A DNA stretch of 64,000 bases from a virus (lineage: Duplodnaviria > Heunggongvirae > Uroviricota > Caudoviricetes): positions 41,348 to 105,347 of the IMG/VR virus record IMGVR_UViG_3300025889_000082; one strand, written 5' to 3'. This document shows positions 1 to 64,000 of the stretch, one piece after another. A model generated the notes under the pieces. The model had not been told where the DNA came from and did no database searches. It worked only from the letters and a program-made list of their open reading frames with translations. Within the stretch, counting starts at the first letter, position 1; each line of letters begins with the position of its first letter. The position numbers were made by a program, and so were the translations under genes.

Positions 1-1
1 G

Positions 2-337
2 AGAGTCCTTAAAAATGGTGACACTCTCACTGCTATTAAGGGATCTATCACTCCTGTTCCTAATGGTCATCTTATAAAGAAAGATGGTACAGCATTAAAG
101 AAAGGGGGCACAGTTGTTAAGGTGGGAGGTCAAACTCATAAGGTATTCAAGAATAAAAAAGGTGATGTTGTTGTTGACCACACTGCAGGAATACCTGCTG
201 GTAAGTGGGATAAGATAAATCTCACTAAGAAAGCAAAAGCTAAAACTGTTAAACAAGGTGTTGCTTCTGTAAGGAAGTGGCACAGAGAAAATCCTAACTA
301 TGGCAAAAAGTCCAGCATGGCAAAGAAAGGAAGGTAA
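2..337 (+). CDS. 5'-truncated lysine-rich basic protein; continues upstream of the window
   Basis: Frame 2 is open from nt 2 to the stop at 335-337. Product is Lys/Gly-rich (…KKGGTVVKVGG…KKAKAKTVKQG…). Overlaps the next basic ORF in frame 3 at an A5 run. Confidence 0.4.
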   Translation, partial: RVLKNGDTLTAIKGSITPVPNGHLIKKDGTALKKGGTVVKVGGQTHKVFKNKKGDVVVDHTAGIPAGKWDKINLTKKAKAKTVKQGVASVRKWHRENPNYGKKSSMAKKGR

Positions 338-545
338 GAGTCCTTCTGGAGGCCTAAACGCAAAAGGTAGAGCTTCATTGAAAGCTGCAGGTCATGATAT
401 CAAACCTCCACAACCTGGTGGTGGTCCTAGAAAGAAATCATTCTGTGCTAGGATGTCTGGTATGAAAAAGAAACTTACAAGTTCAAAGACTGCTAATGAT
501 CCTAATAGTAGAATCAATAAGTCTTTACGTAAATGGAAATGCTAA
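300..545 (+). CDS. small highly basic protein; possibly the C-terminal part of the upstream ORF through a +1 frame change
   Basis: 81-aa K/R/G-rich ORF. Overlaps the previous ORF by 38 nt in the +1 frame, next to the ggcAAAAAg run at 303-309. Confidence 0.35.
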   Translation: MAKSPAWQRKEGKSPSGGLNAKGRASLKAAGHDIKPPQPGGGPRKKSFCARMSGMKKKLTSSKTANDPNSRINKSLRKWKC

Positions 546-564
546 CAATTAAAATTATAATAAA

Positions 565-972
565 ATGGGAGTTGTAATAAAACCTAAAAATCTAAATGAA
601 CGTCAAATCAAAAGAGTTGACAGAATTGCAGAATCAAATCCTATGAGAGCTCGTAAAGTATCTGATAGAATCAGTGATAGAAGAGAAGCTCGTGGTGCTG
701 AAACAGCTGTAAAGCCTATCATGAAAAAAGGTGGTAAAGCTAAAAATGGTACATCATTTGGTATGTTATCAGTGAAAGCTGGTATTGATAAAAACCCTAA
801 TCCAACAGCTGCAGATAGAATTGCAGGTGCTAAAGGCTTAGCTAAGTCTGGTAAGAAATTAGCTAAACAAGCTGCTACAGCAATTGCTATGAAAAAGGCT
901 GGTAAAGCTCCTAAGAAAGCAAGCTATGGTAAAATGATGAAAGGTGGTGGTAAATGTAAAAATGGTTGTTAA
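565..972 (+). CDS. Lys/Ala-rich basic protein (histone-H1-like composition)
   Basis: 135 aa. C-terminus AGAKGLAKSGKKLAKQAATAIAMKKAGKAPKK is low-complexity and basic. Probable DNA-binding or virion-internal protein, assigned by composition only. Confidence 0.45.
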   Translation: MGVVIKPKNLNERQIKRVDRIAESNPMRARKVSDRISDRREARGAETAVKPIMKKGGKAKNGTSFGMLSVKAGIDKNPNPTAADRIAGAKGLAKSGKKLAKQAATAIAMKKAGKAPKKASYGKMMKGGGKCKNGC

Positions 973-989
973 TTAAAACTAAAATATAA

Positions 990-1118
990 ATGAAAAAAGT
1001 AATTGCAATTTTATTAGTAGCTACATTAGCTGCATGTGGTGGTAGTGCTTCTACAGAAGTTAAAGCTGATACAGCTGTTGTTGCAGCTGATACAGTGGCT
1101 GTTGACTCAGTAAAATAA
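990..1118 (+). CDS. small lipoprotein (42 aa) missed by the ORF track
   Basis: MKKVIAILLVATLAACGGSAS…: n-region, h-region and lipobox L-A-A-C, the signature of a signal peptidase II substrate. ATG at 990, TAA at 1116-1118. Confidence 0.45.
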   Translation: MKKVIAILLVATLAACGGSASTEVKADTAVVAADTVAVDSVK

Positions 1119-1123
1119 TTAGT

Positions 1124-1330
1124 ATGTCAAAAGCTAAAATAGGAACCAAGCAAGCAAAGTCAGTCAAACCAATGACTGCTGGTAAAGCTAAAGGTTCTGG
1201 AACACCAAGACCAGCTCCTAAGGTGGCAGCTCCTAAACCTATTAATGGTAATTATATGAAGGAAGCTGACACAAAGCTTAGATTAAAGAGCAAGATGTGG
1301 CCTCTGAAACAAAAGAGACTATCAAAATAA
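1124..1330 (+). CDS. small lysine-rich basic protein
   Basis: 68 aa, K/A/P-rich (…KAKGSGTPRPAPKVAAPKP…). Last gene before the terminator. Confidence 0.4.
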   Translation: MSKAKIGTKQAKSVKPMTAGKAKGSGTPRPAPKVAAPKPINGNYMKEADTKLRLKSKMWPLKQKRLSK

Positions 1331-1332
1331 TA

Positions 1333-1360
1333 AAAGCCCCTTAATTGGGGCTTTTTTATT
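1333..1360. terminator. bidirectional rho-independent terminator between convergent genes
   Basis: aaagcccc-ttaatt-ggggcttt stem-loop followed by TTTTTTATTT on the + strand. An A-tract precedes it, so it also reads as a terminator on the - strand. Confidence 0.6.
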
Positions 1361-2042
1361 TATGTAGCTGACTGTAATAGTCATTATCAAAATGTGGATT
1401 GAGTTGAATCACTCCTGATTCTTCATCTAACATCTGGTCAGCTTTGGCTAGGACAACTTCATTAGGTTGTATTCCCATGCCAGAGATATGTAAAGTATTC
1501 ATGCCCCATCTATATATCATAGAAGTTGGTACTTTATCAGATATAGATGCATTATTACCAAAGGTAATTTCTACATCTTCATCTCCTGACTTACTTGGCC
1601 ATTTGATTCTGTCTAAGTATTTTCTAGTGTAGATGTTTCCATTATTAATATTAGAACTTTTCTTCTCATAGACATTGTTTACAAAGAAGAAATGGTCTCT
1701 ACTTCTGTATATATCATAGTCTAAAGGACTCTCTATAATAGTAATAGCCACATTGCGTAAAGCCTTTGGAGCTAATAGATCGTCATCATCTAATCTATAT
1801 ATGAAGTTATATGTACAATGCTTATAGCCCCATTCTAGTTTAGCAGCTATAGAGGGGAATCTTTTCTTGATATTGAAGATTTTAATGCTAGGATGGTCAT
1901 AAACATAATCCACTTCTGGATTGTCATTTACAATTACCATCTCAGCACCAGCAACTCCTCCTTGTCTAAGAAAAGATTCTATAGCCTCCTCTAAGAGATG
2001 AGGTCTTTTGTACGTTATAGTTAGTACAGATATCATTACCAA
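1356..2042 (-). CDS. family-2 glycosyltransferase
   Basis: N-terminal ISVLTITYKRPHLLEEAIESFLRQ matches the GT2 consensus (ISVIIPTYNR…LL…SL..Q). Acidic DxD-like RLDDDDLL motif downstream. The start may be at M3 (2036), overlapping the groES-like stop. Confidence 0.7.
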   Translation of the reverse strand: MVMISVLTITYKRPHLLEEAIESFLRQGGVAGAEMVIVNDNPEVDYVYDHPSIKIFNIKKRFPSIAAKLEWGYKHCTYNFIYRLDDDDLLAPKALRNVAITIIESPLDYDIYRSRDHFFFVNNVYEKKSSNINNGNIYTRKYLDRIKWPSKSGDEDVEITFGNNASISDKVPTSMIYRWGMNTLHISGMGIQPNEVVLAKADQMLDEESGVIQLNPHFDNDYYSQLHK

Positions 2043-2317
2043 ATCATTATTACATCAAATGGGCTAACAAGAATAACTTGCTCATCATCTGATAAATCAA
2101 TCAATTGACCTTGTGACACCTTACCTGGATCTACTAACACAACATCACCTGCTTTGATAGTAGTTACAATATCACCCACTGAATGTACAGTGAGTTTAGA
2201 GAACTTCTTAAGCATCTCTCTTTGTAATGCTTCTTTTGTGTTTTCATCAACAATTAACTTGTTGTCTTCCACTTGTTTTGGCACCTCTAAATAGATGCGA
2301 TTTCCCAATAGTTTCAT
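2036..2317 (-). CDS. GroES/Cpn10-like co-chaperonin (phage gp31-like)
   Basis: KLLGNRIYLEV…SVGDIVTTIKAGDVVLV… is the Cpn10 pattern (K-P-L-G-D-R-V-L-V … G-D-x-V-x-F). 93 aa. Confidence 0.6.
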   Translation of the reverse strand: MKLLGNRIYLEVPKQVEDNKLIVDENTKEALQREMLKKFSKLTVHSVGDIVTTIKAGDVVLVDPGKVSQGQLIDLSDDEQVILVSPFDVIMIW

Positions 2318-2318
2318 A

Positions 2319-2588
2319 TTACTTATTTGCTAGGTTATTGAATCTAATCATATCTTCACCAGTCAAACCAATTTCAGTTTGATAAGTGTTACGTTCTCTC
2401 TTTTGTCCCTTCATCTTTCCTGTCTTAGGATCAATATCTGGAACATTCTCAGAACGCTCATGCATGTCATCTATCAATATAAGGATTCTATCATCATCCA
2501 TTTGTACTGATCTAATCACCTTGTTTAGGTTAAAGCTGTCTGTGTAGATTTTACCATCTACATTTCTTGTGTAAAAGAATAAACTCAT
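2319..2588 (-). CDS. hypothetical protein
   Basis: 89-aa ORF, translationally coupled to its neighbours (1-4 nt overlaps). Confidence 0.35.
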   Translation of the reverse strand: MSLFFYTRNVDGKIYTDSFNLNKVIRSVQMDDDRILILIDDMHERSENVPDIDPKTGKMKGQKRERNTYQTEIGLTGEDMIRFNNLANK

Positions 2589-3067
2589 TTGATTGTATTT
2601 ATTTGGTTATAAAAAGAATTGGTTAAAAATTGTATCTCATAGGCAAAAGCTTCTTCTGTCTCAGAATTAAGCTCCATACCTGTCCAATACATGATGTTCA
2701 AAGCTGTGTGAAATAATTCATGAGCTATGACACCTTTGTCTTCTGTGGTAGCCATCCATATAATTGGTGACTTACCTTCATTAATAGGAAATGATACAGC
2801 TCTAGCATTGAAGTCTGCAGCTGTAACAGTGGAGTCTAAGTTCTCACGTACATACTTCAGAGCATACTGTGTATCTTCTGTTACTAACACTGTCACATCC
2901 ATATCAAACGTAGATCCTGATAGAGTGAATGTTCTATATTTAACAAACATGCTATCATTGTTTGATAGCTTTGCTATTGCCATTGCTACACTTATAGCAA
3001 TCATAAGAATTATTACATATTTTATGAATCTTGGCAGGAACCATTTAGCCCACTTAATGAATTTCAT
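2585..3067 (-). CDS. putative zinc metallopeptidase with N-terminal membrane anchor (HExxH)
   Basis: VIAHELFHTALNIMY carries an HExxH zincin motif. N-terminal hydrophobic segment VIILMIAISVAMAIA looks like a signal or SAR-type anchor. Confidence 0.45.
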   Translation of the reverse strand: MKFIKWAKWFLPRFIKYVIILMIAISVAMAIAKLSNNDSMFVKYRTFTLSGSTFDMDVTVLVTEDTQYALKYVRENLDSTVTAADFNARAVSFPINEGKSPIIWMATTEDKGVIAHELFHTALNIMYWTGMELNSETEEAFAYEIQFLTNSFYNQINTIK

Positions 3068-3452
3068 ATTTCTGTTTTAATTGTTCACGTCTTTTATTTA
3101 CTTCCTCATATCTATACATGTCAGACTCTACATTACTATGCTCATCTAATGTCAAAAGTATGATATTTTCCTCATCTAATGCAGCTTGAGGGTATTTTTC
3201 TTTTGGTAAAATATGATGAAAGAATGCTGTTGATATTCCACCAACTAGATAATCTCCACTCACTTCAGATAACCTAGGTCTAGTTTTCCATATACGTAGA
3301 AACATATCTCTCATAGGATGTATTTCTGTTATTGGATGTTTCTCAGGTATCTTTACATTAAATCCTTTTTTAGCTGTTAGAGGTTTTCTAGGCTTGTGCT
3401 GAAAACAATATTCTCCATCACATTTCTTACCACAGGTTTTACAAAGACTCAT
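3054..3452 (-). CDS. hypothetical protein with N-terminal Cys4 zinc ribbon
   Basis: MSLCKTCGKKCDGEYCFQH: CxxC…CxxxC knuckles. Function unknown. Confidence 0.35.
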   Translation of the reverse strand: MSLCKTCGKKCDGEYCFQHKPRKPLTAKKGFNVKIPEKHPITEIHPMRDMFLRIWKTRPRLSEVSGDYLVGGISTAFFHHILPKEKYPQAALDEENIILLTLDEHSNVESDMYRYEEVNKRREQLKQKYEIH

Positions 3453-3898
3453 TTCAAACCAGTTGAGCCAAATCCTCCTTCACCTCTTTCTGATTGTTCC
3501 AATTCAGGAACCACATCAAAAGATATAGGAAGAACTTCTTCAAAATAGATTTGTGCCACTCTATCTCCTACACCATAAGGAAACTCTGGTACAGATCCTC
3601 CATTAATAATAGGTGTAAAGATGGCCATCCACTCACCTCTATAGTCTGAGTCAATAACACCATAAGAGTTATTTAACACCCAGTTAAACTTAGTGAGGTT
3701 ACTACGTGGTACTATGATGCCTTTGTAGCCTTTAGGGATTTCAGTTTTGAATCCTAATCCTACACACATCTTGTATCCACCTTTGTCTGTTATGCTATGA
3801 GCATACACATCATAGGCAGCAGCGTGCTCGCTACCCTTAATGGGCATGCGAGCATCTTCTGTTACCTTTTGCAATTTAATCTTCAATGGCTGGTTCAT
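3449..3898 (-). CDS. dut: dUTP pyrophosphatase
   Basis: dUTPase motifs: AAAYDVYA (motif I), PRSNL, GVIDSDYRGE (motif III), and a C-terminal glycine-rich motif V (ERGEGGFGSTG). 149 aa. Confidence 0.85.
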   Translation of the reverse strand: MNQPLKIKLQKVTEDARMPIKGSEHAAAYDVYAHSITDKGGYKMCVGLGFKTEIPKGYKGIIVPRSNLTKFNWVLNNSYGVIDSDYRGEWMAIFTPIINGGSVPEFPYGVGDRVAQIYFEEVLPISFDVVPELEQSERGEGGFGSTGLK

Positions 3899-3973
3899 TT
3901 TCTTCTACTATTTCAATGTTTTTAATTTTGTTGATGATGCTTTCTTTAATCTCATTGTAGAATTCTTCATTGT

Positions 3974-4912
3974 CTAACAACATGCGTTTGAATTCATCAA
4001 GATTGTATTTGATTTCATTAATGTCATTGTCTGGCCATACTTTCTACCAAGCTCATATTCATTCAACAATTCCATAATCTCCTTCACCTTATCAATACCT
4101 ACACCATATACAATCTCAAAGCTTGACAATCTAAATGGAGGACTCATTCTATTCTTAGCAGCTTTCACCTTAGTGATATTACCATAAGTTACATCACCAT
4201 CTTTTGCAGCTGTCTTGCTCACTTCTATACGAGCATCTGATGCAAACTTCAATGCATGTCCACCTTGTGTTGTTGTTGGATTACCAAACATCACACCAAT
4301 CTTCTCTCTGTATTGAGAGATGACAATTACACATGTGTTGTGAATAGACATTGCAGATTTTAATTTAGAATACACACTGCTATTCAATCTAGCCTTTAAG
4401 CCAATTGCTGAATCACCCACATCACCATCTAAGACCTTCTTAGGAATTAATGATGAGTCTGAATCTATAATCAATAAATCCACCTCACCAGTTTTAATCA
4501 TTTCAATTGCAATGTTAAAACCTTCTTCACCACAAGATGGTTGGGAGATTAACATATCTGCTGTGTTAACACCAATTGCTTCAAAGTAATTTTTATCAAC
4601 AGCATGTTCACCATCAATATAAACTACCTTTCCACCCTTCTTTTGACATTCAGCAACTGCATGACCACAGATGGTAGATTTACCTGTACCTTCCCATCCC
4701 ATTAATTCATACAATTTACCTTTTACAAATCCACCAGTGCCTAATGTAATCCAATCAAATCCAATTGAACCTGTACTGATTACATCATAATGACCATCTG
4801 TCTTGGAATCTAATGCTAGCACTGTACCTGTGCCATATGCTTTGTTTAATTTATCCAAAGCTTCTTGGAGTTTAGAGACACCACTGTCTGTTGGTTTTAC
4901 TGCTTTCGCCAT
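3974..4912 (-). CDS. recA: RecA recombinase; start reassigned to MAKAVKP at 4912
   Basis: MAKAV…ALDKLNKAYGTGTV…GWEGTGKSTICGHAVAECQKKGGKVVYIDGEHAVD parallels E. coli RecA GPESSGKTTL…FIDAEHALD (Walker A plus L1 region). The track's upstream extension runs through a terminator hairpin. Confidence 0.8.
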   Translation of the reverse strand: MAKAVKPTDSGVSKLQEALDKLNKAYGTGTVLALDSKTDGHYDVISTGSIGFDWITLGTGGFVKGKLYELMGWEGTGKSTICGHAVAECQKKGGKVVYIDGEHAVDKNYFEAIGVNTADMLISQPSCGEEGFNIAIEMIKTGEVDLLIIDSDSSLIPKKVLDGDVGDSAIGLKARLNSSVYSKLKSAMSIHNTCVIVISQYREKIGVMFGNPTTTQGGHALKFASDARIEVSKTAAKDGDVTYGNITKVKAAKNRMSPPFRLSSFEIVYGVGIDKVKEIMELLNEYELGRKYGQTMTLMKSNTILMNSNACC

Positions 4913-4970
4913 AATTGTTAATTTAGTGTACAAATTTAATACTTTTCTCTGATATTTCCATACTTTTTCG

Positions 4971-5012
4971 TTAAAAAATAAAGCCCCTAAGATAGAAATC
5001 CCAGGGGCTGAC
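4971..5012 (-). terminator. rho-independent terminator (- strand) downstream of the Cys-rich gene
   Basis: On the - strand: cagcccctgg-gatttctatctt-aggggctt followed by TATTTTTTAAC. Confidence 0.5.
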
Positions 5013-5069
5013 ACAATTAACGAAAAACAGAGATGCAAACATACGTATATAAACGCATATAAATGCAAA

Positions 5070-5264
5070 TTATTTTATCTTTTCTTCACTTTTGTTACCT
5101 TCTGTTACCTGTTTGTTACCTTTTATACCCTTTGGTTCATAAGGACAATGCCTACAATTGTTGCCACAGCAATAGCCACGTTCCTTATGTTGGAGGGCAG
5201 TGAATACCACTCTGCCCTCCTCCAAATAGTAATGAACATTTTTTATGAATTCTTTCTTTTCCAT
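5070..5264 (-). CDS. small Cys-rich protein; start reassigned to MEKKEF
   Basis: …GYCCGNNCRHCPY… cysteine cluster. ATG at 5264 lies 2 nt after the RNR stop. Possible redox or metal-binding partner of the RNR (inference). Confidence 0.4.
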   Translation of the reverse strand: MEKKEFIKNVHYYLEEGRVVFTALQHKERGYCCGNNCRHCPYEPKGIKGNKQVTEGNKSEEKIK

Positions 5265-5265
5265 G

Positions 5266-7206
5266 TTATTGAATTTCACATGCACCACCAGCACAAGCAG
5301 CCACCTGACCAAACTCTACAGTGTCATCTAGTTCTATCACCTTAGTTAAGTCTATGGCTTTCAATGTGTTAAGTAGCTCATCATATTTCTCCTTAGTGAT
5401 ATCTTCAAATGGAGCTTGTTTGTATGTATGGTCAAATGCAGGTAATACAGATAAGCCATTATACACTTCTCTGTTATCCCACATCCACTGACCTACAGTT
5501 TCCCATTCATCTAATGTGCCATCTTGAGCTAATTTGTATACAGAATCATTTGGTGGAAAACTTCCAATAGGACTAAATTCTGTGTACGTTCTACTTTTAT
5601 CAATAGAAATTGTAGCACTTACATTATGTGTGTTAGGTCCTTCTACATGTCCTGGTTTAATCCATTCTGTGCTGAACTTCTTAACACGCTCTAATGTATC
5701 AATTGCTGTCTCTGTTCTAAGGATAGATCCTTCAGGAGCCTGAACAGGAATTCTTACACAAAGTGTGTCTGTAGGACGTAATACATCATCTTCACATAAC
5801 TCTGGATGATTGATCATTAAATACTGAGCAATGTCTTCATTCTTATTGAATCTCATTGTTCTTAAGTAGTGCTGAGCATGCCATGCATGAATACCACTAG
5901 ATGTACCTAATACAAGACTAGTTGTACCTGATGGTTTAATACATGTAACACGAGCTGCTTCATTAGTTCCAATCATCTCTGAGATTAATTGGTTTGTCTT
6001 TACAGCTATCTTAGCAGCCACTTCTAGGTTGTATTGTAACACCTCACCAGAAGCTATACCAGTCATACCAATACCTAATAAGGCATCTCTGAAGGTTGTC
6101 ATTTTCCATACATCACGTAAGTAGTGGAAGTCTGTAAAGCCAGCCTGTAATGTTCCAAAGAATGCTGCAGCAGTCACTCTGTCATTCAAATCTTCTTGAC
6201 ATGTCACATCTGATACATTCACCTCACATAAGTTACAGAACTGATATGGTCTCAAGGCAATCTCACAACAAGGATTAGTACCCCAGTCTTTGTCATTAGT
6301 CCAGTAGATACCTGGTTCTCCTGAGCCTGAAGCTTCAATACGCTTCCACAAAGAGTCAAACTCTTCTTGACCCACTGAGCCTCTTTCTAAAACAGCTGAG
6401 TTATTAGCTCTACCTCTTTGCTCATTCAATTCCCACCAGTTGCCATACTTACAGGTAATCATTTCCTCATCATCATGACTGAATAAAGCAATCATTGCTG
6501 AACGTCTAATACCTCCTGCTAAGACACTATTAGCTATATGACATAAGATGTCATGACATTCTAATGGTGTTAGTTTCTCTCCATGCTCTTTACGTTCCAT
6601 GATGGCATCAATGTGGCTAAGGCAGATCTTCAATGGTTCTGGACCAGGTGCTTTACCACCTGCAGTGACTAATCTAGCTCCTTTGTGTCTGATAGCTCTG
6701 AAGTCAAACTTAGGCTTCAATCCACCCTCAAAATAGAACTTCATTAACACCTTCACAGCATCAGCCCAGCCCATAATACTGTCTTCAATAAGCCAGTTTC
6801 TGTGCTTATAACGCTCATGCTTAATAATTGTAGGTAGTTGGTCTACGTGGTGTTTTTGTACAGAATAACCTACACCTGTACCTCCTAACAATAGGAACAT
6901 AGTCTCACTGAAGCTATGAACACTATCAATTGGTAGGAAACAACAGTTATAGATACGTGAGTTGTTCACCTCAGCTGCAGCACCTGCAAACTGTAGAGCT
7001 CTCATAGAAGGTAAAACCTTCTTCTTTCTGATAAATGTAGCACTGTCTTTAATTTGTGTCTCTAGATTAGGATACTTTTTCACCATCATGTTTTCATATC
7101 TATCTACTATCTCGTCCCATGTCTCTCTTCTTTTTAGCTCTGGGATGTACTTTGCGTACTTACTAAAAATGGTGATTTTGCTCAAGGCTTCTAATCCTAA
7201 ATCCAT
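5266..7206 (-). CDS. nrdJ: class II (adenosylcobalamin-dependent) ribonucleotide reductase
   Basis: 646-aa monomer-size protein. Active-site finger TNPCCEIAL matches the class II NPCGE motif. C-terminal tail FGQVAACAGGACEIQ carries the reductant-shuttle Cys pair. Confidence 0.75.
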   Translation of the reverse strand: MDLGLEALSKITIFSKYAKYIPELKRRETWDEIVDRYENMMVKKYPNLETQIKDSATFIRKKKVLPSMRALQFAGAAAEVNNSRIYNCCFLPIDSVHSFSETMFLLLGGTGVGYSVQKHHVDQLPTIIKHERYKHRNWLIEDSIMGWADAVKVLMKFYFEGGLKPKFDFRAIRHKGARLVTAGGKAPGPEPLKICLSHIDAIMERKEHGEKLTPLECHDILCHIANSVLAGGIRRSAMIALFSHDDEEMITCKYGNWWELNEQRGRANNSAVLERGSVGQEEFDSLWKRIEASGSGEPGIYWTNDKDWGTNPCCEIALRPYQFCNLCEVNVSDVTCQEDLNDRVTAAAFFGTLQAGFTDFHYLRDVWKMTTFRDALLGIGMTGIASGEVLQYNLEVAAKIAVKTNQLISEMIGTNEAARVTCIKPSGTTSLVLGTSSGIHAWHAQHYLRTMRFNKNEDIAQYLMINHPELCEDDVLRPTDTLCVRIPVQAPEGSILRTETAIDTLERVKKFSTEWIKPGHVEGPNTHNVSATISIDKSRTYTEFSPIGSFPPNDSVYKLAQDGTLDEWETVGQWMWDNREVYNGLSVLPAFDHTYKQAPFEDITKEKYDELLNTLKAIDLTKVIELDDTVEFGQVAACAGGACEIQ

Positions 7207-7227
7207 ACGTTAATTGTTTTAATTTGG

Positions 7228-7263
7228 TTAAATAATAAAGGGCTGCGAATTTACTGCAGCCCT
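7228..7263 (-). terminator. putative terminator (- strand) between the 7292 ORF and nrdJ
   Basis: gggctgc-gaatttact-gcagccc stem followed on the - strand by TTTATTATT. Confidence 0.4.
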
Positions 7264-7291
7264 TTGAAAAAACCAAGAGAATTCAAAAATT

Positions 7292-7543
7292 CTATCTAAC
7301 TAAATTTCTTATTTTGTAACCAAGTTCTGCATCATTTGGATGATCTTTAACTAATTTAGTTATTTCCTTATTTAGAGTCATGATTTTCTCTAAATAAAGA
7401 GTAGCATCCATCAATTCCTCCTGTAAATGTTTAAGATAATTGTCCTTATTGTTAGTTTCTAGGGTGGTACCATACTTGGCTTGTCCCACCTCACTACGCT
7501 TGGCATATTTCTCAATAACAGATAATACTATTTGGTCACTCAT
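7292..7543 (-). CDS. hypothetical all-alpha protein (MazG-like NTP pyrophosphohydrolase?)
   Basis: 83 aa. …KYGTTLE…LQEELMDATLYLEKI loosely resembles MazG EExxE/ELxD helices. Weak assignment. Confidence 0.3.
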   Translation of the reverse strand: MSDQIVLSVIEKYAKRSEVGQAKYGTTLETNNKDNYLKHLQEELMDATLYLEKIMTLNKEITKLVKDHPNDAELGYKIRNLVR

Positions 7544-7926
7544 AACTTGTCATTTAAGTATTCAATAGCTTTTTCCATAGCAATTGCTTCAGCTGTGTTT
7601 CTTTGTGGATAGGTCTCAAAAGAACCCATCATTTCTGTGTTCTTTCTGTCTATAGTGTATCCAAACTGAACAGCACCCTCCACCCAAACTGATGGTGTTT
7701 GAACAATAATATCATTTGCATCCATTAAGTCAAACAAAAATCTAGGATTATTGTCAATAAATGTTGCAATGTATTCATTATCAAAGCTTTGTGATTTCAC
7801 CATGTCTTTGAATTCTTGTGGGATGTCACCATCTTCTTGTAAAGACTCAATCATCTTTCCATAATAGAATTCCTTAATAGCATCTGCTGCCTTAGGATAC
7901 TTCTCTAATAATTCTAATCCTGTCAT
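7540..7926 (-). CDS. hypothetical protein
   Basis: 128-aa ORF in the coupled operon. Confidence 0.4.
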   Translation of the reverse strand: MTGLELLEKYPKAADAIKEFYYGKMIESLQEDGDIPQEFKDMVKSQSFDNEYIATFIDNNPRFLFDLMDANDIIVQTPSVWVEGAVQFGYTIDRKNTEMMGSFETYPQRNTAEAIAMEKAIEYLNDKL

Positions 7927-8129
7927 ATTCTTTGTTTTAATTGTTTACCACTATCAGCCCACCAGTCCCTTTCATATCTCCATTCATTAGGTTCTGGATG
8001 ATGCTGCTTATCTTCATCAACTGATTCTGCTAAGATGTGATTCTTTTCACTCTCTATTTCACAGAACTTGATTACATCATCTATGCCAAACTTGGCAATT
8101 AGATGGTCTAGTATTTCACTATTATACAT
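7923..8129 (-). CDS. hypothetical protein
   Basis: 68-aa ORF with coupled overlaps on both sides. Confidence 0.35.
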   Translation of the reverse strand: MYNSEILDHLIAKFGIDDVIKFCEIESEKNHILAESVDEDKQHHPEPNEWRYERDWWADSGKQLKQRI

Positions 8130-8673
8130 ACTCTTTAATTTTATCTAGGTCTAATGTCTCAAACTCTTCAAAGAAACCATGCCAAACCTCTAGGTCTTCT
8201 GGCATCTCTATGCCTAATTTATCTTCCCAAAACTGCACCAAATCTTCTGTTTTATTAAACACTCTATACTGCAGAGATATCTCATCTCTACGCAGTCCAT
8301 TTTTCTTAATTTGTACATTTTTAGGGAAAATTCCTTGAAAAGCAGGAGAAGTTTGAGAATATTTACCTTGTTTTATTAACTCTATGTCACTCTTAAGCCT
8401 TGGATTAATTTCATAAACAACCACTACATAACCATCTTCATAGTCATAGTCATCTATAATAGACTTAGTTCTTTCATATTCTTTATCTAAGAATAATCTG
8501 AACTTATCTAAATCTTTTGGTTTAAAGAGAAGATACACAGCATTTTCATACTGTATATCTTTTCTTGCATCTTTTATATAGCCATTAACAAATCCATTGT
8601 CCAACAATTTATCTCTGCCAATGCTGAGAGTTGGAACAATAAAAATGCTAGTGATTGTGTGTTTTCTCTCCAT
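8122..8673 (-). CDS. hypothetical protein
   Basis: 183-aa ORF. Confidence 0.4.
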   Translation of the reverse strand: MERKHTITSIFIVPTLSIGRDKLLDNGFVNGYIKDARKDIQYENAVYLLFKPKDLDKFRLFLDKEYERTKSIIDDYDYEDGYVVVVYEINPRLKSDIELIKQGKYSQTSPAFQGIFPKNVQIKKNGLRRDEISLQYRVFNKTEDLVQFWEDKLGIEMPEDLEVWHGFFEEFETLDLDKIKEYV

Positions 8674-8675
8674 GC

Positions 8676-9749
8676 TTACGCTAATTTTACTACTCCATTA
8701 TTTATATAGTTCTCTCTAGATATGTTCCATTTGTCATTCTCTAGTGCCCATGTAAGGTCTTCAATGAGTTGTTTAACACCTGGATACTTTCTACCCTTAT
8801 ATTCAAAACCTTTTTCAGCATTTTCAAAGCTGTCTATGGTCATGCTATATAACAATGGATTCATATAATTTGTGCTATCACATACAATAAATTTAGGATA
8901 GAGCACGTTGTAACCATCTAAATCAGCAAAGTGATGTTTAGCTGCATAATAATACAAATAGCCCTGGATATATGCTCTTCTATAAAGATAATACTCATCA
9001 TAAAAGTTTTCTACAGACCATGTGCATTTTAAGTCATATACAGTGATTAACTTCTTATCATGATCTACAATCACCTTATCCATCATAGACTTAAATATAT
9101 GATTTTCTACTGAATATCCTTCAACCTGTAATTGGTTATATACAGAATATCTAGAGTCAGATACAAGGTTTACAATATCTGCTGTGACAGCATTAGTCCT
9201 AAGCTCATTTACTATCTTCTCAGCAGTATCAATTTCTTTGGTGGTTACAACAGTGAGATTTTTACTTCTTACTTCTCTAATCTCTTTGTAATAGATTTCA
9301 GCTTCAGATCCTATAAACTTGTTTAACACAGCATCTATCTTAATCTTGAACCCTGAGTCTTCATATGCATCCTTGCACATATCTTCAAAGCTTCTAGTAA
9401 TTGTACCATCTTCAGCTGTAGCTTCTTTGGTATGTTTATACAATGCTTCTACAAAGTCTAACATCAAACCAGTTGGTGTAGACATACATGTAGATACGTG
9501 AAACTTCTCCTCAAATAAATGTGGTTCCATTAATAATGTTTCCACTAGTCTTCCTGTAGTGGCAGCTTTAGACTCTTCGTCCTCTACCACCTCATTCAAG
9601 ATGTATTTCTTATGATACTTCTTCCTATCCATGGAGAAGTCTTTTAAACTAGAACTACTGTCTAGATAACTTGCTCTATATAGAGCTTCTGTTTTTGCTG
9701 GTCCACTAATCATGTTGGTTTTCTTTAAAGTCTTTAATAATTTGTTCAC
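8676..9749 (-). CDS. PD-(D/E)XK family nuclease (RecB/Cas4/lambda-Exo-like)
   Basis: …VIVDHDKKLITVYDLKCTW… gives D…(D/E)-x-K motifs II/III. RRAYIQGYLYYY gives the QxxxY motif IV typical of RecB-family nucleases. Confidence 0.5.
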   Translation of the reverse strand: MNKLLKTLKKTNMISGPAKTEALYRASYLDSSSSLKDFSMDRKKYHKKYILNEVVEDEESKAATTGRLVETLLMEPHLFEEKFHVSTCMSTPTGLMLDFVEALYKHTKEATAEDGTITRSFEDMCKDAYEDSGFKIKIDAVLNKFIGSEAEIYYKEIREVRSKNLTVVTTKEIDTAEKIVNELRTNAVTADIVNLVSDSRYSVYNQLQVEGYSVENHIFKSMMDKVIVDHDKKLITVYDLKCTWSVENFYDEYYLYRRAYIQGYLYYYAAKHHFADLDGYNVLYPKFIVCDSTNYMNPLLYSMTIDSFENAEKGFEYKGRKYPGVKQLIEDLTWALENDKWNISRENYINNGVVKLA

Positions 9750-9975
9750 TCATGGCTCTAATCTCCTTTGGCACTTGCTTGAACCACCATCTTACCTCCA
9801 TTTCATACTCACGTCCTTGGTCATCAAGTCCTCTAGGATTAATCAGCCAGAAGTTATACTCCTTGTTTTCATATGTAACAGAGCCCTCATACCATATCTC
9901 AGTGAAGGAAGGTTGTCTGTTAATTGTAACAGTCATTACATTATTCTCCATTCTTGTTAATTTATAGGTTTCCAA
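9706..9975 (-). CDS. hypothetical protein
   Basis: 89-aa ORF. Confidence 0.35.
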   Translation of the reverse strand: METYKLTRMENNVMTVTINRQPSFTEIWYEGSVTYENKEYNFWLINPRGLDDQGREYEMEVRWWFKQVPKEIRAMSEQIIKDFKENQHD

Positions 9976-10193
9976 ACATAGGAAAGTAAATGATAAGGCT
10001 TTTCTCCAAACTTTGGTTTCTCAATGTATTGTCTATCAACACATTCATTTCTTAACTGTTCTGGTGTAAGAATCATAATCTTTCCTCTGTATTCCACCTC
10101 ATAGTTTTCATTCTTTTGAATGCACTCTTTTACGCTATGATCTATCAAATCAGCGTACTTCTTAGGGCTAAGCTTTAGTATTTTTCTTCTCAT
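9957..10193 (-). CDS. hypothetical protein
   Basis: 78-aa ORF. Confidence 0.35.
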   Translation of the reverse strand: MRRKILKLSPKKYADLIDHSVKECIQKNENYEVEYRGKIMILTPEQLRNECVDRQYIEKPKFGEKPYHLLSYVWKPIN

Positions 10194-10602
10194 TTCTTTT
10201 CTTTTCTAGTTTGGTTTTCATATCATGGCAGGCTTCGCATAACACTTGTAAGTTGTCTAACTCACAGAATAGTCTATCTACAAATCCAGGTAGGTCTGCA
10301 GCACAGTTTAAACTACCTGCAGGCTTTATGTGGTCTACGTTGATAAGCTTCTCTGGGAACCAGTCTCCACAACATGCACATTTGTATTCAAACTTCTGTC
10401 TTTTGCTTGGGCCCTTATAAGGTCTGCGTGCTTTCATTTTACATTCAGAGATAGGTTTCCACCATCTAGATTTCTGCCTCAAAGCACTTCTAATGAAGCT
10501 CCAAAAAGCAGACTCTGTCATAGTACCACTGTTCCTCACCCTAGGGGTCTTGGTTCTAGGTATTTTAGTCCTTCTCTTAGTTGCATTTTTCTTTACTGCC
10601 AT
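10168..10602 (-). CDS. HNH endonuclease
   Basis: CACCGDWFPEKLINVDHIKP…NLQVLCEACHDMK: CxxC…DH…N…CxxCH, the HNH/His-Me finger. Confidence 0.75.
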   Translation of the reverse strand: MAVKKNATKRRTKIPRTKTPRVRNSGTMTESAFWSFIRSALRQKSRWWKPISECKMKARRPYKGPSKRQKFEYKCACCGDWFPEKLINVDHIKPAGSLNCAADLPGFVDRLFCELDNLQVLCEACHDMKTKLEKKRNEKKNTKA

Positions 10603-10654
10603 AATATTGTATTAAATAATCCCTAGGGACAAATAGTCCCCAGGGAATACAAAT

Positions 10655-12124
10655 TTAGTCAATTATTACAATTCTTTTAGATATTTCTTGCTTTATTTCA
10701 TCAAGACTCTTAACAATTGCATAAACTTCTACAGCAGAAAGAGCTGGTAAATTGAAATCATACTTCTTAGCTTCCTGTGTGAAACCATTCTTAGCTTTCC
10801 ATTCTAAGTCTTCTAGCTCACGTACAGCATAAGAGTCATCCAATTGTAATGTGTCAAAGTCTAAATCATGTAAGATTTCTGTAGCTTCTTCACGTGGCAC
10901 AGTCATAATTGGTAAATACTCATAGCATCTACCCTTAGACTCACCAATACCAACCACCTTCATAGGATTGATAAGGACAATAACAGATGTGTCACCACAA
11001 CCTACATAATGAATCTCATTACTAGTGAAGTGTAAGCCCTCAGCTCCACAGTCATCAGTATTCCAACGACATGCTTCCATAGGCATATTTACCACTCTAC
11101 CAATTCTGATGTCAAATGTTCTTGTGTGAGCATCTGTAAATCTGTTCTCAGCTCTGTTAGGTAAGTCAAGATATAATTCAGTTAAGTTACCAATGTTCTC
11201 ACCATGGTCAACTGTATCCATAACATAACCATCACCACTACAATCTGGACAATCAGTATCTTCATCACACTCTGGATCAATTCCTGAACCATCACAATAT
11301 TCACATCTTTCAAGTTTAGTTAAGTTCTCATTGTGAACTAACTTATATGTACCATCCTTCTGTAAGAATATAGTGTAGTCATTAGGACTCTTCTTCCAAA
11401 CAGCCTTCACCTTATTATATGCATTAGACACAAAGTGTACCAATTCATTAGAGCCATGCAATGTAACTACATTTCTCAAAGCTACAAAGAAGCCCTGTTT
11501 AGTAATTTTGAAGCTATTCTTCTTCAAGAAGTTAAATAACTTATCTGCCACTTCAGCTCTTGGATTCAAGCAACACCACATAAAGAATCTATGTAAGGCA
11601 TTGAACTCATCACTGTTAGTGCCATTATGTCTACCTACCACTTCTAGGAATTCTTCTACTAGCAATGGAGGTAAGCTTCTGTTAATACCTTTTAGATATA
11701 AAGAACCATTCTTCATCTCAAACTGTTCCAATGTAGCTAGATATTCAGCACCTCTTTGAATTGCTTTGGCCTTCTCATATTCAGCTTCTGCTTTTCTTCT
11801 CTCCTCTCTAACATCAGGAGAGCTTACTAAATCAAGCAAACATGCTTCAGATGTACAACCTCTAGCAAGGTTGAAGTCATCAGATGTTGCTGGAGACTTA
11901 GTGATAATACTACCATCATTCATTACAATAGTCAATGTGTCATTAACCATCTTGATATTCATGTAAGGCTTTTCTACCATTGCTGTAGTGTAGCTACTAG
12001 TAGTTGAAGAGGGAACTTGCCCCTCTTCATTACCTAATTCATTAAAAGCTTGGTCTATTTTGTTTTCAACCACCTTTTCAATAGTGCGTTCAATAGCACC
12101 CTTAAACCATTTTAAACTTAGCAT
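10655..12124 (-). CDS. hypothetical protein with Cys/Asp-rich metal-binding cluster
   Basis: 489 aa. CEYCDGSGIDPECDEDTDCPDCSGDG cluster. Immediately downstream of the Hsp90-like gene. Confidence 0.4.
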   Translation of the reverse strand: MLSLKWFKGAIERTIEKVVENKIDQAFNELGNEEGQVPSSTTSSYTTAMVEKPYMNIKMVNDTLTIVMNDGSIITKSPATSDDFNLARGCTSEACLLDLVSSPDVREERRKAEAEYEKAKAIQRGAEYLATLEQFEMKNGSLYLKGINRSLPPLLVEEFLEVVGRHNGTNSDEFNALHRFFMWCCLNPRAEVADKLFNFLKKNSFKITKQGFFVALRNVVTLHGSNELVHFVSNAYNKVKAVWKKSPNDYTIFLQKDGTYKLVHNENLTKLERCEYCDGSGIDPECDEDTDCPDCSGDGYVMDTVDHGENIGNLTELYLDLPNRAENRFTDAHTRTFDIRIGRVVNMPMEACRWNTDDCGAEGLHFTSNEIHYVGCGDTSVIVLINPMKVVGIGESKGRCYEYLPIMTVPREEATEILHDLDFDTLQLDDSYAVRELEDLEWKAKNGFTQEAKKYDFNLPALSAVEVYAIVKSLDEIKQEISKRIVIID

Positions 12125-12134
12125 GTTTTCTGTT

Positions 12135-14513
12135 TTAAATTGTTTCTAATTCTGTAATTGTGTCTTGTGTTAATGTCTCCTCTAAAGGGGCATCTTCGTT
12201 CATCTTTGGATAGAAAGATAAGTTAACCTTCTGTTTGTGATATTTAAACAAATCAGCAATCATTGTATTTAACTTCTCTTCTCTTGGGCTATCACTACTT
12301 ATATAACCTGGAATGTGACTACATAGTACATCAAGGAAAGGTAATTTCTCTAGTAATTCTTTCACCTCAATAAGAGTTGGATAGATTTCTAAATCAACAA
12401 ACTTGTTTTCAATAGCAAAGTTTACTAATGTAAGCTCTTGTTCTGTACCAGTTCTTGTAATAGGATTTGTTGACAGATAAACATTTAAGCGTCTCATCTT
12501 TTCAACAAGATCTTCTGTGACATATGCTAAACGTTCCATTCTATCAAACACTCTAGCATTATCTTTTACAAAACGTGCTATGATTAAACTAGTAACCATT
12601 CTAATAAATGGTTTGTTCTTCCCTTCCATAAATTTATGTATGTTTATCCAGTTATGTAATTCAGCCTTCTCTAAGTTAGTATAAGATGTGTTAGATACAA
12701 TACCAAATCTCACCTGTCTTTTAAAGGTGGGATATAGTCTGTCTAATTCCTCACGATGTTCTTCTGTGCCATACACAGTTAACTTTGTATGTTTGTACAA
12801 CTCGTCCATCTTGAATGTATTAGGAACAAACTTACACGTTTGTCCACTAACCCACACTTGTAACTCAGTGGCTATCTTTACAGAGATTTCTCCTGCAAGT
12901 CTCACTTTCTTCTGACCAGTTACTACTGCAGCAGACATCACCTTAGCACGCTTAGCTTTCTGCTCAGCTATCCATGTCTCAGGAATCTCTATAGCATCTG
13001 CATCAATAAACTTATCAGTGAACATCTTAAGCAACTTCTGGAATTCCTGGATGATTACTCTCCATTCACTCTTAGGATAGTTTCTAAGCTCTAAGATTCT
13101 ATAATAAGTATCATAACCTGATTGGTCATCATAAGCTCCTAATGGAAATGCTTTTTTAAACTTAATAAAGTTGATAGTTTTATGATTAAATCCTAATAAA
13201 GCTCTTAGATAGTTCTTCTTACGTACACCTAATTGCTCAGAGAACTTATATACAATACCAGATTCACCAAATCTTTCACCAGCTAACATATGGTAATTGA
13301 AGTCAGCCCAATAGCCCTTTGCTTCAGTGAATTTACCATTGTTATATCTATATTTCAAATCCCATTCACCAAACATATATTCTGGTAACTTTGTAGCTAC
13401 ACGTTCTAAGTCTAGCTTCTCAATACCAGTGATTTTTGGCTTTTTAACAGGAGTTGTTGCATAGTTTAATAAATCATCAATTGTCACTCTTGCATTCTTA
13501 TCTGCATTTGGAGAAAAGAATATAGGAATAGACTTCTGTCTGTTTCTATAGCTATTTAATACAGACACTGGATCATCACTATCAGAGATGGATTCATTGT
13601 ATTTATCCATAAACACATTAGCTACAGCTTCAAGCTTCTTAAGAATCACTTCTTTAGCTTCCTTGGTATATCTAATAGCCTCTCTATTTGGTGTAGGGAA
13701 CAATCCATCACTTAGACTGAATCTAAGAGCAATAGGAAGAGCAATGTTTTTGATACCAAGCTTCTCCCAATCAATAGGATAGCTTACATTATCTAAACAC
13801 ATGTGCATATAGCCAGTTGTAGCCATACTAGAGAACTGAAAATGTTCTGTTCTTACAATAACAAAGCTGTTATCTATAGATCCTGCAATAGATGCATCTA
13901 CATCAAAATACACACTCTCAAAATAAGCTAATTGCTCTTGAATCTTTCTCTTGAAGTTGTGTCTGTCATAATATGTAACTGGTACAATCACCTTAACACC
14001 ATTTCTTTCTTCTGTTGGCTTTTCATACAACAAGTCAATAGTGTTTGTGTCTTCACCTTCGTACATCATATACTTACGTTCCATGCCATCCTTTCTAGCT
14101 ACAAAATAGAAGCTAGAAGAATAAGCTAATGGGGCTTTGAAGCCCAAACCCATCATACCTAATTCTGTGTTGCTGTCACGCTTTGTTGACTTACCATACT
14201 TACTGATGATATTGCGTACATCATCTGCATCTAAGCCAATACCAAAATCTTCAACAGCAAATTCATATGTATCAGACTTTGCTGACCTTTTAAAACTCAC
14301 TATAATAGGGTCTGTGGTTCCTGCTCTCCTGTGAGAATCTAATGCATTGCTTGCACATTCTCTAACAGTTGAGCCTATTGCATCTGAATATAAATTCTTA
14401 CTTAACATCTGCATCAATACCTGTGCAGAATCTAAGTCTAGGGACATTTTCACTGATTCATGTGATTCTCCCTCTTGCAAAATGTGTGCTTCTGTCTGTT
14501 TTTCTAAAATCAT
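12135..14513 (-). CDS. GHKL-superfamily ATPase, Hsp90 (HtpG)-like
   Basis: Bergerat-fold motifs are present. N-box is RECASNALD (Hsp90 ELISNASDA). G1 box is EDFGIGL (DNGIGM). G2 box is GMMGLGFKAPLAYSSSFYFVA (GQFGVGFYSAFIVAD). The preceding helix LMQMLSKNLYSD matches Hsp90 LLHLMIHSLYSN. 792 aa. Confidence 0.6.
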   Translation of the reverse strand: MILEKQTEAHILQEGESHESVKMSLDLDSAQVLMQMLSKNLYSDAIGSTVRECASNALDSHRRAGTTDPIIVSFKRSAKSDTYEFAVEDFGIGLDADDVRNIISKYGKSTKRDSNTELGMMGLGFKAPLAYSSSFYFVARKDGMERKYMMYEGEDTNTIDLLYEKPTEERNGVKVIVPVTYYDRHNFKRKIQEQLAYFESVYFDVDASIAGSIDNSFVIVRTEHFQFSSMATTGYMHMCLDNVSYPIDWEKLGIKNIALPIALRFSLSDGLFPTPNREAIRYTKEAKEVILKKLEAVANVFMDKYNESISDSDDPVSVLNSYRNRQKSIPIFFSPNADKNARVTIDDLLNYATTPVKKPKITGIEKLDLERVATKLPEYMFGEWDLKYRYNNGKFTEAKGYWADFNYHMLAGERFGESGIVYKFSEQLGVRKKNYLRALLGFNHKTINFIKFKKAFPLGAYDDQSGYDTYYRILELRNYPKSEWRVIIQEFQKLLKMFTDKFIDADAIEIPETWIAEQKAKRAKVMSAAVVTGQKKVRLAGEISVKIATELQVWVSGQTCKFVPNTFKMDELYKHTKLTVYGTEEHREELDRLYPTFKRQVRFGIVSNTSYTNLEKAELHNWINIHKFMEGKNKPFIRMVTSLIIARFVKDNARVFDRMERLAYVTEDLVEKMRRLNVYLSTNPITRTGTEQELTLVNFAIENKFVDLEIYPTLIEVKELLEKLPFLDVLCSHIPGYISSDSPREEKLNTMIADLFKYHKQKVNLSFYPKMNEDAPLEETLTQDTITELETI

Positions 14514-14516
14514 GTG

Positions 14517-14876
14517 TTAGTAGTTTACTGTAATATTAAATTGTGCTAGTATTTCTTTTGATTTCTGTAAGTCATCTATCATCTTTGGATCTGTAATATT
14601 ATCTCTGTTTAACTTTATAATCCTTGTATCTCTTGGAGTGTTTATAAAATCCTTCCAGATACCACCTAATCTTAATGGACCATTCTTTTCTTTTTCTTCA
14701 GGAGTCAGTTTATCATAACGCTCTTGTGTATATACAGGAGAAGATGGATGATAAAATTGCACTGTACCACCTCTACCTCTAGCAAAGTATATACCTACTG
14801 TGAAGTCATTGCCATTAGCTACAGCAATAAGATCCCCCTGGTGGATATCTCCACCAATTTTTGAATTTGGAAACAT
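14517..14876 (-). CDS. hypothetical protein
   Basis: 119-aa ORF. Confidence 0.4.
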   Translation of the reverse strand: MFPNSKIGGDIHQGDLIAVANGNDFTVGIYFARGRGGTVQFYHPSSPVYTQERYDKLTPEEKEKNGPLRLGGIWKDFINTPRDTRIIKLNRDNITDPKMIDDLQKSKEILAQFNITVNY

Positions 14877-14887
14877 AAATAATTGTT

Positions 14888-15604
14888 TTAGAAAGGAGTG
14901 TCCATTAACCAGATAATCTCTGTGTTGTTGGTTTCCTTTAGTAATTTATTAACTTTTGTAAATGTACCTTCTGTATCCCAGTCATCTTGCTTATATGATG
15001 CACTTGCTGGGTGAGACAATGTAAATGTCCATGTGAATGGAGCTACATACTTTTCATATCTAGCTGCGTCTTTACCTAAGAATATGATAGGAGCCATTTT
15101 AGTTGCTAGGACCTCTTCTAATAAATACTTAGTGAATGGTTCCCATAGAGCAATATGGCTACCTGCCTTGTTTATTTCTGTAGTCAAAGCAGCATTATAC
15201 AACAGTACACCTTGTTTAGCCAGAAATGATACATCTGGAGTTCTTTCACAAGTTACACATAACCCATTATAGAATTCCTTTTCTACACCATCATAGAACT
15301 TAGTTAGTGAAGGTTGTAATATGTTTGTTGTAGAACAGCCCATTAATAAGCCATCAGCTACAAATTGTCCATTCTTTGTAGAATGATAAGGACACATGCC
15401 CATCATTACCACCTGTACATCTTCATAGGGTGTCTCATAGAAGCACCTGAATACATTTTGAGATAGAGGAGCAATCTGCTTACCTCTTTGACTCTCAAAC
15501 TTTAAATGTTTATATATGTTATCACACTCCTTACTCTCTATAAATGGTTGCATCCATCTATGCCAAGAAGGGTGGAATTGATCTTTGAATTTATCCCAAT
15601 TCAT
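14888..15604 (-). CDS. family-1 uracil-DNA glycosylase homolog with altered catalytic motif
   Basis: Colinear with E. coli Ung. [32 protein letters not shown] aligns to [45 protein letters not shown] aligns to [22 protein letters not shown] aligns to APHPSPLSA. GQD is replaced by GMC. Confidence 0.65.
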   Translation of the reverse strand: [238 protein letters not shown]

Positions 15605-16605
15605 ATTAATTGTTTACTCTTTAAATAATCTTCTATAGCTTGCATGCCATGAGCTTTGGCAAGATCAGCCCAATCTTTAATCCCTTCAGCTAGATACTTA
15701 CGTGGGACGTTAGTATATTCAAAGTCAAACATCTCTGTAATCTGCTTGGAGTTTTGTACACCTACATCATCTGCATCAAATGATAGGATCTGCTTGTCAG
15801 AGTTTGCTTTCAAATACTCCACATTCTCATGGGAGAAGCAACCTAGTCCTTCATTCTGTACAGCACAACTGCAGGGGAATAGCTTCTTCATTACCATGTA
15901 GTCCTTCTTGGACTTATTGATAAATGCTACGCTGCAGTTCTTGATGTTCTCTTTACCATCCATTGCTGTGATAGGTACATTGTTAGGCATCCATTTCTTC
16001 TTCTTGTCAGCAAATGGTCTATATATCTTCCAATACTGTCCCTCATATAGATAACCAAACCTGAGCTCTGTATCTAGTATGGGAAACTTTTGCTTGTTAA
16101 GATAGACTTCTTTGATAGAATAGATGTTGTTATCTCTTAAGTCCTGGATATCCTGGTGATACATGTTCCAATAAGCTAGTTCTTCTTGTGTGAACTTCCT
16201 CACCTTCACTTGTATAAGAGAATATCTCTTTTCTATCTCAGGTTGTTTATACTCAGAAATAATCTTTTTATATTCCCCTGTCATCACACCTGTAGATAGA
16301 CCCAAGCCAAAGTCTCTATCTACCATCTTCAAAGCTTCACTAGTACTAGGAAGATGATGTAGCATTTGTACAAAGTTGAAGCAATCTCCACGCTTGCTGG
16401 TATCAGCATAGTCTATAAACATTAAATAACCCATCTTATTACCAATCATAAAAGATGGATTGTTCTCATGCCTAAATGGAGAATATGTCACTCTATTAAT
16501 CTTCCAATCATGATTAGGCATGTAATATCTAAAGATGTCATACTCAGAGATTCTGCTTAGAATAGCCTCAATAGATAGTTTTGTTTTTCTTTCTCCTGTA
16601 ATCAT
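15601..16605 (-). CDS. DnaG-like DNA primase (zinc-ribbon-like N-domain plus Toprim); start reassigned to MITGERK
   Basis: YSPFRHENNPSFMIG matches the DnaG zinc-binding-domain signature CPFHxExTPSF, but Cys ligands are substituted. ILSFDADDVGVQ is a Toprim DxD motif. The track start at 16632 lies inside the upstream terminator. Confidence 0.5.
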   Translation of the reverse strand: MITGERKTKLSIEAILSRISEYDIFRYYMPNHDWKINRVTYSPFRHENNPSFMIGNKMGYLMFIDYADTSKRGDCFNFVQMLHHLPSTSEALKMVDRDFGLGLSTGVMTGEYKKIISEYKQPEIEKRYSLIQVKVRKFTQEELAYWNMYHQDIQDLRDNNIYSIKEVYLNKQKFPILDTELRFGYLYEGQYWKIYRPFADKKKKWMPNNVPITAMDGKENIKNCSVAFINKSKKDYMVMKKLFPCSCAVQNEGLGCFSHENVEYLKANSDKQILSFDADDVGVQNSKQITEMFDFEYTNVPRKYLAEGIKDWADLAKAHGMQAIEDYLKSKQLI

Positions 16606-16619
16606 AATGCAAATGTAAT

Positions 16620-16644
16620 GAAAAAGCCCCATAGAAATGGGGCT
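16620..16644 (-). terminator. rho-independent terminator (- strand)
   Basis: agcccc-atagaaat-ggggct stem followed on the - strand by TTTTT. Confidence 0.5.
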
Positions 16645-16667
16645 AGTTCTTATTTTTGGTGGGCATA

Positions 16668-17543
16668 TTAATAATCACTATCATCTTCTTCAATCACCTT
16701 GTCAGATGCTACTAAATTATCTTCAGAATTGTAGTCTCTCAACTCTTTGAATGTGTAATAGTCTTTACAACCATACTCACCCACTACGTTTAATACAAAA
16801 CGCTCATGAGCTTTCAACTCTTTGTTAGACTTGCTACGTAATGCACTCACTGATTCAGCTCTATTATAATCTACCAATCTGAATGCTTTGATGCTATATG
16901 CAGGTAAGAATGCTTTGTTATATACATTCTGGAATTCCTTAATACCATCAGCTTTCTCTTGTGTAGAAATAGTTGCTAAGGCTACAATATTGTTAGCCCA
17001 TTCACCATTGATTTGCTCTTTGATTTCTTTAACATTACCCTTAATCAACTTGTTGAATTCTAATTGTAATGTAGATTTCTTACTGCTGAAATCAATGTTG
17101 CTTAACCATGAGCGTAAGAAGTTATATAAATCTTCTTCACCTACAAATGCTACACGATATTCTCTTTCTTTGAACCAACTAGGAAGATTGTTCTCACTGT
17201 CAGCCCATGTACAACGTCCTACATTATTAATGTATTGTAACTTTGTACCATCATTATTTTCTCTCTCTTTATTCTCAATAAAGAAAGTTAACTTAAACTT
17301 ATCTTGTGTCTTTACTTCTTCTAACCAAAAGTCTAAACGTAATCTAGCATTACCATCTTTACTAGTACCTAAATACTCTGTAGCTTTGCTATCTTCTTTT
17401 AACTGTCTTCCCAATACATCAGCATATTCTTCTGCTGTAGGGTTAACTGCAATCACTTTTGCTTCAAATAAGCCAATCTTTTTAGGAAAGTCTTTGTCTT
17501 CAAATACTGGGTTTTGTCTTTTTTCTCCTCCAATGTTACTCAT
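16668..17543 (-). CDS. hypothetical protein with acidic C-terminal tail (possible SSB-like protein)
   Basis: 291 aa ending …VIEEDDSDY. An acidic tail and a position next to a Sak4-like ATPase suggest a phage SSB. No OB motif recognised. Confidence 0.3.
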   Translation of the reverse strand: MSNIGGEKRQNPVFEDKDFPKKIGLFEAKVIAVNPTAEEYADVLGRQLKEDSKATEYLGTSKDGNARLRLDFWLEEVKTQDKFKLTFFIENKERENNDGTKLQYINNVGRCTWADSENNLPSWFKEREYRVAFVGEEDLYNFLRSWLSNIDFSSKKSTLQLEFNKLIKGNVKEIKEQINGEWANNIVALATISTQEKADGIKEFQNVYNKAFLPAYSIKAFRLVDYNRAESVSALRSKSNKELKAHERFVLNVVGEYGCKDYYTFKELRDYNSEDNLVASDKVIEEDDSDY

Positions 17544-17564
17544 TTTTTCTGGATTTAATTATTA

Positions 17565-18236
17565 TTAATTGTAATATTCATCTATTGCGTTTACTACCTC
17601 TTGTAAGTTATTAGGTATCTTAGTTTCTGCAAACATTCCATCAGGACTCTTTGCTGGATACTTCTTATATCTATTGGTTACAAAATTGTATGTTGTGCTA
17701 CCATCTTTGTTCTCTTCTACGTGAGTGTATAAACAGATTGTTAATAATCCTTCAAGAACAATTTGGTTGTCAATTAACTTACCTGCTGTCTTGATTTTAT
17801 ACCCTACAATCTCTCCACCATCTTCAATGGTTTCAGGATGTGTAAAATAGAACACTTTTAAATCATCACGTAGTTTTCTAGCTTCTCTAAATAGTTCTGC
17901 CATTTCTTTAGCCATGATGCTGAACTTGGTAAAACCAACTTCTGTAGCTTTTGCTAACATATTGAAGCCCATGATGTAGTTAGAGTCTTCAATAATAATG
18001 TTCTTGATGTGTGGTGCTTTCTCTGAGATAGTCTTTAACAGACGTGTAATCTCAGTTGCATCATCTACTTCCTTGTAATTTTTACTCTCTGAATTGTACA
18101 ATTTCTCTGCTCCCTTGAAAGGTAATTCTTTCTTAGCAACGTTGATAATGTAAGTTTCTTTTGGGTCTAAATGTTTCACTGAAGTTGACTTGCCAGTCCC
18201 TGTAGGACCAACAATTCCAATTAATTTGCTTGCCAT
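17565..18236 (-). CDS. Sak4-like RecA-fold ATPase (phage recombination mediator); start reassigned to MASKLIG
   Basis: Walker A GIVGPTGTGKST near the N-terminus. Walker B hhhhED (NIIIEDSNYIM). About 220 aa, typical of Sak4/AAA_24 proteins. Confidence 0.5.
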   Translation of the reverse strand: MASKLIGIVGPTGTGKSTSVKHLDPKETYIINVAKKELPFKGAEKLYNSESKNYKEVDDATEITRLLKTISEKAPHIKNIIIEDSNYIMGFNMLAKATEVGFTKFSIMAKEMAELFREARKLRDDLKVFYFTHPETIEDGGEIVGYKIKTAGKLIDNQIVLEGLLTICLYTHVEENKDGSTTYNFVTNRYKKYPAKSPDGMFAETKIPNNLQEVVNAIDEYYN

Positions 18237-18249
18237 GTTTTTACTGATT

Positions 18250-18453
18250 TTATTTCTCCAAAGATACATCAATATCTTGAGATTTCAAAATATTTTTTAC
18301 AGGTTTTAACATGTCTGGATTAGCAATAATTTCATCATAAAACTTCTCTGCAGATTCTTTATGAGCAAACCATTTAATACCTGAACCATCTGCTCTTACA
18401 GCATACATTGTACCACTTGAGATGCTTGTTTCTTCTGTTAATTCTATTGTCAT
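18250..18453 (-). CDS. hypothetical protein
   Basis: 67-aa ORF coupled to the helicase gene. Confidence 0.35.
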   Translation of the reverse strand: MTIELTEETSISSGTMYAVRADGSGIKWFAHKESAEKFYDEIIANPDMLKPVKNILKSQDIDVSLEK

Positions 18454-19526
18454 TTGTATGTAATTTTATCTTTATCAAAAAATTCTAGTGCTTTTCTAAG
18501 CCACTTTCGTTCCACTTCTTCTGCAGAACATACAATGTATATGTGTGCTTTCTTATCAGGAGTGTTATACTCCATAGCCATGCATCTATTAATCTTCTGT
18601 GCAAGATTCTCTGCATTGCTATCAAAATAGTTGATTATCACTCTGTTAAGAGGTTTATATGTAACACCAGTGTTACCAATCTTTACTACAGCAAGGTGAT
18701 TACCCTTACCTGCAGCAAAGTCTTCAAACACCTGCTTATCTCCTGCTTTGCTATGATAGACAGGAATTCCTAGTTCATCTGCTATGGCTGTGACACCACA
18801 GAATACTAGAACACGTTCATCTTTATGCTTAGCCAATAGAGCTCTTGTTTTCTCCATCTTAGCCACACTATTCTGTATAATACGCATTCTAGCTAAACGT
18901 AGGAACATAGCATTCTGTCCTTTTAAGTCTAACTGATTAATAGCCCAGCCATAGGCATCAAACTGTTTCTTCTCAGTCTTCCATTTACCCTTATAGTTGT
19001 TCTTTCTCTTATCATCAAGCATAACATGCACTACAGTGATTTCATAGTCTGTAATAACACCTTCTTTAATTGCTTGTTCTATGGGATATGTAGCTAAGAC
19101 AGGTAGTTTTAGTTCTAAGCCTAATGTTTCTTCTGTCAGTCTAGATAAAGTACCAGTTAAGCCCAACATGTGGGTGTATTTTAACTCCTTAACTGCTTCT
19201 ATCTGAGCTTCTGACAACAAATGTATCTCATCAAGCACAACCAAGTCAAAATGAGTCTCTGTGTGCTTTTTGATAGACAAATGTGTTGTATATGTGATGT
19301 TAGGATTCTTGTACTTTCTAATCTTGAAGTCCTCTTCCCACGCAGCCTTAATTTTTAAGTCTGGATATGCTATCAGTATGTTTATACCTTTAGGTAACTT
19401 TTCTAATATATTGATTGTAGTGTAAATCTTACCAAATCTAGGGCACAGATTAAGTATACCAAATTTATCATTTTCCAACCATACATCAGCAAACTCTTGC
19501 TGTCTTTTATCTCTTATTGATGCCAT
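18450..19526 (-). CDS. SF2 (DEAH-box) helicase
   Basis: Walker A-like LCPRFGKIYT. Motif II VLDEIHLL (DEIH). Motif III LGLTGT. Confidence 0.65.
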   Translation of the reverse strand: MASIRDKRQQEFADVWLENDKFGILNLCPRFGKIYTTINILEKLPKGINILIAYPDLKIKAAWEEDFKIRKYKNPNITYTTHLSIKKHTETHFDLVVLDEIHLLSEAQIEAVKELKYTHMLGLTGTLSRLTEETLGLELKLPVLATYPIEQAIKEGVITDYEITVVHVMLDDKRKNNYKGKWKTEKKQFDAYGWAINQLDLKGQNAMFLRLARMRIIQNSVAKMEKTRALLAKHKDERVLVFCGVTAIADELGIPVYHSKAGDKQVFEDFAAGKGNHLAVVKIGNTGVTYKPLNRVIINYFDSNAENLAQKINRCMAMEYNTPDKKAHIYIVCSAEEVERKWLRKALEFFDKDKITYK

Positions 19527-19693
19527 ATTCTACTGTTGTAGTGAATGACCAAAATAGCCACTCAAAATTAATTGCTACATAAGACTCAGCGTCCACTCTA
19601 TTAAAAATACTGATTGTGGGTAGTAATACTATCTGCCACCAGTAATCTCTAGATGTGGGCAATGTGTTATGAGCATGTGCTTTTATATTCATA

Positions 19694-20755
19694 TTAAGTG
19701 TTTATAAAAAATGTTTTATTTGTCACCTCAAAATAGGTGTTGTCTGTCATATATTTAACCTTTGGTAGCTCTTTGAACATACCTATTTGACCTAAGAAAC
19801 CTAGACCAATTCTTACATCATCTTCACCATAAGAATTCTTAATGAGTCTCAATGATCTGAAATACTTTGCACCAAACTCATCTCTAAGCTTAACTAGGTC
19901 ATAACCACTAGGGTCTGCCACCTTATAACGCATAGGATCAAATAGTGCTAGGACTACATCAGCATCATTTTGTGTTTGTGAACTCTCAGCAAAATCTTCT
20001 AGCTGTGGTTCTACATCACCATTCTTAATTCTTAGTGGGTTACTAATATCTCTGTTGAACTGGCTAACAACTACAGGGCTATATCCAAACATGTCTCTGA
20101 CATATCTAAGCTCATCAGACATCTTATCAATTGTCTGCTTCTTAGTAGGATAGTCCTTAGTAGGTTTAAGTAGACCTATATGGTCAATAACAACAATAGT
20201 TATTTCATTCTCATTGTTAGGAATGTATTTCTTGTTGTATTGATCTACATCTTCCATTACACCATTAGCCATTGCATGTTCTTTTAGATGCTTAGCTATG
20301 CCAATAGGGTTCTCTGGTCCATCAATAATGGTGATTACATCTTTCATCTGATCCATGTAATCTTCATACATAAGGAACAAATCATGTTCATCTGCAGTCA
20401 TCTTATCAGTCCAGCCTAATAGCTTTGGTACAGGAATGATTACACCATGGTCTAGAAATATCTTTCTACTTACCCATTTAGCATATTTGTATGTTCTACT
20501 ACGCTCCATGGATCTATATATGATACGCAGTTTCATTGGTGGATTCTTATGACTGATAAACCAATCAAAAGGATTCAAGACATAAGCATCATCTAGAAAG
20601 CTAGTCTTACCAGAACCAGTTAATCCACCTATCAGCGTGTACATAGACTTTCTGATACCAATATATCTGTTCAAACGCTCAAAGCCCATAGGTATACCAT
20701 TGTTTCTACCATCCAGGCCAGCTTGAACTTCTCGTCTTAAATCTTCAAAACTCAT
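19694..20755 (-). CDS. DnaB-like replicative helicase (RecA-fold C-domain)
   Basis: LIGGLTGSGKTSFLDDAYVLNP (Walker A / H1). IVVIDHIGLL (Walker B / H2). 353 aa. Confidence 0.6.
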   Translation of the reverse strand: MSFEDLRREVQAGLDGRNNGIPMGFERLNRYIGIRKSMYTLIGGLTGSGKTSFLDDAYVLNPFDWFISHKNPPMKLRIIYRSMERSRTYKYAKWVSRKIFLDHGVIIPVPKLLGWTDKMTADEHDLFLMYEDYMDQMKDVITIIDGPENPIGIAKHLKEHAMANGVMEDVDQYNKKYIPNNENEITIVVIDHIGLLKPTKDYPTKKQTIDKMSDELRYVRDMFGYSPVVVSQFNRDISNPLRIKNGDVEPQLEDFAESSQTQNDADVVLALFDPMRYKVADPSGYDLVKLRDEFGAKYFRSLRLIKNSYGEDDVRIGLGFLGQIGMFKELPKVKYMTDNTYFEVTNKTFFINT

Positions 20756-21378
20756 ATGTCCATTCCTTTAATTGGTTCATGTGATTCTTTGATGGTAACA
20801 CCTTGATCAATTAGCTCTATGTAGTTTTGGAATGAACGCTGATTCAAATAGGTGAGACTTCCTTGCATGTATGTAAGTCTGTTTGTACCTGTTTTGATAG
20901 AGCTTTCTTTCTTTTGTAGCACTTCATATTCTAATGCTGCTATGAGCTGATCAACTGTATACTCACCTTCAGCTAGAATAGCATCTAGCTTTGCTTGGCA
21001 GTCATCTCTATGAACACGCAATGTTCTACCACCTGCAAAACTTTTACCCTTATAAGTAAAGATATCAGTTCCTGGAAAGGCAGCCCACCATTTCTCAAAC
21101 TCAGCATGTGTCTGTGTTTTCTTGATAATCTTAGTGGTCTTAGCACGTGTGTTCATGAAATCTAATAGATTTCTACCTAGCACTGTAATCTTAAATTGCT
21201 CAGACACTAATCCTTTTCTACGTAAGGATTGACATAATGCATCCACCTTTGGTCCTCCCTCAGCTAATGTTTTAATGTCAAATTCTTCTTCTATTAATTT
21301 AAGAAGAAATACCATGTCTAATGTATATCCATCTTTGAGGAGTTGCTCAAAATGGTAAGGGGTTATCTTGATGTTCAT
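20752..21378 (-). CDS. hypothetical protein
   Basis: 208-aa ORF coupled to the helicase gene; possible loader or accessory protein (inference). Confidence 0.4.
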   Translation of the reverse strand: MNIKITPYHFEQLLKDGYTLDMVFLLKLIEEEFDIKTLAEGGPKVDALCQSLRRKGLVSEQFKITVLGRNLLDFMNTRAKTTKIIKKTQTHAEFEKWWAAFPGTDIFTYKGKSFAGGRTLRVHRDDCQAKLDAILAEGEYTVDQLIAALEYEVLQKKESSIKTGTNRLTYMQGSLTYLNQRSFQNYIELIDQGVTIKESHEPIKGMDI

Positions 21379-21598
21379 GTTCTCTGTTTAGTATTTTGTC
21401 CTTATCAATTACCACTATCTGAGCAGGCTGTTTCATTGCTAATCTAAACTCCTCTTCAAGCAGGTGTTGTGTCTCCTGCAAATATACTAAATCTTTAAGA
21501 GATTCTCTCTCCCAATCTTCATTTATTTTCAAATTTTGGTCTCTCATTTTCATAGTCTTTATTGTTCCAAAAATAAGAACATGTACTAGTGACAACAC
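21347..21598 (-). CDS. hypothetical protein
   Basis: 83-aa ORF. The start may be the internal MKMRDQ; overlaps the next ORF. Confidence 0.3.
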   Translation of the reverse strand: MLSLVHVLIFGTIKTMKMRDQNLKINEDWERESLKDLVYLQETQHLLEEEFRLAMKQPAQIVVIDKDKILNREHEHQDNPLPF

Positions 21599-21752
21599 CT
21601 AATCCATTGTTGTTCTCATCTGTTATCATATTCATCTTATATGGAGGGTCTACAAAATATGATTGACCTAGTTCCTCAGCTTTAGCTGTATATCTGTGAC
21701 AGTGTAGTCTCAAAGGACAACTGCCTCCTGGGCACATTGAAATGTCTGGCAT
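21519..21752 (-). CDS. hypothetical Cys-rich protein
   Basis: MPDISMCPGGSCPLRLHCHRY: CxxxC…C.H cluster. Confidence 0.3.
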   Translation of the reverse strand: MPDISMCPGGSCPLRLHCHRYTAKAEELGQSYFVDPPYKMNMITDENNNGLGVVTSTCSYFWNNKDYENERPKFENK

Positions 21753-21753
21753 A

Positions 21754-22023
21754 TTACTTATGTTTATTAATTGTATCAGTTAATGTCTTCTTATCTATTA
21801 TACTAACCTGTCTAAAGACTTCTTTACCATCTTTAAACATAATAGTTGTAGGAATGCTTCTAACTGCATGATCTGTAAGCAATTGTGATTCATTATCAGC
21901 ATCTACCATTTGTACATCTATTTCATCTTTAAACTTATCAGTAACTTCTATAAATACTGGTTTGTATACTTTACATGGACCACACCATGGTGCACTAAAG
22001 TACATCACTTTCAATTTGCTCAT
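21754..22023 (-). CDS. trxA: thioredoxin
   Basis: MYFSAPWCGPCKVYKP is the canonical WCGPC active site. 89 aa. Confidence 0.8.
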   Translation of the reverse strand: MSKLKVMYFSAPWCGPCKVYKPVFIEVTDKFKDEIDVQMVDADNESQLLTDHAVRSIPTTIMFKDGKEVFRQVSIIDKKTLTDTINKHK

Positions 22024-22276
22024 TGTCTTGATTTTTGTGATTAATATATATTCTCAATGTCTTATGTGTATCTTCAAGCATTGCATATACTTTGGATCTA
22101 CTGTCCCAATTGTAATACTTGAGCACACCATTTTCTATTATCTCCACTTGTGTAACAAGTGTAGTATTAAGAACGTTCTTTGATGGAAGTTTAGACTTTC
22201 CATTACCAGATATATCTCTGGTGCTCATTGGTTTATTTCCCATAACTATTCTGCTGCCCAACCAAAGAACACCCAT
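21995..22276 (-). CDS. hypothetical protein
   Basis: 93-aa ORF. Confidence 0.35.
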   Translation of the reverse strand: MGVLWLGSRIVMGNKPMSTRDISGNGKSKLPSKNVLNTTLVTQVEIIENGVLKYYNWDSRSKVYAMLEDTHKTLRIYINHKNQDNEQIESDVL

Positions 22277-22800
22277 CTACCTGGTCTTTCTGTGGTGGAT
22301 TTCTTATATGTAATTTTAGCTACTACAGGCTTTGGTCCAACTAATACTTTACGCATTATAACTGTAGTGGGAACTTGATGTTCTTCTGTATAAGCTCTAG
22401 CCATTTTAACAGCATCACCTTTCTGAGGACAAGAAGCAATAACTCTACCATCACCATAATACTCTTCCACTTCATATTTAAGTATCCATTTCTTAGTACC
22501 TGGTGTAACTATGTGCTCCACTTGAGACTTAGTTTTGTTCTTATTAGCAACAGGCTCTTGAATACATATAGCAGCACAATCTCTTTTCTTAAGTTTGTCT
22601 ATTTGCATGTCTATGTATTCTTGCAAAGATTTACCACTTCTTTTAAAATTAGCTGTAAGATCTGCACACTGGTGTGTAGTGCTAATTGTACCATTATATG
22701 AATCATTTCCTGATTCTTCTATTGCCATGTCTCTAGCAGTATTATATGCGTCTTGTAAAGACTTACCATGTCTATTTATTTCAAACCAACTTGCTCCCAT
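22246..22800 (-). CDS. hypothetical protein
   Basis: 184-aa ORF. Confidence 0.4.
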   Translation of the reverse strand: MGASWFEINRHGKSLQDAYNTARDMAIEESGNDSYNGTISTTHQCADLTANFKRSGKSLQEYIDMQIDKLKKRDCAAICIQEPVANKNKTKSQVEHIVTPGTKKWILKYEVEEYYGDGRVIASCPQKGDAVKMARAYTEEHQVPTTVIMRKVLVGPKPVVAKITYKKSTTERPGRWVFFGWAAE

Positions 22801-22806
22801 AATTAG

Positions 22807-23187
22807 TTATTTTAATACTGTTTTAATTGCTTTTTTCATTACATCCAATCTTGCTTGTTCTCTCATTTTGTCTGTAACTTCATTTTCCTTTCCTGTATAA
22901 TGACTAATCCAAAGTCTTTTACTTGAACCAAGGGTTAAAGAACCTCTTGCATGTATATAAACACTATCAGGATATCTTTTGTTTGTTACATTTTGGAAAT
23001 TAATTTTCATATCAAGAACTCGTTTGTACGATAGAAGATTATCCATTATACGTAATGTATCTTCAGTGGACATTGGTTTTTTAAGTTCTTTCTGTAGTTT
23101 ATTAATTTCTATTGTAAAAATACCCTTATTGTCTATATACTTATCCTCAATCATATCTTTATAATCTCGCAATATGTTTATTGACAT
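22807..23187 (-). CDS. hypothetical protein
   Basis: 126-aa ORF. Confidence 0.4.
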   Translation of the reverse strand: MSINILRDYKDMIEDKYIDNKGIFTIEINKLQKELKKPMSTEDTLRIMDNLLSYKRVLDMKINFQNVTNKRYPDSVYIHARGSLTLGSSKRLWISHYTGKENEVTDKMREQARLDVMKKAIKTVLK

Positions 23188-23189
23188 AA

Positions 23190-23309
23190 TTATTTGTTTA
23201 AATATACATAAATTTCATGCATAATGCTAGCAATTAATGTTAATATTATACTAATAATAGCTACAAATACAAAAGCCCTCTCTTGAGGGCTATGTTTATT
23301 ATTTTTCAT
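23190..23309 (-). CDS. small single-pass membrane protein (start reassigned to MKNNKH)
   Basis: AFVFVAIISIILTLIASIM hydrophobic helix. The track's longer version overlaps the 23314 ORF by 120 nt. Confidence 0.25.
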   Translation of the reverse strand: MKNNKHSPQERAFVFVAIISIILTLIASIMHEIYVYLNK

Positions 23310-23313
23310 ATGT

Positions 23314-23568
23314 TTAATCTTGTATTCTAAGGCCAAATTGTAAATCAAACCAATTAAATGTTTCTTTGGCCTTATTAGTGTTAAACTTAAATGTCTTTTT
23401 GAGAAGAGGAATAGCATATGCTTTGAACTTCTCATGTTGTTCTGTGGTCATAGTCCATTCATGAAACCAGTCAGGATTCTGCATGGCTTCAAACATTGTT
23501 TTATTAACTATCTTTAATTGAACATTCACTAAGTGCTCAGCTATGTTAAACCTATTAATCTTTCCCAT
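23314..23568 (-). CDS. hypothetical protein
   Basis: 84-aa ORF. Start is 1 nt from the upstream stop. Confidence 0.4.
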   Translation of the reverse strand: MGKINRFNIAEHLVNVQLKIVNKTMFEAMQNPDWFHEWTMTTEQHEKFKAYAIPLLKKTFKFNTNKAKETFNWFDLQFGLRIQD

Positions 23569-23744
23569 TAGATTCTTTTAATTATGTAGTCATTGAACTT
23601 ATCAATATCAAAGCTACTGTTAATAGATTCAAAGAACTTCTTATATGCCCAATAGTAATCTGATGCTGTTGGATAAACATGTCCATTAGCTTGACAGTCT
23701 TCTACTACTAAGTCTGCAGCTATTTTAAAATGTGATTTGCCCAT
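23568..23744 (-). CDS. small hypothetical protein (58 aa) missed by the ORF track
   Basis: MGKSHFKIAADLVVEDCQANGHVYPT… Its ATG overlaps the polymerase stop (TAATG) and its stop overlaps the next ATG, which indicates translational coupling. Confidence 0.3.
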   Translation of the reverse strand: MGKSHFKIAADLVVEDCQANGHVYPTASDYYWAYKKFFESINSSFDIDKFNDYIIKRI

Positions 23745-25699
23745 TAGAATAAACTTAATTGGTTCTTGTCAGTATTGACTTTTCTTCTTTTGCCTTCTAG
23801 CTGTATCTTGTGTATGATACGCTCAGCTTTCTCTATATAATAATCATGATTGATGTTGTCTAGTGGGTGGTCAGGCTTCAGTTTATTACATACTGTTACC
23901 ATCCAATCACCAGCTTCAACCTGCATAACTTCTGCAGCTCCACTATCAGAATTCTCATTCTTCATCTTGAGCAGCTTCTCACCTGTATTACTTACATAAT
24001 ATCTGATGAGCTTGTTGTATGTGTGGGTTTTACCATCTTTTGTTTTGCCTTCATAGTGAAAGTCTTTACTAGCTTTCTGTCTGAGACAAAAGTCATATAT
24101 GTTTGTGTGATTATGAATGGTATCAGCCACAGGCACACCATGCACAAACCAATGCTCAAGTGCAATAGGAACAACCCTAGCACTCTTATTCTTGTGTAGT
24201 TCAAAGTCAGTGAGGAAATCCCCCTTCTTTTTAATCTCTCCATCTGTTTTAATTGCTAAATAGTCATTAACTGTAGAGAATATAATCTTGGAATAGTCTG
24301 TACGTTCTAGCTCATATTGAGTTAGCTCAGACCACCACTTGTTTAACTCATGCATTTTATCCACCTGAGATTTGTCCACCATAATAGTGACACCATCTGT
24401 ATTAGCAGATATAACATGTATACCAGCTAGCTCATAGGCTTCAATTAGCATTAACAAGCTTAACTCTCCTGTGATGGTTGTGAACATGGTGAGCTGTCTG
24501 TCATAGATCCAAGACTGCATGTCGCTAGATTTCCCATACACAGAATTAACTGCCAACTTAAGTGCTCCCACAATCCCCTTAATCTTCTTATCTTTCTTTG
24601 CCAAGGGCTTAAGTTCAAGTCTTTTGTCAAACATTGTCTTGTACCCTCTAAGGAATTCAGGACCCAAGTGAACAGGATATCTACCATTATTAATAATAAT
24701 AGCAGGATAGTAGCTGGATACATCCCAATCAACAATAAGAGTGTTCTCATCAGCTTCAAAAACCTTTGGCTTATTCTCTGTGTGTAAGCCACCTTTGGCA
24801 AATGTGTAGGTGTTTCCATAAAATTCTACTGATTCTTTGAAGTCATCTTTTTGTGTTAGCACCTCCTTGCTGATTCTCTTTAAGAATGCTTGCAGCTCTG
24901 GTGTCTGGAATGTTACATAGCTAGCTATACAATGCTTTACCTTCACTTCTGTTCTAAACTGTCCTTTTTTTGGTAGTTCAGAATACAATATGCCTTTCTC
25001 TTCACAATAGTATTTCTTGATCATTTCATCACCAATCTTACTATCTGAATAGTTTATGCATGGAATGCCAAACTCTTCCTGGATATCTTGTCTTAGCTCA
25101 ATCTGATTATTACCTTTATAAAGAGGATGATTACAATTACCAGTTGTAACATTATAAAAAGCGTAAGTAGCCATAACATCATTATGGCAATAATCTTTTG
25201 TAAGTTGAATTTCTTCATCTGTCATGTTTGTTTTGCTGTGATGAATAGGCATTTCCTCAATGTTCTCAAGGTCCATCTCAAACTCTAGTCTCTTCAAGCT
25301 CACCATTCTATTCTTATTATCATAGTGGTTTATCTTGAATAAATCTATCTGTTTGAGTGTGAGGTTCTCTTCTCTGAATTCAGGAAATATATCATAGTTA
25401 GCATCATCAATAACATCTGCAGCTTTCTGTGCAATCTTAGCCACAATTTCCATTGTACCTAATGTATGCCAGTGTTCATAGTTTCTTATGATCCACTCAA
25501 TCACTTGAGCATCAAAGCGTAAGTTGTTATAACCTACCCAATAATACTCATTATATTGTTCTGTGAATCTAATGAATGCATCTATTTGATTGATGTTCTT
25601 ACTCATCTCAAAATCATGCATTCCTTTTGTCTCAGGATTATATATACTGATTAGAAACAATTCCTGCATGGTTTCTATATCATAGATGAGTACTTTCAT
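23744..25699 (-). CDS. family-B DNA polymerase with 3'-5' exonuclease
   Basis: Exo I LIYDIET. Exo II NLRFD. Exo III YCHNDVMATY. Pol motif A DWDVSSYYPAII (DxxSLYPS). Motif B KLAVNSVYGKS (Kx3NSxYG). Motif C ISANTDGVTI (YGDTDS-like). Compact at 651 aa. Confidence 0.85.
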   Translation of the reverse strand: MKVLIYDIETMQELFLISIYNPETKGMHDFEMSKNINQIDAFIRFTEQYNEYYWVGYNNLRFDAQVIEWIIRNYEHWHTLGTMEIVAKIAQKAADVIDDANYDIFPEFREENLTLKQIDLFKINHYDNKNRMVSLKRLEFEMDLENIEEMPIHHSKTNMTDEEIQLTKDYCHNDVMATYAFYNVTTGNCNHPLYKGNNQIELRQDIQEEFGIPCINYSDSKIGDEMIKKYYCEEKGILYSELPKKGQFRTEVKVKHCIASYVTFQTPELQAFLKRISKEVLTQKDDFKESVEFYGNTYTFAKGGLHTENKPKVFEADENTLIVDWDVSSYYPAIIINNGRYPVHLGPEFLRGYKTMFDKRLELKPLAKKDKKIKGIVGALKLAVNSVYGKSSDMQSWIYDRQLTMFTTITGELSLLMLIEAYELAGIHVISANTDGVTIMVDKSQVDKMHELNKWWSELTQYELERTDYSKIIFSTVNDYLAIKTDGEIKKKGDFLTDFELHKNKSARVVPIALEHWFVHGVPVADTIHNHTNIYDFCLRQKASKDFHYEGKTKDGKTHTYNKLIRYYVSNTGEKLLKMKNENSDSGAAEVMQVEAGDWMVTVCNKLKPDHPLDNINHDYYIEKAERIIHKIQLEGKRRKVNTDKNQLSLF

Positions 25700-25897
25700 A
25701 TAATTCTATTAATTGTTCATGAGTTAAATACACTCTAGGATAATCTGCTGGCTTATACCATTTACTATCTTTGTTTCTTACATAATTATTATATTCAATC
25801 CATTGTAATAGTTCTATCATTTAATTAATATAATTAGTTCATTCTCGATGTTTCTTAATACCAACCATAATATCAGCTGCATCTATATATGTTTCCA

Positions 25898-26122
25898 TTA
25901 TACATGTATTGTTTTAGCTACAGTTTCCCAATGATAATTAAATCCACCATCCCAATCATTTACATATCTTACATATACTTGTTCTTCAATATATAATTCT
26001 AACCATATTCTATGGTCAGTCATAGTTAGTTTGCTAAGAACAACAGTTGGTAACCAAGCAAACCTGGTTCTGAATCTTATGTCACCAACCTTTGGTGAGT
26101 TGTCTATTATTTCCCATCTCAT
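25898..26122 (-). CDS. hypothetical protein
   Basis: 74-aa ORF. Confidence 0.35.
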   Translation of the reverse strand: MRWEIIDNSPKVGDIRFRTRFAWLPTVVLSKLTMTDHRIWLELYIEEQVYVRYVNDWDGGFNYHWETVAKTIHV

Positions 26123-26153
26123 AATGTGTAATTTAATGCACTAAATTAGAAAT

Positions 26154-26447
26154 TTATTTCTTTTTTGCCACTTTTTTCACTGTTTTAGGCACTTTATTGC
26201 TCTTTTTAGAACTATATTTCTCATTTCTGAGTTTTACTTTATCTCTATGTTCTATTGCTGTTAAGAATGCAGAGCTGAATACATCAAATAGCTTTGCATC
26301 TTCTTGCAATACACTAGCAAATGCTGCACCTAATGCTAATCCTTTATCTGATGCATCATGATATACAACATGTACATCTTTGCCCTGAACACTTAAGAAG
26401 AAGTATGCATTTAGCTCTTCTACCTTTGGAATTTTACTTATTGCCAT
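26154..26447 (-). CDS. hypothetical protein with Lys-rich C-terminus
   Basis: 97 aa, …KKSNKVPKTVKKVAKKK. Confidence 0.4.
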   Translation of the reverse strand: MAISKIPKVEELNAYFFLSVQGKDVHVVYHDASDKGLALGAAFASVLQEDAKLFDVFSSAFLTAIEHRDKVKLRNEKYSSKKSNKVPKTVKKVAKKK

Positions 26448-26595
26448 GTTGTCTGTCTTTATAAATTTGAATGAATGCTCTAATAATGTAATACCAACAT
26501 ATAATAGCTAATATAAGTTGAATTGCTGGTAATAAATCAACAAATTGTTTTGGATGTATAGCTGATTCCCATACAAACTGTAAATATTTTTTCAT
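26434..26595 (-). CDS. small membrane protein (53 aa) missed by the ORF track
   Basis: MKKYLQFVWESAIHPKQFVDLLPAIQLILAIICWYYIIRAF… One predicted transmembrane helix. The 3' end overlaps the start of the next gene. Confidence 0.3.
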   Translation of the reverse strand: MKKYLQFVWESAIHPKQFVDLLPAIQLILAIICWYYIIRAFIQIYKDRQHGNK

Positions 26596-26600
26596 AACTA

Positions 26601-26831
26601 TTATTTTAAATGTCTTCCAAGTGATGGATTATTCTGCATAGATATTTCTCTATTATCTAAGCTCCATATATCACCATTCTCCATTGCACACACAAATAAT
26701 ATGTAATGCTCTTGAGAATAATCTATCACTAAGAAGGCATATCCTTTCATACCATCAGATTTCCTGGTTATTGGTATCATTGGATTGAGTTGTAGAATCA
26801 TTGTTATATGTATTACGATGGTGTGGAGCAT
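26601..26831 (-). CDS. hypothetical protein
   Basis: 76-aa ORF. Confidence 0.3.
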   Translation of the reverse strand: MLHTIVIHITMILQLNPMIPITRKSDGMKGYAFLVIDYSQEHYILFVCAMENGDIWSLDNREISMQNNPSLGRHLK

Positions 26832-26888
26832 TTATCCATTCAGATATAAGCCATATCCACACTAGTAGTACAAAGATAATAAAATATA

Positions 26889-27131
26889 TCATTGGTTGAA
26901 GTATTTCACTCTAATGATTTTGTATGCATCTGAGGGAATGTACATATACTTATCTCCCTTAATATGCAAACGCTTTGGTATTCTATAATGGAATGCATGT
27001 CTAAAGATTGCGTCAATTAACTTGCCACAAGCTTTGATAGTATCCATTTGGTTATGTGTTTTAGTTCCTGGTTCATAAACTAAAACTGATGTTGTGCTTG
27101 GTTTAGCACTGTAGACTAGGCTGTAAGACAT
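26889..27131 (-). CDS. hypothetical protein
   Basis: 80-aa ORF. Confidence 0.35.
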   Translation of the reverse strand: MSYSLVYSAKPSTTSVLVYEPGTKTHNQMDTIKACGKLIDAIFRHAFHYRIPKRLHIKGDKYMYIPSDAYKIIRVKYFNQ

Positions 27132-27149
27132 GTTGGTTATATTTATTGG

Positions 27150-27461
27150 TTAGAAATAAAATGTCATGCCATTATTAGATATCTCTATCTTGGTTGGTCT
27201 GCCAAGAGTCACTGAGCTTGGAGCTGGATTCTTTTGAGCCACCACTCTTGTGCCCTTAACTGCAGATCTTTTTGTAGATGCTGGTACCATACCTAACATC
27301 TTGTAATACACACCTGTATATGATCTACCTAATACTCTAGCTGTAGCACGTGCTAACTTAGATGTAGACCATGGTTTTGGTGCTTTATTGTTTGCACGTA
27401 ATGCACCTTTAATGTACTTTAATTCCTTTGAGGAATAGTTTAATTGACCTTTTGCTTTCAT
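27150..27461 (-). CDS. hypothetical basic protein
   Basis: 103 aa, K/R-rich. Confidence 0.35.
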   Translation of the reverse strand: MKAKGQLNYSSKELKYIKGALRANNKAPKPWSTSKLARATARVLGRSYTGVYYKMLGMVPASTKRSAVKGTRVVAQKNPAPSSVTLGRPTKIEISNNGMTFYF

Positions 27462-27468
27462 GTGTATT

Positions 27469-28197
27469 TTATTTTAGTTTAGTAAATAATTCTACTAGTT
27501 TCCCATCTTCTTGAGTGGCTAATATAAATTCTTTCTTATTCTTTTTAAGATTGTCTATAAACTTCTTATGATTATAAGTCTTTGTAGTTCTTAAAAACTT
27601 AACGTATTCTCTAGCAGTATATCTATTGTCGTTTCTAGCCATTCTTGGTATGACTTTTAATAGATCTGTTACATAATCAAGTATTGATACATTAAACTTC
27701 TCATCTACAATCTTAAATTGACCATTCTTAATAGTTCTAACAGTATTACTGCCATCCACTGAACCACCCATTAATATAGTGGCTAATGTAGCAAGATCAA
27801 TGTCATATACCTGATAGTAATGATTAAGCTTTACGTAGTCTTGACTTAATGATGCCCATGCTGTGATGTAGTCTAACATTGTCCAGTTCTTTGAGGATGC
27901 ATTTAATAGTGCAATCTTCTCAACCAAATCTGTTTTATCTTTCACTTCAATTATTACATATGGAATATCCATATTGTTTCTAATCAAAGCATTAAATAAG
28001 TGCTGACCATCAATGATATATAGTTTCTTAATACCATCTACAAATGCTATGTAAGCAACTACAACAGGTCTAATGATACCCATTTTGTTTACTGATTCTG
28101 CTAATTTAGTCACTTGAGCTGGATTAATAGCTCTGTTGATGCCTGCTAAATAACAGAATGATTGTTTGCTGTCTTTCTTTAATATCTGAAGTTTCAT
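27469..28197 (-). CDS. ParB/Srx-like nuclease-domain protein
   Basis: …YLAGINRAINPAQV…KLYIIDGQHLFNAL matches the ParB N-terminal DGxHR box with its preceding beta-strand. Confidence 0.45.
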   Translation of the reverse strand: MKLQILKKDSKQSFCYLAGINRAINPAQVTKLAESVNKMGIIRPVVVAYIAFVDGIKKLYIIDGQHLFNALIRNNMDIPYVIIEVKDKTDLVEKIALLNASSKNWTMLDYITAWASLSQDYVKLNHYYQVYDIDLATLATILMGGSVDGSNTVRTIKNGQFKIVDEKFNVSILDYVTDLLKVIPRMARNDNRYTAREYVKFLRTTKTYNHKKFIDNLKKNKKEFILATQEDGKLVELFTKLK

Positions 28198-28244
28198 GTT
28201 AACTGTGTGTTTTCTTTATTTACTGGAGTTTACTAAGTTTAGAT

Positions 28245-28281
28245 GTAAAAAAGAGCCCCACATTGCTGCAGGGCTCTATCG
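28245..28281 (-). terminator. rho-independent terminator (- strand)
   Basis: gagccc-cacattgctgc-agggctc stem. The - strand reads stem then TTTTTTAC. Confidence 0.5.
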
Positions 28282-28299
28282 TTTACTAACCATAACCAA

Positions 28300-28527
28300 C
28301 TAACCTAGCCTTAATTTATTGTCTTCCCATAATATACTGACATTCAGCTCTTTACACCACTGATTGAACTTTTCACGTTCTTCAGGTGTAAATGGTTTAA
28401 CTGACTTCACTGTAATTTTGGGTCTGTCTTCTGTCTTTTGTTTGCCTTTGAATAGTTCTAATACACTTTTCATAGCTAATTCATTTTCGTTAATAATTGT
28501 TTTATTCTGTTTCATGGTCTGAGTCAT
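28300..28527 (-). CDS. hypothetical protein (start uncertain: 28527, 28515 or 28599)
   Basis: The track ORF 28300..28599 overlaps the upstream gene by 98 nt. Internal Mets at 28527 and 28515 remove the overlap. Confidence 0.3.
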   Translation of the reverse strand: MTQTMKQNKTIINENELAMKSVLELFKGKQKTEDRPKITVKSVKPFTPEEREKFNQWCKELNVSILWEDNKLRLG

Positions 28528-29134
28528 GTTTAGGACAAGAATCTTGTTGATTTCTATATTCACCATTGACAATCCTGTCATCTTCAGTGAATCCAGCACT
28601 GTCTATGTCTGGTTCTTCATCATGTGTCCAATCATCTATATCATCCCAATCATCATCATAGTCATCATATGGCTCATCATGTACTCCTGGATAAGCTAAT
28701 GTCACCTTATCCATATATATTAGAGGAACAATGATTTCATCATCTTCCAAGCCAGTGATGTATGTATCATCTATCTCTATCTCTATTTCAGAGTTATAGT
28801 CTGATAGTATCATATTAATATCTTTGAGCTCTATATCTCTCATTTCATCAGAGCTTGGATCATCATCCCACCAACCTATTTGCTCAGCTGTAGCTAATGT
28901 AATAGCTGGTTCATCTGGATTGGCTGTGATGGTCATTATCCTAGGTTTAACAGGATAGCCATTTGTTGATAAATAAGAGTCTGTGTCTTCTGGTATATGA
29001 TTGAGCTCAAATATCTTGTCATATTCATAAACTCTACCATATATAATGTCTTTAATTCTTTGTTTGAACCACATACCTGTAGTTAATGTATTAGGTATGT
29101 AAGACTCAAATACTAGTTTAGCTATTATAAACAT
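28502..29134 (-). CDS. highly acidic hypothetical protein
   Basis: 210 aa with a DDYDDDWDDIDDWTHDEEPDID tract. A DNA-mimic or anti-host role is possible (inference). Confidence 0.4.
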   Translation of the reverse strand: MFIIAKLVFESYIPNTLTTGMWFKQRIKDIIYGRVYEYDKIFELNHIPEDTDSYLSTNGYPVKPRIMTITANPDEPAITLATAEQIGWWDDDPSSDEMRDIELKDINMILSDYNSEIEIEIDDTYITGLEDDEIIVPLIYMDKVTLAYPGVHDEPYDDYDDDWDDIDDWTHDEEPDIDSAGFTEDDRIVNGEYRNQQDSCPKHDSDHETE

Positions 29135-29339
29135 AATTTGTTATTTAGATGGTAAATATAATAAAAATAGTTGTTCTGGCACAACTACAAGCCCCCCTGA
29201 TTTCCTTAATCATGTATTTAACGAACAAACCCCATACATACACTCCATGAAAATGCAGGAAACCTATGTCTAGCCCAACCCTGAGGCAAGGGTCAAGGGA
29301 ATGTTTCAAGTGTGTGGGTATATCTTTAGCTTTGGTAAG

Positions 29340-29378
29340 ATGTAAAAAGAACCCCACTGGGGGAAGTGAGGTTCTCTA
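29340..29378 (-). terminator. rho-independent terminator (- strand)
   Basis: agaaccccact-ggggga-agtgaggttct (11-bp stem with one mismatch). The - strand continues TTTTTAC. Confidence 0.5.
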
Positions 29379-29407
29379 ACATACACACAATTACCAACTA
29401 GCCAATA

Positions 29408-29626
29408 TTATTTTATAATGGACATCTCATCTATGTCTCCTTCACTTACAAGGTATAATAATACTGTACCCAAGCAATAGAAGAAATCAACTGATATCCA
29501 TAATGCTGATGTAATAGCAGCATGATACTCAAATGAGAACCATGTAAGCACCATAAAGAATGCTAAAAGAATGTAAGGAATGCTCCATAGGAACATAATG
29601 TTAATTAAATGTTTAATAAGCTTCAT
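29408..29626 (-). CDS. small membrane protein (two TM helices)
   Basis: 72 aa: IMFLWSIPYILLAFFMVLTWF and AITSALWISVDFFYCLGTVLLYLV. Holin-like topology (inference only). Confidence 0.4.
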   Translation of the reverse strand: MKLIKHLINIMFLWSIPYILLAFFMVLTWFSFEYHAAITSALWISVDFFYCLGTVLLYLVSEGDIDEMSIIK

Positions 29627-29656
29627 AACTAATTGATTGTGTTTGTGTTGTGTGTA

Positions 29657-29914
29657 TTAATTGTTATTTTCATTAAATAAACCCATTATCTTCTCATGCT
29701 TGGCTAGGTCAGATAGCATATCATCAGCTGTCATATGCTTCTTTTCCATAAGATATTTCATCATAACCATCTGCATTACAAAGACTAAATAACCCTTAGA
29801 CTCATCTGAAGGGTCATCGTGGTATTTCTCAATACCCATTTCAACCTGTTTTACTAAATGTTTAAATGATAGCACTTCTACCATTGTTGTCATTAAATGA
29901 TCTTGACTGTCCAT
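29657..29914 (-). CDS. hypothetical protein
   Basis: 85-aa ORF. Confidence 0.35.
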   Translation of the reverse strand: MDSQDHLMTTMVEVLSFKHLVKQVEMGIEKYHDDPSDESKGYLVFVMQMVMMKYLMEKKHMTADDMLSDLAKHEKIMGLFNENNN

Positions 29915-30010
29915 TGTTAATTGTATTATTGGTTAATAAATAATGTGTAAAATATACACACATCGCCTTTGGTAAGCATAGAAGGCTAATAATCCTAGAT
30001 GTGTGTGTGT

Positions 30011-30277
30011 TTATTTCTGTTGAGCAATTAATTCTTTTATCTTCTTCTGATGCTTTTCTCTCTCAAACTGAGCATACTCTTCAGTGTGGAATTTAAGCAC
30101 TTTTGTATCATCTGTTCCCTCTGCAGATTCTCTTCCACCATACTTAATCTTACCTAAATGTCCCCAGAAGTACATATCTCTAACCATCTCAATGGCTTCA
30201 AGTTCGTCTTCTGTCTCTCTAATAATCTTGTAACCACATAGTTTATTATTGTGGTCTTTAATAAGTTCTAATTTCAT
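30011..30277 (-). CDS. hypothetical protein
   Basis: 88-aa ORF. Confidence 0.35.
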   Translation of the reverse strand: MKLELIKDHNNKLCGYKIIRETEDELEAIEMVRDMYFWGHLGKIKYGGRESAEGTDDTKVLKFHTEEYAQFEREKHQKKIKELIAQQK

Positions 30278-30511
30278 AATTGTGTGTGTTGGTTAATAAT
30301 AAATGGATTTTATGCCTCAATCCATAAAGCCTCTATTCAATGAAGTAGAATAGATAAACTCCTTAATAATGATTATAACTAAACTATTGCTTTACAGAAT
30401 GAATAGTTTTGCCTGAAACATGTTATAATCTAAATCCCTCTGCACTCAGCCTGGATATTGGTATTCCTTGACTCATTTGACTGTCTATCCTTGGGAAATA
30501 GAAATGGTGCA

Positions 30512-30715
30512 TTATACATAAACTGTTATTCTCTGTAGATACTCACTAAACCTACTAATGTTATAAGTGTAATCAACAGACTTAACTATATAATCTTTAA
30601 CATCATTAGTATGTTCATCTATAACAGTTACTCTTTCTCCTACCCTAGGAACAATATCTGATGTAATAGATACTACATATTCATCTTCTAGTTGTGTTCT
30701 GATGTATATTGTCAT
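30512..30715 (-). CDS. hypothetical protein
   Basis: 67-aa ORF. Confidence 0.3.
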   Translation of the reverse strand: MTIYIRTQLEDEYVVSITSDIVPRVGERVTVIDEHTNDVKDYIVKSVDYTYNISRFSEYLQRITVYV

Positions 30716-30879
30716 ATAATTGTCATTTAATGCTATATATATTCTATTATGTATAGCTGATTATTGAATGGTGTGAAAAAGTGGTGAAAAGTGGTTATTT
30801 GACACACACCTAATAAAACATTCACATAAAACATATTGAAAATCAATGTGTTATGTTGTCTGATGTAATAATGTTGTAT

Positions 30880-30908
30880 AAAAAAAGGGGCACTTGGCCC
30901 CTTTCTTA
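30880..30908 (-). terminator. rho-independent terminator (- strand)
   Basis: aggggc-cacttg-gcccct stem. The - strand reads stem then TTTTTTTATAC. Confidence 0.55.
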
Positions 30909-31319
30909 TTAATAAGCAACTAACTCATCATAACTAACAGCTTGCTTAACTGTGCTATTGTTAATTACAAACTCTTCTTCTTCGCCACCTTTACCAACTG
31001 GTGCACAGATGGTAGTGATTTTGCCATCAATGCTCTCACAGATGTTAAGGTTTAAGATGGCACCAAGCACATCATTCTTGGTTGCACCATTCTCAAGAGC
31101 TTTCTTAACTGTTGCACTAACACGCTTGCTCAAAGGACAAGTGGTGCTAGTACCATCTTTTAATGTTAATACCATTGACATTGCTTTGATAAGGCCATCA
31201 TTGAACTTAGCAATAGTGCCTGGACAAAACTTAACGCTTCCACCTGCGTGCAAGCTTGCAACTGTTCCCAACTCTGTTAGTCTTGGAGTGCTAACATACT
31301 CTTTGTAAATTAATGCCAT
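30909..31319 (-). CDS. hypothetical protein (start reassigned to MALIYKEY at 31319)
   Basis: First gene of the leftward arm. The track's N-terminal extension reads through the GC-rich switch region and is unlikely. Confidence 0.4.
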   Translation of the reverse strand: MALIYKEYVSTPRLTELGTVASLHAGGSVKFCPGTIAKFNDGLIKAMSMVLTLKDGTSTTCPLSKRVSATVKKALENGATKNDVLGAILNLNICESIDGKITTICAPVGKGGEEEEFVINNSTVKQAVSYDELVAY

Positions 31320-31713
31320 TGTTTTTCGTTTTAGGCTGTTAAAGAATAGGGGGGATGTGTCAATCCCCCATTTGCAGGAGGGGTAGTCAACTGGAAGTAG
31401 GCTCCTCTCCCATGGACACAGCAGGTAGGGGGGATAGGGGAAAATTTTGGGCTGGGCTAGAAAATTTGGAATGTAGTCCAAGCACAGGATTGTTCCACGT
31501 GGAACATTTGTCCAGTTATCACTTGACAAAACTGGACATTTGGTAAAGGTATAACTTGTCTTATAACACCCTTTCAGGTATAAACTTGTCCTTTATATGG
31601 GACATTATAACCTATGGGGTATAAAAATAAATTTGGTTGGTATTGTAAATACCCCTTACCTTTGAGGGTGGAGGGTGGGGAATAAACCCCAGCTTTGACA
31701 AAGACAATATATT

Positions 31714-31965
31714 ATGATAGTATTAGTATTAAAGGTGTTAGCTTGTATCGTTGGGTTGTTGACAGTAATAGTGTTAACAATGGGATTTATGTATTTTGAG
31801 GAATGGGAGATAGGAATAGAGTTATTGCCTAAGGGATATAATAACTTTGAGCTAGGTGTGTCTAACAGAAACTACAACCTAGAGGATGATGGACAGGAGC
31901 AGGAATTGAGGATTGGGCTCTTGTTGTTTACATTTATTGCTGTGTTTAGGAGATTTGACGCATAA
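31714..31965 (+). CDS. possible small membrane protein inside the switch region (doubtful)
   Basis: 83-aa ORF with two hydrophobic helices. Its ATG sits inside a TTGACA-N17-TAGTAT promoter-like element. Confidence 0.2.
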   Translation: MIVLVLKVLACIVGLLTVIVLTMGFMYFEEWEIGIELLPKGYNNFELGVSNRNYNLEDDGQEQELRIGLLLFTFIAVFRRFDA

Positions 31966-32000
31966 TATAGCATTAAAATTTTTAATAACTAAAATAGTTA

Positions 32001-32031
32001 TTTGTAGATAGCCCAGATATACATACCTTTG
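32001..32031 (+). promoter_or_regulatory. Bacteroidetes sigmaA-type promoter of the late arm (TTTG-N19-TAccTTTG)
   Basis: TTTG at 32001-32004, a 19-nt spacer, then TACCTTTG at 32024-32031, which matches the -33/-7 consensus TTTG / TAnnTTTG. ATG of the first late gene is at 32044. Confidence 0.5.
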
Positions 32032-32043
32032 TATCAACTAATT

Positions 32044-32394
32044 ATGGAAACTAAATCAATTGTACAACGACTTAAAACATCTGTTAAGGACAGTGTTGCC
32101 ATGGCTGAGAAGTATTATAGAATACTGTCAGCTGTCAACAACCTTAAACTGACTAATAGGGAGGTGCAATTAATTGCATTTGCTGCTACAAAGGGAAACA
32201 TTTCATATGCTAACATACGTAAGGAATTCTGTGAGAAATATGGAAGCACTCCCCCAGCTATTAATAATATTGTAAGCAAGCTGAAGAAGATGGGTATATT
32301 TATAAAGGATGGGACAAAGGTGAAGGTGAACCCCATCATCCTCCTAAACTTCGAGAAGAATGTTGTCTTACAAATAACTCTTACACATGGATAA
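32044..32394 (+). CDS. winged-helix (MarR-like) transcriptional regulator; ATG at 32044, since the track start at 32029 is a TTG
   Basis: LTNREVQLIAFAATKGNISYANIRKEFCEKYGSTPPAINNIVSKLKKMGIF follows the MarR pattern (LT..E..VL..L…G.IS..ELA..LG.S.S.VS…KKLEEKGLI). Confidence 0.45.
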   Translation: METKSIVQRLKTSVKDSVAMAEKYYRILSAVNNLKLTNREVQLIAFAATKGNISYANIRKEFCEKYGSTPPAINNIVSKLKKMGIFIKDGTKVKVNPIILLNFEKNVVLQITLTHG

Positions 32395-32773
32395 GCCTAT
32401 AAGTATGTCTGTCAAGGACTTCCTTATTAGGACGCTGGCAGTGAAGATGATGGTGTCTGAGAAGACAATTGAGACAGTGGTGAACCACCAGTTTCAGTCA
32501 GCTAACGAGGCAATGGATGTGAACAACAGTTTAGAAATCTCTGGCTTTGGTAAGTTTTATTTCAATGAGAAGAAGGCTAAGAAAAGGCTTCAGGTGTTGG
32601 AAGAGAAGAGAAAAGCCATGCAGAAATATTCAACAGATGAGACGTTGTCTGAACAAAGACGAAAGACGTCCAAGGTGACACTAGAAAAAACAGAAGCTCT
32701 GATCAACTTATTAAAAAACAAGGTGACTTATGAAGATCAACTTCTCCCAGATTTACGAGGGATGGAAGAATAA
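32387..32773 (+). CDS. HU/IHF-family DNA-binding protein
   Basis: …MSVKDFLIRTLAV…KTIETVVNHQFQSANEAMDVNNSLEISGFGKFYFNEKKA… Helix-turn then a beta-arm with the GFGKF signature of Bacteroidetes HU-like proteins. Basic C-terminal extension. Confidence 0.65.
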   Translation: MDKPISMSVKDFLIRTLAVKMMVSEKTIETVVNHQFQSANEAMDVNNSLEISGFGKFYFNEKKAKKRLQVLEEKRKAMQKYSTDETLSEQRRKTSKVTLEKTEALINLLKNKVTYEDQLLPDLRGMEE

Positions 32774-32792
32774 CCTCTTTCCAGCTGATGAC

Positions 32793-33077
32793 ATGAAAGA
32801 ACGCATTAGACAGATTAGTCAAGAACGTATGGCTATCTGTGATGCATGTGAGTGGTGTTCTGAGAATAGGCCCAAAAAGCCTAGAAGATTTGACAAACAC
32901 TGCACTCATTGTGGATGTACCCTAGCAGCCAAGACTAGATGTTTATCTTGTGCCTGCCCCATAGAAAAATGGGGAACTGAAATGGAATCTAGGGAGGAAG
33001 AAGAACAATTAATCCAAACAATATATGGCAAACAGGGAAGTGAAAATAGAGAAGATTCCACTGGACAAGCTAATTGA
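32793..33077 (+). CDS. Cys-rich zinc-finger protein (start reassigned to MKERIRQ)
   Basis: CDACEWC…CTHCGC…CLSCAC: three CxxC-type knuckles. Confidence 0.35.
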   Translation: MKERIRQISQERMAICDACEWCSENRPKKPRRFDKHCTHCGCTLAAKTRCLSCACPIEKWGTEMESREEEEQLIQTIYGKQGSENREDSTGQAN

Positions 33078-33279
33078 TACGCTTGTTGAACTGTATAACA
33101 AAGGAATAGATTATGTAGATATAGCTGGTGTGCCTGGTAAAGAGTTTGATAGGTTGGCTATAGGATTTAATAAAGAATATATGACAGAACAGGGAAAAAA
33201 GAACTTTGCAGAACTTGATGAAGAGTTAGAAATCAAGCCAGGCAAGTTAACTGATGATGACCTAAACTACTTAATATAA
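33025..33279 (+). CDS. hypothetical protein (candidate small terminase by position)
   Basis: 84-aa ORF upstream of the large terminase. Positional inference only. Confidence 0.3.
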   Translation: MANREVKIEKIPLDKLIDTLVELYNKGIDYVDIAGVPGKEFDRLAIGFNKEYMTEQGKKNFAELDEELEIKPGKLTDDDLNYLI

Positions 33280-33567
33280 ATGAGTAAAAAGAACCACTAT
33301 AAAGAAGTGATTCATATCCTTGAAGAACTATATAGAGATTTTCCAACATATAATGTAGGAAGACATTTAGCTACAGCTTTGGATGGATATGGAGATATAT
33401 GGGGAATAACAGACAAAGAATTGGCATTTGCTCTAAGCAAATACAAAGCTGAGATAGAAATGGATGTCCCTCATACAGATGAGTCTGAACTAGATAAAAT
33501 AATCAAAGAGGGAATGGACCTCGAAAATATCCTCAAGGAGGAGGATGATGAAGATGGCAACTATTAA
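33280..33567 (+). CDS. hypothetical acidic protein
   Basis: 95-aa ORF. Confidence 0.35.
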   Translation: MSKKNHYKEVIHILEELYRDFPTYNVGRHLATALDGYGDIWGITDKELAFALSKYKAEIEMDVPHTDESELDKIIKEGMDLENILKEEDDEDGNY

Positions 33568-33886
33568 AAAAACTACATACATCAACACAGAGCTTGAATG
33601 GGCTGAAGCACAGCTGAAGTCTTGGAAAGCTTATGTAGATGCAAATCCTCTTCATGAACTGAAGGACAGGATTGAATGGAAACCTACAGCTAAGGGTGGA
33701 ATGCTTCCTATGGTCATAGCAAGTATAGAAGCTCAGGGTAAGTTTGTCCAAGAGACAATGAAGAATTACCTAGCGTTAGTAGAAGTGGTTGATAAACTCA
33801 GAAGTGCAGAAGAAGCTAAGGTGGAAGTGAGAGGTAAGGGAGAACTATCTGGAGCAGCTGAAGACTGGCTGAAGAATAGAAAATAA
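33545..33886 (+). CDS. hypothetical protein (candidate small terminase by position)
   Basis: 113-aa coiled-coil-like ORF whose stop overlaps the TerL ATG (TAATG). Confidence 0.35.
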   Translation: MMKMATIKKTTYINTELEWAEAQLKSWKAYVDANPLHELKDRIEWKPTAKGGMLPMVIASIEAQGKFVQETMKNYLALVEVVDKLRSAEEAKVEVRGKGELSGAAEDWLKNRK

Positions 33887-35925
33887 TGGAACTACAAAAT
33901 ATAGATTATAAAGACTGGTTTATTAATCAGAAGCGTCTGCCTGACAAAGATTCAGCAGAATATAAACCTTTCTTTGATTTCCATAAACAACTTTGCTTGG
34001 ATGGTGCAATGATGAATGGGGTGTATATTAACCCTTTTTTATATTGGCATTTAAACATCTGGCACACAGAGGTAGATATTATAGATGATAAAGGACGTAT
34101 ATTTCAAAAATATGCTAATCCTCTACTTAGAGATAATGAATGGCTTGTGACAAATGAAATTGACAGAGCTAATCAAGAAAAGAAAGGCTTAGTCATTCTA
34201 GGTATTAGACGTTTTGCCAAGTCAGTTTTAGAAGCTTCCTATATTGCATGGGGAGCTACATTTGATGAAAACTCACAGAACATCATTGCTGGATTGAATG
34301 CAGCAGATATTAAACTTATTACAGATAAGATTGATAAAGGACTAAACTTTATCCCTGAATATTGGAGATGGCAGAGAGTGGAAGACAACTGGAAAAATCA
34401 GGTTACATTAGGTATCAAGACTAAGGCAGGGGAACGTATTCCCTTCTCTCAAATCTTGATACGTAACTTAGATGAAGGTAATAATGAAGAGGCTATTGCA
34501 GGTACTAAACCACGTAAATTAATTATAGATGAGATTGGTAAAGGTAATTTTCTCAGAGGGTTTCAGGCAGCTGTGCCAGGTTTTACAACTCCATATGGAT
34601 GGGGTTGCTCTCCTATTCTTACAGGTACTGGTGGTGATATGAAGAGATTCATGGATGCTAAATCCTTGATGTTTGATGTAAACAACTATAACTTTTTAGA
34701 TTATAATAATGAAAAGGATGAAAAGCGTATACATGGCTTGTTCATTCCTGCTAAGTATAGAATGGAGGCAAAAGTGGAATCAACACTTGGAGCTTTTCTA
34801 AATGAACCAAAAAACTCAGACTTACATAATATTAAGATGTTAGTAAGTGATGAAGCCAAAGCAAAAGAGATTACAGAAACTAACTTAGAAAGACTTAAGA
34901 AGGCTGGAGATAGAAGTATGTATTTAAAAGAAAAGATGTATTACCCACTTGAAGTGGATGATATATTCTTAAATGAGGATACAAATATATTTGATATAGA
35001 GGCTGCTAAGAGACAGAAATTCAGACTGTTACAACAAGAGAAAACAGGTGTTCCTGTTACATTGTTTCATGATGAAGATAAGATAGGTCATGAGTTTACA
35101 GACAAACAACCTATTACAAATTTTCCTCTTAAGCCTTCAGATTTAAAAGATGCACCTGTAGTAATATATGAATTTCCTATAGAAAATCCACCATATGGAT
35201 TGTATGTAGCTGGAGTTGACCCTTATAGACAGGGTAAATCAGCATATAGCTCCTCATTAGGGGCTGTCTACATTTACAAACGTATGCATGATTTGACAGG
35301 TGAGAAATATCAGGACATGTTCGTAGCATCCTATGTAGCAAGACCTGATAATAAAGATCACTGGAATGAGCAGGCTAGATTGTTAATTAAATATTACAAT
35401 GCTAGAACCTTATGTGAGAATGATGATATATCCTTTATTGAATATATGAAGAGTAAAGGAGATGCTCACCTTTTAGAAAGACAACCTGACTGGTTAAAAG
35501 AAATTGTTCCAAACACCACTGTAAAAAGAGAGTATGGTATACACAGATCTGCACAAAAGATAATTGACTATCTTCACACATGTCTTAAAAAATATATGGA
35601 AAGTCCTATCTTTGTAGAGAAGAATGAAGAAGGTCAGGTGATTAGAGAAGTGCTAGGAGTGAGTAAGATATTTGATCCTGTATTGTTAGAAGAAGTTATA
35701 CAATACAATGACCAAGATAACTTTGATAGAATCATTGCTGCTGAGCTTGCCATAGCACAAGCTTTAAAGATGGACCCTATTATGGGTAAGATAGGTGGCA
35801 CATCTGATGAAAGAGTGGCATCTATGTTTAAGAAAAAAAGAGGAAATGTTCTTTTCACTGAGGCTAGAGCAAATATGTTTGGACAATCTAAAAATAAATA
35901 TAAACGCAATAAATTGTTTTCATAA
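33886..35925 (+). CDS. terL: terminase large subunit
   Basis: 679 aa. Deviant Walker A LVILGIRRFAKSVL. Walker B KLIIDEIGKG. C-terminal RNase-H-like nuclease acidic motif YVAGVDPYRQG. Sits directly before the portal gene. Confidence 0.6.
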   Translation: MELQNIDYKDWFINQKRLPDKDSAEYKPFFDFHKQLCLDGAMMNGVYINPFLYWHLNIWHTEVDIIDDKGRIFQKYANPLLRDNEWLVTNEIDRANQEKKGLVILGIRRFAKSVLEASYIAWGATFDENSQNIIAGLNAADIKLITDKIDKGLNFIPEYWRWQRVEDNWKNQVTLGIKTKAGERIPFSQILIRNLDEGNNEEAIAGTKPRKLIIDEIGKGNFLRGFQAAVPGFTTPYGWGCSPILTGTGGDMKRFMDAKSLMFDVNNYNFLDYNNEKDEKRIHGLFIPAKYRMEAKVESTLGAFLNEPKNSDLHNIKMLVSDEAKAKEITETNLERLKKAGDRSMYLKEKMYYPLEVDDIFLNEDTNIFDIEAAKRQKFRLLQQEKTGVPVTLFHDEDKIGHEFTDKQPITNFPLKPSDLKDAPVVIYEFPIENPPYGLYVAGVDPYRQGKSAYSSSLGAVYIYKRMHDLTGEKYQDMFVASYVARPDNKDHWNEQARLLIKYYNARTLCENDDISFIEYMKSKGDAHLLERQPDWLKEIVPNTTVKREYGIHRSAQKIIDYLHTCLKKYMESPIFVEKNEEGQVIREVLGVSKIFDPVLLEEVIQYNDQDNFDRIIAAELAIAQALKMDPIMGKIGGTSDERVASMFKKKRGNVLFTEARANMFGQSKNKYKRNKLFS

Positions 35926-38516
35926 TGGCAATTATAAGATATACGAAAGACGCAACAATTAGGTATGCCTATTTGAACATCTTTCCTGATCAATTTAAAA
36001 CTGAGAAGGAAAAGATGGATGAGAGTTGGATTAAGAATACTATGGACTACTTTGCTAATAAGGCATATGCAGAGTATGTTAAAAGCAGAGATACATTTGT
36101 AAAGAACTATGACCTTGTTAAAGGTATTTTAAGAAGAGAAGATTTCTATGTTGAACCAGAGGTGAGAAGTTTCACAGATGTGCTTACAGCAGATTTGGAT
36201 CTTCCTGCTTATGTTAAGATGTATTCTATTATCACCACTCCTCTTAACGAGTTAGTTGGAGAGATAAGCAAACGACCAGATGCGTTTCGTGTCAAAGCAT
36301 TTGATGATGATAGTAAATCAGAAGAGTTAGAATTTAAAACTCAAATGTTAAATGACTATGTTGTTAACAAAGCTAAGCAGAAAATCATGGAAGATGCTGC
36401 TATGAGAGGTGAAGAGATTGATGAAGAAGAGATACAGAACATGAGCTTAGAACAAGTGAAAGATGAATTAGATAACTATACTTCTACAGCAGAAAAGTGG
36501 GCAAACCATATACTATCAGCTCAGAAGATTGAGTTTAATTTAAAAGAGAAAGGAGAAGATACATTTAGAGATTTATTGATTTCTGCTAGAGAGTTCTTCC
36601 ACATTTATGAGGATAACTCTAAACTTGGGTTTAATGTAGAGGTGGCTAATCCTAAGAACACTTGGTTCTTAACTACACCAGACAGAAAGTATATTTCAGA
36701 TCCTACAGGTAGAGCACAAGGAGCATATGCTGCTGGTATTGTACAGGTTATGGAATTATCTGAGATTATTGAATCTGTTCCTGACTTAACTAAAGAAGAG
36801 ATTGATCACTTACGTAGTTCATTGCAAGACTATGGTTTAATTAATGTACGTGAATCTAACTTAGGTAATCCTAATGCCATTCCTGGTAATGACTCTATTC
36901 AATATGATACATATGATCCATTGGTATTACAAACCAGAATGATCATTGAATCTGAAATGAAGGAAAATAATGATGGTTTAAAAGACTTCTTAGGATTAAC
37001 TTCTAATGTTAGTAGCTTTGGTTACAAGTATGTAGTGGTTAGATCTTACTGGATTTCTAAAAAGAAGATAGGTAAAGTTATTTACTTAGATGAGTTAGGA
37101 AATGAACAATCTCAGTTAGTGGATGAGAACTATAAGTCTGGAACTCTTCCTACACAACAATCATTAGAGTGGGGATGGATTAACCAATGGTACCAAGGTA
37201 TCAAGATTGGTCCAGATATCTATCATATTAAACCTTATAACTTATTACCTTATTGTCCTATCATTGGACAGGTGTTTGAGGTGAAGAATACAGAAGCTAA
37301 AAGCTTAGTGGATATGATGAAACCTTTCCAAGTAATTTATAATGTTTGTATGAATCAACTTTATAAGTTATTGGAGAAAGAGGTAGGTAAGGTACAATTG
37401 ATGTCTATTAGACACATTCCTATTCCTAAAGATGGTGATGCTCAAGATGCATTAGATATCTGGGAAATGGAAGCTAGAAATAGAGGTGTAGTATTTGTGG
37501 ATGACAGCCCAGAGAACTTAAAGAGTCCTTCTAGCTTCAACCAATACACCAGCTTAGACCTTACACGTACGCAGGAGATCCAAGCAAGATATACTCTAGC
37601 TCAACAGATTAAGAATGAATGTTGGGAGTTGATAGGTATGTCAAGACAAAGACTTGGTTCTGTGTCTGCTAGTGAATCTGCTACAGGAACTAATGCAGCA
37701 ATTACACAATCTTATGCTCAGACAGAACCATTGTTTGTAGCTCATGAATATGTAATGGGACAATTATATCAAGCAATTATTGATGCAGCTTTATATGTAG
37801 AAAGTGCTAAACCACAATCTACTATTTCATATGTTACTTCTGAGGGAGAGTCTGCATTTGTATCTGTAAATGGTACAGATTTACGTTTCAGAGATTTAAA
37901 AGTATTCTTGACTAATAGACCTGAAGATAAACAAATGTTTAATGAGATTAGAGGATTATCTCAAGCTGTTATTCAAAATGGTGGTAGCTTGCATGATGTA
38001 ATTGAATTGTATAGCACTAACTCTATGAGACAAATGAAGAAGGTGTTCAAGACACTTAAGGATAGACAAGAGGCTATGCAGAATGCTCAAATGCAACAAA
38101 AGCAACAAGAATTAGAACAACAACAACAACAAGTTCAGGCTCAAATTGAAGCTGCTCAACAACAAGCTCAAGAAAAAATGGCTAATGAAAACTACCAAGC
38201 AGAGCTTGATAGAATTAATAAGAAAGAGATTGCTCTTATTGCAGCTGAAGCTAAAGGTGGTCCATTGAGTGACATTGATCAATCAGGAGCTCCTGATGTG
38301 TTAGAGATTGATAAATTAGCAATGGAACAAGCTAATGCTCAAAAGGAATATCAGACTAAGATGATGGACATGCAAAGTAAGAACCAATTAGCAGCTGAGA
38401 AGTTACAAATAGAAAGAGAGAAACTAAAGATAGCTAGAGAGAACCAAGCAAATGACTTGGCCATAGCTAAGGAAAATGCCAAGGGAAGAGCCAAAGCAAA
38501 ACCAAAAACTAAATAA
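35925..38516 (+). CDS. portal protein with Q-rich coiled-coil C-terminal extension
   Basis: 863 aa immediately after terL (ATG overlaps the stop). C-terminus is …QNAQMQQKQQELEQQQQQVQAQIEAAQQQAQEK… Assigned by size and position. Confidence 0.5.
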   Translation: MAIIRYTKDATIRYAYLNIFPDQFKTEKEKMDESWIKNTMDYFANKAYAEYVKSRDTFVKNYDLVKGILRREDFYVEPEVRSFTDVLTADLDLPAYVKMYSIITTPLNELVGEISKRPDAFRVKAFDDDSKSEELEFKTQMLNDYVVNKAKQKIMEDAAMRGEEIDEEEIQNMSLEQVKDELDNYTSTAEKWANHILSAQKIEFNLKEKGEDTFRDLLISAREFFHIYEDNSKLGFNVEVANPKNTWFLTTPDRKYISDPTGRAQGAYAAGIVQVMELSEIIESVPDLTKEEIDHLRSSLQDYGLINVRESNLGNPNAIPGNDSIQYDTYDPLVLQTRMIIESEMKENNDGLKDFLGLTSNVSSFGYKYVVVRSYWISKKKIGKVIYLDELGNEQSQLVDENYKSGTLPTQQSLEWGWINQWYQGIKIGPDIYHIKPYNLLPYCPIIGQVFEVKNTEAKSLVDMMKPFQVIYNVCMNQLYKLLEKEVGKVQLMSIRHIPIPKDGDAQDALDIWEMEARNRGVVFVDDSPENLKSPSSFNQYTSLDLTRTQEIQARYTLAQQIKNECWELIGMSRQRLGSVSASESATGTNAAITQSYAQTEPLFVAHEYVMGQLYQAIIDAALYVESAKPQSTISYVTSEGESAFVSVNGTDLRFRDLKVFLTNRPEDKQMFNEIRGLSQAVIQNGGSLHDVIELYSTNSMRQMKKVFKTLKDRQEAMQNAQMQQKQQELEQQQQQVQAQIEAAQQQAQEKMANENYQAELDRINKKEIALIAAEAKGGPLSDIDQSGAPDVLEIDKLAMEQANAQKEYQTKMMDMQSKNQLAAEKLQIEREKLKIARENQANDLAIAKENAKGRAKAKPKTK

Positions 38517-38518
38517 TA

Positions 38519-39049
38519 ATGTTTGATAAACTCATTGAGATAATAACTCACTGGTGGTTCCAAATAACCCCAGTGATTATTATCAGAGATTATGAGGAAG
38601 CTGTGCTTCTCAGATTTGGAAAATTTCATGCAGTTCTTAAACCAGGAATGCATGTTAAAATTCCTTTACTAGATGAGGTGATAGATCAACATGTTGTTAT
38701 CACCACTCTAAGTTTAGATGCTCAGTCTTTATATACTATAGACAAGCAGAACATAGTTGTCAAGGGAGTTATCAAATATAAGATATCAGATGTTAAAACA
38801 TTTTTACTTGAGGTGTATGACGCACAGGATGCCCTTGCTGACATGTCTCAAAGCATCATAAAAAATGTTATTATGTCAATGACCCTAGAAGAATGCACTG
38901 ACACAGAATTAGACAACACTTTGACCAAGAAGGTGAGAGTGGAGGCACGTAAGTGGGGTGTTGAAGTTCAACAAGTTACACTTACAGATTTAGCTCCAAT
39001 AAGGAGTTTTAGATTTATAAATGACTCTTTTCTTAACAAATTAGATTAG
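38519..39049 (+). CDS. SPFH/band-7 (stomatin/prohibitin/HflKC) domain protein
   Basis: ITPVIIIRDYEEAVLLRFGKFHAVLKPGMHVKIPLLDEVIDQHVV matches the SPFH core (V.QGE.AVVERFGKY…L.PGLHF.IPFID.V…). Confidence 0.65.
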   Translation: MFDKLIEIITHWWFQITPVIIIRDYEEAVLLRFGKFHAVLKPGMHVKIPLLDEVIDQHVVITTLSLDAQSLYTIDKQNIVVKGVIKYKISDVKTFLLEVYDAQDALADMSQSIIKNVIMSMTLEECTDTELDNTLTKKVRVEARKWGVEVQQVTLTDLAPIRSFRFINDSFLNKLD

Positions 39050-39107
39050 AGTGAAAAAAGTTAATGCTATATTATACTGAATAATAGTCTGTATAAAGAC
39101 ATGTCTC

Positions 39108-39138
39108 TTTGCTATTAATTTAACTTAATATACTTTTA
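39108..39138 (+). promoter_or_regulatory. Bacteroidetes-type promoter (TTTG-N19-TAcTTTTa) upstream of the scaffold gene, overlapping palindrome AGACATGTCT
   Basis: TTTG at 39108-11, a 19-nt spacer, then TACTTTTA at 39131-38. The 10-bp perfect palindrome AGACATGTCT lies just upstream (~39097-39106). Confidence 0.4.
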
Positions 39139-39170
39139 CATTCACAAAACCAATTAAAACTCAACTACAT

Positions 39171-40457
39171 ATGGCTGAAAACCTAGATACACCCCAATTG
39201 GGTAATTTTAGTATTCAAGATACTATGGATATGGGTATGGGTAGTCAAGAGCTATTAGATGGCTTATTTGCACCTGAAACTGCTACAGGAAATCCTGATG
39301 ACATTAAAGACATCAAAGATGAACCTGCTCCAGCACCTGCCCCCAAAAAGACTACTTCTAAGACACCAGCTCCTGCTCCAGAAGAAGGAGAGGAAAAGAA
39401 AGATGAGAATCCTGTAAAGGACATTCAAAGCTTCTTATATGGTGAAGATGAAACTGAAGATGAGGAAGATGATCAAGATGATAAACCAGCACCTCCAGCT
39501 AAGAAAGCTGCACAAAGTACTGATAATCAAGAAGATAGTAATGAGGAAGATGATGAAGAAGGTGATGAAGCTCCTACGAGCCAGTTCACTGCTTTATCAA
39601 ATGACCTTTTCAAATTAGGTGTATTTTCTAAAGATGAAGATGAAGAAGATGTAACTATAGATACTCCAGAAGCTTTCTTGGAAAGATTCCAAGCAGAGAA
39701 GAAGAAAGGAGCTATTGAAATAGTAGACAACTTTATTGGTCAGTTTGGTGAAGATTACCAACAAGCATTTGATGCAATCTTTGTTAAAGGTGTTAATCCT
39801 AAGGATTATTTCAGCTCATATAATCAAATCCAATCTTTCTCTGAGATGGATTTAACTCAAGAGAACAACCAAGTAGCTGTTATCAGACAGGCTTTGACTG
39901 ATCAAGGCTTTGAATCAGAAGACATTGATACTGAGGTTGAAAGATTGAAAAACTATGGTGACTTAGAGAACGTTGCTACTAAACACCATAAAGTATTAGT
40001 AAAGAAAGAAGCTGCAAAGCTTCAACAACTAGAGCAAGACAAACAAGCTCAATTACAACAGCAACAAGCTATCAAACAGCAGTATCTTCAGAACGTAAAC
40101 CAAGTGTTACAGGAGAAGCTCAAAGCAAAAGAATTTGATGGCATACCAATTAACCCCAAATTAGCTGGTGAACTACAAGATTTCCTAGTAACAGATAAGT
40201 ACAAAACTGCTAGTGGTGAAACACTAACAGACTTTGATCGTACCATTCTGGAGCTGAAGCGTCCTGAGAATCATGCAACAAAAGTAAAGCTTGCGTTGCT
40301 TATGAAGATAATGGAGAAAGATCCTACATTATCTACTATTCAAAAGACAGGTATCACCAAGAAGTCCAATGAGCTATTTGGTGAGGTTGCCAGACAAGCC
40401 CAGAAGAGTTCAGTGAAATCTAAACAAACAGCTAAACCCACTTCTTGGTTTCAATAA
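39171..40457 (+). CDS. scaffolding protein (acidic, coiled-coil)
   Basis: 428 aa. Acidic stretches (EDETEDEEDDQDD, EEDDEEGDE). Q-rich helix LQQLEQDKQAQLQQQQAIKQQYLQN. Directly upstream of the capsid gene. Confidence 0.5.
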   Translation: MAENLDTPQLGNFSIQDTMDMGMGSQELLDGLFAPETATGNPDDIKDIKDEPAPAPAPKKTTSKTPAPAPEEGEEKKDENPVKDIQSFLYGEDETEDEEDDQDDKPAPPAKKAAQSTDNQEDSNEEDDEEGDEAPTSQFTALSNDLFKLGVFSKDEDEEDVTIDTPEAFLERFQAEKKKGAIEIVDNFIGQFGEDYQQAFDAIFVKGVNPKDYFSSYNQIQSFSEMDLTQENNQVAVIRQALTDQGFESEDIDTEVERLKNYGDLENVATKHHKVLVKKEAAKLQQLEQDKQAQLQQQQAIKQQYLQNVNQVLQEKLKAKEFDGIPINPKLAGELQDFLVTDKYKTASGETLTDFDRTILELKRPENHATKVKLALLMKIMEKDPTLSTIQKTGITKKSNELFGEVARQAQKSSVKSKQTAKPTSWFQ

Positions 40458-40491
40458 CAATTTCTATAACAAAAATTAAAAAGGATAACAA

Positions 40492-42045
40492 ATGGCAATT
40501 CAAACAATCCCAGGTTTAACTGGTTTTACCTATGCTAGAGTAGCTTCAATGGACAAGCGTGCAGTAGGTAAATTGACTGATGCGAACCATTTAGAGAGCT
40601 TCCACTCAACTGAGCCTGCTGATTATGATAAAAAGATCATCAGCTTGTATACTCAGAGTTCTCTTTATAGTAATGATTTCTTAGACATGATCAACAAGTC
40701 TACTCCTTACTATATTGATAACAATAGTGATGCTTGGAAATGGCAAGTACAAGTACCTTACAAGTTCCCTAAAATCATTGACGTTCCTACCAGCACTTTG
40801 GAATTAAACAAGCCTGGTATTGATGGTCAAGAGTTTCAATTAATCATTGACACTAATGAGTTTAGCAAGAACGCTATCATCTCTGTAGGTACACGTCAAT
40901 ATGGTCCACGTTTTTACGTAGTAAAAGATCCAGTTCCTTGGAACGTTGGATACTTGTACACATTCACTTTAGTAAGTGACAACCCAACTGTAGATTTCGT
41001 ATCACCTGTATTCTTACAAGTAGGTATTGAATTAGAATTGGTTGATGCTGCAATTGGTGAATTTGACCAAGACTTATTAGGTCTTCCTCGTTTAGGTGAG
41101 CAAATCACAATGTTTGAATCTTTAGGTTCTGCATATGGTTATGAGCACAAAATCACAGAGTGGGCTGATGACAAGATGATGAGAGACAGCAAAGGTAATC
41201 CATTGGATATCTTGGTATACGCTCCTCAAAGACGTAACCAATTACCTTTAACTCGTAATGATGTTAAATGGGAACCATTCATTGAATTCTGGATGCGTAA
41301 GTCTATGTTAGAATTAAAAGTTAAGCGTATGATCTGGGCTCGTCCTGGAACTGTGAAGACTAATGGTTCTAAGCAAGAATTAAAGCGTACTTCTGCTGGT
41401 GTTTACCACAGAATGCGTAACAATGGTAACTTAGTACAGTACAACAGAGGTGAGTTCACAGCTAACTTAATTCGTTCTGTATTTGGTGACTTATTCTACA
41501 GACGTGTGGATGTTAAAGACAGACGTGTTAAAATGTACACTAATGAAGCTGGCTTTGACGTATTCCAACAAGCTTTAAAAACAGATGCTTTAAATTCTGG
41601 TTTAACTTTCATGGCTGATTCTGGTAACAGATATATGCAAGGAGAAGGACAACACATCACTTACAACTTTGCTTTCGATGCAATGGTAACTCGTGAGACT
41701 GGTCGTGTTGAATTGATCCACTTGAAAGAGTTAGATTTACCTCAAACTAACTTAGAATTTGGACAGAATAAAAAATCTACTCCTGTATTCATGGTATTTG
41801 ATGTATCTCCTATGAGTGATGGTTCTATGGTGAACAACATTCGTGAAGTACGTATGAAGGGTGCACCTTCTATGACTTGGGGTTACATTGATGGTACTCG
41901 TCACCACTTAGGCTTTGCTAAGTCTCAAGGTATGAGTTCTGCAAACAAATTCCCTGGATATGAGATCTGGATGAAAGATCGTTGTGATGTATTTATTGAA
42001 GATTTATCTCGTACAGTATTGATTGAAGAGATTCCTCAATTCTAA
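40492..42045 (+). CDS. major capsid protein
   Basis: 517 aa after the scaffold gene. Codon usage suggests high expression (Arg almost exclusively cgt/aga, ggt/gct preferred). Followed by a cluster of GC hairpins. Confidence 0.55.
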   Translation: MAIQTIPGLTGFTYARVASMDKRAVGKLTDANHLESFHSTEPADYDKKIISLYTQSSLYSNDFLDMINKSTPYYIDNNSDAWKWQVQVPYKFPKIIDVPTSTLELNKPGIDGQEFQLIIDTNEFSKNAIISVGTRQYGPRFYVVKDPVPWNVGYLYTFTLVSDNPTVDFVSPVFLQVGIELELVDAAIGEFDQDLLGLPRLGEQITMFESLGSAYGYEHKITEWADDKMMRDSKGNPLDILVYAPQRRNQLPLTRNDVKWEPFIEFWMRKSMLELKVKRMIWARPGTVKTNGSKQELKRTSAGVYHRMRNNGNLVQYNRGEFTANLIRSVFGDLFYRRVDVKDRRVKMYTNEAGFDVFQQALKTDALNSGLTFMADSGNRYMQGEGQHITYNFAFDAMVTRETGRVELIHLKELDLPQTNLEFGQNKKSTPVFMVFDVSPMSDGSMVNNIREVRMKGAPSMTWGYIDGTRHHLGFAKSQGMSSANKFPGYEIWMKDRCDVFIEDLSRTVLIEEIPQF

Positions 42046-42055
42046 TAAATGCCCC

Positions 42056-42180
42056 TCTAAGAATAGTATTCTTAGACTGACACCACTGGTGTTTCGCAAA
42101 AAACTCAGAAGACATTCCCCCCACCTCCTAGTGGGGGAGTCTTCTAACACAGATGGATGGGTCTAGGCTCCATGTCTGAC
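42056..42180 (+). other. cluster of GC-rich hairpins 3' of the capsid gene (terminator or RNA-stability element)
   Basis: Hairpin tctaagaata-g-tattcttaga (42056-76). Hairpin acaccactggtgt (42080-92). Hairpin gaagacattcccccac-ctccta-gtgggggagtcttc (42108-44). An imperfect fourth hairpin follows. No U-tract. Confidence 0.45.
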
Positions 42181-42235
42181 AGCATACCCTTCGTTGGGAA
42201 CCATCTGCAAATAAACCAAATAAAATAAACTACAT

Positions 42236-43201
42236 ATGGGTAAGATAGGAAAAATCTCTACTATTAAGAAAGAGTACAACAACTCTCAATTGCAAACAAT
42301 GCAAGGTGGTCTTGCTATGAAAGGTTACACTAGAATTCCTGGTACAGGTGTATTTAAGTATCCTTACAAAGAATTAGATGGTCAGTACAGAACAGGTCTT
42401 GATCCTAAAGCTGCTTATATCAGAAGAATCTCAGATCCTCTTGAAAGAGAGATGGAGATTGAAAGAGTAACAGAGTTAAGACAAAAGCTTGAAGATGCTT
42501 TGAATGTAGACTTAGGTCCTCGTTCACAGTTTTGGAACTATGGCTTATCAACTTCTGTAGATGATGCTTTGCACGTACAAGCAGTTAAATTATTAGATGG
42601 TGACAACTTCTTTGACTTATCAATGCCATTGCAAGAACTAGCGTTCTCATGGTTAAGAGTTCATCCAACAATTGCTTCTAGCTATCAAGCATGGGAGCGT
42701 GGTGAATATCCTGCAGACATACAATATTATGTTGCTGATGATGAGATTGAGAATAAGGTGGTATTCAAGAAGAAACAACTTATTAACAAAGCAATCATTA
42801 AGTTTGATCAAATGACTCCTGAGAAGAAGAAGAAAGTAGCTCGTTTACTTGGTCTTCCAGTGTCTGATGATTCTAAAGAAGAAGCAGTTTACAATCAGGT
42901 AGATAACCTATTAAAACAAACAGAATTCAAGAATGGCAAATATCAAGGTTTGAATCCAATTGAGGTGTTCAACAGATTTGCAGACATGAAGGAAAACTTA
43001 CTCCATATTAAAGACTTGGTTAAACAAGCTATTGCTCACTCAGTTTATAGAGTTAGACCTAATGGCAGAGTTTATGAAGGTGAATTTGAAATAGCTGCTG
43101 ATGAGGATGAATTAGTGAAGTTCTTAGCAGATGAAGATAACCAAGACCAATTATTAACCTTAGAAGGTAAATTAAAAAGTAAAAAAATAGCTTCAGTATG
43201 A
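42236..43201 (+). CDS. hypothetical virion protein
   Basis: 321-aa ORF in the structural operon. Confidence 0.4.
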   Translation: MGKIGKISTIKKEYNNSQLQTMQGGLAMKGYTRIPGTGVFKYPYKELDGQYRTGLDPKAAYIRRISDPLEREMEIERVTELRQKLEDALNVDLGPRSQFWNYGLSTSVDDALHVQAVKLLDGDNFFDLSMPLQELAFSWLRVHPTIASSYQAWERGEYPADIQYYVADDEIENKVVFKKKQLINKAIIKFDQMTPEKKKKVARLLGLPVSDDSKEEAVYNQVDNLLKQTEFKNGKYQGLNPIEVFNRFADMKENLLHIKDLVKQAIAHSVYRVRPNGRVYEGEFEIAADEDELVKFLADEDNQDQLLTLEGKLKSKKIASV

Positions 43202-43929
43202 TCCCTGTAGATAGTTTATTATATAAGATAGATCAGAAACTAAATAAACTATCCACAAATGAGCATCAACAAATCAACTTAGAGGACAAAATCCTTGCTT
43301 TGAATGAAGCTCAGATAAAGCTGATAAAGCAGAAAGTTGATGGATGGAGCACAGTTTCTGGATTAGGTATGGATGCTTTTAAGAAGCGTTACGAAGACTT
43401 GCAAAGTTTAGTAGTTACTTACAACAACCAACCTCTTACCCTAGCATTGAAGAATGCTGAACTAAATCAATGGTTTGCAAACTTGCACACTCTTATTCCT
43501 AAGTACATGTTCTATATTGATAGTTATGTATTAGCAGACAAAGGAAGGTGTACAGATAGAAAGATATGGATTAATAGAGACTTGGCTAAGCATGGTGACT
43601 TACAGTTCTGCTTAAACAATGTCCACTACAGACCTTCTTTTGAATATCAAGAGACATTCAACTTTCTATCTTCTGATGAGATAAGTATATTTACAGATGG
43701 TACATTCACACCAAAAACTATAAATATATCTTATATGAGATATCCTCAATATATTAATAAAACAGGATATGTTATGTTTGATGGATTACCATCATTCGAT
43801 CAGGATTGTGAACTTGAGCTTTACTTAGAAGATGAATTATTAGATTTGACAGTGCAGAACTTGGCAATGTATACAGAAAACCAAAGTGCTGTTCAAAGCT
43901 CAATCTATAGAATTCAAACAAACGAATAA
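43198..43929 (+). CDS. hypothetical virion protein
   Basis: 243 aa; start/stop overlap ATGA. Confidence 0.4.
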   Translation: MIPVDSLLYKIDQKLNKLSTNEHQQINLEDKILALNEAQIKLIKQKVDGWSTVSGLGMDAFKKRYEDLQSLVVTYNNQPLTLALKNAELNQWFANLHTLIPKYMFYIDSYVLADKGRCTDRKIWINRDLAKHGDLQFCLNNVHYRPSFEYQETFNFLSSDEISIFTDGTFTPKTINISYMRYPQYINKTGYVMFDGLPSFDQDCELELYLEDELLDLTVQNLAMYTENQSAVQSSIYRIQTNE

Positions 43930-43956
43930 TTTTTCATAACCTAAAATAAAATCAAA

Positions 43957-45117
43957 ATGGCTGATTTTTCATTAACCACGCTCTTCGTGGTTCCAGTAGG
44001 AAATTCTCTACCTAGCTCTGGATCTACGCAAGACTTAACAGCTGGCCAAGTAGGTATTTTTGGTAGTGATTACACAGTAGCAACTGCTGGTAACATTACT
44101 GACTTCCCTTACTTTTATGTTGCACAAGGTAGAGTAAACACATATTTACAAGGTTCTAAGCGTTCAGACAAAATTGCTGGATGTCCTAGTGGTAACTCTT
44201 GTAAAACAAACGTAACTGAATGGTATAAATCTTCTGGTTGTGCTACAGCTGTGAATCAAGTAACTGATGTTACTAATTTCACTGTAAAACCAGGTGAGAT
44301 TGTTACTTTGACATTACGTGGTTTTTCTAGCTATTTGAATACTTTATATTTCAATGGCTTCACTCGTTCTGTAACTGTGAACGCTCCATGTTTACAATGT
44401 GGTGACAATCCTTGTACAGATGTAGATGTTCCTACTTTAATTGATGAGTTAATCTTAAAGTTAGAAGCACATGCTCCTGGTGACAACCCAGATAACATCT
44501 ATTTGACTCAGTTCTATCAATTCCAAAGAATTGGTAATGATCAAAATGCTATCTTACGTATCACTGGTAAACCATTAACTAAATATGGCCAACCTTGTGA
44601 TGTTGCTGCATTCCCTTGGGAGTATGACAGATTCTACTTTAGAACTTTCATTTTCTCTGGTCCTGCTACAACTGCTGACTTTATTGTTGCTGATCCTTGT
44701 AACACAGTGGCTACTCCAGTAATCACTCAAAGATCTAACTATCCTGTTGGTACTTCTGCTGAAGTTCAACAATTAGAAAAGAACTTCTATAGCTACCAAG
44801 CTGGTTACTTGAAGCACTTATACAGAATGAATGGTTACAACGAGAACTTTGAGTCTTGGGTAACTGATGGTACAATCTATGATTTGTATTACATCAAATT
44901 CAATGAGTATGATAAAACTGCTTACCAATGGGGTGACTACATCATGGAAGATAGCACTGTAATCATTGCTGTTCCTCAAGGTCAAACATCTGCAATTGAA
45001 GCTGTATTAGAAGCTGGTTTAGGACCTGTAGCTGGTGACACTGAGTGTATCACTACTACTAGCACTACAACTACTGTATGGCCTAGCACTTCAACAACTA
45101 CTACTTTGATTCCTTAA
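43957..45117 (+). CDS. abundant structural protein (major tail or tube candidate) with C-terminal poly-Thr tract
   Basis: 386 aa with biased codon usage. C-terminus is TTTSTTTTVWPSTSTTTTLIP. Followed by a hairpin and U-run terminator. Confidence 0.35.
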   Translation: MADFSLTTLFVVPVGNSLPSSGSTQDLTAGQVGIFGSDYTVATAGNITDFPYFYVAQGRVNTYLQGSKRSDKIAGCPSGNSCKTNVTEWYKSSGCATAVNQVTDVTNFTVKPGEIVTLTLRGFSSYLNTLYFNGFTRSVTVNAPCLQCGDNPCTDVDVPTLIDELILKLEAHAPGDNPDNIYLTQFYQFQRIGNDQNAILRITGKPLTKYGQPCDVAAFPWEYDRFYFRTFIFSGPATTADFIVADPCNTVATPVITQRSNYPVGTSAEVQQLEKNFYSYQAGYLKHLYRMNGYNENFESWVTDGTIYDLYYIKFNEYDKTAYQWGDYIMEDSTVIIAVPQGQTSAIEAVLEAGLGPVAGDTECITTTSTTTTVWPSTSTTTTLIP

Positions 45118-45145
45118 GAAATAAGGTAGTGTCATATTAACCTAT

Positions 45146-45193
45146 GCCAGAGGGGAGAGGATTATTTCTCAAATCCTCTGGCATTATTATTTT
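45146..45193 (+). terminator. rho-independent terminator after the 43957 gene
   Basis: gccagagg…cctctggc stem with a nested gaggatt/aatcctc, followed by ATTATTATTTT. Confidence 0.45.
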
Positions 45194-45200
45194 AAATAAC

Positions 45201-45758
45201 ATGGTCTTAGATATACTAGTAATACCTACTTACAACACATTAACTTTAGGAGTGGCTGATGCATCAACATATGATACTGATCCTCCTGTTGTAAGTGCTC
45301 CTACAATAGAAATCACTGTTCCAAACTTTGGAGTGGTATCATTACCTTTTACTCCTAATGAATTTAATATATTCAATTCTACATCATTGGGACTATCTGC
45401 TGTAGGTGACCCATTAATTCCTTTACCTGATGGTATCTACTATTTAAAATATACAGTTGCTCCTGCTATAACATATCATGTAGAAAAGAACATAATGCGT
45501 ACAGAATTGATTCAAGAGAAGTTTGATAATGCATTTATGAAGCTTGACATGATGGAATGTGATAGTGCTATTAGGACCCAAGCAAAAGTAGATTTGAATA
45601 GTATTTATTATATGATATCAGGTTCAATAGCTGCTGCAAATAACTGTGCTGTGGATACAGCAAATAAGTTATATTTGCAAGCAAACAATATGTTAAATAA
45701 TTTTATTAGAAATAACTGTGGTTGCACAGGAAATAACTATATTATAAATTTTTATTAA
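45201..45758 (+). CDS. hypothetical structural protein (start moved to MVLDIL at 45201, after the terminator)
   Basis: The track start 45144 lies inside the terminator hairpin; the next in-frame ATG is at 45201. Confidence 0.4.
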   Translation: MVLDILVIPTYNTLTLGVADASTYDTDPPVVSAPTIEITVPNFGVVSLPFTPNEFNIFNSTSLGLSAVGDPLIPLPDGIYYLKYTVAPAITYHVEKNIMRTELIQEKFDNAFMKLDMMECDSAIRTQAKVDLNSIYYMISGSIAAANNCAVDTANKLYLQANNMLNNFIRNNCGCTGNNYIINFY

Positions 45759-45759
45759 G

Positions 45760-45894
45760 ATGGCAAATTGTAGAAATTGTGGAATGAAAGTGGGCTGTGG
45801 ATGTCAATTAATTAATGGCTTATGTTCAGCATGTCATAACGCTGCTCAAAAAGCTGCAAAACTTGTTAAATATGTTGCAGCCAAGATTAACTAA
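45760..45894 (+). CDS. possible 44-aa Cys-rich mini-protein (zinc-ribbon-like), overlapping the next ORF
   Basis: MANCRNCGMKVGCGCQLINGLCSACHNAAQK…: CxxC…CGC…CxxC. ATG is 2 nt after the previous stop. Confidence 0.25.
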   Translation: MANCRNCGMKVGCGCQLINGLCSACHNAAQKAAKLVKYVAAKIN

Positions 45895-46138
45895 CTGTAT
45901 AGAATGTGCTAGCATTCCTGCTTTACTTATTGATATTGATTGTAAGCTTACAGAACTAGCTAAACAGCAATACAACAATATTATCTTCTCTATGAACAAT
46001 TACATACCTGGACCTGTAATTGGTGATTTATTGAATTACAAAAGGATATTAACCTATAAATATTGTAATCCAGACTATTGCCTAAGGTTTAGTGTACAGC
46101 AAATAGCTAGTAGAGTTAAAGTGTTAATTCATAAATAA
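45815..46138 (+). CDS. hypothetical protein with Cys-containing N-terminus
   Basis: 107-aa ORF. Starts inside the mini-ORF in another frame. Confidence 0.35.
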   Translation: MAYVQHVITLLKKLQNLLNMLQPRLTNCIECASIPALLIDIDCKLTELAKQQYNNIIFSMNNYIPGPVIGDLLNYKRILTYKYCNPDYCLRFSVQQIASRVKVLIHK

Positions 46139-46145
46139 ATTAAAA

Positions 46146-47264
46146 ATGTCTTGTTCAAATTGCCCTCCTGAGGCTTGTTATAATGGATGTGTAGAGATTG
46201 TATCTGATCAATGTGTTAGATATACAGGTCTTGACAGTGTTCCATTAAACATAACTTATGGAGATAATATTCAAGTAGTTATACAAAATGTAATTGATAA
46301 CCTAGTTCCTTTATTAGATGGAACAGGTGATAAGATTACTATAGCATCAGGAATACGCTGTGCTATATTAAATGGTTACTTACCTACTCCAGTAGATACA
46401 GATCAGTGGACTTCTGAACAGTTATTTCAATCATTAGTTAAAGTGGTTTGTGATTTACAAGATCAGATCACAGCAATTGATGCTGAGATAGCTACATTAA
46501 ATGCTGATTACAATATAGATTGTCTTAATGATGTAACATCTAGTTCCAACACTCATGACGTTGTCCAAGCTATCATAAGCAAACTTTGTGAAACAGTGGC
46601 TAGTTTAGCTGCATTAGAACTTGATGTAGCAACAAACTATGTTAAGTTAGCAGACTTAGATGCTTTGATTGCAGCATATTTGGCAGCTCATTCAGGTGGA
46701 TCTTCTAATCAGCAATATTTAAAAATGGTTCCATATGTAGCATATGAATACTATGGATCATTAGATAACTTTGATGGGTCAGGAATTGGCATCCCAGCAA
46801 ATGGTTTCTTTAAAGTATATTTATGTAATGGTCTTAATGGCACTCCTGATAAAAGAGGACGTGTTACTGTTGGAGCTATTCAAAATGTACCAGGTGGTCC
46901 ACTAGATGCTGCAGTAAATCCAGTAAATGCTGGTAATCCAAATTATGCTTTGTATAATACAGCTGGTGAAAATACAGTGACGCTTATTACATCCCAACTT
47001 CCTGTTCACTCACATTCAGCAGTTGCTGTATCTACTGCTAGTGTATCTCCAAATCCTCATAGCCATAGTTATGCAGGGGTACAAGTTCCTTCAGGTGGAG
47101 GAGATGGAAGTAGAACTTCTGTACCAGTTGATAAAACTACAAGTTCTGTAGATCTTACTGTTACTGTAGATACAGGTGTTACAATTGGTAATGCAGGTAA
47201 TGGGGCACCTCATGCAAACATACAACCTGTCATAGCTGCATATTATATCATGTATATTCCTTAA
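46146..47264 (+). CDS. tail fiber protein with C-terminal phage tail-collar (MdpB-like) domain
   Basis: TPDKRGRVTVGA (collar PDLRGR). GENTVTLITSQLPVHSHS (GsetvtLt..qmPaHtHt). Terminal GNGAPHANIQPVIAAYYIMYI (aHnNmqPYl.lnyiI). A second HSHS follows. Cys-rich N-terminus CSNCPPEACYNGCVEIVSDQCVRYTG. Confidence 0.65.
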   Translation: MSCSNCPPEACYNGCVEIVSDQCVRYTGLDSVPLNITYGDNIQVVIQNVIDNLVPLLDGTGDKITIASGIRCAILNGYLPTPVDTDQWTSEQLFQSLVKVVCDLQDQITAIDAEIATLNADYNIDCLNDVTSSSNTHDVVQAIISKLCETVASLAALELDVATNYVKLADLDALIAAYLAAHSGGSSNQQYLKMVPYVAYEYYGSLDNFDGSGIGIPANGFFKVYLCNGLNGTPDKRGRVTVGAIQNVPGGPLDAAVNPVNAGNPNYALYNTAGENTVTLITSQLPVHSHSAVAVSTASVSPNPHSHSYAGVQVPSGGGDGSRTSVPVDKTTSSVDLTVTVDTGVTIGNAGNGAPHANIQPVIAAYYIMYIP

Positions 47265-47283
47265 TAGATTAAACCAACTATAA

Positions 47284-50200
47284 ATGGCTTGTTTACCAGG
47301 AATGCCTTGCTATGGTGCTCAGCAAAAAGAGTGCTGTCCTGAGGTTAATTCAAATTGCGTAGATTATTCTGGACCTAATTTACCTTGTTCAGGTGTGCAA
47401 ACACATGACTGCCTTACCACTGCTATTGAGAAAATAGATGATAAATTGTGTAAGGTGGGGAATGGTACGTCTGGTACATCAGGATCATCAGGTCAAACAT
47501 ATGGAACAGCAGGTACCTCTGGTTCTTCAGGAACTAGTGGAAATGATGGTTCTTCTGGTTCTGCAGGTACTAGTGGTCAAACTGGTACATCAGGGACATC
47601 AGGTAGTTCTGGTAGCTCTGGTAGAACTTATGGTACATCAGGTACCTCTGGAACTTCTGGCTCATCAGGTAGTGCTGGCACTAGTGGTTCTTCTGGATCT
47701 AGTGGATCTAGTGGTTCTTCTGGATCATCAGGTTCATCAGGCACTTCTGCTTCTAGTGGTACTAGTGGATCTTCTGGGTCATCTGGTACTTCTGCAACTT
47801 CAGGATCCAGTGGTTCATCAGGATCAAGTGGATCTTCAGGATCTGCAGGAACTAGTGGTCAAGAAGGTACTTCAGGTTCAAGTGGTTCTTCTGGTATTTC
47901 TGGTGATAGATACTTTACAACATCAGCTGATTCTTTTACATTAGGTAATTCTGGTACATTAACTGTAGGCACAAACCTAGCATATACACCAGGACAATCC
48001 ATTATCATAGCACATGACGCTACCAATTATCAAGTGTCAACAGTATTATCATATAATGCTGGTACAGGTGCATTACAATTTTCTTCTCCTTCCTCAGTAG
48101 TAGGTTCTGGCACATACACTGCTTGGACCATCAACTTACAGGGGGCTGCAGGTGGTGATGGTTCTAGTGGAACTTCAGGTTCTTCTGGAACGTCAGGATC
48201 TAGTGGCTCTTCTGGTAGTAGTGGAACTAATGGTAGTTCAGGAACTAGTGGAACTAATGGTTCAAGTGGAACTAATGGTTCTTCTGGTACTAGTGCCACA
48301 TCTGGTTCTTCTGGTACTGCTGGAACAAGTGCTACATCAGGAAGTTCTGGTTCTTCTGGCACATCTGCCACTGCAGGAACTAGTGGATCTTCTGGCACAA
48401 GTGGTACCAATGGGTCTAGTGGTACAGCAGGATCATCAGGTACATCTGCTTCTTCTGGTACATCAGCAACGTCTGGGTCTAGTGGGTCTTCTGGTACTAG
48501 TGGGTCTTCTGGCTCAAGTGGTACTTCTGCTACTAGTGGTTCTTCTGGTACAGCAGGCACTAGTGGGTCTAGTGGTACAGTTGGCACTAGTGGAACATCA
48601 GGTTCTTCTGGTACTAATGGTTCAAGTGGAACTTCTGGTACTAGTGGTTCATCAGGTACAAGTGCTAGTTCTGGTTCCTCAGGTACAACTGGTACATCAG
48701 GTAGTTCAGGATCTTCAGGTACTAGTGGAACAAGTGGTACAAATGGTAGTTCAGGTACAAATGGATCCAGTGGTACAAATGGTTCTTCTGGTTTATCAGG
48801 AGATAGATATTTAACATCTTCCACAACAACTCTTACAATTGTATCTTCTGGAACAATTACATTTACAGTTGAAACAGGATTAGCATATAGTACATTACAA
48901 ACAGTTATTGTAGTACATGAAAACACCCATTACATGGAAGGAACAGTATTATCATATGATAGTGCTACTGGAGTAATGAGTGTTGATGTTACAAATGGTG
49001 TTGGATTAGGACTAACAGAATCTATGTGGACAGTGAACCTGTTAGGTGCTGCTGGTGGAGATGGCTCTTCAGGAACATCTGGTTCAGCTGGTACTAGTGG
49101 TACGTCTGGATCTTCTGGTTCAACAGGAACTTCTGGAACAACAGGAACTTCTGGCTCTTCTGGAACAAGTGGTTCTTCTGGAACTAGTGCAACTTCTGGT
49201 AGTTCTGGTACGTCTGGAACTAAGGGTACGTCTGGAACTTCAGGCATCAATGGTACCTCTGGTACAAGTGCAACTAGTGGTTCAAGTGGTTCTTCTGGTA
49301 CTTCTGGAACATCAGGTTCTTCTGGCTCATCTGGTACAGCTGGTTCTTCTGGTACATCAGGTACTAAGGGAACATCTGGTACCTCTGCATCATCTGGAAC
49401 GAGTGGTTCATCTGGCACTACAGGAACCTCTGGTACATCAGGCTCAACAGGTACTTCAGGAACAGCAGGATCTAGTGGTACAAGTGCAAGTAGTGGATCA
49501 TCTGGATCAAGTGGAACAACTGGTACTTCAGGATCAAGTGGTATCAATGGTACTTCAGGAACTGCTGGTACATCAGGTTCAACAGGAACATCAGGAACAT
49601 CAGCTACTTCTGGTTCAAGTGGTACAACAGGAACAAGTGGTTCTTCTGGAACAACAGGAACTAGTGGAAGTTCTGGTACTGCTGGATTAAGTGGAGATAG
49701 ATATCAAACAACTTCAACAACTCCTTTCACTCTTGGTAATAATGGTACAATAACAATTGGAACAGGACTTGCTTATACAGCAGCTCAGGTTATTCTTATT
49801 GTATATGATTTAACTCACTATCAAGAGTCTGTAATCATATCTTATAATGCTGGTAGTGGATCTTTGCAATTTGATACTCCTACAAGTACAGTTGGTTCAG
49901 GTACATTTAGTTCTTGGACTGTAAACTTATCTGGTGCTAGTGGTGGAGATGGATCTTCTGGTACATCAGGATCTGCTGGTACTAGTGGAGCAAAAGGTAC
50001 AAGTGGTACTGCAGGCACATCTGGATCTAGTGGTACATCTGCATCTTCAGGATCATCTGGCACTAGTGGAACGTCAGGTTCAAGTGGTACATCAGGTACC
50101 TCTGGTAGTAGTGGTACTTCTGGTACAAAGGGAACTTCTGGTACTTCAGGTGCTAATGGAACCTCTGGTACAGCAGGTACGTCTGGTTCTTCTGGAACAA

Positions 50201-51909
50201 CTGGTACTTCAGGTTCAGCTGGTACTAGTGGAACTAATGGAACAAATGGCTCTAGTGGTACAAGTGGTTTACAAGGTACATCAGGAACAAGTGGAGCAAA
50301 TGGGTCATCAGGCACATCAGGTACTAATGGTTCTAGTGGAACAACAGGTACATCTGGTAGCTCAGGAACAAGTGGAGTTAGTGGTTCCTCTGGTACGTCT
50401 GGTACAAAAGGTACAAGTGGTACTAGTGGTACGAGTGGTTCTAGTGGTACTTCTGGTACATCTGGTTCTAGTGGAACTACTGGTACTAGTGGTAGTAGTG
50501 GAACAAGTGGTACTAGTGGCAGTAGTGGTACTTCTGGTACATCTGGTACAAGTGGTAGTAGTGGAACAAGTGGTACTAGAGGTACATCAGGATCTAGTGG
50601 TACTAGTGGAGCTGGAACTATTAGTGGTACATTGAACTACATAGCTAAGTTCACTCCTAATAGTACCACTGTAGGAAATAGTCAGATTTTTGATAATGGT
50701 ACTAATATTGGCTTTGGTACCAATTCTCCAAGTTACTTTGCTGATTTTCAAGTTAACAATACTTCTTTTGTATCAAGATTTAGAAACTTAAATACAACAA
50801 CTGATAGTGCTGGTTTATTGATTCAGGCAGGTGTTAATTCTGGAAATGAAATATTGCTTTTAAAGAATGCAGCAGGAACAGCAAGAATGGGTGTCTATGC
50901 AAATGGATATGTAGGTCTTGGTACTGAAACTCCTACTGTTAGATTTAATATGGAAAGTTCAGGATCTTCATATTCTGATCCTAGTACAAATGATTGTTCA
51001 ACAATAGCATTATATAACTCAAATAGTTCATCTACCACAGCACATTCAATTCTTTCATTAAGAACAAATCTTGGAACTGGTGGTAATCCTTTTGTATCTT
51101 GGGATATACGTGGTGTTACAGGTTATTCAATGGGTATTGACAATGCTGACTCAGATAAACTTAAAATTGCTGCAACATGGTCTAATGTTGCTAGCTCAAC
51201 AATTCTTACATTTACAACATCTGGTGCTGCAACTTTTGCATCCACTGTAACAGCTTCTTCTTTGATTAAATCAGGTGGTACTAGTTCTCAATTCTTGAAA
51301 GCTGATGGTAGTGTAGATTCAAATACATATTTAACAACATCTTCTGCAGCTTCTACATATGTTGCTAAGAGTGGAGATACAATGACTGGAACATTAAACT
51401 TTTCTAATAACTTAGGAACTTGTTTATATGGTTCTATGGCAGATAATGATCAGTGGAGAATATATGCTGGTAATACAGGAAGCAATGCTGGATATTTAGA
51501 AATAGCTACAGCAGATGATGCTAGTGAACCAATTTATGTAAGACAATATAGTGGTGTGTTTGGTTCTTTGGTAAGAACATTTACATTGTTAGATGGTAGT
51601 GGTAACACTACAATGCCAGGAACTGTAACAGCTACAGCATTCTATGAGTCTTCAGATGCTACATTGAAAAAACTAATTACAGATGATTTCACTGTAGAAG
51701 GAATTGAAAACATTGCATCAAAGCTTTATATAAAAGATGGTAGACAAGAAGTGGGATATTTTGCACAAGATGTTCTACCTTTGTTACCAAATGCTGTTGC
51801 TAAGAATGATGCAGGCATATTAAGTTTATCATATAAGGAAGTGCATACAGCTAAGATAGCTAGACTTGAAAAGAGAGTTAAAGAACTAGAATCTAAATTA
51901 GGAATCTAA
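47284..51909 (+). CDS. giant tail fiber: Cys-rich N-anchor, four proline-free Gly-X-Y (X,Y=Ser/Thr) repeat blocks, three ~90-aa knob domains, distal domain and C-terminal S74 intramolecular-chaperone domain
   Basis: 1541 aa. About 245 G-[ST]-[ST] triplets (…GTSGSSGTSGNDGSSGSAGTSG…). The blocks are separated by three homologous GDRY(F/L/Q)T(T/S)S… knob domains. C-terminus is …YESSDATLKKLITDDFTVEGIENIASKLYIKDGRQEVGYFAQDV…, which matches the endosialidase/T5-LTF autocleaving chaperone (S-DxRLKK…). Confidence 0.7.
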   Translation: MACLPGMPCYGAQQKECCPEVNSNCVDYSGPNLPCSGVQTHDCLTTAIEKIDDKLCKVGNGTSGTSGSSGQTYGTAGTSGSSGTSGNDGSSGSAGTSGQTGTSGTSGSSGSSGRTYGTSGTSGTSGSSGSAGTSGSSGSSGSSGSSGSSGSSGTSASSGTSGSSGSSGTSATSGSSGSSGSSGSSGSAGTSGQEGTSGSSGSSGISGDRYFTTSADSFTLGNSGTLTVGTNLAYTPGQSIIIAHDATNYQVSTVLSYNAGTGALQFSSPSSVVGSGTYTAWTINLQGAAGGDGSSGTSGSSGTSGSSGSSGSSGTNGSSGTSGTNGSSGTNGSSGTSATSGSSGTAGTSATSGSSGSSGTSATAGTSGSSGTSGTNGSSGTAGSSGTSASSGTSATSGSSGSSGTSGSSGSSGTSATSGSSGTAGTSGSSGTVGTSGTSGSSGTNGSSGTSGTSGSSGTSASSGSSGTTGTSGSSGSSGTSGTSGTNGSSGTNGSSGTNGSSGLSGDRYLTSSTTTLTIVSSGTITFTVETGLAYSTLQTVIVVHENTHYMEGTVLSYDSATGVMSVDVTNGVGLGLTESMWTVNLLGAAGGDGSSGTSGSAGTSGTSGSSGSTGTSGTTGTSGSSGTSGSSGTSATSGSSGTSGTKGTSGTSGINGTSGTSATSGSSGSSGTSGTSGSSGSSGTAGSSGTSGTKGTSGTSASSGTSGSSGTTGTSGTSGSTGTSGTAGSSGTSASSGSSGSSGTTGTSGSSGINGTSGTAGTSGSTGTSGTSATSGSSGTTGTSGSSGTTGTSGSSGTAGLSGDRYQTTSTTPFTLGNNGTITIGTGLAYTAAQVILIVYDLTHYQESVIISYNAGSGSLQFDTPTSTVGSGTFSSWTVNLSGASGGDGSSGTSGSAGTSGAKGTSGTAGTSGSSGTSASSGSSGTSGTSGSSGTSGTSGSSGTSGTKGTSGTSGANGTSGTAGTSGSSGTTGTSGSAGTSGTNGTNGSSGTSGLQGTSGTSGANGSSGTSGTNGSSGTTGTSGSSGTSGVSGSSGTSGTKGTSGTSGTSGSSGTSGTSGSSGTTGTSGSSGTSGTSGSSGTSGTSGTSGSSGTSGTRGTSGSSGTSGAGTISGTLNYIAKFTPNSTTVGNSQIFDNGTNIGFGTNSPSYFADFQVNNTSFVSRFRNLNTTTDSAGLLIQAGVNSGNEILLLKNAAGTARMGVYANGYVGLGTETPTVRFNMESSGSSYSDPSTNDCSTIALYNSNSSSTTAHSILSLRTNLGTGGNPFVSWDIRGVTGYSMGIDNADSDKLKIAATWSNVASSTILTFTTSGAATFASTVTASSLIKSGGTSSQFLKADGSVDSNTYLTTSSAASTYVAKSGDTMTGTLNFSNNLGTCLYGSMADNDQWRIYAGNTGSNAGYLEIATADDASEPIYVRQYSGVFGSLVRTFTLLDGSGNTTMPGTVTATAFYESSDATLKKLITDDFTVEGIENIASKLYIKDGRQEVGYFAQDVLPLLPNAVAKNDAGILSLSYKEVHTAKIARLEKRVKELESKLGI
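47440..50620 (+). repeat. intragenic near-perfect 9/18-nt tandem repeats (ggt-ac/tc-t/agt) encoding the Gly-Ser/Thr triplets
   Basis: A 3-nt periodic, low-complexity region. It produces long spurious ORFs in all other frames on both strands. Confidence 0.8.
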
Positions 51910-54074
51910 TGAGTTGGAAATCAATAGCTGGAAATCAAACAATATCTAGAGCAAACCTTCAGAATGCTATAGATACTGGTGTGTTCATAGCAAAAAATGG
52001 TGTTCCTGGTACAGAGTCTAATAGACAGATAACCAAAGCAAATGCTCAAGACTATATATACACATGGGATCTTTATCCTTCTTTTTTAGCAGCAGCTTCT
52101 AATCAACTTCCTGTTAAACAAGAACTAGCTGTACAGTCTAATCAAGTGTATGCACAAGGAAGTACAACAATAGCTGTTGGAAATAATAATAGAAATTGGG
52201 TATATACTATACTTTCTAATTCTGGAGATAGCTGGGGATCAGTTGCTTCATCCACAGATAATAGATGTATACTAGCTGGAAGATCTTATAGTCCAGGTAG
52301 TGGAGGAGGAGGTCTTTGGGTATCTAATGACTATGGAGAAACATTTACAAGATTAGATTCTGTAATGAGTACCAATGATGCAGCACTGAGTACTGCTATG
52401 AATTCTTATGGTGATTATATGATTGCCACTAGACAAGTTGGATCTTTTGGTTCTCAAAGAGCTTATATATATTGGTCATATAATTCAGGAGTGAACTGGG
52501 CTACAGGATACCATGACACAATAGATTACAACTTTAATGGAGCTGCAATGTCTGGTGTTGGTGTATATGCTACAGTATTAGGTTCTGATGGAACTAGTTA
52601 TTATGTTTGGACATCTAATAGCTTTGGTTCTAGTTTTACTAAAACATATTTATGTGCTGGAACAAAAGTAGTACAAGGAGGATGTGTTGGTATGTCCAAG
52701 TCAGGGCAATATCAATTATTAACACCTCCTCAAGCATCTAGTCCAGATGTTGGTAATTTTTATGTTTCAAATGATTATGGATCATCTTGGACTACAGTTA
52801 ATTTAACACCTGTACCACTTGCTCCTAATGATACGTTCTATGGATGTTCTGTTTCTGCTGGAGGTGATTACATGACAGTAGCTGCTTATTCAAGTACATT
52901 AGGTCAATCTAGAACTTATATATCAAGTGATTGGGGAGTGAATTGGACTGTTATATCTGGAGCAGATGTTGCACAAGCTGTAGATAGTTCTGGACAATTT
53001 CAATATCAAAATGGTCGTGCATCAATAGATTATGGTAATACATGGTCAGGAGGACAATATGCATATGCTATTTCTGTAAATCCAACTACATATACCACTC
53101 CTTATATATATGGTCCATCAACAGGTGGTAATTTGTATAAATCTATTAATCAAGGAAATACTTATAGTGTTACCTCTTTGTCTGGATTTATAACTAAGGT
53201 GGCTACATCTGGTGGATCAAACAATGGTAAATATGTAGCTGCTATTGTAGACAACAATCCAGGAGGGTCTCCTAGCTATAATCTTTATAAGTCTAGTGAC
53301 TATGGGGCTAGTTGGTCTACAAACTTTTCATCATCTGGAGAAGTTATGGTATGTTGTGCTGTATCAGATGATGGAGTATATTGGTTTGCTGTTACATATA
53401 ATTCAGGAACAAATTTATCTTATATATATAGGTCTACTGATTCAGGAGCAAGTTGGCAGTATATGGGTTATATTTCTGGTCAAGCAATAAATTGTGCCAT
53501 GTCAAATATTGGGCAATATATAACTATGGTAGTAAGTACTCCTAATGGTGGATTTTATGATGCATATGTAGCTAACTCTTCTGACTATGGAGTGAATTGG
53601 ACAGGAGCAGCTTTTGATAGTTCAGGAAGAACATACAATGATATTGCTATATCTGGACATGGTAAGTTTAGAACATTTGTAAGTACAGATTCAGGAAACA
53701 CAGGTTGCAGAACATTTTATTCAGGTGACTATGGTGTAAACTGGTCAGAGATTTACTACAATGCAGGTTATGTTGCTACTAGCTGTGACATGGATGATTC
53801 AGGACGAGTTTGTTTGGCAGCTAATAACTCAAATGATAACACAGCTTCTCAAATATATTACACAATTAATGGATGGAGTTCTTATAGTACAAATTCTAGT
53901 TTGATGCCTTTCCCTTTTGCAGCTCCTATGATAACTGGTGTAAATGTATCTTCAGATGCTACATATTGGGCTCTTGTTTCAAACAATCAAGCTTATAGTT
54001 ATACATGTACAACAGGTAATGGAGTTTTCAATTATCAATACACAGGAATAACTTTTAATAGACTTAGTAAATAA
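51909..54074 (+). CDS. BNR/Asp-box repeat beta-propeller protein (sialidase/GH74-like fold); receptor-binding or glycan-degrading tail protein
   Basis: At least 12 Asp-box motifs (S-x-D-x-G-x-T/S-W): SNDYGETFT, YNSGVNWAT, SNSFGSSFT, SNDYGSSWT, SSDWGVNWT, SIDYGNTWS, SINQGNTYS, SSDYGASWS, STDSGASWQ, SSDYGVNWT, STDSGNTGC, SGDYGVNWS. They recur every ~45-55 aa. ATG overlaps the fiber stop. Confidence 0.65.
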   Translation: MSWKSIAGNQTISRANLQNAIDTGVFIAKNGVPGTESNRQITKANAQDYIYTWDLYPSFLAAASNQLPVKQELAVQSNQVYAQGSTTIAVGNNNRNWVYTILSNSGDSWGSVASSTDNRCILAGRSYSPGSGGGGLWVSNDYGETFTRLDSVMSTNDAALSTAMNSYGDYMIATRQVGSFGSQRAYIYWSYNSGVNWATGYHDTIDYNFNGAAMSGVGVYATVLGSDGTSYYVWTSNSFGSSFTKTYLCAGTKVVQGGCVGMSKSGQYQLLTPPQASSPDVGNFYVSNDYGSSWTTVNLTPVPLAPNDTFYGCSVSAGGDYMTVAAYSSTLGQSRTYISSDWGVNWTVISGADVAQAVDSSGQFQYQNGRASIDYGNTWSGGQYAYAISVNPTTYTTPYIYGPSTGGNLYKSINQGNTYSVTSLSGFITKVATSGGSNNGKYVAAIVDNNPGGSPSYNLYKSSDYGASWSTNFSSSGEVMVCCAVSDDGVYWFAVTYNSGTNLSYIYRSTDSGASWQYMGYISGQAINCAMSNIGQYITMVVSTPNGGFYDAYVANSSDYGVNWTGAAFDSSGRTYNDIAISGHGKFRTFVSTDSGNTGCRTFYSGDYGVNWSEIYYNAGYVATSCDMDDSGRVCLAANNSNDNTASQIYYTINGWSSYSTNSSLMPFPFAAPMITGVNVSSDATYWALVSNNQAYSYTCTTGNGVFNYQYTGITFNRLSK

Positions 54075-54084
54075 ATAAATCAAA

Positions 54085-54702
54085 ATGACAGTATTAGTAA
54101 CATTAACTTTAGCAGGGACAGATGTGGGTCCCTTTGATCTGTATTCAGATGCAGATGGGTATACAACTCCTCTAGCAACTGGTATATCTAGATCTTCTTT
54201 ATTGGCTGGATACAGTCTTGCAGGTGTTCCTGATGACGCTGCAGTTATAAGAGCTCAATCTACAGGAACTTGTACAAACTATTTAGACATGTATTTAAGT
54301 GGAGGAACTACCACTACTACTACATCTACATCTTCAACCACTACATCTACAACTACTGCAACACCATGTTTAACTGGTGATACAAGTGCCATTTCATCTT
54401 GTGGTGGTGGGGAATCAGCATTATTCACAGTAACTACAGGAAATACAGCTCTAATCACTCCAGGTGGGTATTACTATTCTGGAACTGGTACAAGAACTTA
54501 CACGTCTTATATTATGAATGCTGCTAATGATACAGTTTTGTATACATTCAACTATACACAAACAGGATCAACTCCAGGAACTTGGACATCTGACTTACCT
54601 TCTAATACATTACCTGCAGGTAGTTATCGCCTAAGAACAGACACAGTGAACTGTTTCACTAGCTCTGGTTCATTTAGCTTAAATGCTGCTTGTAATTCAT
54701 AA
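54085..54702 (+). CDS. hypothetical structural protein with GPFD N-module and poly-Thr linker
   Basis: N-terminus …AGTDVGPFDLYSDADGYT… resembles the N-terminus of ORF 62946 (…GGRTGPFDISDNLGT…). TTTTTSTSSTTTSTTTATP tract. Confidence 0.4.
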   Translation: MTVLVTLTLAGTDVGPFDLYSDADGYTTPLATGISRSSLLAGYSLAGVPDDAAVIRAQSTGTCTNYLDMYLSGGTTTTTTSTSSTTTSTTTATPCLTGDTSAISSCGGGESALFTVTTGNTALITPGGYYYSGTGTRTYTSYIMNAANDTVLYTFNYTQTGSTPGTWTSDLPSNTLPAGSYRLRTDTVNCFTSSGSFSLNAACNS

Positions 54703-54708
54703 ATAGTT

Positions 54709-54770
54709 AAAAACCCCTGTTTGTTGGTTTACAGATGGTCTCCCCTAGGGTCTCTACCCTGGGGGTTTTT
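54709..54770 (+). terminator. GC-rich stem-loop with flanking A and T tracts (terminator-like)
   Basis: aaaacccc…(ccctaggg internal palindrome)…ggggttttt. Confidence 0.35.
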
Positions 54771-54794
54771 ATTTAAAATCTAACTAAAAAAGTT

Positions 54795-54856
54795 ATTGCA
54801 TATAACCAAAATAGTTAACTTATTTTTGGGAAATTCAAAAATAGTTCCTACCTTTA
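54795..54856 (+). promoter_or_regulatory. Bacteroidetes-type promoter candidates upstream of ORF 54885
   Basis: TTTG (54825-28), a 20-nt spacer, then TACCTTTA (54849-56). An overlapping alternative is TTG (54795-97), a 23-nt spacer, then TATTTTTG (54821-28). Confidence 0.35.
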
Positions 54857-54884
54857 CATCAATTTTAACTAAACTTAACTCTAT

Positions 54885-56135
54885 ATGTCTGAAAACCAAC
54901 CCCTTTTACAGCAGCTTCAGCAGATGTTACACTGGAAAAAATCAAAGAAATACTATGCTGAAAAGCTAGGAGTCACAGAAACTGAGATTGATGAATTGTT
55001 AGAAGAGATAAGAAAACAAGAAAGGGTTGTAGAAGATGCTGAGGTTGGGAACTACATATCTGATTTAGAGGACGTGGTTGTTAAGTTCATGGAGGATGTG
55101 AGCAAAGGAACAGGTGAGGTCATAGCAAATGTATCTCAAGAAATCAAGAGCTTAGAGGAACTTATAGAGAAATGTAAGATAGACACAGAGAAATGGGAAG
55201 TAACTAAATATGTACAAAACTTCTGGGGAAATGGAGAGAATCCCCACTGGCAGGTGAAAGCCTGGTTAGGAAAGAAGTCTACAGAGCAGGTGTTTCAAGA
55301 TAGCTTTGTAGACTTTTTAAGTTCATATGAGCCTGTGTGTCAAGCAATTGCAACTCCTAAGATAGAAGTGAATAAAGAGTTTGCAATGTTAATTATCAAC
55401 AAACAAGACTCCCATTTGAACAAGTATGATATTGATGGAGACAACAATATTACAAATAGATTAGCTCAGATTATGTACAAGGTTGAGGTGATTGCTTCTC
55501 AAGCAGAGATGACTAACAACCTAGAAACAATAACCTACATCATTGGTTCTGACGAGTTCAATAGTGAATATACCAACGCAACAACAAAAGGTACTCCTCA
55601 GCAAAATACACATACATACCATACTTCCTTTAAATATATCTGTGACCATGAAATTTTAATGATCTCAATGTTATTATCACATGCTCAACAGGTAGAGGTT
55701 ATATATGTTGCTGGGAACCATGATGAGTTTGTAGGATGGCACATGGTAAATTGGTTGAAGATGTTCTTCAGAGATGAACCAAGAGTAATTATAGATGATT
55801 CTCCTAAGTATAGAAAGTACGTAAGTTATGGTGACTCTGCAATGATGTTTAACCATGGAGACGCTATCAAGCCTGCTAAGCTAGCTGGTATATTCCCAAT
55901 GGAGTTTAAAGATAGTTGGTCTGGTCACAATAACTACTATATCTTCACAGGAGATAAACACCATGAAGTGAGCTTGGACTTCAATGGTATCAAGTTCTAT
56001 CAAATTCCAGCTTTCTCTAAAGCTAAGAGTTTATGGGATGACAAGATGGGACATGTATGTTCTAAAGCAGAAGTTACAGGGTTCCTCATTGAGTTTGATA
56101 ATGGAATGACAAATATATTCAAACAATATTTATAA
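54885..56135 (+). CDS. calcineurin-like metallophosphoesterase-domain protein
   Basis: C-terminal half carries VIYVAGNHDEF (GNH[DE]), FNHGD and FTGDKHHE, which resemble MPP metal-binding motifs. N-terminal coiled coil. Confidence 0.4.
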   Translation: MSENQPLLQQLQQMLHWKKSKKYYAEKLGVTETEIDELLEEIRKQERVVEDAEVGNYISDLEDVVVKFMEDVSKGTGEVIANVSQEIKSLEELIEKCKIDTEKWEVTKYVQNFWGNGENPHWQVKAWLGKKSTEQVFQDSFVDFLSSYEPVCQAIATPKIEVNKEFAMLIINKQDSHLNKYDIDGDNNITNRLAQIMYKVEVIASQAEMTNNLETITYIIGSDEFNSEYTNATTKGTPQQNTHTYHTSFKYICDHEILMISMLLSHAQQVEVIYVAGNHDEFVGWHMVNWLKMFFRDEPRVIIDDSPKYRKYVSYGDSAMMFNHGDAIKPAKLAGIFPMEFKDSWSGHNNYYIFTGDKHHEVSLDFNGIKFYQIPAFSKAKSLWDDKMGHVCSKAEVTGFLIEFDNGMTNIFKQYL

Positions 56136-56872
56136 TGGCTACATTAAGAAAAATGGTCTCAGATGTGCGTGCAACACATAAACTGTTATCAACAGACAAC
56201 TTGATAACAGATAGAGTTGTTGCGTCTGAGATTAAGAATAACACAATTTTACTGATAAAGAGAGAAACAAATCTTAGAAAGCTTTGGGCTACTGACACTG
56301 TATTCCAAACGCTTCCTTGTTTAGAGATGATAGAGGTACCTATTTCTGATTGCTGTGAGTATGTTGATCCTTGCACTGTTGCTAGGAGTAAATACAAACT
56401 TCCACGTATCAGTGAGGGTAACTATCAATATCTAATCCAAGGTGTTTACTCTATCAACGCAATGGGTGGTAAGGGTAAAAGATTTAAAGAAATCACAATT
56501 AACAGATACTTAAATTTATTAAAACTGCCCATCATTAAGAATGAACAATACTATTGGATAGCTAATGGTGGATATTTATATGTTAATAACCCTAACTTAA
56601 AATCAGTTAGAATTTCTGCTTTCTTTGAAGAAGATGTTCCAAATGACATATTATATCCTCAAGAGTGTGCATGTGGTGCTACTCCTCCTGTGAGTGATGA
56701 AGACTATTGCATGAATCCTTTAGATAAAGAATTTGGATGTCCTGGTTACTTGGAAAAGCAAGTGTTAGACCTAACATCTCAAAAACTTTTAAGTACTTAT
56801 TTCAACATTAAAACAGATCAAACCTTTGAAGGTATAGATGGGCAAGCACCAAATGCTAAACCAACTAATTAA
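56135..56872 (+). CDS. hypothetical structural protein
   Basis: 245 aa; ATG overlaps the upstream stop. Confidence 0.4.
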   Translation: MATLRKMVSDVRATHKLLSTDNLITDRVVASEIKNNTILLIKRETNLRKLWATDTVFQTLPCLEMIEVPISDCCEYVDPCTVARSKYKLPRISEGNYQYLIQGVYSINAMGGKGKRFKEITINRYLNLLKLPIIKNEQYYWIANGGYLYVNNPNLKSVRISAFFEEDVPNDILYPQECACGATPPVSDEDYCMNPLDKEFGCPGYLEKQVLDLTSQKLLSTYFNIKTDQTFEGIDGQAPNAKPTN

Positions 56873-57348
56873 TGCGAACTAAGATAGACTGGAGAAGTTC
56901 TAGTAAAGAAAACTACAATAACTTTTGCAAGAAACATCCCACAATTAAAATTACATTTGATCAGTGGAGAAACATTATATATCAATATAATGATCATTTC
57001 AAAAACTACATTCTAGAAACAGGAGAGAAAGCAAGGCTTCCTTTTGGTTTTGGTGAGTTCTCTATTAACAAAAAGAAGAGAAGAAAGCTTAAGACAGTTG
57101 ATGGTAAGGAAATAGTAAACCTTCCTATTGATTGGCAAAAAACTAAACAGAGAGGAAAGATTATCTACAATTTCAACTATCATACAGAAGGATTCTTCTT
57201 TGGTTGGACATGGTTTAAAGAATCAACTAGATTACGCAATATTAATCTTTGGTATTTTAAGCCCACTCGTAACACTTCTAGATTGCTGTCACATTACATA
57301 AAAACAGATGAAAAATACCAGCACCTGTACAGGGAATGGAAAAAATAA
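56872..57348 (+). CDS. hypothetical protein
   Basis: 158 aa, basic. Confidence 0.4.
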   Translation: MRTKIDWRSSSKENYNNFCKKHPTIKITFDQWRNIIYQYNDHFKNYILETGEKARLPFGFGEFSINKKKRRKLKTVDGKEIVNLPIDWQKTKQRGKIIYNFNYHTEGFFFGWTWFKESTRLRNINLWYFKPTRNTSRLLSHYIKTDEKYQHLYREWKK

Positions 57349-57354
57349 AATAAC

Positions 57355-58326
57355 ATGGCATATTATTACAAATACAATTTTGTCTCTCCTGAGCCAATCT
57401 ACTCTATTGTTAAAGAAGAGTTAAAATCTTACTTTGACACAGGAGCAGTAGATGATTTGATGTTCCCAACTTACTTAGACAAATGTCTACAGAAGTTAGG
57501 TAGATCTAGTTATGTTATTGCTGAACAAACATTAAATGTTGAAGATTTTGAAGCTAGGCTTCCTGATAACTTCTTTGCTGTAAGAGAGGCTTGGATGTGT
57601 ACTGAGATTCCTCAACTACCTTACCAAACAGCAAATTCATTCTACTCTCAAGCTGCCACAGCCACTACAATTCAGGTTAGTCCTATTACAACAAACTGTG
57701 CTATTCCTAGCCCTTGTTGTGGAAATGTTGGATGTGATGGTAGTTGTATGCCTGAGATTATAGAAACTGTATACAAAACTAATACACAAGCTGCAAGGGG
57801 AATTAGAAAAGAATATCTATTAAAACCAGGTAATATATCTTGTCAGGGTAGATGTGATGTAAGTTATACAGATGCTTGGCAGTTCTATACAAACGTACCA
57901 CCTGTGAGAGAATTCACTCCTGGATCTGCAGGATATGATAGTTTTGATATTAGAGATAATAAGTTTGTTACAAACTTTAGATGTGGTATTGTTCACATGA
58001 TATTTTATGCTACAGATTATGATGCTGTAGGTAATCAATTAATTCCTAACAACTATCGTATTAGAGAGTACATTGAAGCTTTCCTTAAATATAAGGTGTT
58101 TGAAATATTAGCTAATCAGATTAATGATGAAACATTTAATCAAATACAACAGAAGTTAGGTTATTACAAGCAACTTTCAGAAGAAGCCTTTATCATGGCA
58201 TACACTGAGATTAAGAAACAAGATGCATGGACTAAGCAAAGAAGAGTAAGAAATGACTTACAACGTTTTGCACAATATGAATTACCAAATAGAAGCAGCA
58301 GATATGGCAATGGATGGAACAGCTAA
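57355..58326 (+). CDS. hypothetical structural protein with Cys cluster
   Basis: 323 aa. CAIPSPCCGNVGCDGSCMPE. Confidence 0.4.
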   Translation: MAYYYKYNFVSPEPIYSIVKEELKSYFDTGAVDDLMFPTYLDKCLQKLGRSSYVIAEQTLNVEDFEARLPDNFFAVREAWMCTEIPQLPYQTANSFYSQAATATTIQVSPITTNCAIPSPCCGNVGCDGSCMPEIIETVYKTNTQAARGIRKEYLLKPGNISCQGRCDVSYTDAWQFYTNVPPVREFTPGSAGYDSFDIRDNKFVTNFRCGIVHMIFYATDYDAVGNQLIPNNYRIREYIEAFLKYKVFEILANQINDETFNQIQQKLGYYKQLSEEAFIMAYTEIKKQDAWTKQRRVRNDLQRFAQYELPNRSSRYGNGWNS

Positions 58327-61300
58327 CGAGGGAACATCTAACATAAGACAAGAGTACAATCTTGGTAGAGTTGGATTAGACATGGACTCTTCTGTAAATC
58401 AAGTGCAGAAAGGTAAGCTTTCTTATGCTCTAAACGCAGCATTAGAAAACTTTGATGCTAACTCAGTGAGTTATCAGAATGAGCCAAGTAATGAATTTTG
58501 TTTAGAGTTTCCTGAAGGTTATCACCTTATTGGAACTCATTTTATACAAGAGAAAGGTAAACATATATTCTTCTTAGCTAATCCTGAAACAGGAGGAAGT
58601 GAGATAGGATATATGAACAATAATGATTGTGTATATCATACACTTTGCACTCCTATTCCTAATACAGAATTAACTGTTTGTGCTAACTCTGAATGTTTAA
58701 ACTTTGATATAAACTATCCAATACATAAAGCTGTACATAAGATTACAAACTGTACTACAGAAGTATATTGGACTGATGGATTAAATCCAAGAAGATTTAT
58801 TAATATTGAACAAGTTCCTTATATCACCACTTATTTAGATGATGGAATTTGTGATCCTGTTATCCAAGCAACATTAGATTGTAACAAGTTAAAGGTACAA
58901 CCTAATTTTCAAGTACCTACTATAAATATTACTGATATTGTTGTAGGAGGAGATTTAAAAGCTGGTGCCTATCAGTTTGCTATTCAATATTCTAATGCAT
59001 CAGGAGATGCTTACACATCATATTATTCTGTAACTAATCCTACATCTATTGCAAATACAGAGATAACAACTCCTGATTTTCAATACTCTGTAGGAAAGTC
59101 TATTGTATTGAGTATTGATAACTTAGATGTTACAGGATATTATCAATACTTTAACTTAGCTGTTATAAAGACTATCAATAATGGAACCACTGTAGAGTTA
59201 GTGGGAACATATAACATCCAAGAAAAGTCTGTAAATATTACTTATACAGGTCAGAATACAACTCAAATTCCTTTGAGTCTTGGTGATATACTTGAAAAGT
59301 TTCCTTATTATGATATTGCCAAGGACGTAACAAATGTACAAGACGTTATTGTTTGGGACAATTTAACTTCTATAGATAGGATTAACTATCAAAGTATTGC
59401 TAATAAGATTCAACTTCAGTGGGAAACATACAAATTACCAGCTAACAATACGTATGCTCAAGGTTTCTATACTGCTAATCTAAGAGGGTATTTGAGAGAT
59501 GAGGTATATCCTTTTGAGATTGTATTCTTATTAGATAATGGTAAACAAACAGATGGATTCCATATTCCTGGTAGAGCTAAGAATTTCAACGAGCTATCTG
59601 AACCAGATGTAACAACAGCTAATCCAGACTATGTTGGTGATGGAACTCCACAACCATATTGGAAAATATATAATACAGCTAGTGTACTTGTAACTTATCC
59701 TGCTCCTACAGAAAATAGTCCTAAAATAGGTGAAGCTTATCCTTATCAATCTGGAGACTTTGCATATTGGGAGTCTACAGAAAGATATCCTTGTAATATA
59801 GATGTATGGGGAGATTTAGCAGATCAACCAATTAGACATCATAAATTTCCTGATGTTCTTGTAAGTCCCATATTTGAAACAGTATCAACAGACTTTACTG
59901 CTCCTGTTATGCAAAATAAAGCAACCTTTCCAATAGGTGTTAAAATAGATGTACAACAGATAGCATTTCTTATTCAGTCATCTAATTTGACGTCTGAACA
60001 GAAAGCATCTATTGTTGGATTTAAGATAGTGAGAGGTAATAGAAGTACAAATAAATCTATCATTGCAAAAGGTATATTAAGAAATGTAGGTAAATATACT
60101 AGAGAAGGTACAGATTATTATTATCCAAACTATCCATATAATGATCTTAATAAAGATCCTTTCTTACTTGAAGAAAACAATGCTTATAATTCTCAATGTG
60201 ATACATTTTCTATAACAGTTACTACTGCTGGTGTATTACAATATACAAATTGTAATACAGCAGAAGTAGATACATTAGAGTTTGATTCAAGCACTAAAAC
60301 TATTTGTTCTATTACTCTTCCTGTATTAAATAGTGGGGTTGCTACATTTGAAAATATTACAGCCAGTACTTATACAATTAGAAACACATCTAACCCAATT
60401 TTTGGTTTATCTGTTACTTTTAATTATACAGATAGTATTACAGGAACTTTACAAAATATAACTGTACCTAAATTACAATCTAGAACAATTAACTCTATTA
60501 CTGTACCTGTAAAAATATCAGGAACAGATAGTTATACACTCGTAGCTAACAATACAGGTCAAAACACAAATTGTTACCCTGATCAGTTAAATGGATTTAA
60601 TAATATTGATTCTCCATATAGACAAGTATTTAATTCACCAGAAACTTCGTTTGGACAACCTAACTTAGGAAATGTTCTTAAATTAGAAAGTGTATTGTAT
60701 GGTGGAGGTAAGGCACATTTTGTTGAAGTGCAAAAGCACTCTATGTATAAGTTGCTTACAAAACAAACACAAATAGAGGCTTTAAATGCTAGTAAAAAAA
60801 TAGCTGATCTTGGAGGATTTAGTTCTACAGCATTCTTTACAGGATACCAAACATACTTACAAATCTTCCTTAATGGTATAAGTAGAAAGAATTTTACATA
60901 TTCTTTTAACTCTATATCTAGCTATGACTATAGTGCAGAAATACCTAATAATCAAGGAGTTAAACAAAGAGAGCTTGATAAATGTCAATATGTATTCCCA
61001 GGTGTACAAAATGTAGGAGACAATCATGATCTTAATAACTGGAATAGAGAATCATCTGTTTATACTAAAAGTATTGATAGTAGAGATGATGTACCTTATA
61101 CAGTGGCACCCCTTCCTTATCCTAATCAAACTCCTTCTCTTGTCGTAGCAGGTGTTAGTCAAATATCTGATGACTCAAGATTTACTATTTCACAAAAAAA
61201 CAATTGTGCAGCTCCTGAATTTCAAGAAGATATTAAAGTAGTATCTTATTATGGTTCTATAAAGACCATCAACAATAATCAGTGGGGACAAATATATTCC

Positions 61301-62935
61301 TATCAAACTATTGATACAGGATTCCAAAGAATATTTAGTGCATTACCTACTCTAGATTCTGAAGTAATATTTGGTGGTGATACATATATTGGTAAATTTG
61401 GATTTAAAACTAAATTACCATTCTTTATTGATAACAGAGTGGGAGCTCCTGATGACAGTGATATATATTATGATGAACTTGGTAACATAGCTTATCCACA
61501 ATATTGGTATTCAGCAAGGTCTATCTTGTCTGATTATTATGTGGGAAGCACGTTAATGAAAAACATCATATCTACCAAAGCACATCATTTTGATTGTTCT
61601 AATGATGATATTGTAGATACTAGTACAACAACTACATCTACAACTCCTCAACCTGGATCAGTAATAGCTAGTTCTTTAAACTATATATATGATGGTAAGA
61701 TGTATTTATTTGCATATGGTATACCTTATTATTATGTAGAAAGTTCTATAAATGTGGACTTACGTCAAGCATTCAATAACTTAGAAGGTGATTTTTACCC
61801 ACACGTAAGCTCTGGTATTCCTGATCAATGGTTCCAAGAAAGCAGAGTGCCTATTGCTTTAGACAATACCTATTATTATAACACTACTTATTCTAAACAA
61901 AATGTAGAGAATTATTTCTCTCATTTACCTTCAGATTGGAAACAACAGTTATGTTATACATATTTTCCATTTAGAGCAATCTATTCTGATAAACAAGAAA
62001 GTTATTCTGATAACAGAATAAATAGTTGGTTGATATATCGTCCATTAAGTTTCTTTGATTTTCCTCAAAACTATGGCAATCTAATATCTTTAGATGGTAT
62101 TCAAAATAAAGCTACATTAGCTAGGTTTGAAAACAAAACTTTACTGTATGGTAACTTATTAACAATTGATACAAGTAACCCTCAAGCAGCTTATTTAGGA
62201 AATCCTTCATTATTTAGTAGTACCAATCCACCTCCAGTTGATTTTGCTGAGACAGATCTTGGGTTTGTAGGATGTCAAAACAAGATGTTACTCAAGATAC
62301 CACAAGGACAAATTACAATAGATGCTAAGAGAGGACAGATATTCTTAATTCAAGGTACCCAAGCACAAGATATTTCTGGGTTTGGATCTGGTCTTAATAG
62401 ATTCTTTACAGATCATTTGGCATTTGAAATATTAAGATACTTTCCAACAGTTGATACAGATAACCATTTCAAAAATATTGGTATTCATGGTGTGTTTGAT
62501 AGTAAGTTTGATAGAGTAATTATAACCAAATTAGACTACATTCCTCAACCAGGAAAAGAAGTATTCTATGATGAGGTGACTAAACAGTTTTATGTAAATC
62601 AACCAATAGCTGGTGATATTGCAGTTAAGAAGTATGTAGAAGTTACAAACTTAGAGTACTTCTGTAATAAATCATGGACTGCATCATTTAACTTAAATAC
62701 AAAGAGTTGGGTGAGTTTTCATACATATCTTCCTAACTTCTATATAGGAGAAAACAACTTCTTCTATTCTGGTTTAAATGAAGGTTGTGATATCACAGCA
62801 GTGGCAGTTACAGAGATTCCTTCTCCAACCACAACAACTACTACTACAATAATTGTATACTGCAACTTGACTGGTACAGCAGTAGTAACAGGATATCCTT
62901 GTGCATTAGAAGGAACAGTTGAAGAACAACCTTAA
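58304..62935 (+). CDS. giant (~1540 aa) beta-rich virion protein (tail, baseplate or host-recognition); start uncertain (58253, 58304 or 58382)
   Basis: N/T/Y/G-rich and non-helical, so not a tape-measure-like protein. Poly-Thr tracts TSTTTTSTTPQP and PSPTTTTTTTII. Confidence 0.5.
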   Translation: MAMDGTANEGTSNIRQEYNLGRVGLDMDSSVNQVQKGKLSYALNAALENFDANSVSYQNEPSNEFCLEFPEGYHLIGTHFIQEKGKHIFFLANPETGGSEIGYMNNNDCVYHTLCTPIPNTELTVCANSECLNFDINYPIHKAVHKITNCTTEVYWTDGLNPRRFINIEQVPYITTYLDDGICDPVIQATLDCNKLKVQPNFQVPTINITDIVVGGDLKAGAYQFAIQYSNASGDAYTSYYSVTNPTSIANTEITTPDFQYSVGKSIVLSIDNLDVTGYYQYFNLAVIKTINNGTTVELVGTYNIQEKSVNITYTGQNTTQIPLSLGDILEKFPYYDIAKDVTNVQDVIVWDNLTSIDRINYQSIANKIQLQWETYKLPANNTYAQGFYTANLRGYLRDEVYPFEIVFLLDNGKQTDGFHIPGRAKNFNELSEPDVTTANPDYVGDGTPQPYWKIYNTASVLVTYPAPTENSPKIGEAYPYQSGDFAYWESTERYPCNIDVWGDLADQPIRHHKFPDVLVSPIFETVSTDFTAPVMQNKATFPIGVKIDVQQIAFLIQSSNLTSEQKASIVGFKIVRGNRSTNKSIIAKGILRNVGKYTREGTDYYYPNYPYNDLNKDPFLLEENNAYNSQCDTFSITVTTAGVLQYTNCNTAEVDTLEFDSSTKTICSITLPVLNSGVATFENITASTYTIRNTSNPIFGLSVTFNYTDSITGTLQNITVPKLQSRTINSITVPVKISGTDSYTLVANNTGQNTNCYPDQLNGFNNIDSPYRQVFNSPETSFGQPNLGNVLKLESVLYGGGKAHFVEVQKHSMYKLLTKQTQIEALNASKKIADLGGFSSTAFFTGYQTYLQIFLNGISRKNFTYSFNSISSYDYSAEIPNNQGVKQRELDKCQYVFPGVQNVGDNHDLNNWNRESSVYTKSIDSRDDVPYTVAPLPYPNQTPSLVVAGVSQISDDSRFTISQKNNCAAPEFQEDIKVVSYYGSIKTINNNQWGQIYSYQTIDTGFQRIFSALPTLDSEVIFGGDTYIGKFGFKTKLPFFIDNRVGAPDDSDIYYDELGNIAYPQYWYSARSILSDYYVGSTLMKNIISTKAHHFDCSNDDIVDTSTTTTSTTPQPGSVIASSLNYIYDGKMYLFAYGIPYYYVESSINVDLRQAFNNLEGDFYPHVSSGIPDQWFQESRVPIALDNTYYYNTTYSKQNVENYFSHLPSDWKQQLCYTYFPFRAIYSDKQESYSDNRINSWLIYRPLSFFDFPQNYGNLISLDGIQNKATLARFENKTLLYGNLLTIDTSNPQAAYLGNPSLFSSTNPPPVDFAETDLGFVGCQNKMLLKIPQGQITIDAKRGQIFLIQGTQAQDISGFGSGLNRFFTDHLAFEILRYFPTVDTDNHFKNIGIHGVFDSKFDRVIITKLDYIPQPGKEVFYDEVTKQFYVNQPIAGDIAVKKYVEVTNLEYFCNKSWTASFNLNTKSWVSFHTYLPNFYIGENNFFYSGLNEGCDITAVAVTEIPSPTTTTTTTIIVYCNLTGTAVVTGYPCALEGTVEEQP

Positions 62936-62945
62936 ATAAAAACAG

Positions 62946-63812
62946 ATGGCTAAAACAGTAATAATAAGATTGACATGCTCAGGTGGTAGAACAGGACCCT
63001 TTGATATCTCAGATAACTTAGGGACAGTCTTGGGCATTAACATAACTAAGCAAAATCTTATTGATGGATATACTGTTAGTGTTGACAATGATGTTTCATC
63101 AATTATTATAGCTTCTAAAGGAAAATGTAGCACATCTATAACTGTAGCAATTGGTACAGCTACAAAAGAAGAATTAGCTGCATTGGAATACACTATATGT
63201 AATACAGCATCTATGTGGAGACACTTGACTAATATTGAACACTACAACAAATATTATGGTGTTGTAGAACCATATATCATTGAGTATCCATTTGCTTATC
63301 AAACATATGATGAGATACTTCAAAATGTTAAAGACTATAGTAGAGTATTTAACTATCTACCTATTCCTGATGGTGTGTATAATGATAATGCTAAGATAGA
63401 GGTTGATAATCAATGGTTTAACAAAGCTGTGTTATACAATGGACAGCAGTCTACAGGTATACTTGAATTGGTACCAAAGCCAATCAATAATCTAAAACAA
63501 TATTTGACTTACCCAATGTATAATGAGTTTAGCAAAACTATTACCTATACTAAGTCAGATAACTTCTATCAATATAATACTTTCTGGGGATTAGTTAAGA
63601 ATAAATCCTTACCTTTGTTTAATACCACTTGTGAATCATTATCAATAGATAAGGTTGTAAATCAGGCTAATATGGATTATGGAAAACGTTCATTTAAAAA
63701 AGAGCCACTAAGAGCTAAAGATTTGAAGGTTAGACATATTCTTGATAATAGCTCAGAAGCTCACATTGTTTCTCAATTCATTATTGCACCATCTCAAATC
63801 TCTTACAAATAA
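62946..63812 (+). CDS. hypothetical structural protein with GPFD N-module
   Basis: 288 aa. N-terminus is paralogous to ORF 54085. Confidence 0.4.
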   Translation: MAKTVIIRLTCSGGRTGPFDISDNLGTVLGINITKQNLIDGYTVSVDNDVSSIIIASKGKCSTSITVAIGTATKEELAALEYTICNTASMWRHLTNIEHYNKYYGVVEPYIIEYPFAYQTYDEILQNVKDYSRVFNYLPIPDGVYNDNAKIEVDNQWFNKAVLYNGQQSTGILELVPKPINNLKQYLTYPMYNEFSKTITYTKSDNFYQYNTFWGLVKNKSLPLFNTTCESLSIDKVVNQANMDYGKRSFKKEPLRAKDLKVRHILDNSSEAHIVSQFIIAPSQISYK

Positions 63813-64000
63813 TGGCTAGTTGGTTAGACAAATATGAACAAGGAGGTTTAGTCTTAAAGAAGAAGACTAAGGACAACTACAGTCTAAAGGGTAATGCAAA
63901 TGACTCTAAGGTGTCAGTAGGTCCTGGTTTTGTAGGAGCTGGTTGGAATACACAAGGTAGAAACTATTCTCCTGCATGGGGTGGACAGTTTCAAGATGGT
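63812..64000 (+). CDS. 3'-truncated ORF (MASWLDKYEQGG…) continuing past the window
   Basis: ATG overlaps the previous stop (TAATG). Open to the window end. Confidence 0.35.
   Translation, partial: MASWLDKYEQGGLVLKKKTKDNYSLKGNANDSKVSVGPGFVGAGWNTQGRNYSPAWGGQFQDG

Follow-up and report, generated by a model that had tools for sequence, protein, structure and literature searches.

The gene at 47284..51909 (+) raises the question of what structure a phage protein can adopt when most of it consists of glycine-led triplets of serine and threonine, in repeats that hold no proline. It lies in a window of 64,000 nucleotides (the whole stretch of DNA that was analyzed, positions 41,348 to 105,347 of the IMG/VR record IMGVR_UViG_3300025889_000082), and re-translation bore out a single ORF of 1541 amino acids plus stop, whose TAA shares bases with the start codon of the ORF that follows (TAATG). 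ORFs that overlap the gene in other frames or on the other strand were taken as by-products of the low-complexity repeat. From N- to C-terminus, the protein comprises a Cys-rich adaptor, four collagen-like blocks split by three knobs, a distal region, and an S74-type domain. It is probably a homotrimeric fiber of a crAss-like virion, most likely a tail fiber, with an imino-acid-free collagen shaft and S74-dependent assembly.

Collagen-like block 1 (47464..47910 (+), aa 61-209) counts about 49 triplets, with one-residue insertions at Y73 and Y116, and matches Pfam PF01391. Blocks 2 (48142..48807 (+), aa 287-508), 3 (49045..49701 (+), aa 588-806), and 4 (49933..50616 (+), aa 884-1111) are unbroken runs of 74, 73, and 76 triplets, respectively. 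Overall, the (Gly/Ala)-X-Y stretches (aa 61-72, 74-115, 117-209, 287-508, 588-806, and 884-1111) amount to 268-272 triplets. The first-pass annotation, made from the sequence without database searches, was right about this periodicity and slightly low in its count of about 245; its proline-free blocks, occasional Ala at Gly positions, and GxxYG interruptions are all found. Pro is absent from every block, all 18 prolines being confined to the termini and the knobs, and the interruptions are two, GQTY followed by G at Y73 and GRTY followed by G at Y116. The first position of the 268 tabulated triplets is Gly (253) or Ala (15), with no third residue between the knobs; Ala is the sole replacement, even though seven other residues can be reached from GGN codons in one step. 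Ser and Thr occupy 91% of the X and 81% of the Y positions (about 86% of both combined) with a clear bias, Thr being found 146 times in X versus 14 in Y and Ser 98 versus 203, while Asn and Lys are nearly restricted to Y. Charged residues are limited to 5 K, 5 R, 7 D, and 1 E in 536 X/Y positions.

Several features of a collagen are present. The Pfam Collagen profile (PF01391) matches 10 stretches with an E-value of 1.3e-93 and 307 bits (cutoff 27.2), although this profile is of low complexity and the score mainly restates the Gly periodicity. Uninterrupted (Gly-X-Y)n repeats are found in blocks of 73-76 triplets, adjacent to an S74-type domain whose solved homologues are trimeric, and which presumably trimerizes here as well. 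What is missing is the imino acids or charge pairs in X/Y, with 0 Pro and few charges. To our knowledge, these are typical of all experimentally verified triple helices, without being strictly defining, and we know of no imino-acid-free collagen that has been characterized experimentally. Ser and Thr show a middling triple-helix propensity in collagen host-guest data. The earlier remark that such a collagen would be unusual holds relative to characterized collagens, but not within the phage lineage and the knob family, in which Pro-free Ser/Thr repeats are common. A polyglycine-II bundle (of the snow-flea antifreeze or gp38 type) was also considered for these blocks of 73-295 triplets without turns, and was judged less likely because a trimer of parallel PPII chains is equivalent to the collagen helix. 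Two observations count against a triple helix: no imino acids and hardly any charged pairs are left for its stabilization, and flexible linkers are likewise rich in G, S, and T.

The blocks are separated by knob 1 (47911..48141 (+), aa 210-286), knob 2 (48808..49044 (+), aa 509-587), and knob 3 (49702..49932 (+), aa 807-883). The three homologous domains reported to punctuate the repeats are, thus, recovered, at 77-79 aa each, knobs 2 and 3 being 51-63% identical to knob 1. Each knob is confidently predicted to form a small beta-barrel. A Pfam search of the knobs found no family, while matches in UniProt/BFVD (A0A7S9SU90, A0A6J5M145, and others) share 40-63% identity, with TM scores of 0.9-0.97. 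The knob family is large and unnamed, with about 3,500 clusters, mostly embedded in collagen-like repeats, and the Pro content of the proteins sharing it is continuous, from 0 to 34%. In the Pro-containing relatives, Pro prefers X over Y, with ratios of 187:68 in the orthologues and 1183:165 in the knob-family proteins. The same preference is found in the characterized phage collagens of E. coli O157 (PMC3368898).

Beyond the shaft, the distal non-collagen region of the mature fiber (50617..51651 (+), aa 1112-1456) is a mosaic of shuffled fiber modules, located at about aa 1115-1218, 1192-1310, 1310-1371 (with a FLKADGSVD repeat), and 1353-1453 (with the motif SGDTMTGTL...EPIYVRQY...LLDGSGNT). 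Separate matches cover separate sub-segments, and the matched proteins carry tail-fiber Pfam domains, which is consistent with this region being the receptor-binding end. A phmmer search of the C-terminal 434 aa against the PDB returned a single, spurious match. The AlphaFold2 monomer model of these distal 434 aa has a mean pLDDT of 61 and is usable for the S74 part only.

The S74-type intramolecular chaperone/autoprotease domain (51652..51906 (+), aa 1457-1541) is supported, in agreement with the first reading of the C-terminus. It contains S1457-D-A-T-L-K1462, a GYFAQ motif, and a C-terminal helix, and both S-D-x-x-x-K and G..AQ are invariant across 18 homologues. Taken alone, the fiber reaches only 16.7-18.3 bits with PF13884, below the gathering score of 22, although the match spans profile positions 1-57 of 58; 17 of the 18 close homologues clear that score with PF13884 (best E-value 1e-20). 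The homologue profile, searched against the PDB, retrieves S74/ICA structures, namely 6f45 (7e-14), 8jov (7e-10), 7dc3 (2e-6), and 8hqz (6e-3). The last 80 residues or so are modeled with a pLDDT of 87-96, including the terminal helix, and the top nine Foldseek matches of this AlphaFold2 C-terminus in the PDB are 7dc3, 4uw8, and 3gw6 only (probability 0.54-1.0, E-values 5e-3 to 0.24). The S-D-x-x-x-K and G..AQ motifs and the terminal helix are common to the fibers and spikes of the K1F endosialidase (3GW6), T5 pb1 (4UW8/8HQZ), S16 gp37 (6F45), and GP4 (8JOV), and the domain also matches the eukaryotic MYRF ICA (7DC3) in profile and fold. It differs from these named S74 systems in falling under the Pfam threshold on its own and in that its cleavage is a prediction. 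In T5 pb1, the catalytic dyad is Ser1264/Lys1269 (PMC4690869), and the Ser-to-Lys spacing is identical here, the catalytic Ser1457 being encoded at 51652-51654 and Lys1462 at 51667-51669. By sequence homology with T5 pb1, the scissile bond is predicted between S1456 and S1457; the earlier placement of the cut after the Ser encoded at 51652-51654 was off by one residue. The T5 oxyanion hole involves the upstream Arg1250/Asp1239 of the neighboring chain (PMC4690869). Here, a conserved ...R-T-x-T-L-L-D-G-S-G-N-T... segment precedes the predicted cleavage site, in a poorly modeled region. The domain is also shorter, at 85 aa versus 133 aa in T5, and it caps a collagen-containing fiber, whereas that of T5 caps a beta-structured fiber tip (PMC4690869).

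The fiber gene is embedded in a crAss-like structural module, among the crassvirus genes for the major capsid protein (MCP; PF23898 Crass_capsid, E-value 1e-26), ring 1 (PF24228, 1e-6), and muzzle (PF25731, 7e-34), with PHROG matches to terminase and portal in the same module. PHROG tail-fiber families match both the fiber itself and the 372-aa fiber-like protein encoded upstream (46146..47264 (+)), whose N-terminus is similarly Cys-rich and, by eye, possibly paralogous. The crAss001 hub proteins, at 215 and 114 aa, are nearly matched in length by two other ORFs upstream of the fiber gene (204 and 107 aa). Using the 372-aa protein as a synteny anchor, 80 related loci were gathered, and about 45 of these 80 viral contigs proved to carry a syntenic family of which the fiber gene is an enlarged representative. 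The family layout is Cys-rich adaptor, collagen, knob, collagen, swappable distal domain, and S74. The adaptor (47284..47457 (+), aa 1-58, 8 Cys), with its conserved motif MAC.PG.PCY...Y.GPNLP..G[IV].T.D.L..A[IL].KIDD, is kept in about 45 syntenic orthologues; it is 88% identical in amino acids to that of one relative (L008), from which the remainder of the protein diverges. This domain is a candidate virion-attachment domain. Among the relatives, triplet counts go from 83 to at least 586 and Pro content from 0 to 14%, and one of them (L082) has runs of 271 and 295 triplets, each unbroken. Searches of GenBank phages by megablast and blastn, with the fiber gene and the terminase-portal region as queries, gave nothing useful, and a tblastn search of the upstream 372-aa gene gave no match. 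The MCP had one match only, Leptolyngbya phage Lbo-JY46, at 26%, and two neighboring proteins had no relatives in the PDB.

Collagen-like phage and prophage fibers are already known, such as the tail fiber proteins EPclA/B of E. coli O157 (PMC3368898), the Tal proteins of S. thermophilus phages, in which collagen-like stretches are broken by CBM domains (PMC7533335), and FibU of S. aureus 80alpha (PMC7048315). They share with the present fiber a (Gly-X-Y)n shaft matching PF01391, non-collagen ends, and globular insertions between collagen stretches. In EPclA, however, charged pairs are numerous and Pro fills about half of the X positions (PMC3368898), as opposed to 0% Pro and 86% Ser/Thr in X/Y here. 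The present shaft is also far longer (about 270 triplets), its presumed trimerizing end is an S74 chaperone instead of a PfC or coiled-coil domain, and its host phage is crAss-like, unlike those of the known collagen-like fibers. The same knob is found in proteins named ‘Collagen triple helix repeat’ from uncultured Caudovirales and Virus NIOZ-UU157, names that suggest the same collagen setting; none of these has been studied, and the present fiber differs from them by its three knobs and its defined crassvirus structural module. In crAss001, the fibers are gp22 on the tail and gp21 and gp29 on the head, and short N-terminal segments attach the trimeric fibers to a disulfide-stabilized hub or to capsid pockets (PMC10172136). 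These fibers occupy a comparable place in the structural module, without sequence similarity to the present one: BLASTP against hub proteins gp38 and gp39 and fiber gp22 gave no significant similarity, and the N-terminus appeared, by eye, unrelated to those of gp21 and gp22. The lack of similarity to gp21 and gp22 gives no pointer to head or tail. The word ‘collagen’ is absent from the crAss001 structure paper (PMC10172136), and no paper joining ‘collagen-like’ with ‘Crassvirales’ was found among the papers searched.

The first-pass annotation had also described the DNA as a near-perfect 9/18-nt tandem repeat, which is not what is found. TRF arrays match at 60-84% (two very short arrays excepted), adjacent 9-mers in the gene are 57-64% identical, and the longest exact repeat in the 4.6 kb is 29 nt. 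A synonymous-codon shuffle reproduces this repetition (0.604 observed versus 0.595 ± 0.010; 29 versus 25 ± 3), so the repetition in the fiber DNA is no greater than the protein sequence itself demands. Since the codons are fully scrambled, the periodicity must be upheld at the protein level. In the preferred reading, the shaft lies at the edge of the compositional range of collagens, imino-acid-free and of the form G-[T/S]-S, and selection on the protein, not DNA repeat dynamics, keeps it so. The proposal, which goes back to the first-pass annotation, that slippage or homologous recombination of near-identical repeats makes block length hypervariable, as a rapid host-range dial, is quite improbable. 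The relatives do differ in triplets, knob number, and distal domain, but with repetition at the protein-imposed level, and without near-perfect repeats in the DNA, replication slippage is an unlikely driver. The three collagen+knob units are, moreover, only about 65% identical as DNA, which points to old duplications. A recent tandem duplication of this unit was rejected on the same figure and because shifted controls show collagen identity at least as high as the in-register comparison. Finally, the identical 1541-aa protein is present on 4 contigs from two repositories (JGI 3300025732 and ENA ERZ27275036). What survives of the host-range dial is the recombination of modules on an evolutionary timescale, rather than rapid slippage. 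That same recovery of one 4.6-kb gene in JGI and ENA records makes an assembly artefact extremely unlikely, even though L007, a contig of the same phage, breaks off where the gene begins: exact repeats of at most 29 nt were judged unlikely to confuse an assembler, the frame is open through knobs and termini, and long versions also occur in L008 and L082.

Regarding the state of the shaft, the blocks could be flexible, largely disordered tethers joined at the knobs and termini, extending reach like beads on a string. Zero Pro, few charges, and a composition resembling engineered GS linkers would fit, but a disordered linker needs no register, and Gly or Ala alone holds the first position over hundreds of triplets despite scrambled codons. 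The X/Y asymmetry, together with the Pro X-preference in relatives, is collagen-like, and L082 retains its two long unbroken runs, so that this explanation is considered unlikely. The suggestion that the Ser/Thr shaft is heavily O-glycosylated, with sugars stabilizing or shielding it, is compatible with a triple helix; it appears doubtful to about the same degree. Glycosylated threonine has been named as a collagen-stabilizing mechanism (PMC3368898), hydroxyls are carried by about 86% of the X/Y residues, and the window includes a gene for a GT2 glycosyltransferase (1356-2042 (-)). That gene, however, belongs to the non-structural arm, at a distance of 45 kb, and among the matches listed, the IMG/VR contigs with GT2 and those with the fiber do not overlap. 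In the glycosylated-Thr collagens known to us, Thr is in Y, whereas here it is in X. As for the attachment site, calling the protein a tail fiber is plausible by gene position, but crassviruses also bear trimeric head fibers. In crAss001, trimeric and dimeric head fibers are held by short N-terminal segments, that of gp21 plugging into hexon pockets (PMC10172136). A capsid fiber like the trimeric gp21 is a minority possibility, somewhat stronger than the two preceding ones: the gene has capsid genes on one side and tail-barrel genes on the other, and one distal module is common to proteins matching the phi29-type head-fiber family PF11133. Against this, the best PHROG matches are tail-fiber families, S74 chaperones are typical of tail fibers and spikes, and the gene follows the two ORFs of tail-hub protein size.

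For the preferred reading, an S74-assembled collagen fiber, the following assembly can be proposed. As in homologous systems, the S74-type chaperone would gather three chains and set their register. Folding would then run toward the N-terminus, through the distal beta-rich modules and the four collagen-type triple-helical segments, each beta-barrel knob serving either as a hinge or as a trimeric node at which the helix is brought back into register. When the trimer has formed correctly, the Ser1457/Lys1462 dyad would cut at the predicted bond and free the 85-aa chaperone. The Cys-rich adaptor would anchor the mature fiber to the particle, leaving the exchangeable distal binding region on display. 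At 0.286 nm per residue, a triple-helical shaft would measure about 230 nm, with segments of about 40, 63, 63, and 65 nm set apart by the knobs. Whether this fiber and its relatives, such as L082, are natural unmodified imino-free triple helices of hundreds of nm, stabilized by Ser/Thr hydroxyl-water contacts only, nucleated by S74, and re-registered by knobs, is more tentative, with a chance slightly short of even.

Collagen-like phage fibers and S74 chaperones are already known, and each part of the fiber is a familiar kind of phage module. Should the shaft prove triple-helical, a long and stable collagen would be possible without proline or hydroxyproline and nearly without charge pairs, which would bear on the sequence rules of the collagen fold and on recombinant collagen design. 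Imino-free helices, if real, would extend the known rules and give a crAss-like phage a fiber several times as long as the width of the crassvirus capsid (about 90 nm). For this uncultured crAss-like lineage, the locus defines a modular fiber family, with a fixed adaptor, a shaft of adjustable length, a recurrent knob without a name, a tip that can be exchanged, and a chaperone that is discarded. The roughly seven-fold variation of shaft length among relatives suggests that selection acts on how far the fiber can reach across a thick envelope or capsule of the host.

The fibre is encoded by a single ORF, found at 47284-51909 (+) in an ORF scan of the window, and is 1541 aa long. Re-translation gives runs of (Gly/Ala)-X-Y triplets at aa 61-72, 74-115, 117-209, 287-508, 588-806, and 884-1111, the first block being interrupted by two single-residue insertions (GQTY|G and GRTY|G), and the Pfam Collagen model matches the protein with an E-value of 1.3e-93. 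The blocks total 268-272 triplets. Among the 268 that were tabulated, Gly (253) or Ala (15) fills the first position, with no other residue between the knobs, X is mostly Thr (146) or Ser (98), and Y is mostly Ser (203), followed by Ala, Asn, Thr, and Lys. None of the protein's 18 prolines falls within the blocks. The non-collagen inserts at aa 210-286, 509-587, and 807-883 are homologous knob domains of 77-79 aa, with 51-63% identity to the first. The first-pass annotation's description of the protein, with its Gly periodicity, Pro-free repeats, and three homologous knobs, holds, except that its count of about 245 triplets was slightly low.

The near-perfect 9/18-nt tandem repeat that it reported in the underlying DNA is not there. 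TRF returns degenerate arrays (60-84% matching, except for two very short ones), neighbouring 9-mers share 57-64% identity, no exact repeat within the 4.6-kb gene exceeds 29 nt, and the mixture of codons used for Gly, Ser, and Thr resembles that of the window's other genes. Compared with a control in which synonymous codons were permuted among positions with the same amino acid, no significant excess is seen in adjacent 9-mer identity (0.604 versus 0.595 ± 0.010), longest exact repeat (29 versus 25 ± 3 nt), or number of repeated 18-mers (65 versus 47 ± 13); the DNA carries no repeat signal above the level imposed by the protein. The three collagen-plus-knob units are about 65% identical in DNA and are, therefore, old. 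Taken together, these two results make the hypervariable block length by slippage, also proposed earlier, unlikely, and indicate that selection on the protein maintains the Gly periodicity. An assembly artefact is contradicted by the identical 1541-aa protein called on four contigs, with the same neighbouring genes at the two locations inspected (JGI sample 3300025732 and ENA assembly ERZ27275036); in our judgement, a 29-nt repeat is also too short to confuse an assembler. The contig IMGVR_UViG_3300006802_001015, which belongs to the same phage and whose copy of the gene upstream of the fibre is 100% identical, stops 84 nt past that gene, where the fibre gene starts. Several related contigs also break there, though the DNA is not truly repetitive, and strain-level fibre variation may be the cause.

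Using the gene upstream of the fibre as synteny anchor, 80 IMG/VR loci were retrieved, about 45 of which carry a homologous fibre directly downstream. From N- to C-terminus, these consist of a conserved Cys-rich adaptor (MAC.PG.PCY...GPNLP..GI.TGD.L..AL.KIDD), collagen, usually one knob, collagen, a variable distal region, and S74; complete members are 535-816 aa long, contain 83-181 triplets, and have Pro in 0-14% of their X/Y positions. The closest relative (L008) has an adaptor 88% identical to that of the fibre, one knob, other block lengths, and a differing distal domain (32% identity). In IMGVR_UViG_3300021079_000135 (L082), the orthologous fibre (ORF from 2860) reaches at least 2258 aa and contains two blocks, of 271 and 295 Gly-X-Y triplets, that lack Pro and run without interruption, a length similar to that of fibrillar collagen chains. 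The window's gene thus belongs to a family of modular fibres and is an expanded version with three knobs; in this family, the adaptor is constant, whereas the tip and the shaft length are exchanged.

The knob is predicted to fold as a seven-stranded small beta-barrel (AF2, 8-sequence alignment, pLDDT 94), and no Pfam model was found for it. In an exhaustive profile search, 3483 cluster representatives passed E ≤ 1e-3 and 1148 passed E ≤ 1e-10, and as many as 13 copies were seen in one protein. Ten or more GXY triplets occur in 109 of the 146 best-matching proteins, and X/Y Pro ranges from 0 to 34% (median 9%); of the 84 proteins with 30 or more triplets, 17 lack Pro. The domain also occurs in BFVD (40-63% identity, TM 0.9-0.97), both in entries titled 'Collagen triple helix repeat [uncultured Caudovirales phage]' and in Virus NIOZ-UU157. 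The knob thus represents a phage domain that is widespread, associated with collagen, and without a name, and Pro-free Ser/Thr collagen-like repeats lie at one end of a continuum rather than being a singularity. By analogy with the CBM inserts of collagen-like Tal proteins in S. thermophilus phages, proposed to bind ligands (PMC7533335), the knobs may be ligand-binding.

The C-terminus (SSDATLKK...GYFAQDV) alone falls short of the PF13884 cutoff (16.7-18.3 versus 22 bits), with a match spanning profile positions 1-57 of 58. The assignment is settled by its homologues, many of which carry PF13884 (17 of the 18 aligned), and by the invariance of S-D-x-x-x-K, G, and AQ in that alignment. The profile retrieves S16 gp37 (6f45, 7e-14), the GP4 fibre (8jov, 7e-10), MYRF ICA (7dc3, 2e-6), and T5 pb1 (8hqz, 6e-3) from the PDB. 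The AF2 model, confident in the S74 part only (pLDDT 87-96), shows beta-hairpins and a long terminal helix, and the PDB entries behind its nine top matches all belong to the S74/ICA group (7dc3, 4uw8, 3gw6), in agreement with the chaperone proposed in the first-pass annotation. In T5, Thr1263|Ser1264 is scissile and Lys1269 activates Ser1264 (PMC4690869); by analogy, the fibre would be cut at Ser1456|Ser1457, one residue earlier than first predicted, releasing 85 aa. Upstream, aa 1112-1456 form a mosaic, whose sub-segments are matched by different database proteins bearing a variety of tail-fibre domains (Phage_fiber_rpt, Gp34_trimer, tail-collar, Mtd_N, Sipho_Gp37, and head-fibre PF11133). 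The AF2 monomer model is uninformative here; we infer that this is the receptor-binding end.

The fibre is most likely a homotrimer. The S74 trimer would nucleate the three chains and set their register, and folding would then run N-ward, through the distal modules and then four triple-helical segments, with the knobs acting as three-fold nodes resetting the register, or as hinges, before the chaperone excises itself. We know of no verified triple helix lacking both imino acids and charge pairs, which counts against a collagen-like shaft, and the shaft could instead be a flexible tether, which we consider unlikely. The evidence for an ordered, specifically collagen-like shaft is indirect but coherent: the G/A restriction is absolute despite scrambled codons, the X/Y asymmetry is strong, the end domain is trimerising, and Pro favours X in relatives (X:Y of 187:68 in orthologues and 1183:165 in knob-family proteins), as in verified phage collagens (PMC3368898). 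If triple-helical, its approximately 816 collagen residues, at 0.286 nm each, would span about 230 nm, several times the 88-nm capsid diameter of crAss001 (PMC10172136). That phage also bears trimeric head fibres (PMC10172136), and the present fibre, most likely a tail fibre, may instead be attached to the head.

The setting is that of a crAss-like phage, with terminase (33886-35925), portal (35925-38516), crassvirus-type major capsid protein (MCP; 40492-42045 (+), PF23898, E 1e-26), ring protein 1 (57355-58326, PF24228), and muzzle protein (58253-62935, PF25731, E 7e-34). Its cultured relatives are very distant, the sole MCP relative among 50,697 GenBank phage records being Leptolyngbya phage Lbo-JY46 (26% identity). 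One homologue of a fibre module, P0010, carries a name taken from a Dolichospermum MAG. The fibre gene is preceded by ORFs of 204 and 107 aa, similar in size to the hub proteins of crAss001 (215 and 114 aa) but without detectable sequence similarity to them. Directly upstream of the fibre, a 372-aa fibre-like protein (46146-47264 (+)), matching PHROG tail-fibre families, has a Cys-rich N-terminus (MSCSNCPPEACYNGCVEIVSDQCVRYTGLD...) resembling the fibre's adaptor, which suggests one kind of docking module common to both. No Shine-Dalgarno-like sequence was seen by eye at 47260-47283, upstream of the fibre start (TTAAACCAACTATAAATG), as is usual in hosts not relying on it, e.g., Bacteroidota. 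Downstream, a 721-aa ORF (51909-54074 (+)) starts on the fibre stop codon (TAATG overlap) and may be another virion appendage; it gave only a sub-threshold BNR/Asp-box match, and no relatives were found in PDB or PHROG. An N-terminal 'G(P)FD' motif is common to ORFs 54085-54702 (+) (LTLAGTDVGPFDLYSD) and 62946-63812 (+) (LTCSGGRTGPFDISDN), the former also having a poly-Thr/Ser run (GGTTTTTTSTSSTTTSTTTATP). A DNA-repair-exonuclease-like gene (54885-56135 (+), PHROG 704, E 4e-45) lies inside the structural module, between fibre and tail-ring genes, and a full-length RecA homologue is encoded at 3974-5068 (-) (PF00154, E 4e-81). The non-structural arm also encodes a 228-aa family-2 glycosyltransferase (1356-2042 (-), PF00535, E 1e-11, above threshold), with homologues on IMG/VR contigs of about 112-117 kb. 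This enzyme may modify the virion or the DNA; no link to the fibre, which may be glycosylated, was found among the IMG/VR contigs listed.

Phage fibres of collagen-like type were known already, as were collagen shafts interrupted by other domains and S74 chaperones. What is new is that a Gly-Thr/Ser-Ser composition free of imino acids extends to such length and is joined to an S74 chaperone, together with the knob family, recurrent and as yet unnamed, and the crAss-like setting, our literature search having found no paper joining collagen-like repeats to Crassvirales. A triple helix, if demonstrated, would raise the interest of this fibre further.

Follow-up and report, generated by a model that had tools for sequence, protein, structure and literature searches.

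Tail-associated host recognition on a β-propeller platform, whether binding or catalytic, is represented by the K1F endosialidase, by Gp45 of the staphylococcal phage phi11 and by the tail fibre of phage P68, all of which are five- or six-bladed single propellers that reside within trimeric spikes. In the T2-type phages (T2, PP01, S16; Straboviridae), the N-terminus of the gp38 protein seats it on the tip of the gp37 fibre, while its hypervariable remainder sets the host range (PMC12892980). The tail fibres of the crassviruses are multi-protein assemblies that are mounted on gp22 (PMC10172136). A gene arrangement reminiscent of the gp37-gp38 pair is present in the T4-like Morganella phage vB_Mm5, in which a fibre with an S74-like C-terminus is followed by the overlapping gene for a gp38-like "receptor-recognizing protein".

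The locus that we describe here is part of a stretch of 64,000 nucleotides (referred to as the window) taken from the IMG/VR virus record IMGVR_UViG_3300025889_000082. This DNA belongs to a distant, uncultured crAss-like phage, as its gene products match the Pfam families Crass_capsid, P22_portal, CrAss_Ring_2, CrAss_Ring_1 and crAss_MUZ. A megablast comparison of the 13-kb structural region with 50,697 deposited phage genomes returned nothing, and no tRNA genes were found within the window. Positioned between the tail-fibre genes and the ring genes is a reading frame for a 721-amino-acid protein (Table 1). Its ATG is preceded, at a distance of 5 nt, by the sequence AGGA and shares one base with the stop codon of the long fibre gene, an overlap to which the original prediction had already drawn attention. 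Because of this overlapping start, and because the genes form one transcription unit that extends to the hairpin at 54742, the 721-amino-acid protein would be made together with the collagen-like fibre. The latter has a Cys-rich N-terminus and long G-X-Y tracts; it further contains three knob inserts as well as a distal domain that is not of the collagen type and, at its C-terminus, a putative chaperone domain.

Table 1. Features of the fibre cassette; positions refer to the window.
Feature	Position	Strand	Evidence or remark
372-aa tail-fibre protein, Cys-rich N-terminus	46146..47264	+	PHROG tail-fibre matches, E about 2.5e-14
1541-aa collagen-like tail fibre	47284..51909	+	Pfam Collagen E=1.3e-93; PHROG tail-fibre families
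Putative S74-type intramolecular chaperone, fibre aa 1457-1541	51652..51906	+	S-D-x-x-x-K Ser/Lys motif
TAATG junction	51907..51911	+	fibre stop TAA 51907-51909, ATG 51909-51911, one base in common
721-aa adaptor and double Asp-box propeller CDS, stop codon included	51909..54074	+	ORF list, translation
N-terminal adaptor, aa 1-75, mostly short helices	51909..52133	+	most conserved part, entropy 0.62
First seven-bladed Asp-box propeller, aa 76-383, blades 1-7	52134..53057	+	
Second seven-bladed Asp-box propeller, aa 384-721, blades 8-14	53058..54071	+	model, blade cuts
205-aa protein, last gene of the fibre cassette	54085..54702	+	poly-Thr/Ser linker GGTTTTTTSTSSTTTSTTTATP
Terminator-like hairpin, cassette end	54742..54765	+	10-bp stem, 7 G-C pairs, then T run

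Homologues of the propeller protein were recovered from metagenomic sources; there are 97 of them, about 80 of which are full length at 720 to 757 amino acids. Neither the whole protein nor the consensus of its N-terminal adaptor yielded a tblastn match among the 50,697 deposited phage genomes, the family alignment, when scanned against 185,579 reference genomes, revealed no relative, and PHROGs and INPHARED contain no match to the protein. Sequence searches for similarity to any characterised receptor-binding protein were likewise negative, and the only name borne by the NCBI-sourced cluster members is "hypothetical protein".

An AlphaFold2 (AF2) model of the protein (pLDDT 86.8; pTM 0.87) displays four-stranded antiparallel blades in a propeller arrangement, and thus bears out the fold for which the original prediction had asked structure prediction to vouch. 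Following the adaptor, two consecutive propellers are formed, each of them with seven blades according to both the model and the blade cuts, which settles in favor of seven the earlier choice between two six- or seven-bladed propellers. The Asp-boxes map to the loops that connect strands C and D in the AF2 model, as is expected of BNR propellers, in which the motif lies between the third and fourth strands of a blade. Their number had been given as twelve, with a spacing of about 50 residues; the spacing holds, and the count is a fair reading of the 11 in-register boxes, but the true number of repeats is 14 when the 721-amino-acid protein is cut at its predicted blades. Only four boxes, those at residues 287, 372, 462 and 509, conform exactly to S-x-D-x-G-x-[TS]-W, and the relaxed pattern [ST]-x-[DN]-x-G-x-x-[WFY] finds 11 matches, compared with a mean of 0.36 and a maximum of four in 2000 composition-matched shuffles. 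One of these matches (residue 278) is out of register, while an additional box at residue 236 (SNSFGSSF) is in register and meets a looser pattern only. The in-register boxes follow one another at intervals of 51, 46, 51, 52, 33, 40, 50, 47, 48 and 48 residues (median 48); they are clear in blades 2 to 12 and degenerate at the three remaining positions, i.e., in blades 1, 13 and 14. The expected periodicity of the motifs is thereby found in 14 in-register repeats. The two propellers can be aligned with each other at about 28% identity in several registers, and no trimerisation element is evident in the protein. Among the Pfam models, BNR_6 scores 20.8 bits against the window protein, which is under its cut-off of 27, and precomputed matches to PF15899, PF15902 or PF02012 are present in many of the homologues. 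The best TM-score reached by any of the viral models in BFVD against this fold is 0.40.

Among the known propeller families, the GH74 xyloglucanases are alike in their 7+7 tandem propellers, their Asp-box blades and their length of about 700 amino acids. However, only one propeller superposes on GH74 structures (296 residues; TM-scores of 0.25 to 0.31), so the geometry of the cleft between the propellers, where catalysis takes place in GH74, differs. Furthermore, the protein studied here carries an additional N-terminal adaptor, a search of the PDB sequences with the family profile finds no GH74 enzyme even at E ≤ 10, and the sequence conservation within the family provides no evident counterpart of the GH74 catalytic Asp pair. 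The enzymes of GH33 and GH58 possess a six-bladed propeller, whereas the arrangement here is 7+7; the best sialidase in the PDB profile search is the exo-alpha-sialidase 7lbu at E=1.4, and the family alignment holds no invariant Arg/Tyr/Glu set outside the repeat motifs that could correspond to the Arg triad and nucleophile pair of these enzymes. Ycf48 (8am5) appears in the same search at E=1.2, and is a single seven-bladed propeller as opposed to the double one found here. Among the solved structures, SorCS2 alone is matched significantly by the profile (E=3e-7; sortilin/VPS10, PF15902), a value that is the sum of weak repeat-level segments. The VPS10 proteins share the Asp-box propeller and are non-enzymatic ligand binders, and many members of the present family have PF15902 matches; nevertheless, the VPS10 domain consists of one ten-bladed propeller with 10CC modules behind it, whereas two seven-bladed propellers are present here. 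The K1F, phi11 Gp45 and P68 proteins show no sequence similarity to the protein under study, which differs from them in that it is encoded as a polypeptide of its own, is equipped with an adaptor and has two seven-bladed propellers as its head. The original prediction was right to hold that neither the exact fold family nor the activity could be assigned from the sequence alone.

Conservation is distributed very unevenly along the protein. The mean column entropy rises from 0.62 in the N-terminal region to 1.32 in the first and 1.55 in the second propeller; the latter is the more variable half, in particular between residues 520 and 680, and the entropy amounts to about 2.0 bits at residues 541-680. 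Within the blades, conservation is seen in the inner A strands, in the A-B loops and in the loops that bear the Asp-box, while the B-C loops, the D-A loops and the outer D strands vary. The variable loops are assigned to the "top face" by general propeller convention. The adaptor itself has no match in Pfam, PHROGs or INPHARED, and yet a phmmer search of 1.84 billion representatives (E ≤ 1e-3) traced it in 236 clusters, in nearly all of which it occupies residues 1-72. These proteins range from 75 to 855 amino acids in length, and their C-termini are unrelated to each other; single and double Asp-box propellers, a DUF5122 propeller and Cys-rich knobs all occur as heads behind the adaptor, and the C-terminal parts are highly diverse overall and rich in poly-Thr linkers and Cys-rich knobs. 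There is one copy of the adaptor per locus. Two matches of the search, P0179 and P0236, turned out to be compositional artefacts once their sequences were read; P0179 is a 4050-amino-acid repeat adhesin with 29 "copies" of the adaptor match.

The partner upstream of the adaptor is remarkably constant. In all 22 loci inspected (13 of them distinct), a same-strand fibre reading frame with an S74-like end lies directly upstream of the adaptor gene, and the gap between the two genes measures between -25 and +3 bp in 18 of the loci, the remainder having one small reading frame in between. Pfam Peptidase_S74 (PF13884) matches the fibre of the window with 17.3 bits (E=0.0058), short of the cut-off of 22, in an alignment that sets in exactly at the SD motif; the homologous fibre of locus L005 surpasses the cut-off with 25.2 bits. 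The S-D-x-x-x-K motif is kept in all upstream fibres examined, and tblastn places S74-type ends of this kind at the C-termini of T4-like and T5-like tail fibres.

A close relative of the window phage (L006) reveals how quickly this cassette changes. Its capsid protein is 99.4% identical to that of the window and its ring and muzzle proteins are 80-97% identical, while its long fibre comprises 490 instead of 1541 amino acids, and its propeller protein is 462 instead of 721 amino acids long and shares 32% identity with the window protein. The propeller protein thus diverges between the two phages as fast as the fibre does. The 372-amino-acid fibre encoded upstream of the long fibre is 65% identical in L006. 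A likeness between the N-termini of this shorter fibre and the long fibre is marginal (E=0.017) and was not used as evidence.

Taken together, these data suggest that the product of the propeller gene is probably a receptor-binding adhesin of the tail-fibre apparatus of an uncultured crAss-like podophage, and that it would be borne by the virion. The receptor-binding role envisaged in the original prediction draws support from the cassette swap in L006, from the conserved N-terminus and variable C-terminus of the protein, from an adaptor that is common to diverse proteins and from the S74-type fibre that is always found upstream. In our best reading, the propeller protein may be viewed as a modular adhesin that is analogous, not homologous, to gp38 of the T2-type phages. 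Both have a conserved N-terminal region and a hypervariable remainder, which is exchangeable here, and the gene lies, as does that of gp38, directly downstream of, and coupled to, a gene for a chaperone-ending fibre, a position it holds in each of the 22 loci. Homology to gp38 was not detected (the gp38-like protein of phage vB_Mm5 is matched in BLASTP at E=4), and the small polyglycine sandwich of gp38 contrasts with a head of about 650 amino acids built from two seven-bladed propellers. Moreover, the T2-type phages are myoviruses whereas the phage studied here is a crAss-like podovirus, in which attachment to the fibre tip is presumed.

Mechanistically, one can envision that the propeller protein, co-produced with the collagen-like long fibre, is docked onto the fibre assembly by its 75-amino-acid adaptor. 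A candidate docking site would be the fibre tip that is left once the S74-type C-terminal chaperone has cleaved itself off. The two seven-bladed propellers might then offer their variable loops to a ligand on the host surface, most probably a glycan, and binding without catalysis is the mode that we favor. The adaptor would render the head exchangeable, and varied heads at the same genomic position could re-tune host range. A co-variation analysis of the adaptor and the neighbouring chaperone domain across the 13 distinct loci gave a Spearman rho of 0.11, which is not significant; a specific contact between these two elements is therefore not supported.

The original prediction had also entertained a depolymerising activity. 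A tail-associated glycoside hydrolase or lyase that cuts capsular or O-antigen polysaccharide in the manner of the endosialidase tailspikes or GH74, be it by means of a single propeller, of the pair or of the cleft that separates the two, is in our estimation unlikely. The structural and profile comparisons with GH74 and the sialidases described above speak against it, an NCBIfam match reaches 36 bits where the cut-off is 175, and the protein contains only five Glu residues. The invariant acidic residues E144, D157, D359 and D683 all fall within an Asp-box or within the repeated A-strand motif, and, judged by the sequence conservation within the family, no invariant acidic pair exists beyond these structural motifs. 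Variability is greatest in the loops of the face that usually carries the active site or the ligand (assigned by propeller convention). This part of the prediction is thus not supported.

A place outside the tail fibres appears distinctly improbable. In this scenario, the protein would decorate the capsid or collar and bind environmental glycans such as those of mucus or particles, or act at the surface of the infected cell. The head fibres of crassviruses, which are thought to bind external molecules (PMC10172136), set a precedent for such a role, no co-variation links the adaptor to the fibre domain next to it, and proteins with Asp-box propellers occur widely, in varied contexts, among large phages and giant viruses. 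Against this scenario stand the position of the gene directly after an S74-type fibre at every locus, mostly in overlapping or abutting frames, and a divergence that tracks the fibre cassette while the capsid genes are near identical. Even less probable, in our view, is a fibre-assembly factor or transient cap that helps to fold the upstream fibre or shields its tip, and that does not stay in the mature virion. A gene that lies immediately 3' of the fibre gene and whose start codon overlaps the fibre stop is indeed typical of fibre chaperones; downstream chaperones of Alteromonas phages have been described as transient caps (PMC10579305), and gp38 of T4 is a released chaperone (PMC12892980). 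However, the upstream fibres of the loci studied here already end in a predicted intramolecular chaperone whose Ser/Lys motif is intact, a protein of 721 amino acids with two propellers far exceeds known fibre chaperones in size, and the protein diverges as quickly as the fibre itself. In addition, the diverse poly-Thr- and Cys-rich C-termini behind the adaptor suit exposed binding modules rather than a conserved folding role.

Returning to the virion-borne adhesin as the preferred reading, a broader proposal can be advanced tentatively, and we consider it possible though doubtful. The 75-amino-acid adaptor and the S74-type fibre end may constitute a widespread but hitherto undescribed "plug-in head" system in uncultured phages of the crAss-like group and in further environmental phages, in which the adaptor would cap the fibre end after self-cleavage of the chaperone, and heads would be swapped by recombination at the gene boundary, thereby changing host range. 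The double seven-bladed head would then represent a novel architecture for receptor binding, in which the two propellers are set in a geometry of their own.

Most likely, the protein performs an ordinary role, that of swappable host recognition, with an undescribed architecture that combines a short docking domain with two seven-bladed propellers. The biology is unsurprising in kind, since phages routinely swap their receptor-binding heads and binders built on propellers have precedents; these findings are of value for annotation and tool-building, not for new concepts. How crAss-like phages recognize their hosts is poorly understood, and the majority of them have not been cultured; a recognition module that is modelled with confidence and is clearly exchangeable offers a concrete handle on this process. 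With 236 clusters that are absent from Pfam, PHROGs and the deposited phage genomes, the adaptor could serve to tag host-range genes in metagenomes, and expressed propeller heads could be used to probe environmental samples for hosts or ligands.

The gene that follows the propeller gene encodes a 205-amino-acid protein with the poly-Thr linker that had been predicted for the next downstream product. When it is compared with its counterpart in L006, only the first 72 amino acids are conserved (54%). The N-terminus of this protein also resembles that of a 288-amino-acid protein encoded further downstream in the window (62946-63812), with 28% identity over 96 amino acids (E=2e-9).

The window derives from a distant crAss-like phage whose capsid, portal, ring and muzzle proteins are recognised by Pfam, and five elements, including the gene of the propeller protein, lie between its capsid and ring genes (see table). 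The open reading frame of the original prediction is real, and its ATG (51909-51911) does share a base with the TAA stop codon of the long fibre gene (TAATG), with an AGGA sequence located 5 nt 5' of the ATG; the predicted poly-Thr protein corresponds to the 205-aa product. The propeller protein is acidic (pI 4.6) and strongly enriched in Ser, Gly, Thr, Asn and Tyr, while containing only five Glu residues.

Features of the fibre cassette and its surroundings, in window coordinates, with the counterparts found at the closely related locus L006
Feature	Position	Properties	Basis	L006 counterpart
P22-type portal	35925-38516		Pfam	
Crass_capsid	40492-42045		Pfam	
372-aa fibre protein	46146-47264	372 aa		65% identical
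Long fibre	47284-51909	1541 aa; TAA stop at 51907-51909	Pfam Collagen (E=1.3e-93); many PHROG tail-fibre families	490 aa
Fibre insert 1	47902-48153	fibre aa 207-290		
Fibre insert 2	48799-49053	fibre aa 506-590		
Fibre insert 3	49693-49938	fibre aa 804-885		
Propeller protein	51909-54074 (+)	721 aa; two propellers	ORF list and translation	462 aa, one propeller; 32% identical
N-terminal domain (adaptor)	aa 1-75	small, mainly helical	AlphaFold2 model	
Propeller 1	roughly aa 76-383	blades 1-7	AlphaFold2 model	
Propeller 2	roughly aa 384-721	blades 8-14	AlphaFold2 model	
Small downstream protein	54085- (start)	205 aa; poly-Thr/Ser linker		conserved over first 72 aa only
Strong terminator-like hairpin	54742-54765			
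CrAss_Ring_2	56135-56872		Pfam	
CrAss_Ring_1	57355-58326		Pfam	
crAss muzzle protein	58253-62935		Pfam	

The strict Asp-box pattern (S-x-D-x-G-x-[TS]-W) occurs four times in the propeller protein and a relaxed version ([ST]-x-[DN]-x-G-x-x-[WFY]) 11 times; the latter was found on average 0.36 times, and at most four times, in 2000 composition-matched shuffles. An AlphaFold2 model built from an alignment of 39 full-length homologues (mean pLDDT 86.8, pTM 0.87) exhibits the two propellers that had been predicted, with seven blades each, four strands per blade, and the Asp-boxes positioned in the loops connecting strands 3 and 4. Splitting the sequence at the blades of this model and aligning the pieces revealed 14 in-register repeats with a median spacing of 48 aa, in which blades 2-12 have a clear Asp-box and blades 1, 13 and 14 a degenerate one. 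The twelve motifs initially counted were a reasonable reading of a sequence with periodic repeats, but the actual repeat number is 14. None of the viral models in BFVD matched this structure above a TM-score of 0.40.

Pfam detected only BNR_6 in the propeller protein, below threshold, and neither a PHROGs search nor a tblastn search of 50,697 deposited phage genomes gave a match. The sole match of the family profile among all PDB sequences was the VPS10 domain of SorCS2 (E=3e-7); Ycf48 (E=1.2) and a sialidase (E=1.4) scored weakly, and no GH74 chain was matched even at E<=10. The NCBIfam model 'F510_1955 glycosylhydrolase' reached 36 bits against a cut-off of 175. The protein cannot be assigned to GH33, GH58, GH74 or Ycf48, and the suggested link to sialidases, GH74 enzymes and Ycf48 is unsupported beyond the common superfold. 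Judged by its sequence, the protein is best described as an Asp-box propeller of generic type whose repeats are sortilin-like. Distant Asp-box propeller proteins (25-34% identity) are encoded at IMG/VR loci L018-L090, and such proteins are common in giant-virus metagenome bins (GVMAG contigs) and on very large phage contigs; 157 of 225 candidate Asp-box propeller stretches were confirmed.

In a family of some 80 full-length homologues, sequence conservation declines from the N- to the C-terminus: mean entropy rises from 0.62 over aa 1-75 to 1.32 in propeller 1 and 1.55 in propeller 2, where it reaches about 2.0 near aa 541-680. Within the blades, conservation is concentrated in the inner A strands and in the A-B and Asp-box loops, and variation in the outer D strands and in the B-C and D-A loops. 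Under the convention normally applied to propellers, these variable loops would form the ligand face.

At its C-terminus, the long fibre appears to bear the hallmarks of a Peptidase S74 intramolecular chaperone: an S-D-x-x-x-K motif (Ser1457/Lys1462), a GY.AQ motif after it and a terminal coiled-coil-like helix. Its Pfam S74 score lies below threshold (E=0.0058), that of the homologous fibre end at locus L005 above it, and tblastn identified like C-termini in T5-like L-shaped tail fibres and a T4-like distal fibre. A phmmer search with aa 1-78 of the propeller protein against 1.84 billion representative proteins (E<=1e-3) recovered 236 clusters, in nearly all of which the adaptor occupies residues 1-72 of proteins of 75-855 aa; searches of Pfam, PHROGs and deposited phage genomes with this domain were negative. 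It is joined to double or single Asp-box propellers, to a DUF5122 propeller (cluster P0187), or to unassigned Cys-rich modules, often preceded by poly-Thr linkers. Each locus has one adaptor gene. In 22 of 22 loci, representing 13 distinct contexts, this gene is directly preceded on the same strand by a fibre ORF of 490 to 1541 aa with an S74-like end; in 18 of them the distance is -25 to +3 bp, and in the remainder one small ORF separates the two. Such intervening ORFs are found at L008 (7591-7998; 135 aa, Pfam DUF7936, poly-Thr/Ser tail) and L011 (6633-6953; 106 aa).

Across the 13 distinct loci, adaptor identity correlates with that of its own head (rho 0.64) and not significantly with that of the adjacent chaperone domain (rho 0.11); evidently, the gene boundary is where recombination breaks. 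A specific adaptor-chaperone contact is not supported by these uncorrelated identities. Since conservation among the fibres extends over only about eight residues N-terminal to the predicted cleavage site, the adaptor may bind elsewhere.

A comparison of window positions 39171-63812 with L006 (ENA MUNK22-1_SAMEA4777372 scaffold_141, 76 kb) provides a clean natural case of cassette exchange in a crAss-like lineage. The capsid proteins are 99.4% identical, neighbouring structural proteins 94-98%, and ring and muzzle proteins 80-97%; strong divergence is limited to the fibre cassette, where the L006 propeller protein consists of a single propeller, a poly-Thr linker and a Cys-rich knob.

We suggest that the tail-fibre apparatus most likely includes the propeller protein as a distinct subunit for receptor binding. 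The receptor-binding role originally proposed is well supported by comparative genomics (the L006 swap, the entropy gradient, adaptor modularity and gene order), and these four lines of evidence point to a host-range module. The protein would be co-translated with the long fibre and anchored on the virion by its conserved adaptor, and its two propellers would offer variable loops to a host surface ligand; this ligand is probably a glycan, given the propeller fold and the aromatic-rich, acidic composition. Tail fibres of crassviruses are multi-protein assemblies on gp22 (PMC10172136). The propeller protein finds its closest functional parallel in the gp37-gp38 pair of T2-type phages, in which the gp37 tip carries gp38 and the gp38 N-terminus sets compatibility with gp37 (PMC12892980). 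In the T4-like Morganella phage vB_Mm5, whose distal fibre matches the S74-like end of the window fibre (34.7% identity, E=4e-5), the distal fibre gene is followed by an overlapping gene for a gp38-like 'receptor-recognizing protein'. This vB_Mm5 locus (PP397179.1, 104999-107687) encodes two successive gp38-like proteins, the first of them from a gene that shares 11 nt with the fibre gene. A BLASTP comparison of the adaptor with the vB_Mm5 gp38-like protein gave only E=4, and the likeness is one of organisation, not of homology. Phage host-recognition proteins are already known in kind; new here are the double seven-bladed Asp-box head and a hitherto undescribed N-terminal adaptor found widely among uncultured phages.

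Catalysis by Asp-box propellers is known from sialidases and GH74 enzymes, and in two distant relatives (P0092, P0094) Asp-box repeats are fused to an S74 domain in an endosialidase-like arrangement, so that the propeller protein might be a depolymerase. We consider this improbable and, on indirect evidence, favour binding over catalysis, because the invariant acidic residues (E144, D157, D359, D683) all reside within Asp-boxes or the repeated A-strand motif, the loops of the presumed ligand face show the lowest conservation in the protein, and the model does not reproduce GH74 cleft geometry. A function as fibre chaperone or cap, as reported for Alteromonas phage fibres (PMC10579305), is likewise unlikely, since the upstream fibres possess a chaperone domain of their own and the heads, large and diverse, are of an extracellular kind.

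Apart from the receptor-binding candidate, several features of the surrounding genes deserve mention. Three non-collagen inserts of ~85 aa, each beginning with GDRY and ending with W-T-[IV]-N-L, break the collagen-like long fibre and may be knobs or hinges along its shaft; the 490-aa fibre of L006 has one. The first ~96 aa of the 205-aa protein (54085-54372) resemble, at 28% identity (96 aa aligned, E=2e-9), the N-terminus (62946-63233) of a 288-aa protein encoded directly 3' of the muzzle gene; this looks like a second shared N-terminal module, separate from the adaptor of the propeller protein. A 416-aa protein (54885-56135) matching PHROG 704 'DNA repair exonuclease' (E=4.3e-45) is encoded within the structural module, flanked by the fibre cassette and the genes of the ring proteins and lying beyond the terminator and an intergenic gap. 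This is an odd location for a nuclease-like protein; its conservation in L006 is 81%. No tRNA genes were detected within the 64-kb window. Gene strand and GC skew both flip near 31-32 kb; minus-strand replication genes of the first half (DnaB-like helicase, ribonucleotide reductase, GHKL ATPase protein) stand opposite the structural genes of the plus strand. In the mechanical ORF listing, the Ring_1 and muzzle frames overlap by 74 nt (58253-58326); the true muzzle start is possibly further downstream, as the alignment with the L006 muzzle protein begins at residue 9 of the window protein.
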